A stretch of DNA of 17,366 nucleotides from assembly GCA_034722955.1 (NCBI GenBank), contig JAYEOM010000018.1:1-17366 (forward strand), given 5' to 3'. Of this stretch, positions 1 to 17,366 are shown in pieces (positions within the stretch are counted from its first letter, which is position 1; every line of letters starts with the position of its first letter). The translations under genes were made by a program, and so were the position numbers. The stretch comes from Campylobacterota bacterium. GTDB lineage: Bacteria > Campylobacterota > Campylobacteria > Campylobacterales > Sulfurovaceae. The notes beneath the pieces were generated by a model. It was not told the origin of the DNA. It ran no database searches and worked only from the letters and a program-made list of their open reading frames with translations.

Positions 1-960
1 TGGGAAATACCTAAGATGAGAACAGAGTTTTTCACTAATGAGTATGGCTTTATTACAGACTTTATGGCAGAGTGGATGAGAGAGCTTCAAAAGATGAACT
101 TCTCAAATGCTATTGATAAGTATTTCAAGCTTGGGAAAGACCTAAATCAAAGAGATAGTAGAGCTGTTAAAAAAACAGTTAGTGGTCTTCTCAAACTTAT
201 GCATCCAAATGGTGTATATGACAAAGAAGATGTAAGAGTAGCCTTAGAATATACACTTGTAGGTAGAAGAAGAATAAAAGAGCAACTTAAAAAGATTGGT
301 GGTATGGAGTTTTACGATGTAAATTTCTCATATATTGATATTGAAGATGATAGTGAGATAAGAGTAGCTGTTCCAGAGAGTGGTGGAAATGCACTTATTC
401 CAGATGGACAACTTCCAAATGGTTCTTTATATACTGTTACATACAATCCAGATAATGGTCATAAAGGTCTATTTAGATTGGACTTGCAAGTTATGGCAGG
501 TGGTGGAAAACTTGATAGCACAGGATTTAGTGGAGCCACTATCAAAGAGGAGATAAAAGAAGCTACTAACTATATGCAAGCAAATCTACATCGTGTTTCA
601 CTAAATACTAAGTATAAAGACTTTGACTATCACTTAAAAGCTACCGACCTTAACGGTATAGGTAAATCAAAAGATATTGAACTATCTATATTTGTATCAC
701 TATGTAGTGGTGTTCTTGAGAAGCCTTTACTGTCTCAAATGGTAGTTCTTGGAAGTATGAGTATAGGTGGGACAATCATCGGCACAGAAAGTCTACCAGA
801 TGCTTTACAAATTGCAAGAGATAGTGGAGCTAAGAAGATACTCCTTCCTGCTCTTGATATGGCACAAATGGCAAAAGTGCCACCTGAACTTATGAGCAAG
901 TTCCAGCTTATTATTTATGCTGACCCTATTGATGCTGTGTTTAAGGCTGTTGGGGTGTAA
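1..960 (+). CDS. brxL: BREX system Lon-related protein BrxL, 5'-partial (C-terminal part)
   Basis: The frame is open from base 1 (WEIPKMRTEFFTNEYGFITDFMAEWMREL), matching the BrxL 'GWEIPKMR.EFF...YG' signature. It also has LNQRD..AVKKTVSGLLKL, GRRRIKEQLKKIGGMEFYDVNFSY and a Lon-like C-terminal domain (VVLGSMSIGG, GAKKILLP). The ATG at 16 is internal. Confidence 0.93.
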   Translation, partial: WEIPKMRTEFFTNEYGFITDFMAEWMRELQKMNFSNAIDKYFKLGKDLNQRDSRAVKKTVSGLLKLMHPNGVYDKEDVRVALEYTLVGRRRIKEQLKKIGGMEFYDVNFSYIDIEDDSEIRVAVPESGGNALIPDGQLPNGSLYTVTYNPDNGHKGLFRLDLQVMAGGGKLDSTGFSGATIKEEIKEATNYMQANLHRVSLNTKYKDFDYHLKATDLNGIGKSKDIELSIFVSLCSGVLEKPLLSQMVVLGSMSIGGTIIGTESLPDALQIARDSGAKKILLPALDMAQMAKVPPELMSKFQLIIYADPIDAVFKAVGV

Positions 961-998
961 AATCCCAGTCAATTAGGATTTATGCAACTTTTTCTTGA
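955..998 (+). terminator. Possible weak intrinsic terminator after brxL
   Basis: AAATCC-N10-GGATTT stem, extendable with a bulge (GTGT/ATGC), followed by AACTTTTTC. The stem is short. Confidence 0.25.
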
Positions 999-1029
999 TT
1001 TACTCTTGGGCTTTTTTGAAACTGAATTT

Positions 1030-2064
1030 GACTCATCATCAGTCTGCTCTGTGGCTTTTGGATTGACAGATGGAGATATAGATGCTTTCTCTATGCGTTT
1101 TGGAGATTATGCGTGTGATGAAGGTATCTTTATCGATGCAGTTGCAGAAAAACTTGATATAGGGCCTTCAGAGATAGAGATTGATAAAGTAGATTATAAA
1201 AATGAGTACAATATGGACTTCAACTATCGCATCAATCCGCACTGGTCTATCTTTTTAACTTATACACAACTTTTTCCTATTGCCAAAGCAGTCAAAGAGC
1301 GTGGTATCAAAGTTGTCTTGACGGGTCAGGGTGGCGATCATATTATGAGTGGCAGTCGAAACATGCTGATAGATTACCTCGATAGGCACCAATGGAAAAA
1401 GCTTTTCTTGGAGATATCGGCACTAGGCTTTAGCAGAAAAAATATCAGAAATTATCTACTCTCTCCACTTTTAAATCAAAAACAAAAAAAGATGATAAAA
1501 CTGATACTTGAAAAATTGTACCTCAGAAAACCAACGAAAAGTGAGAGAGCAGAGAGAGCTGATTCTCTCGAAGATTCAACATTTTTTTACTCCAAGGCTT
1601 TTAAGTATGATGTAGAGATGTTGACAGATTCTGGTTTTAGTACGGTTTTTGACAGTAGTGCTTACCATGGAGCAAGAAAACTTTATGGTATTGAGTATAG
1701 ACATCCATTTTTTGATATTCGTCTTGTCGAATTTATGCTTTCACTCCCCGCAGAATTTAAATATTCAAAAAAGAGTATAAAAGTACTTTTGCGTGAAGCT
1801 ATGAAGGGTATTTTACCTGAAAAAGTAAGAGAGAGGGAGGATAAAGCAGAATTTTCAGAAACGATTATGGATCAACTCAATGCCTTGGATCTTGAAATAA
1901 TATTTGACAATGCTCTTGTCGTGGATTTGGGGATCATCTCCAGACAAAAAGTGGATGAATACTTAACACAATATAGAGATCATCTACTACCTCACACTAT
2001 AGAGCTATGGACATTAGTCAATCTTGAAATATGGCTAAATACGATAAGTGTAAAAAGTAAATAA
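1030..2064 (+). pseudogene. 5'-truncated asparagine synthase-related (AsnB C-terminal / lasso-cyclase-like) gene
   Basis: Homology starts at DSSSV, the tail of the SGGLDSS PP-loop. Then come CDE, VVLTGQGGD, EYRHPFFDIRLVEF and KVLLREAMKGILPEKVR.REDK. The N-terminal domain and the SGGL half of the loop are absent. The first 16 codons of ORF 982..2064 do not resemble the family. Confidence 0.8.
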
Positions 2065-2079
2065 GGCTACCAAACAGCT

Positions 2080-2484
2080 TTAATCCCTCACACATCTCAC
2101 ATGATAAGAGCGACTTTTATTGTAAGGCTCTGACTCTCCATAGCTCATAGATATACGCCATGCCTCTTTTTTGGGATTGCCTACAAAAGATGTAGCAGTC
2201 CAAAATCGGTCACTGATGCGTACTTCAAAACCTCTCTTGAGTGCCGGTCTGTCTCTTCTCATATCTACGATCGTATACATTTCACTGAGTGTGGGAAGTC
2301 GCCAATCTTCAAAACCATCTAGTTTGAGTTGTCTGCAATATACTATAGCCTCCCTATGTTCCATCTCATTTTGAATAATATCTCTGTTATCCTGCCACAC
2401 AAGTCCAGTTTTGTCATCCTGTTTGGATGATGCGGCAGATAGAAGTGCACCTGTGATCATCAGTGTAAATAAAATAGATTTCAT
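2080..2484 (-). CDS. Secreted DUF1566 (Lcl C-terminal domain) protein
   Basis: Motifs D.KTGLVWQ, YC..L.L.G..DWRLPT..E, FWT.T, AW and VRCVR. The start is reassigned to ATG 2484: it has a GGAGGG RBS, an ATGA overlap with the upstream gene, and a signal peptide (MKSILFTLMITGALLSA). Confidence 0.88.
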   Translation of the reverse strand: MKSILFTLMITGALLSAASSKQDDKTGLVWQDNRDIIQNEMEHREAIVYCRQLKLDGFEDWRLPTLSEMYTIVDMRRDRPALKRGFEVRISDRFWTATSFVGNPKKEAWRISMSYGESEPYNKSRSYHVRCVRD

Positions 2485-2936
2485 ATCCCCTCCTTGGCTG
2501 CTTTGGATCTCATATCTTTGACACATCTCACGGTATGGTTGGTGGTCTTATAGTTATAATAAGTCTCCCCAGTACGAAAATCTACTGTCCAAGCTCGTGA
2601 TGTAGTAGGAGCAAAGTTTGTAGAAGTCCAATATGTACCACTATCTACATAACTAAAGATAGGGTTGATAGAGGGGTTTGCCCGTGAATAATCCACGATC
2701 GAAAAAAGCTCTTTAAATGTCGGCAGTCTCCAGTGATCCATGCCACTTAAAACAAGTTTGTCACAATACAGAACTGCATCATCCCAATCTTCTGAACTCT
2801 TTTGAGAGGAGATATCATCTTGCCAATAGATACCATTTCTCTCATCTACTACTGCACCAACCAAGCCTTTCTCATCAGCTAAACAATCTGTACCTATAAG
2901 CAATCCTACGAAAAACAACATTATATATTTCTGCAT
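2481..2936 (-). CDS. Secreted DUF1566 (Lcl C-terminal domain) protein
   Basis: Motifs V.D...GIYWQ, WDDAV.YC, WRLPTFKEL.SIVD, YWTST, AWTVDF..G and VRCVK, plus a signal peptide and an AAGGAG RBS. The start is ATG 2936, or alternatively TTG 2942. Confidence 0.9.
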   Translation of the reverse strand: MQKYIMLFFVGLLIGTDCLADEKGLVGAVVDERNGIYWQDDISSQKSSEDWDDAVLYCDKLVLSGMDHWRLPTFKELFSIVDYSRANPSINPIFSYVDSGTYWTSTNFAPTTSRAWTVDFRTGETYYNYKTTNHTVRCVKDMRSKAAKEGI

Positions 2937-2976
2937 AGTCAAGATACTCCTTTTGATATTTCGGGTTTACTATTTG

Positions 2977-2985
2977 ATTATATCA
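2977..2985 (-). promoter_or_regulatory. Extended -10 promoter (TGATATAAT) for the DUF1566 pair
   Basis: Minus-strand TGaTATAAT about 25 nt upstream of the AAGGAG RBS. Confidence 0.6.
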
Positions 2986-2995
2986 TAATAATATA

Positions 2996-4153
2996 TTATT
3001 TAATCATCTCCAACACTCTTCCAACTGCCAAACCGCCAAATGTACCCAGTATATACCCCATCATAGCCATCAATACACCTATAGGGATGAGGGCTTTTGA
3101 GTATGCACCTGCTAGTATAGGGGCTGAGGCTACACCACCGATATTTGCGAGAGATGCAACACCTAGACTGAAGAGATCCAGCTTGAAAATCTTGGCAAAA
3201 AAGATCATCAACAGAGCATGAATGGAGATGATCACAAAACCTGCGATGATATAGAGTGGTGCCTGTGTCAATTCACCAAAGTTTGCACGAGAAGCGATCA
3301 GGGCTACTATGATATAGAGAAAAATATTGCCTAGCTCACTCGATCCAGCTACTCTACTCAATGGTGTCATAGCAGATATGGTTCCTGCGATCGTAGCCAA
3401 GATCACTACCCAAGTAGTTGTCGTAACAAAATCACTCACTGGTAGTAATCCAGCGATATATTGACTCATAGCAGAGACCATAAGAGCGATACCCAAAAGT
3501 AAAAATAGAGAGTGAAAAGTTATCTCTTCTCTGCTATGAGACCGAGACAACTTCTCCCCTACTTCATCTATGATAGATGTATCCGCACCACTCCATCGGT
3601 TAAACTTGCCTGCCAAAGGCACCAGTGCCAGCAGTATCATCACCCAGATAGCATAATCAACAGAGTCTATGAGAAGAGCATATCCCATCTTGGCATCGGG
3701 TACATTTAGAGCACCCTGTATCGCTACCATATTGGCAGTCCCGCCCATCCAGCTGCCACTCAATGCTGCAAATGCTCTCCACGCATCAGGCTCAAATAGA
3801 GTATGAAAGAGCAAAAACATCCCTATAAACCCTACTGCTATACTCATCGCAGCGAGAAAAAATGTCAAAATCATCTTTTTGCCGAGCTTCATAATCTGAC
3901 GAAGATCAGCATGCAGAAGCATCAAAAATATCATAGCTGGCAAGATATTGGACTTGATACTCTTGTAGGTCTCTGTAACCTCACTACTCTTCTGCCACAC
4001 CTCTAGTGTAGATAGCAGCATCACCACAAAATAGAGGATAACAATAGCAGGCAGATAGTCAAAGAGTCGCCATCTGTAGTACTTTTCACTATAGATTATA
4101 GCAGAAGCGATCACAATCAACAGAGACAAGTAGATAAAACCATTTTCAATCAT
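2996..4153 (-). CDS. DUF819 family integral membrane protein
   Basis: Polytopic hydrophobic protein with the family motifs GSWMGGTANMVA and ASLANIGGVASAP, and a GAGG RBS. Confidence 0.88.
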   Translation of the reverse strand: MIENGFIYLSLLIVIASAIIYSEKYYRWRLFDYLPAIVILYFVVMLLSTLEVWQKSSEVTETYKSIKSNILPAMIFLMLLHADLRQIMKLGKKMILTFFLAAMSIAVGFIGMFLLFHTLFEPDAWRAFAALSGSWMGGTANMVAIQGALNVPDAKMGYALLIDSVDYAIWVMILLALVPLAGKFNRWSGADTSIIDEVGEKLSRSHSREEITFHSLFLLLGIALMVSAMSQYIAGLLPVSDFVTTTTWVVILATIAGTISAMTPLSRVAGSSELGNIFLYIIVALIASRANFGELTQAPLYIIAGFVIISIHALLMIFFAKIFKLDLFSLGVASLANIGGVASAPILAGAYSKALIPIGVLMAMMGYILGTFGGLAVGRVLEMIK

Positions 4154-4421
4154 TTAAACCTCATTTATTAGTGTGAATAATCATACTAAAAAAGTGCTTT
4201 AAGGAAGTTATTTATTATTTAAGGGGTCTGGTAACAACTACAACCTTCAATACCAATACCACCTCCAAAGCAAAACAAGCTAAAATAAAAAATGTCGCAC
4301 AACCTAAGAGCCACACTGCACCGATTATTTATAAAAAGGCACAATATGATAGAGACTTTTTCTACTCAATCATTTAGACCTCATCTCTTAGTATGAGCCA
4401 TCATACTCAAAAGGATGCTTT
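4146..4421. repeat. Imperfect direct repeat (4146-4200 and 4366-4421), each copy containing a palindrome
   Basis: 4146-4187 and 4366-4407 match at 35 of 42 positions (counted by eye), 220 bp apart. The cores are TTAGTGTGA-ATAA-TCATACTAA and TTAGTATGA-GCCA-TCATACTCA. Confidence 0.85.
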
Positions 4422-4499
4422 GATTACAACTTATTCACCATGTGTTAATAAAATAATCATACCATAAGATAATCTCAAATAAATTATGAAAGATAAATT

Positions 4500-5849
4500 A
4501 TGAATAAAAAATTACTATTTACTCTACTATTTTCCGCTCAATCGCTCCTGCTGGCAAACTATACTCTATCGGAGGGGAAGCGTGCACCTAGCCAGATAGA
4601 TCGTATGCCACAGGGGCAGATAGAAGATATGAAAAAGATCCCTCAAAACCCTGCTTTTTATGCCAAACAGCTCAAAAAAGTCTCATATAAAAAACAGTTG
4701 AAGTGGGACAGGGAATATAACAAAAAGTTTTTTAGACCTTGGAGTCTCAACAAGATAGATAAAGCACTCAATGAGATGGAGTGGCCATTTCGTTCTGTCA
4801 CAAAAAAAACTATCTATGACAGCAGAGGTCGAGTCATCCCCTCTACTACCTATCAGCACTGGATCAAAAATGCCAATTTTGGCAAACTTGATACTATCCA
4901 CCAGAGAGGCATCACAACCAAACATGTAAATCTCCGTGCTCTGCCTACAAGTAGACCTTTTTATAATGATCCCAAAAAAACAGGTGAAGGTTTCCCCTTT
5001 GACTATAACCAAAACAGCTCATACCATATCAATACGCCACTCTATATATCACACTACTCCATCGATAGGAAGTGGGCGTATGTGCGTGGATCTGCCACCT
5101 ATGGATGGCTACCGATCTCTAGTATGGCTGTAGTCGATACTAAATTTATCAAAAAGTTCAAAAACAACCATTATGCTGTCGTCATCAGGGATGATCTCAA
5201 GCTATATAAAGATAAAAAATATCTCTCATTGGTGAAGTTGGGTGCTATCTTTCCTGTGATCAAAAGTCCTGTAGAGAAAAAAGCAAAAGCATATCTATTT
5301 GCAATACGAGGAGAAGGCGGAAAAGCCATCCTCCAATATACAACTGTTGCAAAAGCTGGATTGATCGCTAAAAAACCTATCGCTATGAGTAGCAAAAATG
5401 TGACGATGATCTCTAAGCAGTTCTATAATGAACCTTATGGATGGGGTGGATTGCTACAGACTAGGGACTGCTCCTCTTTTACAAAAGACTACTTTGCTCC
5501 ATTTGGTATCTTCCTGCGTAGAAACTCCAGCAAACAGGCAAAAGATGGAAAATATAGCAACATCAAAGGTATCCCAAAAGAGAAGAAAAAGAGGACGATC
5601 ATCACCAAAGCAAAACCATTTCAATCGATGCTCTATGTTCCTGGTCACATCGTCTTATATCTAGGTCAATACAGAGGTGAACCCGTAATCATGCATACCT
5701 ACTGGGGTGCCAGGCTCAAAGATGGCAGCAAAAAGATATTGGGCAGAACAGTTATCACCACCACAGAACCAGGAAAAGAGTTGGGAAATATCAAAGAGTC
5801 AAGCAAACTTGCCAATACACTAAAGGCGATCGTAACGCCAGGGGGATAG
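4500..5849 (+). CDS. SH3-domain NlpC/P60 (C40) cell-wall peptidase
   Basis: Signal peptide, FF.PW N-domain, LRALPT..P and GEGFPFDY.Q.S SH3-type region, catalytic PYGWGG...RDCS (Cys) and GHIVLYLG (His). Confidence 0.9.
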   Translation: MNKKLLFTLLFSAQSLLLANYTLSEGKRAPSQIDRMPQGQIEDMKKIPQNPAFYAKQLKKVSYKKQLKWDREYNKKFFRPWSLNKIDKALNEMEWPFRSVTKKTIYDSRGRVIPSTTYQHWIKNANFGKLDTIHQRGITTKHVNLRALPTSRPFYNDPKKTGEGFPFDYNQNSSYHINTPLYISHYSIDRKWAYVRGSATYGWLPISSMAVVDTKFIKKFKNNHYAVVIRDDLKLYKDKKYLSLVKLGAIFPVIKSPVEKKAKAYLFAIRGEGGKAILQYTTVAKAGLIAKKPIAMSSKNVTMISKQFYNEPYGWGGLLQTRDCSSFTKDYFAPFGIFLRRNSSKQAKDGKYSNIKGIPKEKKKRTIITKAKPFQSMLYVPGHIVLYLGQYRGEPVIMHTYWGARLKDGSKKILGRTVITTTEPGKELGNIKESSKLANTLKAIVTPGG

Positions 5850-5973
5850 GCACCTAAATTATGATCACAGTAAACCATAAAATTAAAAAAACAAAACAGA
5901 AATATATTATCATCACATTACACACTATGTTTGTTTCTAAAACAGCACAGATGCTAACTTTTTCTATAATTTA

Positions 5974-5982
5974 TGCTAAAAT
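5974..5982 (+). promoter_or_regulatory. Extended -10 (TGCTAAAAT) directly before rsmD, possibly leaderless
   Basis: TGnTAAAAT ends 6 nt before ATG 5989 and there is no SD sequence. A second TATAAT lies at 5965-5970. Confidence 0.5.
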
Positions 5983-5988
5983 TATTTT

Positions 5989-6597
5989 ATGAAAAAATAT
6001 GAAAAAATCAAACTTTTTACTACTACTATCATCGGTGGGAAGTATAGAGGCAAAACTTTAGAGATACCAGCTATCCATACTACACGAGGCTCCAAATCTA
6101 TCCTCAAAGAGTCACTATTCAATACCCTACAGTTTGATATTGCAGAGAAGAACTTTGTTGAAGTATTCTCCGGTAGTGGCTCTATCGGGTTGGAGGCGCT
6201 GAGTCGTGGTGCGGGTGCATGCTACTTTATAGAGTATAACAAAGATGCTTATCATATCTTGGGGCAAAATGTCAAGAGATTGGACCCATCTAAGTGTCAT
6301 ATCTTTTATGGTGATAGTTTTGAGAAGTTCGCCATGGTACAGGAGATAGTCAAGAGGAGTGATGAGAAGAGTTACTTCTATTTTGATCCACCATTTTCTA
6401 CTCGTGATGGGATGGATGAGGTCTATGACCAGACTATAGGGCTGATAGAGAGTATCGATCCTGAGTATTGCGAGATGGCGATCGTAGAGCATATGACCAA
6501 ACTGGACTTGCCGGAGAGTATCGGTAGATTGAAGTTCGTCAAACGCAAAAAGTTTGGTAGAAGTACACTCAGCTACTATAGACCAAAGGAGTTATAA
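5989..6597 (+). CDS. rsmD: 16S rRNA m2G966 methyltransferase RsmD
   Basis: IIGGKYRG..L, TTR....ILKESLFN, EVFSGSGSIGLEALSRGA, DPPF and KKFG.S.LSYY. Confidence 0.93.
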   Translation: MKKYEKIKLFTTTIIGGKYRGKTLEIPAIHTTRGSKSILKESLFNTLQFDIAEKNFVEVFSGSGSIGLEALSRGAGACYFIEYNKDAYHILGQNVKRLDPSKCHIFYGDSFEKFAMVQEIVKRSDEKSYFYFDPPFSTRDGMDEVYDQTIGLIESIDPEYCEMAIVEHMTKLDLPESIGRLKFVKRKKFGRSTLSYYRPKEL

Positions 6598-7409
6598 TGG
6601 AGCGAAAGATACCCTATGTCAGTATAGCGATACTTTTAGGGATATTTCTACTCTCTTTTATAGCCCCTCTCTTCTATACGATCTCCCCTTTTGAGCTGGA
6701 TAAAACTTTGATCCTAAGTATGCCCGACTTGGAACACCCAATGGGTACAGATAGACTAGGTAGAGATCTGCTAGCACGCGTTATGAATGGTGGTCAAGTC
6801 TCACTTATCATCGGTGTAGGTTCTGCTGTTATAGCTTCATTGGTAGGGCTGATTTTGGGGGTGAGTGCCGGATATTTCAAGGGTTATTTTGATAAGAGTT
6901 TTGTGGTAATAGTCGATCTTTTTCTCACTTTTCCGACCTTCTTTCTCCTGCTCGCTCTAGTGAGTTACATCTCTGCCTCTACTTTGATCTTGATCCTTGT
7001 CATCTCTATCACTGGGTGGATGGGAACATCACGACTCATAAGAGCAGAGAGTTATCGTATAGCTAACCAACCATATATCAAGGTACTTACTATAGCTGAT
7101 GTCTCCAATATGAAGATCATCTTCAAATACTTTCTTCCTCTGTTGGCACCTATATTTTTTGTCAGTTTTACATTTGGTGTGAGTGGTGCTATACTTGCAG
7201 AGAGCGGACTGAGCTATCTAGGACTAGGCGTCACGCCTCCTGACATGAGCTGGGGGAGTATACTCAGCGAAGGCAAATCTGTCATGGAGATCGCATGGTG
7301 GGTGAGCTTTTTCCCTGGATTGATGATCTTTCTAGTGACCTTCTCTCTCATACAGATCAGTGACTATCTGCAGAAGATCACAAACCAAAAAGAGAGTGTA
7401 AAGTCATAA
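6597..7409 (+). CDS. Peptide/nickel ABC transporter permease (DppC/OppC family)
   Basis: HPMGTDRLGRDLLARV..GG..SL, ILAESGLSYLGLG..PP..SWG and WW...FPG. It overlaps the rsmD stop codon. Confidence 0.9.
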   Translation: MERKIPYVSIAILLGIFLLSFIAPLFYTISPFELDKTLILSMPDLEHPMGTDRLGRDLLARVMNGGQVSLIIGVGSAVIASLVGLILGVSAGYFKGYFDKSFVVIVDLFLTFPTFFLLLALVSYISASTLILILVISITGWMGTSRLIRAESYRIANQPYIKVLTIADVSNMKIIFKYFLPLLAPIFFVSFTFGVSGAILAESGLSYLGLGVTPPDMSWGSILSEGKSVMEIAWWVSFFPGLMIFLVTFSLIQISDYLQKITNQKESVKS

Positions 7410-7427
7410 ACAACTAGGAGTAATAAT

Positions 7428-8189
7428 TTGAAAAATGAAGATCACATTGCCCTCTTTATAGATAGTGACAATATCAGTTACCACGCCATAGAGGGTATAC
7501 TCAATGAGCTGAGCAAATATGGCATCGTCAATATCCGTCAAGCTTATGCCAACTGGACAAAAGAGAATTTAAAAAACTGGGAATCTATCCTCCTGAAGTA
7601 TGCCATCAAACCGATACAGCAGTTTGACTACACTAAAGGCAAAAACGCTACAGATATACTTATGACCATCGATGCTATGGATATGCTCCACACCAAAAAG
7701 ATAGATGCTTTTGCTTTTGCTACTAGCGATAGTGACTTTACCCCTGTCGTGATGCGTGTCCAAGCAGAAGGTATCAAAGTATTCGGTTTTGGAGAGAAGA
7801 AGACACCCAAATCATTTATGGCTGCCTGTTCACAGTTTATCTTTACAGAGAAACTTATGAACAACAAAGAGGATAAGTGGCAAACACAAGGAGAGATCAA
7901 AGAGATATCCGCACGCAAGAGTGGTAAAGATATGCGTGCGGATACTTGGCTGGTCAATATCCTGCGTACTGCACTAGAGCAGACTATGGATGAGGATGGC
8001 TGGGCAAACCTAGCAGAGATAGGTGCCTACATAGGCAACAGCTCATCCTTTTCGCCCATCAACTATGGATACAAAAAACTCAGCAGTCTCATCAGAGCAA
8101 CAGAACTTTTCGACATCTACATGGACGAAGAGAGCAAGCTGATGAGCATAAGAGACAAACGATTTAAACCATCACTGTTTGAGGCATAA
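7428..8189 (+). CDS. NYN (LabA/DUF88) domain protein with C-terminal OST-HTH/LOTUS domain
   Basis: IALFIDSDN, GKNATDI.M.IDAMD, TSDSDFTP and C-terminal DGWA.L..IG...FSP.NYGYKKLS.LI. TTG start with an AGGAG RBS. Confidence 0.9.
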   Translation: MKNEDHIALFIDSDNISYHAIEGILNELSKYGIVNIRQAYANWTKENLKNWESILLKYAIKPIQQFDYTKGKNATDILMTIDAMDMLHTKKIDAFAFATSDSDFTPVVMRVQAEGIKVFGFGEKKTPKSFMAACSQFIFTEKLMNNKEDKWQTQGEIKEISARKSGKDMRADTWLVNILRTALEQTMDEDGWANLAEIGAYIGNSSSFSPINYGYKKLSSLIRATELFDIYMDEESKLMSIRDKRFKPSLFEA

Positions 8190-8331
8190 CTGATCTCTAC
8201 TGGGCATCTTCATCTTTGGAGCTGATGAATATTTAGAGATCGTAGCAGACTCATAGTGTTTCTTATCATCTGCCCGTATGGTGTGAGTGGAGTCAAGAAC
8301 AGAAAAGTAGAGATATAGCTTAGATTTTAGA

Positions 8332-8350
8332 TATAATCACAACAAAGGAG
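8332..8350 (+). promoter_or_regulatory. -10 box and RBS of the antitoxin-like gene
   Basis: TATAAT at 8332-8337, AAAGGAG at 8344-8350, ATG at 8356. Confidence 0.6.
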
Positions 8351-8355
8351 AACAG

Positions 8356-8612
8356 ATGCAAACGCTAACTATAAAAATAGATGATGACTATCTCAAACAA
8401 ATTCTTGACTTTTTGCAACAAATCCCTAAAAATAAAAGAGAAGTGTACCAACATACAAAGCTAGACATTATTTCACAAATACCTCAGGGAAAAAAGATGA
8501 TGATTTTTTGAATATTTTAAAAAATGGTCCAACTATATCAGAAGAAGAAGCAGAAGGTTGGGAGAGTAGTATTAATAAAGGATACAAATCATGGACGATA
8601 GAAGAGTTTTGA
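8356..8612 (+). pseudogene. Frameshifted putative antitoxin (VapB-like position); not in the ORF track
   Basis: MQTLTIKIDDDYLKQILDFLQQIPK... stops at 8511. The -1 frame from the A-run at 8490-8495 continues DDDFLNILKNGPTISEEEAEGWESSINKGYKSWTIEEF* and overlaps the PIN start at 8591, the usual antitoxin-toxin layout. Confidence 0.65.
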
Positions 8613-8690
8613 TAGATACCTCGATTTTTATAGAGTATTTTAGAAAAAAGAACAAAGAAAATGCAAAACTTTATACTTTACAAAATTTAG
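8591..8690 (+). pseudogene. 3'-truncated VapC/PIN toxin remnant
   Basis: The PIN N-terminus RVLIDTSIFIEYFRK is clear, but similarity fades after about 30 codons and the later acidic PIN motifs are not visible. The right boundary is approximate. Confidence 0.7.
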
Positions 8691-8755
8691 AGGCTTTACA
8701 CTGCATTGAACCATTCATCAAACTCCATAATAGCGTAAATAGATTTAAATTTGAG

Positions 8756-8779
8756 TATAATATTAGCCAAACAAGGAAG
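8756..8779 (+). promoter_or_regulatory. -10 box and RBS of the phospholipase D gene
   Basis: TATAAT at 8756-8761, AAGGAAG at 8773-8779, ATG at 8786. Confidence 0.55.
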
Positions 8780-8785
8780 TGTAAA

Positions 8786-10394
8786 ATGCATCACAAGATA
8801 GAGTTATCCTATTTTTTTCATATACTGGTACTAGGTATTATCATCCTTCTCTTTTCAGCCTGTACCCATACTGTGCCTGCTCCAGATATCGCCAAACAAA
8901 AGAGCTTTACCAAGCTTCCCAAAGCTAAAGCACCGCTCCTTGACTACCTGAACAATATAGATCAAAAACTTGGTGACAATTCTGCTTTTCACTCTCTTTC
9001 AGAGCCTAGAGATGCATTTGCCGCGAGGATCTTTTTGGTCGATCAAGCCAAAACCAGTCTGGATGTACAGTACTATATATGAAAATGACCGTACCGGAAA
9101 ATTTTTTGCTTATCATCTCTTGAGGGCAGCCCAAAGGGGAGTAAAAGTCCGTATTTTGATCGATGACTTAAGTACATCAGACAAAGATATTGAGTGGAAG
9201 ATGATGGCAGCACATCCCAATGTTGAGCTGCGTCTCTTCAACCCAAATCGCCTAAGAAGTTCTATGCGAAACTTGGCACTGCTGTTTGATGTAAACCGTC
9301 TTGGCAAACGAATGCACAATAAAGCACTGATCGCTGATGGTGCTGCTGCGATCATAGGAGGGAGAAATATCGGTGATGTCTATTATGCTGTTGACAAAGA
9401 TAGACTATTTTTTGACTATGACATCCTCTCCACTGGAAAAGTAGTAAAAGATATCTATCGATCTTTTGATCTCTACTGGAACAGCAAGGAGGCAGTACCC
9501 TCTTATGAGATACTAGAGGGACAGTTTAGTACTGCTGAGTATCGAAAGGCAACACAAAAACTTAAAAAGAGTGCATATGAGTTCCGGCAGAGCAGTATAG
9601 GAGAAGCTATGTTGCGTTCTGATTTTGCAAAAGATATATTTCGGGGAAAGGTAGATATGACTGTGGCGAAACGGGCTGATTTTTACTACGACTATCCTGA
9701 AAAAGTCAATAGTGATGAAGATGACGATCGAACCCATATCTCAGTACAGATAAGTAGTAACTTCGAACATGCCACAAACGATCTGATCATCATCTCTCCC
9801 TATTTTATCCCTAGCAGAGAGATGATGAAGAGACTTAAAGGATTGCGAGAGAGAGATGTAGAGGTCACTGTCATCACCAACTCATTGGCATCGACAGATG
9901 TCTTTGCTGTCTATAGCGGATATCGGTGGTATATCAAAGATCTAGTTGGAATGGGGGTCAAACTCTATGAGTTGAAGCCAAAAAGTTTCAAGAAGCTAAT
10001 CAGATCAAAGAGATGGCTAAAGAGTCGTAATACCTCTCTGCATACCAAGATGATGATCATCGATGAGGATCGTCTTGTGGTAGGCTCAGCCAATATCGAC
10101 CCTAGATCGGACAAGCTCAATACAGAGCTGATGATGATTATCAGCTCTAAGAAACTCACAAAAGCACAGCGATCAAAATTGACAAATATTTTGACAGAGG
10201 AGAATCTATATCGTGTCACTTGGGAAAAACACCCTCTAGATCCAGAGGACGATGGTGTCCCAATCTATGGACCAGTTTGGCACTCTACCAAAGATGGTGT
10301 GGAAAAAGTCTACTATTCACCGCCTCATGCAGGCTACTGGAGAAGATTGGGGACGGATATTCTCTCGTATTTACCGATAGAGGGATATCTATGA
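8786..10394 (+). pseudogene. clsC: ClsC/YmdC-like phospholipase D family lipoprotein, split by a frameshift at about 9074-9080
   Basis: ATG 8786 gives a lipoprotein signal (LFSAC) and DAFAARI.L...A..SLDVQYYI*. The next frame resumes YENDRTG...RGVKVRILIDD with two HKD motifs (RMHNKALIAD, SLHTKMMIID). Adding 2 nt to TATATAT restores one ORF. Confidence 0.85.
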
Positions 10395-10507
10395 TATTAT
10401 GATCTAGATTGGGCTCCTCTCACAACTCCCCTCCACCAATGAAGAGGATAAGGCTACACCACGGAAATAAACAACCAAATAGAAGCCAAAACAGTATTAA
10501 TAGTTTA

Positions 10508-10975
10508 TTAGTTATCCTCTATCGATACTGGCTTAAAATATATTCTCAATGTATCTTCTGAGATAAAAATCTTATCACTATCGCTTCTGAACTCAACAAG
10601 TACATAATCTTTTTTTAAGCCATCAAAACCACGATGATAAATCGTAAGCACCTCAGCATGGTCAGAGTAGTTGGCACAATCTTCTACTTTTATATAATAG
10701 TCACGCCCAAGACCAAGAAGCTTGTAAAAGTCTCTATTCTCTAAAGTATGAATCTTTTTATTTTTAAATTTATATCGTTTCTTCTGCTTTTTTCGTCTCT
10801 TTGCATCGAGCTCTTCTAATATCTTTTGCTTTTTTTCCGGATCATATTTGGAACCCCTCATTGTTTGAAGCTCTTTTTGGCGTTGACGCTCCAATCTCTC
10901 TTGACTCAACTTCTTTAAAATCATCTTTTTCTCTTCGGGAGAATAGTCATTTTCTATCTTTATCGTCTCTATCAT
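10508..10975 (-). CDS. Hypothetical basic protein with an internal N-terminal repeat
   Basis: 155-aa ORF with a GAGGAG RBS and a minus-strand TGCTATTAT (11001-11009) upstream. No family recognised. Confidence 0.75.
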   Translation of the reverse strand: MIETIKIENDYSPEEKKMILKKLSQERLERQRQKELQTMRGSKYDPEKKQKILEELDAKRRKKQKKRYKFKNKKIHTLENRDFYKLLGLGRDYYIKVEDCANYSDHAEVLTIYHRGFDGLKKDYVLVEFRSDSDKIFISEDTLRIYFKPVSIEDN

Positions 10976-11029
10976 CTCATTAGCTCCTCTCTTTTTTCTA
11001 ATAATAGCATAAAACTACAAATTGTCAAA

Positions 11030-11980
11030 TTATGCAAGCAGTTTCAGCATCATTGGTGCAGTCAAAATACTGGCAAAGAGTGTCACAAATACCAGCTTGG
11101 CAGCCAACTTGGCATCACATCCATATCGGTTTGCCAAAACTACGCTGAGCATAGCTGAAGGCATAGCCGATTCAAGTATGAGTACCTGTAGTTGCCATAT
11201 CTCCAGATCCATAAACCCGGCAGGTATCCAAACCAATATTGGAGATAGGATCAGTTTGAGTATTATCGTAGCTACTATAATATAAATAATATCTCTCAAT
11301 GAACTAAAATTTAGCATAACTCCAACAGTCAAAGCGACAATAAAAGTATTTGATTTTGCGATGATATGGATCATATCAAAGAGAGGCTCTATCACTATAC
11401 CCTGTGTCGGCAGAGAGAGAGTAGACCACAAGATACCTAAAACTATGGACAAAAAGATAGGTGAACGAAAAAATGGCAATATACCCTCAAGCAGTGTGAT
11501 CTCCTCTCTATCTGTACTGCCATAGTAGATAGCTATCATCACCCCGATCGTAAAGATAGGCAAGCCTACCCCAAGCTCTGAGACAAAAGCAGCCTCTACA
11601 AGTACAGCACTATTGCCAGGGAAGAGCTCTGCGATCAGTGCATACCCCAACAGTGCAGAACTCCCAAATGTAGAGACTATCAAAAAAGTACCCATCTGTT
11701 CACTCTTGAGCTTCAAAAATCTACCAACACCCCAAGAGGTCAGCAGTAAAATCATCTCCGCACCAAACATAATCAAAAAAAGCAGGAGATAGTGCCACTC
11801 CATAGCAGAGTGAGCCAAGGCAGTAAAGAGAAGTGCAGGAAGTGTGACCTGCATCACAAGCCAAGAGAAGAGAGCACCACTCTCCTGCTTGAGATGCCCT
11901 CTATGACGCAAATATGCAACAAAAAGTATCAACAGTACCAAGACCAGTATAGAGGTTAGAGTATGGATATATATCTGCAC
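11030..11980 (-). CDS. AEC (auxin efflux carrier / Mem_trans) family transporter
   Basis: About 10 hydrophobic segments, VTLPALLF, LKLILSP and AMPSA......A.RYG. The GTG start overlaps the helicase stop codon. Confidence 0.88.
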   Translation of the reverse strand: MQIYIHTLTSILVLVLLILFVAYLRHRGHLKQESGALFSWLVMQVTLPALLFTALAHSAMEWHYLLLFLIMFGAEMILLLTSWGVGRFLKLKSEQMGTFLIVSTFGSSALLGYALIAELFPGNSAVLVEAAFVSELGVGLPIFTIGVMIAIYYGSTDREEITLLEGILPFFRSPIFLSIVLGILWSTLSLPTQGIVIEPLFDMIHIIAKSNTFIVALTVGVMLNFSSLRDIIYIIVATIILKLILSPILVWIPAGFMDLEIWQLQVLILESAMPSAMLSVVLANRYGCDAKLAAKLVFVTLFASILTAPMMLKLLA

Positions 11981-13326
11981 TATCTCCTACCGCCTCTGCC
12001 TGATCCTTTATCACTTTTAGCTATAGGCTTTGAGTTGGATTGATATCCATCTCTTTTGGTTGTTTTTCGTTTTTTTGTTACTGTAGCTGTTTTTTTCTTC
12101 CCAAAAGCTCCGGCTGTTTTTGGTTTTTTTGCATTAGGATTTTTTCTGGCTCCTCTGCGTTCTGCCTGAACTGGGGGTGCATATCCGGGTATCACCTCTA
12201 TGGGTATAGATCGACCCATCATCCGCTCTACCGATCTGAGTGCAACCGATTCGTCTGCTGAACTCAGAGTGATAGCCAACCCCTCTCTGCCTGCTCTGCC
12301 TGTTCGTCCGATACGGTGGATAAAATCTTGTGTAACATGAGGGATATCATAGTTGATCACTACATCTAACTCTTTGATATCCAACCCTCTAGCAGCTATG
12401 TCTGTAGCCACTAGAACACGGATCTTTCTCTCTTTGAAGTCACTCAATGCACGGCTTCTGTTGCCTGATGTTTTATCTCCATGTATCACTGCTGTCTTGA
12501 GACCTGATGCTATAAGCTCAGCAGTGACTTCATCTGCTTGGGCTTTTTTTCTCACAAAGACCAGTACCTGCGGATAGTTTTGTGAACCGATGAGATATGA
12601 GAGCAGCTCTAGCTTCCTCTCCATCTCTACAGGATGCAAAATCTGTCTGACTAGAGCAGCACTACTCCCCATCGTCGCTATCTCGATCTCTATAGGTCTA
12701 TGGAGCAGTTCCAGACTTAGTGTTTTTACTGCATGCGGCAGTGTAGCGGAGATGAGTATATTTTGTCGTTTTGATTTGAGTGAATATATTATCCTAGATA
12801 CCTCTCTCAGAAAACCCATATCCAATATAGTGTCAGCCTCATCCAATATGAAGTAGTCCACACTCTTCAAGTCAAGATTGTTCTCTCCTAGATGCTCTAG
12901 TACACGCCCCGGTGTACCTACCACTATATCTACCCCCTCTGCCAATCGCCTCGCTTGGGCTGCGATAGGTGCACCACCGTATATGGCAGTACTCTTTAGA
13001 GATAGATATCTACTATACGCTTCTGTATGCTCTGCGACCTGTTTTGCCAACTCTCTAGTCGGTACCAATATCAATGCCCTGACCGCTATAGAAGTACTCT
13101 CATCTCGGTTTGGTTGTTGCTCTTTTTTTTGCATTATCATCTGCATCACAGGCAATACAAACCCAGCTGTCTTTCCAGTACCTGTCTGAGCACTTGCCAA
13201 GAGATCTCTACCTCCCATAATCGTTGGTATCAACTCTTTTTGTATAGGTGTAGGTGCTTGGTAGCCTCTCTCTTCTAGTGCTTTGAGAATAGCCGATGAG
13301 AGCTTCAGAGAAGAGAATGGCATCAC
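11980..13326 (-). CDS. DEAD-box RNA helicase (RhlE-like)
   Basis: Q motif GYQAPTPIQ, AQTGTGKT, PTRELA, TPGR, DEAD, SAT, ARGLD, HRIGRTGRAG and a basic tail. The start is GTG 13326 or ATG 13323. Confidence 0.95.
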   Translation of the reverse strand: MMPFSSLKLSSAILKALEERGYQAPTPIQKELIPTIMGGRDLLASAQTGTGKTAGFVLPVMQMIMQKKEQQPNRDESTSIAVRALILVPTRELAKQVAEHTEAYSRYLSLKSTAIYGGAPIAAQARRLAEGVDIVVGTPGRVLEHLGENNLDLKSVDYFILDEADTILDMGFLREVSRIIYSLKSKRQNILISATLPHAVKTLSLELLHRPIEIEIATMGSSAALVRQILHPVEMERKLELLSYLIGSQNYPQVLVFVRKKAQADEVTAELIASGLKTAVIHGDKTSGNRSRALSDFKERKIRVLVATDIAARGLDIKELDVVINYDIPHVTQDFIHRIGRTGRAGREGLAITLSSADESVALRSVERMMGRSIPIEVIPGYAPPVQAERRGARKNPNAKKPKTAGAFGKKKTATVTKKRKTTKRDGYQSNSKPIAKSDKGSGRGGRR

Positions 13327-13850
13327 TAAAAAGTCTTTTCTAATTTAACTGTACCATCTTTATGGTACTCTTTTCCCATACCTTTTGGTTTGGTATGAAC
13401 ATATGGTACTTCTGATTGCAGTTCACCTGTAGGATAGTAAGTCTTTACTATACCCTCAATACTCCCTTGAACATAGGGTGACTCAGACTGTACCGTGCCG
13501 TCTTTGTAGTAATATATCATCATACCCTCTGGCTGACCCTCAACCCAAGAGGTTTCACTCTTCAACTCCCCACTCTTGTAGTATGACTTGACTTTACCAT
13601 CTATATTTCCATTTTTGTATGGTGTTGACTGCATGAGCATGCCATCTTCTCTATACATATTTTTATCACCATGCCGCACACCATCTATGCGAGGTGACTC
13701 TACCATGATTTTGCCATTAGGATGGTATGATTTTTTGACTATCACCTCTCCAGTTCCAACACTGCTACTGCTATCTCCACTCGTGCAACCCAAAAGGAGA
13801 ACACTCAAAAGCCCAGCCCCCAAGACTAACCTGATCCTTCTATATATCAT
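13326..13850 (-). CDS. MORN-variant repeat (YwqK-like) lipoprotein
   Basis: Lipobox LLGC, Ser-rich linker, and about 24-aa repeats of the form YY.SG.L.SE.PY..G..EG. Confidence 0.85.
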   Translation of the reverse strand: MIYRRIRLVLGAGLLSVLLLGCTSGDSSSSVGTGEVIVKKSYHPNGKIMVESPRIDGVRHGDKNMYREDGMLMQSTPYKNGNIDGKVKSYYKSGELKSETSWVEGQPEGMMIYYYKDGTVQSESPYVQGSIEGIVKTYYPTGELQSEVPYVHTKPKGMGKEYHKDGTVKLEKTF

Positions 13851-14033
13851 CGGTAAAATCCTTTTTATATAAATTAGAAATATAGTATCGAAAGTTTATT
13901 AACAACAAGGTTGACGGAATTTTATATTAAAAACTATCAATAAATTATATATTAGCGTATCCTTAAACCGTTACGATATCATATCGAGTATAAAATAGGT
14001 AAAAAAGGATAGAAGTCAAATATCATCAGAACA

Positions 14034-14216
14034 CCAACCAAGATCAATATCGCTTCATTTGGAAACTATATGCCACATGTGCATTGGCATATTATGGCTC
14101 GTTTTGCAGAAGATAGCTATTTCCCTGAACCGATGTGGGGAGAGAAGCAGAGAGAAGCAAATCTCACACTCCCCTCTATGGAGACCTTTCTTGAGCAAAT
14201 AAGAGAGATAGATTAG
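14034..14216 (+). pseudogene. 5'-truncated HIT family protein; not in the ORF track
   Basis: Translates as PTKINIASFGNYMPHVHWHIMARFAEDSYFPEPMWGEKQRE...ID* with the histidine triad HVHWH. There is an in-frame TAG at 14010-14012 and no start codon between it and the homologous part. Confidence 0.85.
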
Positions 14217-14288
14217 ACAGATCTATAGATCTAGCTTCTTCCGATTTCACCCCAACCTTATCAAAGTCAAAACAAGCTAAAATAAAGC

Positions 14289-14314
14289 TATAATTAAGTA
14301 TTAATATATAGGAG
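14289..14314 (+). promoter_or_regulatory. -10 box and RBS of the corrinoid operon
   Basis: TATAAT at 14289-14294, AGGAG at 14310-14314, ATG at 14325. Confidence 0.6.
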
Positions 14315-14324
14315 ATTTTGCGTA

Positions 14325-14957
14325 ATGGATACTTTGATTCAAGAGTTTGAAGATGCTCTGCTCTCTCTAGATAGGATAAAAATTAGAGAAATTTTATCCT
14401 CCAGGTCTGATAGTGGTGGTGCTATACCACTGCTGGAAGATGTTGTCATACCGGCTATGGATAGCATAGGTCAGAGGTGGGAAGATGGTGGCGTAGCACT
14501 CTCTCAGGTATATATGGGTGGTAAGATCCTCGAAGAGATTGTTGATGAGTTGATACCAAAAAAAAGTATCAAAAGAGTAGATCAACCCAATATCGCCATA
14601 CTTGTTTACAAAGATTACCATCTTTTAGGAAAGCGTATAGTATATACATTTTTAAAATCCAATGGTTATGATGTGATTGATTATGGTCTGCAGCATAGTA
14701 TAGAATCGATAATTAAAAAGATAAAACAAGACAAGATACAGATCCTTCTCATCTCAGTGCTAATGTTAAACTCTGCGATAAATACAAAAGAGCTTATCTC
14801 AAAGATAAAAGATGAAAAGTTAAATACCAAGGTTGTAGTTGGCGGTGCACCGTTTAGGTTTGATGCAGATCTGTATAGAGAAGTGGGTGCTGATGCGTAT
14901 GCAACCAATGCTTTTCAAGCGGTAGATATCATAGAAAAACTCAAAGGATTGTTATGA
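14325..14957 (+). CDS. Corrinoid (cobalamin-binding) protein, MtaC/MtbC-like
   Basis: Helical cap domain (V.PAM..IG.RWE.G) followed by a B12-binding domain with DxHxxG (DYHLLG), G..V.D.G, SxL (SVL), VGGAP and GADAYA.NA. Confidence 0.92.
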   Translation: MDTLIQEFEDALLSLDRIKIREILSSRSDSGGAIPLLEDVVIPAMDSIGQRWEDGGVALSQVYMGGKILEEIVDELIPKKSIKRVDQPNIAILVYKDYHLLGKRIVYTFLKSNGYDVIDYGLQHSIESIIKKIKQDKIQILLISVLMLNSAINTKELISKIKDEKLNTKVVVGGAPFRFDADLYREVGADAYATNAFQAVDIIEKLKGLL

Positions 14958-15976
14958 CATCGATGCAGAGAGTATTGACAGCTATAGGTCAAGAGGAAGC
15001 TGATAGAGTTCCATATTTTTTACTGTTGTCTATGCATGGAGCAAAAGAGTTAAATCTCTCTATTGAGGAGTATTTCTCAAGTGCCAAAAATGTTTTTGAG
15101 GGGCAGTTGAAGCTTCGCGAAAAATATGGACATGATTGCTACTACTCTCTCTTTTATGCTCCCATAGATACTGAAGCATTTGGTGCTGATGTTATCTATA
15201 GTGAAGATGGTCCGCCAAATGCCGGAGAGCCTTTTCTCAAAAAAGAGATGATCGATTCACTAAGAGCTCCAACCGTAGGTGAATCTAAAGTATTAAAAAA
15301 AGTTTTAGATGCTACATCCATGCTAAAAGAGGTAGCCAAAGATGAGGTACCTATCATCGGTGTAGTTGTGTCACCATTTTCACTGCCGGTTATGCAGATG
15401 GGATTTAGCAGTTATCTGGACCTTATCTATGATGATAGGAAACTATTTGAAAAGCTTATGAGGGTCAATATAGGATTTTGTATCAATTGGGCAAATGCAC
15501 AGCTCGAAGCTGGTGCTACTGCTATCACATACTTTGATCCGATATCCTCCACAACTATTATTCCGCGTGAACTCTATCTGGAGACTGGATTTAAAGTCGC
15601 AAAAGAGACAATTTCACAGATCAATGGACCAACAGCAACTCATTTTGCCTCAGGAGATTGTCTGCCGATCATGAAAGATATCATAGAGACTGGTACAGCT
15701 GTTGTTGGTGTTAGCATATTTGAGGATTTGAGAGATTTGAAGAGTGCAGCAGATAAGAGATTGACACTTTTGGGAAATTTAAATGCTATAGAGATGAGAC
15801 ACTGGAGTGTTGAACAGACAAAACAGTATGTAAAAGAGGCTATCGATAGTGCTGCAAAAGGTGGAGGATTTATCTTGGCAGATAATCACGGTGAAATTCC
15901 ATGGGATATCAAAGAGGAGACTCTACTTGCAATAAGAGAGGCGGTTTATGAGTATGGAAAATATCCGATCAAATAG
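14954..15976 (+). CDS. URO-D superfamily protein, MtaA/CmuA (MT2)-like
   Basis: MT..QRVL.A.....DRVP N-terminus, EAFGA, SPFSL, Q.EAGA.....DP, L.GNL and GGFIL....EIP. ATGA-coupled to the corrinoid gene. Lacks the HemE RQAGR motif. Confidence 0.88.
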   Translation: MTSMQRVLTAIGQEEADRVPYFLLLSMHGAKELNLSIEEYFSSAKNVFEGQLKLREKYGHDCYYSLFYAPIDTEAFGADVIYSEDGPPNAGEPFLKKEMIDSLRAPTVGESKVLKKVLDATSMLKEVAKDEVPIIGVVVSPFSLPVMQMGFSSYLDLIYDDRKLFEKLMRVNIGFCINWANAQLEAGATAITYFDPISSTTIIPRELYLETGFKVAKETISQINGPTATHFASGDCLPIMKDIIETGTAVVGVSIFEDLRDLKSAADKRLTLLGNLNAIEMRHWSVEQTKQYVKEAIDSAAKGGGFILADNHGEIPWDIKEETLLAIREAVYEYGKYPIK

Positions 15977-17366
15977 GGTAACTACATTTTATATATGTGA
16001 AAGCTATACAGCAGAGCTTAAAGCAGTCACAAAGAGATATGATAATGTTGTTATAGAGCCATATAGAGCCAAGTGTAAATATCATAATATTGATGATCCT
16101 TTTGAGAAGCTTAAGCCCCAAAAAGATGCTTTTATACTTGGGGGATGCACAATTGAGCCAGATAACATAGTCGGCTCTACAGCATTTCACAAAGAGGAGA
16201 ACTGCTTTTATATGTTTGCACCCAAAACACTGGTGCAGAGCTATATGGAAAATGGTGCTTATATCATTACTCCCGGCTGGCTAAGTCACTGGAGGAGATA
16301 TGTTACAGAGTTATGGGGATTTGAGAGAGATAATGCTCAAATATTTTTTAAAGAATTTTGTAAAAAGTTGGTTTTACTAAATACTCAGGTCAATAACAAA
16401 TCAAACGAACAGTTAAGAGAGTTTGCAAAATTTGTTGATAGACCATATGAAATAGTCCCTATAGGATTGGAGTTTTTTCAATTATATGTTGACAGCATTA
16501 TCAATCAGGAGAAACTAAAAAATTCCAACAGAGAGATCAAATCAAGACTTGATGAATCACTGCGAGATACAGCAAACTATGCAATGGCATTTGACCTTCT
16601 CAGCATAATCAATAAAAAAGTAGATGAGAAAGAGATTACAGATAGTATAAAAGAGATATTTACTATGCTGTTTGCATCAGAAAACATCACCTATATGGCG
16701 ATAAAAGATTCTAAAATAATCGAAAATCTCTCAAGCAGTATTGATAGTGAGACATCTGCCTATCTTTTTAATATAGAAGATAGCTACAGACTATATGATG
16801 ATGGCTTTGCTGTTAAACTGATATATGACAATCAGACAGTTGGTATTGTCAGTGTAGAGAATATTGCTTTTGTTCAGTATATCTATCAATATCTTAATCT
16901 AGCGATATCTATCAGCAGTGTGTGTGCTTTGGCTATTGAAAATGCAAGAAGCAAACTAAAAACCAAAGAGATTGAGGCACAACTTATACAACATGCCAAA
17001 TTAGTTGAGATGGGTGAGATGATGGGTTCTATCGCCCATCAATGGAGACAACCTCTAAATGAGTTGAACATAAACATAGAGATGCTTGAAGAGTATTATA
17101 ACCTAGAAGAGATAGATGAAAATTTTATCGATGCATTTATAGAAAAAAATATAAAAATCATATATTTCTTATCTAAGACCATTACAGATTTTAGTAACTT
17201 TTTTAGAATTAATAAACAAAAAGTTCATTTTAGTATAAAAGAGAGTATAGAAAACACACTAGATATCATACAGATGCAGCTCAACAAACACAACATCATA
17301 TTTGAAATGAGTGGCGAAGATAGTAAAGTGTTTGGTTTGCCTAGTGAATTTCAACAAGTGATTTTA
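15954..17366 (+). CDS. Cytoplasmic sensor histidine kinase with a DUF1638-like N-domain and a GAF-like domain, 3'-partial; not in the ORF track
   Basis: Open frame of 471 codons from ATG 15954 to the window end. N-domain: FYICE, LGGC, ENCFYMF, GAYIITPGWL..W (DUF1638-like). GAF-like end: VGIVSV...ALAIENAR. H-box EMGEMMGSIAHQWRQPLN (His362), TITDFSNFF, and the start of the N-box (EFQQVIL). No transmembrane segment seen. Confidence 0.88.
   Translation, partial: MENIRSNRVTTFYICESYTAELKAVTKRYDNVVIEPYRAKCKYHNIDDPFEKLKPQKDAFILGGCTIEPDNIVGSTAFHKEENCFYMFAPKTLVQSYMENGAYIITPGWLSHWRRYVTELWGFERDNAQIFFKEFCKKLVLLNTQVNNKSNEQLREFAKFVDRPYEIVPIGLEFFQLYVDSIINQEKLKNSNREIKSRLDESLRDTANYAMAFDLLSIINKKVDEKEITDSIKEIFTMLFASENITYMAIKDSKIIENLSSSIDSETSAYLFNIEDSYRLYDDGFAVKLIYDNQTVGIVSVENIAFVQYIYQYLNLAISISSVCALAIENARSKLKTKEIEAQLIQHAKLVEMGEMMGSIAHQWRQPLNELNINIEMLEEYYNLEEIDENFIDAFIEKNIKIIYFLSKTITDFSNFFRINKQKVHFSIKESIENTLDIIQMQLNKHNIIFEMSGEDSKVFGLPSEFQQVIL

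Follow-up and report, generated by a model that had tools for sequence, protein, structure and literature searches.

The stretch of DNA analyzed here, referred to as the window, is 17,366 nucleotides long and comes from a member of the Campylobacterota. Between positions 14325 and 17366, on the plus strand, lie three overlapping genes encoding a corrinoid protein, a protein of the URO-D/MtaA superfamily, and a sensor kinase (Table 1). A first-pass annotation had described these genes as overlapping and as standing behind a single -10 element and ribosome-binding site. The overlaps were borne out: genes 1 and 2 share an ATGA at 14954 to 14957, and genes 2 and 3 overlap by 29 nt if gene 3 starts at the ATG at 15948, or by the 23 nt originally given if it starts at the ATG at 15954, which corresponds to the N termini of the relatives P0005, P0006, and P0009. 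The start signals fared less well. The motifs are there to be read, with AGGAG standing 10 nt before the ATG of gene 1, but a scan for consensus promoters returned 16 sites against 15.6 expected, with no enrichment over shuffled sequences, so that the -10 element and Shine-Dalgarno sequence are plausible but unproven. None of the three proteins contains a 19-residue window above 1.6 on the Kyte-Doolittle scale, and all three are therefore soluble, as had been stated for the third. The kinase of gene 3 is incomplete because 100 N follow directly after the window end on contig C18; a gene for a (REC?)-PAS-GGDEF protein lies on the far side of this assembly gap.

Table 1. Features of the three-gene locus (positions are those of the window).
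Feature	Position	Strand	Basis
-10-like TATAAT (14289-14294) and Shine-Dalgarno AGGAG (14310-14314)	14289..14314	+	read from sequence
Gene 1, corrinoid protein	14325-14957	+	ORF, 210 aa
Gene 2, URO-D/MtaA-superfamily methyltransferase-like protein	14954-15976	+	ORF, 340 aa
Gene 3, DUF1638 / GAF-fold / histidine kinase	15948-17366, open at window end	+	ORF
Gene 3 domain 1, DUF1638, aa 1-195	15948..16532	+	Pfam PF07796
Gene 3 domain 2, GAF-fold subfamily GAF*	16533..16967	+	fold match and signature
Gene 3 kinase part, DHp/HisKA helix and start of ATPase domain	16968..17366	+	weak HisKA

The gene 1 protein combines a four-helix cap with a Rossmann B12-binding domain of the His-on type, matching the Pfam families B12-binding_2 (1.9e-10) and B12-binding (5.2e-21). 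The DxHxxG motif, correctly reported earlier as intact, reads D97-Y-H99-L-L-G102 and is accompanied by S144xL146 and G173G174; D97, H99, G102, S144, L146, G173, and G174 are all kept in 73 of 73 orthologues. The top NCBIfam model was "methyltransferase cognate corrinoid protein," for which the score of 94 bits misses the curated cutoff of 215.3 (TIGR02370 or equivalogs tested), and the protein likewise fell below the cutoffs for MtbC (83 versus 350) and MtaC (59 versus 420). In a profile comparison with solved structures, the nearest were MttC (7xcn, 3.7e-27) and MtmC (3ezx).

Gene 2 matched the Pfam family URO-D over its full length (4.6e-54, 184 bits), and its nearest solved relative is MtaA (4ay7), the solved structures compared including neither OdmB nor VdmB. 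We take the zinc site of MtaA to be His-x-Cys...Cys; in the alignment to 4ay7 the HxC element becomes H230-F-A232 and the C-terminal cysteine ligand becomes H312, in keeping with the earlier description of an atypical MT2. With the zinc-cysteine ligands replaced and the curated scores missed (PRK06252, 110 versus 244; TIGR01463, 103 versus 235; MtaA, 90 versus 400; CmuA also below its cutoff), assignment as a standard MtaA/MtbA/MtsA MT2 was rejected. The protein is not HemE either: it scored 57.9 against the hemE equivalog cutoff of 302.95, and the two URO-D matches in the genome are gene 2 and a separate HemE of 390.9 bits. Of the three proteins it is the best conserved, showing 39 to 79% identity across phyla, and an alignment of 70 sequences contains 29 invariant columns at a mean column identity of 64%. 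The stretch H312-G-E-I-P is invariant in those sequences, and A232, S233, and H312 are conserved. Since H230 (at least 90%), H312, and E314 are kept, the protein may have a non-cysteine metal site and be truly catalytic, and the corrinoid/URO-D pair could itself constitute an enzyme.

Among the domains listed in the first-pass annotation, B12-binding_2, B12-binding, URO-D, and DUF1638 were recovered by profile search; HisKA fell short at 17.1 bits against a cutoff of 26.9, and GAF was recognized by fold but not by Pfam. The DUF1638 match in gene 3, the only copy in the host genome, spans aa 79 to 178 (3.9e-11, 43.5 bits against a gathering score of 27). The domain is alpha/beta, carries an invariant GxYxxTPGWLxxW motif, and has four near-invariant cysteines at beta-strand ends (C17 in 75/77 sequences, C43 in 76/77, a third in 71/77, and C86 in 71/77). 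Its model, with a pLDDT of 90.7, had no clear match among solved folds (best Z 6.9; none by Foldseek at E ≤ 0.001). Residues ~200 to 335 adopt a predicted GAF fold (VIA Z 12.4, rmsd 2.7, and 131 residues aligned to PDE2A, 3ibj), with further matches to the GAF domains of KdpD (4y2f, Z 11.7) and DosS (GAF-A, Z 11.5), many GAF entries at Z >9, and a Foldseek match to the Lcd1 GAF entry 5w10 (1e-4); the Pfam families GAF, GAF_2, and GAF_3 gave no match in gene 3 at E ≤ 0.01. This subfamily, here called GAF*, has a signature of its own in 134 sequences: ADYA..D...L...E...LFAP...Y...GF...G...FP...YLNLA...C.LAI.NAR. The predicted phospho-accepting residue, His364 (17037-17039), sits in IAHQWRQPL and is near-invariant in A1. 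Residues 474 to 576 are lost in the gap; P0004, a full-length gene 3 protein of 576 aa that is 100% identical over 473 aa, carries HATPase_c and matches solved kinase cores (3a0r, 1.3e-19). With an H-box histidine in a DHp helix and, by way of P0004, HATPase_c, gene 3 is predicted to encode a HisKA-type sensor histidine kinase.

A forward survey, with the 335-aa sensor module as the search profile, gave 76 genome loci in many phyla, 73 of them with upstream room. At 71 of these 73 informative loci the corrinoid, URO-D-like, and sensor genes followed in that order on one strand, with intergenic gaps mostly between -31 and +30 nt; recurrence of the same order across loci makes the arrangement more than chance. 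The outputs, by comparison, were interchangeable: 52 kinase types, 12 GGDEF, 10 with no recognized output domain, and 2 alphaproteobacterial loci in which DUF1638 is a stand-alone protein of 213 aa. The kinases comprised plain, PAS-containing, and hybrid forms with REC/Hpt, one HisKA_2/HWE form, and two broken forms, one with an in-frame stop (L038) and one split by a frameshift (L070). A recurring trio with swapped outputs had been predicted, and this was seen for HisKA, hybrid, PAS-containing, and HisKA_2/HWE kinases and for GGDEF; HD-GYP, also predicted, was found only as a separate downstream REC-HD_5 gene at one locus (L068). Signaling proteins were the only recurrent neighbor cluster (45 of 76 loci), the genes downstream of the trio often containing REC, and no metabolic gene recurred beside the trio in the 76 loci.

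The sensor-module family comprises 964 clusters at 50% identity (E ≤ 1e-30), and in each of the 150 matches listed the alignment starts no later than residue 35. The module was found in sulfate reducers, Geobacter relatives, Chloroflexi, Bacteroidota, giant sulfur bacteria, Campylobacterota, Thermosipho, Synergistaceae, Syntrophaceae, groundwater metagenome-assembled genomes, and "Candidatus Viridilinea" (two loci); to judge from their names, most carriers would be anaerobes or gradient dwellers. Among Campylobacterota, only 1 of 401 sampled genomes had the module, a rare occurrence in the phylum, and its role in the present host is not generalizable from relatives.

The reverse survey consisted of 80 metagenome loci picked by the URO-D-like gene alone from 518 confirmed relatives. 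A corrinoid gene stood upstream in 74 of the 74 loci with room, and 64 of 69 pairs were followed by GAF*. The downstream region carried DUF1638 and GAF* at 48 loci, DUF1638 followed by the contig end at 10, GAF* without DUF1638 at 16, DUF1638 without GAF* at 1, and neither at 4, and was too short at 1. Several loci are near-duplicates (e.g., L092/L093, L111/L113/L114, L116/L117, and L163/L164), so that these counts are not independent. The constant core is therefore corrinoid protein, URO-D-like protein, and GAF*, the last being found beside the pair with or without DUF1638; forms lacking DUF1638 also bear kinase or GGDEF outputs. The proposal that DUF1638 is the reading domain was not supported in the form given, the domain being missing from 16 of the 64 GAF* loci and a separate protein in the two alphaproteobacterial loci mentioned above. 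DUF1638 is often added to the core but need not be the domain that reads the pair.

The host genome is 99.97% complete. It has three B12-binding matches, namely, gene 1, a 141-aa frame, and a full-size MetH of 1171 aa, and its only pterin-binding matches are a FolP-size frame and MetH, leaving no spare pterin methyltransferase. Profile searches for RACo (RACo_C_ter), MTTB, and MtaB returned 0 matches each; the absence of MT1 and RACE, pointed out earlier for the window, thus extends to the genome for these families. RACE does occur elsewhere in two of five other trio-bearing genomes tested. CobS was absent from the host genome, and if the host has to obtain its cobamide from outside, the supply of this cofactor could plausibly serve as the signal.

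Complex prediction for the corrinoid protein and the DUF1638 domain gave a score of 0.48, compared with 0.01 for the best of three controls, and was classed as "weak support": of 157 solved complexes 116 attained the mark, as did 2 of 215 mismatched pairs, and with scores of ≤0.60 only 18 of the 157 solved complexes attained it, together with both of the passing mismatches. The runs shared at least 92% of contacts, with a partner pLDDT of at least 76.

We consider it somewhat better than an even chance that the state of the corrinoid protein is a signal gating a kinase or c-di-GMP output. The parts and their motifs, the fixed order and coupling of the genes, their interchangeable outputs, and the lack of a metabolic partner were observed; the corrinoid state as the signal, the domain that reads it, and the ligand are inferred. 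The three genes would form one signaling device, in which the His-on/base-off corrinoid protein partners a dedicated URO-D/MtaA-like protein docking at the upper face of the cofactor. That partner probably adds or removes a methyl group or otherwise sets the state of the cobalt, and the state of the pair, whether apo/holo, CH3-Co(III), or Co(II)/Co(I), would be relayed to the sensor by protein contact. GAF* would then drive the output, here the HisKA/HATPase kinase and elsewhere GGDEF or hybrid kinases; in the host, the kinase probably signals to the (REC?)-PAS-GGDEF protein encoded past the assembly gap. The four-cysteine DUF1638 accessory is a probable binding partner of the corrinoid protein and could contain a metal or Fe-S center by which the redox state of the cofactor is kept or reported. 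The signal might be a methyl donor or acceptor, an oxidant of Co(I), or cobamide supply. A more specific form of this proposal, possible but on balance doubtful, is a new class of chemosensor in which the corrinoid is a rewritable bit (methyl-Co(III) versus demethylated or oxidized), written from an environmental or metabolic one-carbon donor by a URO-D-like methyltransferase lacking the zinc cysteines, erased by O2, N2O, or other oxidants of Co(I), and read by GAF*, with DUF1638 replacing RACE as an ATP-independent keeper of the cofactor. Were the chemosensor correct, the module would serve as input to two-component and c-di-GMP networks, in many phyla and about a thousand protein clusters, and DUF1638 would gain its first molecular role.

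The trio with exchangeable outputs points to an undescribed route from B12 chemistry to a cellular signal. A full-text literature search found no description of such a corrinoid signaling module, in agreement with the first-pass annotation. To our knowledge, cobalamin has only two known parts in signaling, light-sensitive chromophore of CarH-family proteins and ligand of riboswitches, and the sole known role of methyl-corrinoid proteins is that of carriers in C1 metabolism. Chemical sensing by cobalt methylation, redox state, or occupancy would be a third use of cobalamin in signaling. The long-open function of DUF1638 would become directly testable, a new GAF subfamily would be defined, and the module would offer a compact, portable three-gene input for synthetic signaling.

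Like the MtaC/MtaA-type pairs known from methanogens and acetogens, the trio sets a two-domain His-on corrinoid protein beside a URO-D-fold partner. Corrinoid proteins of that type work with a substrate-specific MT1 and a RACE/RamA activase. The trio differs from those pairs in that the genome contains no MT1 (MTTB and MtaB searched) or RACE, the zinc-cysteine ligands are replaced, all NCBIfam cutoffs are missed, and a signaling protein follows. The Type 1 mlp clusters outlined by Kountz and Balskus (bioRxiv 2023; PMC10418091) are likewise widespread in non-methanogens and pair MtaA-like proteins with a corrinoid protein in the absence of an H4folate methyltransferase. As the relevant section of that preprint has it, such a cluster contains at least Mlp2 and Mlp3, the corrinoid protein, and a RACE protein, with two or three Mlps in all and a mostly Firmicutes distribution. 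The present trio, whose cluster has a single URO-D-like gene and whose genome lacks RACE, was rejected as a member; mlp clusters also appear to lack DUF1638 and a GAF sensor, judging from a full-text search for DUF1638 that did not return PMC10418091.

A metabolic methyltransferase or demethylase with its own regulator would use many of the same parts: the URO-D-like enzyme would do both half-reactions, DUF1638 would maintain the cofactor, and GAF* would sense the substrate directly and switch on the operon or a cell behavior. MtsA carries out both half-reactions in the MtsAB system, regulators commonly adjoin their targets, and gene adjacency and fusion fit a regulator controlling the pair equally well. 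The URO-D-like protein shows enzyme-like conservation, and in two alphaproteobacterial loci (L081 and L083) the trio lies beside a RACE activase and a second, paralogous corrinoid/URO-D/DUF1638 trio, with a kinase that lacks GAF* encoded separately, an arrangement that looks more metabolic. DUF1638 is also genetically tied to a metabolic corrinoid enzyme: the part of PMC5764234 that concerns it describes a split B12 methionine synthase of Phaeobacter inhibens that needs both a DUF1638 and a RamA-like protein, the DUF1638 gene adjoining that for the B12-binding-cap/B12-binding protein of the synthase, and a passage in a 2025 paper (PMC12478193) names DUF1638 with RamA as a predicted cobalamin-recharging factor. 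By that account (PMC5764234), the Phaeobacter DUF1638 stands alone and serves an enzyme together with a RamA-like protein, whereas here it is fused to a GAF*-kinase in a genome with a full-size MetH and no RamA-like gene. A metabolic role is, on our weighing, unlikely. The families searched yielded neither a second methyltransferase nor a methyl acceptor pathway or RACE in the host; no metabolic neighbor recurs; the zinc-thiolate site for thiol acceptors is missing; and DUF1638 is fused to a signaling protein in most loci. Instead of operon-specific transcription control, many loci have GGDEF or a hybrid kinase as output, and the gene overlaps suggest stoichiometric co-production of the trio.

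The four near-invariant cysteines at strand ends, together with carriers that by name are mostly anaerobes or gradient dwellers, would also suit a kinase that senses redox or a metal through DUF1638 independently of the pair, which would then be a DUF1638 client or co-regulated cargo. This we regard as distinctly improbable, since the 16 GAF* loci without DUF1638 retain the pair and the outputs, the pair is too constant for optional cargo (71 of 73 DUF1638-GAF* loci), and a DUF1638 cofactor is putative.

Least probable is a B12 photoreceptor, in which light cleaves the corrinoid Co-C bond, the URO-D-like protein re-methylates, and the sensor reports the light state: the gene 1 cap does retain G49xxW52, and "Candidatus Viridilinea," a phototroph, is a carrier, but an EH element is not obvious (V62-Y63, with Y63 invariant, stands about where it would probably fall relative to W52), the NCBIfam CarH model scored 25.8 bits against a cutoff of 400, the corrinoid proteins of methylamine and O-demethylase systems resemble the gene 1 profile more than photocobilins or AerR do, and many carriers (Thermosipho, Synergistaceae, Syntrophaceae, and the groundwater genomes) are, from their names, presumably dark-living. 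B12-binding domains are established light sensors, and the wider CarH/AerR/photocobilin family has GGDEF, GAF, kinase, and other outputs as partners (PMC11796333; see also PMC10979010). In those photoreceptors the cobalamin domain is fused to the output, uses AdoCbl, and bears the light-response signature GxxW, EH, GxxH, and GxxxP (signature from PMC11796333), whereas the corrinoid protein of the trio is separate, of the methyltransferase type, and accompanied by a URO-D-like partner. The sensor itself resembles DosS/DosT and KdpD in placing a GAF fold directly before the DHp helix; it departs from them in that GAF* is missed by Pfam GAF models, has its own signature, and occurs, among the loci examined, only beside the corrinoid/URO-D pair.

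The three genes at the end of the window encode a corrinoid protein, a URO-D-like protein of the URO-D/MtaA superfamily and a sensor that joins DUF1638, a distinct GAF-fold subfamily (GAF*) and a histidine kinase. That they form a unit, as the first-pass annotation had noticed, was confirmed by the reading frames, by their Pfam domains (B12-binding_2 and B12-binding on gene 1, full-length URO-D on gene 2, DUF1638 and a weak HisKA on gene 3) and by recurrence in other genomes. The corrinoid and URO-D-like frames overlap by ATGA. The sensor more likely starts at 15954 than at 15948, a choice that fits the N-termini of its relatives and gives the 23-nt overlap of genes 2 and 3 seen in the first pass. 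TATAAT (14289-14294) and AGGAG (14310-14314) stand ahead of the corrinoid gene; a consensus promoter and terminator scan of 13700-17366 gave counts at the level of shuffled sequence, from which we took no evidential value. None of the three proteins has a membrane-spanning hydrophobic stretch.

Features of the three-gene unit, its sensor and the adjoining sequence of the same contig (L001 is the extracted trio locus of the host; G000:C18 is the contig carrying the window in the host genome)
Feature	Position	Strand or placement	Basis or remark
ORF 1, corrinoid protein	14325-14957	+	ORF reading
ORF 2, URO-D-like protein	14954-15976	+	ORF reading
ORF 3, sensor	15948-17366, cut at window end	+	ORF reading
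DUF1638 domain	sensor residues 1-195		alpha/beta, modelled at pLDDT 90.7
GAF* domain	sensor residues ~200-335		GAF fold, Z up to 12.4
DHp helix with His364, then ATPase domain	sensor from residue ~340
100-N run	G000:C18:17367-17466; L001 3368-3467	directly after window end	cuts kinase after residue 473, hides N-terminus of next gene
PAS-GGDEF frame, N-terminus lost	L001 3471-4352	behind N gap	domain search

The contig extends 5.9 kb past the window end, where the PAS-GGDEF frame, whose lost N-terminus would carry a REC domain if loci L008 and L053 are a guide, is followed by a type III restriction Res gene and then a DUF4276/AAA_21 pair. A search of the rest of the assembly for the missing kinase C-terminus found only paralogous kinases of at most 48% identity, so that end is not assembled; four DNA runs from one study, and no RNA data, are listed for the source. 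A 100% identical, full-length version of the sensor in the protein collection (P0004) has 576 amino acids and a C-terminal HATPase_c domain, and its sequence matches solved structures in the kinase core only. In the DUF1638 domain the GxYxxTPGWLxxW motif is invariant and four cysteines are nearly so, each of them present in 71 to 76 of 77 sequences. Taken alone the domain has no convincing solved relative, with no Foldseek match at an E value of 0.001 or below and a best fold match of VIA Z 6.9 to creatininase, PTS IIB and REC-like alpha/beta folds, and the modelled fold is assignable only as a generic alpha/beta arrangement. No Pfam GAF model matches the GAF* domain, whose signature across 134 sequences is ADYA..D...L...E...LFAP...Y...GF...G...FP...YLNLA...C.LAI.NAR. 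The DUF1638-GAF* family comprises 964 clusters at 50% identity (E value of 1e-30 or below), and all 150 matches listed start no more than 35 residues from the N-terminus.

A profile of the 335-residue DUF1638-GAF* module, run against contigs of one genome per species, found 76 loci. By record title, the carriers include Campylobacterota; relatives of Thiomargarita and Beggiatoa; Chloroflexi; Desulfobacterota, among them Geomonas and Geobacter; Bacteroidota and a Melioribacteraceae metagenome-assembled genome (MAG); Nitrospirae and Nitrospinota; Thermosipho and Synergistaceae; Riflebacteria and Cloacimonadaceae; Holophagaceae, Myxococcota and Magnetococcales; and Burkholderiales, Methylococcaceae, Verrucomicrobiota and Alphaproteobacteria. 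Desulfobacter vibrioformis DSM 8776, Geomonas spp. and Rubrivivax sp. A210 are among the carriers that can be cultivated. Three loci lack upstream room (L009 and L048 begin at the sensor, L023 within the URO-D-like gene), and in 71 of the remaining 73 the corrinoid gene, URO-D-like gene and sensor follow one another on one strand, mostly with gaps of -31 to +30 nt. The exceptions are L013, with the corrinoid gene only, and L010, with neither gene. The outputs vary: 52 of the 76 are kinases (plain HisKA-HATPase, PAS-kinases, hybrids with REC and Hpt, and one HisKA_2/HWE, counting two broken forms, L038, interrupted by an in-frame stop, and L070, broken by a frameshift), 12 are GGDEF cyclases, several of which add PAS or a second GAF, 10 are proteins of 337 to 442 amino acids with no known output domain, and 2 are stand-alone DUF1638 proteins of 213 amino acids. 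The same trio with swapped outputs, which the annotation had named as support for its proposal, is thus what the genomes contain. Several MAG sensor genes carry an in-frame stop or frameshift between DUF1638 and GAF* or inside the kinase (L038 2078-4588, L070 3132-5004, L028 9983-11725 and L073 9977-13441); either misassembly or true splitting could account for them, and the breaks in L038 and L070 would yield a separate DUF1638 protein.

To choose loci without reference to the sensor, we ran a URO-D-like protein profile against metagenome contigs, which gave at least 599 pattern matches and at least 518 confirmed relatives. Among the best 80 of these at least 518, tblastn places the corrinoid gene upstream in all 74 loci that offer 500 nt or more on that side, and the profile search in 73 of them, the one miss being L085, where the URO-D-like gene is split. 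Downstream in the same 80 stand DUF1638 with GAF* (48 loci), DUF1638 followed by the contig end (10), DUF1638 without a GAF* match (1), GAF* without any DUF1638 (16) and neither domain (4), with one locus too short for a call; some of these contigs are near-duplicates, and the counts are to that extent non-independent. DUF1638 is therefore present in roughly three quarters of cases. We rejected limited search sensitivity as the source of its absence, since the 21 loci lacking it by single-sequence tblastn became 20 by profile search and inspection showed a real DUF1638-less form. Such proteins open directly with the GAF* helix and run on into HisKA-HATPase, PAS-kinase, PAS-GGDEF or GAF-kinase, or end at about 240 amino acids. 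From these upstream and downstream counts, therefore, the constant core is the corrinoid protein, the URO-D-like protein and GAF*. A second GAF* lies upstream on the opposite strand in one locus (L077, 7179-7577), and a second corrinoid-protein gene a few kilobases downstream on the plus strand in two (L122 5659-6288; L108 7153-7587).

The corrinoid protein has D97-Y-H99-L-L-G102, with H99 as lower ligand, S144xL146 and G173G174, and all 73 orthologues examined retain each of these motifs. By profile, its closest matches are the solved methylamine proteins MttC and MtmC together with an O-demethylase corrinoid protein, and MetH, MtaC, photocobilins and AerR are more distant; it scores below all curated NCBIfam cut-offs. 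The URO-D-like protein, likewise below all curated family cut-offs, has MtaA (4ay7) as its nearest solved relative, followed by true uroporphyrinogen decarboxylases. It is the best conserved member of the trio, with 39 to 79% identity across phyla, 29 invariant columns and 64% mean column identity. In the alignment, the His-x-Cys and C-terminal Cys of MtaA, which we take to be its zinc ligands, become H230-x-A232-S233 and an invariant H312-G-E-I-P, so the earlier description of an atypical MT2 was well founded. With those cysteines missing, the protein is unlikely to use a thiol acceptor as MtaA does.

The annotation had found neither an MT1 methyltransferase nor a RACE corrinoid activase in the window, and this extends to the whole host genome (99.97% complete, 140 contigs), in which RACo_C_ter, MTTB and MtaB have no match. 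The genome holds one DUF1638, three B12-binding matches (the trio gene and two further frames, one of MetH size and one of 141 aa), two URO-D matches (a 390.9-bit HemE and the trio gene), and pterin-binding domains in a FolP-size frame and MetH only. CobS (cobalamin synthase), the sole biosynthesis family searched, has no match although a MetH-size B12 enzyme is still encoded, and the host may depend on external cobamides. At an E value of 1e-20 or below, the URO-D-like gene occurs in 1 of 401 sampled genomes (63 genera) of the host phylum, that one being the host, and the trio is an accessory trait there; a small Campylobacterota-labelled metagenome clade appears in the protein search. Clustering the neighbours of the 76 genome loci brought to light no recurrent MT1, RACE or acceptor gene, and nothing else recurrent except signalling proteins (45 of 76 loci). 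Genes directly 3' of the sensor often contain REC (REC-kinase, single REC, REC-PAS-GGDEF-EAL, REC-HD_5), and L008, the closest relative, has a REC-PAS-kinase there, which overlaps the sensor by 13 nt.

We think it probable that the corrinoid/URO-D pair serves as sensor input in a signalling device, because the pair is constant across loci, translation couples the three genes, one output is exchanged for another between loci, metabolic partners do not recur, and the host, in the families searched, has no pathway able to use a methyl-corrinoid. The annotation's main idea, that the pair feeds the sensor, accordingly stands; its choice of DUF1638 as the reading domain is wrong or unproven, since DUF1638-less loci keep the pair and GAF*. 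GAF* would instead couple the pair to the output. Candidate signals are a methyl donor or acceptor independent of zinc-thiolate, Co(I) oxidation, and cobamide supply, the last notable because CobS is missing from the host.

For DUF1638, the split B12 methionine synthase of Phaeobacter requires DUF1638 and a RamA-like protein, and DUF1638 adjoins the B12-binding subunit, the authors offering no function in the accessible text (PMC5764234); the accessible text of a 2025 paper predicts it to be a recharging factor (PMC12478193). For the corrinoid protein and the DUF1638 domain, the complex prediction falls in the class "weak support". It scored 0.48 (best of 3 controls, 0.01); of 157 solved complexes 116 reached the mark, as did 2 of 215 mismatched pairs, and only 18 of the same 157, plus both passing mismatches, did so with a score of 0.60 or below. 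Contact agreement between runs was at least 92% and partner pLDDT at least 76. From the published genetic link and this prediction, DUF1638 would be an accessory that binds the corrinoid protein, possibly with a metal or Fe-S centre.

That the trio is a small methyltransferase system of metabolic purpose, encoded together with its regulator, is in our judgement unlikely. The URO-D-like protein, conserved in the manner of an enzyme, would suit such a system, as would two alphaproteobacterial MAG loci (L081, L083). At ~1500-10600 these carry in order a RACE activase bearing a Fer2 domain, a distant trio of corrinoid, URO-D and stand-alone DUF1638 genes, a PAS-kinase-REC and a close trio, the latter again a corrinoid/URO-D pair with stand-alone DUF1638; GAF* is absent from both loci, where the system stands duplicated and unfused. 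Of 5 further trio-bearing genomes tested, of unspecified completeness, 2 also have RACE. Yet neither a second half-reaction nor an acceptor pathway was found, and no metabolic neighbour recurs. Redox sensing through the four DUF1638 cysteines alone, which their near-invariance might suggest, is quite improbable, being hard to reconcile with the DUF1638-less forms. A CarH-type B12 light sensor is very improbable and disfavoured: the corrinoid cap has no obvious EH element (V62-Y63 presumably occupies its position), the CarH model scores 25.8 against a cut-off of 400, and many carriers, judged by names, come from dark anoxic habitats.

We place the module outside the kinds of system described so far; the function proposed for it is drawn from comparative genomics alone. 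MtaC/MtaA pairs resemble it in their parts, but the trio has neither their defining zinc site nor MT1 and RACE partners, and does not reach their family scores. In B12 photoreceptors, unlike the trio, the cobalamin domain itself is fused to the output. The trio also differs from the Phaeobacter methionine synthase set as the accessible text presents it (PMC5764234). Identity with mlp clusters was rejected, these consisting, in the accessible text, of several Mlps plus RACE, mainly in Firmicutes (PMC10418091). Nowhere in the main texts searched, mostly outside subscription journals, is a signalling module of the corrinoid/URO-D/GAF or DUF1638 kind described.

Defence-type genes flank the trio: beyond the gap are the type III Res gene and DUF4276/AAA_21 pair, and on the other side, at 1-2064 (+), the window opens within a BrxL-type Lon-like protease of BREX defence, and an asparagine-synthase-family gene comes next. 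A 163-aa ORF without a Pfam match (8591-9082) precedes and, in another frame, overlaps a phospholipase-D-family gene (8970-10394, +), and may be the frameshifted N-terminal part of that gene. Directly 5' of the trio, a 67-codon stop-to-stop frame (14013-14216, +) lacks both a start codon context and a Pfam match at 1e-5; it ends in ...MPHVHWHIMARF..., which we take to resemble the C-terminal histidine-triad part of a HIT-family protein, and the frame is possibly a gene remnant.

What the first reader, a model, noticed from the sequence alone, without database searches (positions are those of the whole stretch)
15954..16500. Four-cysteine DUF1638-like input domain, possibly a metal or Fe-S sensor
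Seen: Cys15, Cys41, Cys65 and Cys84 (FYIC, AKC, LGGC, ENC) followed by YIITPGW..W, in a protein otherwise poor in Cys. Established: DUF1638 has no assigned function. From recall, not checked here, it tends to occur near corrinoid/methionine-synthase genes. Inference: it binds an Fe-S cluster or Zn, or accepts a methyl group on Cys, coupling corrinoid chemistry to the kinase.
Basis: partly seen in the sequence, partly recalled or inferred. Interest (0 to 1): 0.7.

Follow-up and report, generated by a model that had tools for sequence, protein, structure and literature searches.

The report
Four-cysteine DUF1638 sensor domain, corrinoid-linked
A soluble bacterial sensor kinase starts with a domain of unknown function that carries four conserved cysteines and is always encoded right after a vitamin-B12-carrier protein and a methyltransferase-like enzyme, which suggests an undescribed way of turning B12 chemistry into a cellular signal.

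Summary
Window 15948-17366 encodes the first 473 of 576 residues of a soluble DUF1638-GAF-HisKA-HATPase kinase. All four Cys occur in 139 of 150 homologues that cover the N-terminus. In 28 stand-alone alphaproteobacterial DUF1638 proteins three Cys are invariant, while the second is never Cys and an invariant His sits next to it. That is a Cys4 versus Cys3-His swap, typical of a metal site.

The domain heads histidine kinases, diguanylate cyclases and a SpoIIE phosphatase. In 59 of 63 loci from many phyla it follows, in the same order, a corrinoid protein and a URO-D/MtaA-like protein. A high-confidence model has no clear solved relative.

Zn, Fe-S and S-methylation cannot be told apart here, and Cys-Cys distances could not be measured. 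My best reading is a metal-bearing input domain that reads the state of its cognate corrinoid protein. My literature searches found no description of this. This scan has noted the same cassette on other DNA before: 13 unchecked notes.

The parts
14325..14957 (+). Corrinoid protein (B12-binding_2 cap plus B12-binding domain), first gene of the cassette. Its end overlaps the next gene by 4 nt.
   Evidence: Pfam B12-binding 75.2 bits and B12-binding_2 41.2 bits. Nearest NCBIfam models are methyltransferase cognate corrinoid proteins. D97-x-H99-x-x-G102 is invariant in 61 cassette homologues.
14954..15976 (+). URO-D/MtaA-like protein, second gene. Its end overlaps the kinase start by 29 nt.
   Evidence: Pfam URO-D 184.2 bits. 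Best solved relative is MtaA 4ay7, E 2e-12. At MtaA's H-I-C and G-C-G positions it reads H230-F-A232 and N-H312-G. In 57 cassette homologues A232 is kept in 56 and H312-G-E-I-P in all 57.
15948..17366 (+). Sensor histidine kinase, residues 1-473 of 576. The window ends where the scaffold has a run of N.
   Evidence: The 100% identical full-length protein P0002 has HATPase_c at 71 bits. No membrane segment: the highest Kyte-Doolittle mean over 19 residues is 1.55.
15975..16517 (+). DUF1638 input domain (residues about 10-190), the subject of the finding.
   Evidence: Pfam PF07796 43.5 bits. AlphaFold2 model of residues 1-195: mean pLDDT 92.3, pTM 0.86, alpha/beta.
15996..15998 (+).
   Evidence: Cys in 28 of 28 stand-alone DUF1638 proteins too.
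16074..16076 (+). Specific to the signalling clade.
   Evidence: Cys in 150 of 159 rows. In 28 stand-alone proteins this position is L, W, Y or F, and the next residue is His in 28 of 28.
16146..16148 (+).
   Evidence: A Cys is present within positions 65-70 in 148 of 150 rows. Cys in 28 of 28 stand-alone proteins.
16203..16205 (+).
   Evidence: Cys in 156 of 159 rows and in 28 of 28 stand-alone proteins.
16260..16292 (+). YIITPGWLSHW motif (residues 105-115), the signature of the signalling clade.
   Evidence: G110 in 151, W111 in 156 and W115 in 159 of 159 rows. The stand-alone clade reads T-D-Y/F-L at 108-111 and F at 115.
16518..16982 (+). GAF-fold domain with long flanking helices (residues 191-345), between DUF1638 and the kinase core.
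   Evidence: No Pfam GAF hit. The model has pLDDT 91.8. Foldseek against PDB gave 17 matches at E<=1e-3, and every one listed is a GAF domain or GAF-containing protein, e.g. 4g3k_A with TM 0.64.
17011..17135 (+). DHp/HisKA-like region with the phospho-acceptor His364 (17037-17039) in the sequence HQWRQPL.
   Evidence: HisKA 17.1 bits, below the cut-off of 26.9. H364 is kept in at least 90% of the 11 sequences of A1.

Best explanation
The segment encodes the DUF1638 domain of a cytoplasmic DUF1638-GAF-HisKA-HATPase sensor kinase. Its four conserved cysteines each lie at or just after the C-terminal end of one of the first four beta-strands. They most likely form a metal centre, either Zn or an Fe-S cluster. 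In stand-alone DUF1638 proteins the same site is Cys3 plus a neighbouring His. The domain most likely acts as the docking and read-out module for the dedicated corrinoid protein encoded two genes upstream. The URO-D/MtaA-like protein encoded between them would set or change the state of that corrinoid (methyl-Co(III), Co(I)/Co(II), or cap on/off). The DUF1638 domain would sense that state and pass it through the GAF domain and its long helices to the kinase core. Shown here: domain identity, Cys conservation and the Cys/His swap, the GAF fold, the fixed three-gene order with interchangeable outputs, and the lack of a RamA-type activase. Inferred: metal binding, physical contact with the corrinoid protein, the direction of signalling, and the nature of the signal.
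For: (1) Conservation. All four Cys are invariant in 11 close homologues, including a Thermosipho DUF1638-GGDEF protein. All four are present in 139 of 150 N-terminally complete homologues, and each of the 11 exceptions lacks only one. (2) Ligand swap. In 28 stand-alone alphaproteobacterial DUF1638 proteins C17, C67/68 and C86 are Cys in 28 of 28. Position 43 is never Cys, but His44 is present in 28 of 28 and His85 in 27 of 28. (3) The model has pLDDT 92.3, and the Cys sit at residues 17, 43, 67 and 86, next to strand ends at 17, 39, 65 and 82. (4) Signalling input. Of 69 of the top 150 representatives scanned, 41 have histidine-kinase domains, 6 GGDEF, 1 SpoIIE, 1 REC only, 2 PAS only, and 18 DUF1638 only or nothing. 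(5) Context. In 59 of 63 loci the order is corrinoid protein, then URO-D-like, then the DUF1638 gene. Two of the four exceptions are cut by contig ends. (6) The corrinoid protein is the common neighbour. A corrinoid-protein gene lies directly upstream in 27 of 30 stand-alone DUF1638 loci, with no URO-D gene in the 1.5 kb held on each side. (7) Genetics in print. A DUF1638 mutant of Phaeobacter inhibens is a methionine auxotroph alongside the split-MetH genes, and DUF1638 co-occurs with a RamA-like protein (passages of PMC5764234). It is more abundant on N-osmolytes in Ruegeria pomeroyi (passage of PMC12478193). (8) The cassette does not look like a catabolic pathway. The window's genome (99.97% complete) has no RACo/RamA family, no MttB family, and only HemE as a second URO-D. 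(9) Weak only: a co-fold of the corrinoid protein and the DUF1638 domain with Zn riding along was rated 'weak support'. The score was 0.48 and the best of 3 controls 0.05. That mark was reached by 116 of 157 solved complexes and 2 of 215 mismatched pairs, but at 0.60 or under by only 18 of those 157 solved complexes and by both mismatches that passed. The runs agree in at least 92% of contacts and the partner's pLDDT is at least 78. My own alignments and a riding ligand lie outside the calibration.
Against: No cofactor was observed or can be computed here. Cys-Cys distances could not be measured because no coordinates are returned. The spacing C-x25-C-x23-C-x18-C matches no recalled standard Fe-S or zinc-ribbon motif. 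It is not known whether strands 2-4 are parallel, so 'same edge of the sheet' is inference. 11 of 150 homologues lack one Cys. The co-fold support is weak and, by the tool's own counts, more often wrong than right unless the guess was likely beforehand. Gene neighbourhood would equally fit a kinase that merely regulates the two upstream genes. No response regulator is encoded in the window. The cassette was found in only 1 of 60 related genomes searched, so its role in this organism is accessory.
Confidence: 0.5

Rival explanations
1. Methyl-acceptor model. The URO-D/MtaA-like protein transfers the methyl group of the methyl-Co(III) corrinoid protein onto a (possibly Zn-activated) cysteine thiolate of DUF1638. 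S-methylation then switches the kinase, in the manner of an Ada-type Cys4-Zn acceptor.
For: The URO-D-like protein lacks the two Cys that align with MtaA's H-x-C and G-C-G positions: A232 in 56 of 57 and H312 in 57 of 57 homologues. The thiolate could therefore be supplied by the partner. The trio is strictly conserved and the four Cys are conserved. That MtaA's H-x-C and C are its zinc ligands, and the Ada analogy, are recalled and not tested here.
Against: Stand-alone DUF1638 proteins keep three of the Cys yet have no URO-D gene beside them in the 30 alphaproteobacterial loci. One nucleophile would not need four conserved Cys or a Cys/His swap. S-methyl-cysteine is not readily reversed, which suits a sensor poorly. 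No methyl donor enzyme (MT1) was found in the genome: MttB is absent, and only one family was searched.
Confidence: 0.12
2. Plain regulator model. DUF1638-GAF senses a small molecule or redox state by itself (thiol/disulfide or a metal), and the corrinoid and URO-D genes are only the co-transcribed targets or companions of a methyl-transfer pathway that the kinase regulates.
For: Regulators are often encoded next to their target operons. GAF domains commonly bind small ligands (fold match). The co-fold gives only weak support for direct contact.
Against: The output domain changes (HK, hybrid HK, GGDEF, SpoIIE) while the three-part front end stays fixed in 59 of 63 loci. The pair is an incomplete pathway: no second methyltransferase and no activase in the genome. 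Only 2 of 63 loci have a RACo-like gene nearby, and only 1 of 5 other cassette genomes has one at all. In P. inhibens DUF1638 is itself needed for the corrinoid-dependent reaction and is not a regulator (passages).
Confidence: 0.15
3. Direct corrinoid-binding model. DUF1638 itself binds a free corrinoid or another tetrapyrrole, with a Cys or His as axial ligand, and reports B12 availability.
For: The fold is alpha/beta with conserved residues at strand ends. There is a persistent link to B12 genes. Cys43 and His44 interchange at one position.
Against: Four conserved ligands are more than an axial ligand needs. A dedicated corrinoid protein with an intact DxHxxG motif is always present. No similarity to B12-binding domains was found in the fold or sequence searches, but weak or absent matches do not exclude it.
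Confidence: 0.08
4. Light-sensor model. The corrinoid protein is a cobalamin photoreceptor and DUF1638 reads its photolysis.
For: Alkyl-cobalamins are photolabile (general knowledge). B12-binding domains fused to signalling outputs are described as light sensors (passages of PMC11796333). The G-x-x-W element is present (G49, W52 invariant).
Against: The E-H pair of the CarH signature (E141, H142, ten and eleven residues after W131; passage) is V62-Y63 here, with Y63 invariant. NCBIfam places the protein with methyltransferase corrinoid proteins (94 bits) well above CarH (25.8 bits). Many hosts named in the record titles are sediment or subsurface anaerobes.
Confidence: 0.05

Closest known systems
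Stand-alone DUF1638 proteins (PF07796), e.g. PGA1_c13340 of Phaeobacter inhibens and SPO2162 of Ruegeria pomeroyi
   Same: Same Pfam family. Same three Cys and Glu23. Same position directly downstream of a corrinoid-protein gene.
   Different: Here it is a domain fused to GAF and a kinase. It has a fourth Cys where the stand-alone clade has a hydrophobic residue followed by His. It has TPGW..W instead of TDY(L)..F. It is accompanied by a URO-D-like gene, and usually there is no RamA-like activase. The function of the stand-alone proteins is itself unknown.
MtaC/MtaA, MtbC/MtbA and MtgC-type corrinoid protein plus URO-D-family methyltransferase pairs of methylotrophic methanogens and acetogens
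   Same: The two upstream genes belong to these families. The NCBIfam subfamily models match but score below their cut-offs. The best solved relative of the URO-D-like protein is MtaA 4ay7.
   Different: There is no substrate-specific MT1 and no activase. The residues aligned with MtaA's H-x-C and C read H-x-A and H. The pair is always followed by a signalling protein.
Type 1 mlp gene clusters (Kountz and Balskus, PMC10418091; abstract and part 1 of the Results read)
   Same: Widespread non-methanogen clusters of MtaA-like proteins with a corrinoid protein, of unknown physiological role.
   Different: Those clusters hold two or three Mlp paralogues plus a Ram/RACE activase, and they lack conserved synteny. 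A search for 'kinase' in that text found no signalling protein (2 hits, both metabolic enzyme names in legends), and its full text does not hold the word DUF1638.
Cobalamin-based sensors CarH/AerR and fused B12-binding photoreceptor domains
   Same: A protein-bound cobalamin is used as part of a sensor.
   Different: Those are single proteins in which the B12 domain itself controls the output. The CarH E-H signature is absent here. Here the corrinoid protein is separate and is paired with an enzyme-like protein and a Cys4 domain.
Corrinoid iron-sulfur protein with RACo, and RamA (reductive activation of corrinoids); recalled analogy
   Same: An Fe-S centre placed next to a protein-bound corrinoid to exchange electrons with cobalt. 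DUF1638 co-occurs with RamA-like proteins in Alphaproteobacteria and with a RACo-like gene in L071 and L072.
   Different: No sequence or fold relation was found. An Fe-S cluster in DUF1638 is unproven.

Membership tests
DUF1638 (PF07796) | Match to the Pfam profile above the gathering score | tested here: met
   43.5 bits against a cut-off of 27, residues 79-178 on profile positions 53-158 of 161. It is the only DUF1638 match in the genome.
DUF1638 (PF07796) | Homology over the whole domain, including the N-terminal half that carries C17 and C43 | tested here: met
   phmmer hits span query residues about 13-188 in most of the top 150. A profile of the signalling clade finds 28 stand-alone DUF1638 proteins, about two thirds of them over nearly the full length. 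They align with C17, E23, C67/68 and C86 conserved.
DUF1638 (PF07796) | Gene neighbourhood with a corrinoid (B12-binding) protein | tested here: met
   59 of 63 signalling loci. 27 of 30 stand-alone loci.
Two-component sensor histidine kinase | DHp domain with a phospho-acceptor His, plus a HATPase_c catalytic domain | tested here: met
   H364 lies in HQWRQPL. HisKA scores only 17.1 bits, below the cut-off. HATPase_c scores 71 bits in the identical full-length protein P0002, and that part lies beyond the window's end.
GAF domain (middle region 191-345) | GAF fold | tested here: met
   There is no Pfam GAF hit. The model (pLDDT 91.8) gives 17 Foldseek matches at E<=1e-3, and every one listed is a GAF domain or GAF-containing protein.
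MtaA/MtbA-type methylcobamide:thiol methyltransferase (the upstream URO-D-like gene) | Zinc site His-x-Cys ... Cys (the identity of these ligands is recalled, not taken from a call) | tested here: not met
   Aligned to MtaA 4ay7, H-I-C becomes H230-F-A232 and G-C-G becomes N-H312-G. A232 is kept in 56 of 57 and H312 in 57 of 57 cassette homologues.
Methyltransferase-type corrinoid protein (the first gene) | B12-binding cap plus Rossmann domain with the D-x-H-x-x-G motif | tested here: met
   Both Pfam domains match. D97, H99 and G102 are invariant in 61 sequences.
CarH-type cobalamin photoreceptor (considered for the first gene) | GxxW followed by an E-H pair ten and eleven residues after the Trp | tested here: not met
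   GxxW is present (G49, W52), but positions 62-63 read V-Y. The motif is as given in a passage of PMC11796333.
Fe-S cluster or zinc-site protein (considered for the four Cys) | Four ligands within bonding distance, and bound metal | not testable with these tools
   Model coordinates are not returned. Only the positions at strand ends are known. The spacing x25/x23/x18 fits no standard CxxC-type motif (read from the sequence; the motif knowledge is recalled).
Any solved or curated family other than DUF1638 | Significant sequence or fold match | tested here: inconclusive
   PDB sequence and profile searches gave nothing relevant. NCBIfam gave no family. Foldseek gave no match at E<=1e-3. VIA-align's best was Z 7.0 (rmsd 2.9 A, 85 aligned; PTS IIB), followed by receiver domains, which is a range the tool calls common.

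The most novel reading that the evidence does not exclude
The Cys4 centre of DUF1638 is a reactive metal site that exchanges an electron or a methyl group directly with the cobalt of a dedicated corrinoid protein. The trio of corrinoid protein, Zn-ligand-less MtaA-like protein and DUF1638-GAF would then be a new class of sensory front end. In it the chemical state of a protein-bound B12 cofactor is the signal, rather than B12 binding or photolysis, and it drives kinases, diguanylate cyclases and phosphatases in bacteria of a dozen or more phyla.
Probability: 0.3. Interest if true: 0.85.

Novelty: new variant of a known kind. Interest (0 to 1): 0.7.

Why it matters
DUF1638 is one of the few genes known to be required for a B12-dependent methionine synthase while having no proposed function. 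This analysis shows that it carries a conserved Cys3-Cys/His site. It also shows that a sister clade has been recruited as the input domain of many signalling proteins, always behind a corrinoid protein and an MtaA-like protein. That gives a concrete, testable handle on two open questions. One is what DUF1638 does for corrinoid proteins. The other is whether cells use corrinoid methyl-transfer or redox chemistry as a sensory principle. If confirmed, it would add a new input type to two-component and c-di-GMP signalling. It would also help annotate roughly a thousand sequence clusters: 992 representatives at 50% identity.

Tried and rejected
1. Measuring Cys-Cys distances: the model's coordinates are not placed in the script box, so this was not done.
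2. Foldseek against PDB with the DUF1638 model: no match at E<=1e-3. The weak rows were the PrpR N-domain, ZnuA/MntC-type binding proteins and LacI.
3. VIA-align against 48,161 chains: best Z 7.0, no chain at Z>=8, a generic alpha/beta arrangement.
4. ESM Atlas look-alikes outside PF07796: no usable hit.
5. Word-indexed protein search with the domain alone: only 2 hits, both on short contigs.
6. PDB sequence searches with the protein and with a two-clade profile: only kinase-core hits or noise. NCBIfam gave no family for three DUF1638 sequences.
7. Rfam on the whole window: no family, so no cobalamin riboswitch ahead of the cassette.
8. Natural fusions of a B12-binding domain with DUF1638: long open frames upstream of four high-GC stand-alone genes turned out to be Arg-rich out-of-frame read-through, not fusions.
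9. Whether this is the mec dichloromethane cassette: no, its kinase uses a PocR input domain (passages).
10. Whether this is a type 1 mlp cluster: no.
11. CarH-like photoreceptor: the E-H pair is absent.
12. Literature. 'DUF1638' is held by 4 papers, of which 3 were listed; I read passages of two and only the listing of the third. 'PF07796' is held by 2 papers. 'corrinoid' + 'sensor kinase' + 'uroporphyrinogen decarboxylase' is held by 0. 'corrinoid protein' + 'histidine kinase' + 'methyltransferase' + 'sensor' is held by 12; I judged 11 from the search listing (titles and starts of abstracts) and read passages of one (the mec preprint), and none appeared to describe this cassette. Supplements were not opened.
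13. Only 69 of the top 150 representatives were scanned for domain architecture. The other 81 were not.
Full report
WHAT IS THERE. The window is contig C18, positions 1-17366, of a 2.5 Mb genome that is 99.97% complete. Relatives of the encoded kinase carry Campylobacterota labels. The ORF at 15948-17366 is open at its 3' end because the scaffold has a run of N just past the window. A 100% identical full-length protein of 576 residues is in the protein collection (P0002). Pfam finds DUF1638 (43.5 bits, cut-off 27, residues 79-178) and, in P0002, HATPase_c (71 bits). HisKA is sub-threshold around His364, in the sequence HQWRQPL. The protein has no membrane segment.

Their codons lie at 15996, 16074, 16146 and 16203. 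These are C17, C43, C67 and C86 counted from the ATG at 15948, which has a GAGG 6 nt upstream. They are C15, C41, C65 and C84 counted from the ATG at 15954. Five of the protein's six Cys lie in the first 190 residues.

CONSERVATION. A full HMMER scan of 1.84 billion representatives with residues 1-190 gave 992 hits at E<=1e-3 and 715 at E<=1e-10. I aligned the query with 158 of the sequences fetched. C17 is Cys in 149 of 159 rows (8 gaps), C43 in 150 and C86 in 156. The third Cys falls in one of two adjacent columns. W111 is kept in 156 rows and W115 in all 159. Of the 150 rows that cover the N-terminus, 139 have all four Cys, and each of the other 11 lacks just one.

I then fetched stand-alone DUF1638 genes from Alphaproteobacteria; 44 of 201 genomes sampled had a match. 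Twenty-eight of them were aligned with 13 signalling-clade domains.
- C17, C67/68 and C86 are Cys in 28 of 28.
- Position 43 is never Cys (L, W, Y or F).
- The next residue is His in 28 of 28, and residue 85 is His in 27 of 28.
- Glu23 is invariant in both clades.

A Cys4 site in one clade and a Cys3-plus-His site in the other is the pattern expected of a metal or cluster ligand set. This is the main new point about the finding. The TPGW..W motif is specific to the signalling clade; the stand-alone clade reads T-D-Y/F-L at 108-111 and F at 115.

STRUCTURE. An AlphaFold2 model of residues 1-195, built with 149 sequences, has mean pLDDT 92.3 and pTM 0.86. It is alpha/beta. The Cys are the last residue of beta-1 (C17), 4 residues after beta-2 (C43), 2 residues after beta-3 (C67), and the first residue of a short helix after beta-4 (C86). 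That the Cys share one edge of the sheet is inference.

Foldseek found no PDB match at E<=1e-3. VIA-align against 48,161 chains gave a best Z of 7.0 (rmsd 2.9 A, 85 aligned; PTS IIB), followed by receiver domains. The tool calls that range common. Sequence and profile searches of the PDB, NCBIfam and the ESM Atlas gave nothing. So no other characterised family claims the domain.

The region 191-345 was modelled at pLDDT 91.8 and is a GAF fold flanked by long helices. It gave 17 Foldseek matches at E<=1e-3, and every one listed is a GAF domain or GAF-containing protein. Pfam does not detect it.

THE DOMAIN IS A SIGNALLING INPUT. I scanned 69 of the top 150 representatives:

| Output domains found | Proteins |
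|---|---|
| Histidine-kinase domains (several also with receivers) | 41 |
| GGDEF | 6 |
| SpoIIE | 1 |
| Receiver only | 1 |
| PAS only | 2 |
| DUF1638 only, or nothing at E<=1e-8 | 18 |

Many of the last group are short, and two of them (P0013, P0015) sit on contigs of 1.4 and 2.5 kb. The DUF1638-GAF pair is kept even in a Thermosipho diguanylate cyclase.

CONTEXT. In the window the kinase gene is the third of three overlapping same-strand genes.
- First gene, 14325-14957: a corrinoid protein with the B12-binding_2 cap and the B12-binding domain. D97-x-H99-x-x-G102 is invariant in 61 homologues.
- Second gene, 14954-15976: a URO-D-family protein whose best solved relative is MtaA.
- Third gene: the kinase.

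A scan of one genome per species returned 63 loci whose record titles name a dozen or more phyla. In 59 of 63 the order corrinoid protein, URO-D-like protein, DUF1638 gene is the same. The four exceptions are:
- L011, where the contig starts at the DUF1638 gene;
- L021, where the contig starts inside the URO-D gene;
- L015, which has the corrinoid gene only;
- L012, which has neither gene in 8 kb upstream.

The URO-D-like protein is the best conserved of the three (39-79% identity to the window's copy). The DUF1638 domain is at 25-47%. In 27 of 30 stand-alone alphaproteobacterial loci a corrinoid-protein gene lies directly upstream, and no URO-D gene lies within the 1.5 kb held on each side. 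The corrinoid protein is therefore the constant partner of DUF1638 in both clades.

One Hyphomicrobiales record (L072) holds a split form: RACo-like activase, corrinoid protein, URO-D-like protein, stand-alone DUF1638, hybrid kinase. It is followed by a second corrinoid/URO-D/DUF1638 set.

THE PAIR DOES NOT LOOK LIKE A PATHWAY. The window's genome has no RACo/RamA family and no MttB family. It has only one other URO-D (HemE-like, 391 bits) and two other B12-binding matches, one of them in a 1171-residue open frame that I take to be MetH from its size (not tested). A RACo-like gene lies within the fetched flanks in 2 of 63 loci, and is present anywhere in 1 of 5 other cassette genomes.

Aligned with MtaA, the H-I-C and G-C-G positions read H230-F-A232 and N-H312-G. 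I recall these as MtaA's zinc ligands; no call confirmed that. A232 is kept in 56 of 57 cassette homologues and H312-G-E-I-P in 57 of 57. So the protein is not a standard thiol-methylating MT2.

The corrinoid protein scores with methyltransferase corrinoid proteins (94 bits) well above CarH (25.8 bits). It lacks the E-H pair of the CarH light-sensing signature: V62-Y63 instead (motif from a passage of PMC11796333). No riboswitch was found in the window.

CONTACT TEST. A co-fold of the corrinoid protein and the DUF1638 domain, with Zn riding along, was rated weak support. The score was 0.48 and the best of 3 controls was 0.05. That mark was reached by 116 of 157 solved complexes and 2 of 215 mismatched pairs, but at 0.60 or under by only 18 of those 157 solved complexes and by both mismatches that passed. 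The runs agree in at least 92% of contacts and the partner's pLDDT is at least 78. My own alignments and the riding ligand lie outside the calibration, and no interface was reported. I count this as a small nudge only.

LITERATURE.
- Price et al. 2018 (PMC5764234, passages read): the DUF1638 gene PGA1_c13340 of Phaeobacter inhibens is required for methionine synthesis with a split MetH. It lies downstream of the corrinoid-protein gene and co-occurs with a RamA-like protein. The authors say they have no specific proposal for its function.
- The mec cassette uses a PocR-type kinase.
- The type 1 mlp clusters have several MtaA-like proteins plus an activase, and the parts I read mention no signalling protein.
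- My searches found no paper that links DUF1638 to signalling. Supplements were not opened, and subscription journals are not in the library.

EARLIER NOTES OF THIS SCAN. After I had established the conserved gene order, a look-up showed 13 earlier unchecked AI notes on the same cassette in other genomes. They agree with what I found. I tested the cassette order, the GAF fold, the missing MtaA Cys and the missing activase independently here.

MECHANISM. Most likely (0.5): DUF1638 holds a metal centre on the four Cys and docks the cognate corrinoid protein. The URO-D-like protein sets the corrinoid's state. DUF1638 reports that state through the GAF domain to the kinase.

I cannot choose between Zn and Fe-S. 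Four ligands from four separate loops, each after a strand, together with the RamA link of the stand-alone clade, lean towards Fe-S. Easy Cys/His exchange fits either.

The rivals are Cys S-methylation (0.12), a self-contained regulator of the neighbouring genes (0.15), direct corrinoid binding (0.08) and light sensing (0.05).

The signal itself is open. It could be a methyl donor, redox state or oxygen acting through Co(I)/Co(II), or B12 supply.

In this organism the cassette is accessory: only 1 of 60 related genomes searched gave a match, and that was a partial one. In the nearest relative (L010) the kinase gene is followed by an overlapping receiver-PAS-kinase gene and an HDOD gene. This suggests a phosphorelay. 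The corresponding region here lies beyond the scaffold gap.

VERDICT. This is a new variant of a known kind: a sensor kinase with an undescribed, corrinoid-linked, Cys4 input module. Interest 0.7.

Noticed in passing
window 1-960 (+) and 982-2064 (+): The window opens inside a BrxL-like Lon protease gene (BrxL_ATPase 128.7 bits, Lon_C 42.4 bits), a BREX phage-defence component. It is followed by an asparagine-synthase-family gene.
   Followed up: no
window 2080-2526 (-) and 2481-2942 (-): Two adjacent, overlapping paralogous small proteins with signal-peptide-like N-termini, each consisting of an Lcl C-terminal domain (PF07603, 91 and 99 bits).
   Followed up: partly
window 8591-9082 (+) and 8970-10394 (+): A phospholipase-D-family gene (two PLD domains) appears to be split. 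A 163-residue ORF with no Pfam hit overlaps the TTG-started 474-residue ORF in another frame. This could be a frameshift, an assembly error or a wrong start.
   Followed up: no
window 7428-8189 (+): A NYN ribonuclease domain fused to an OST-HTH/LOTUS domain (128 and 47.9 bits).
   Followed up: no
L001 about 2920-3030 (just past window 17366) and L001 3083-3907: A run of N in the scaffold cuts the kinase's HATPase domain. The next gene after the gap is a PAS-GGDEF diguanylate cyclase. In the nearest relative (L010) a receiver-PAS-kinase and an HDOD protein follow instead.
   Followed up: partly
window 16923-16925 (Cys326 in the GAF domain): The only Cys outside the DUF1638 domain lies in the last GAF helix (V-C-A/G-L-A). 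It is Cys in 36 of 56 homologues. Its significance is unknown.
   Followed up: partly
L072 5-8576 and L071: A Hyphomicrobiales record carries two corrinoid/URO-D/DUF1638 sets in tandem. The first is preceded by a RACo-like activase and followed by a hybrid kinase. Its stand-alone DUF1638 is intermediate between the clades: Cys3 plus His44, but with W111 and W115.
   Followed up: partly
window 14954-15976; URO-D-like residues 310-316: The motif D-N-H-G-E-I-P (H312-G-E-I-P in 57 of 57 homologues) aligns with the G-H-G of true uroporphyrinogen decarboxylases rather than the G-C-G of MtaA. An alternative His/His/Glu metal site, or tetrapyrrole binding, is conceivable but untested.
   Followed up: partly
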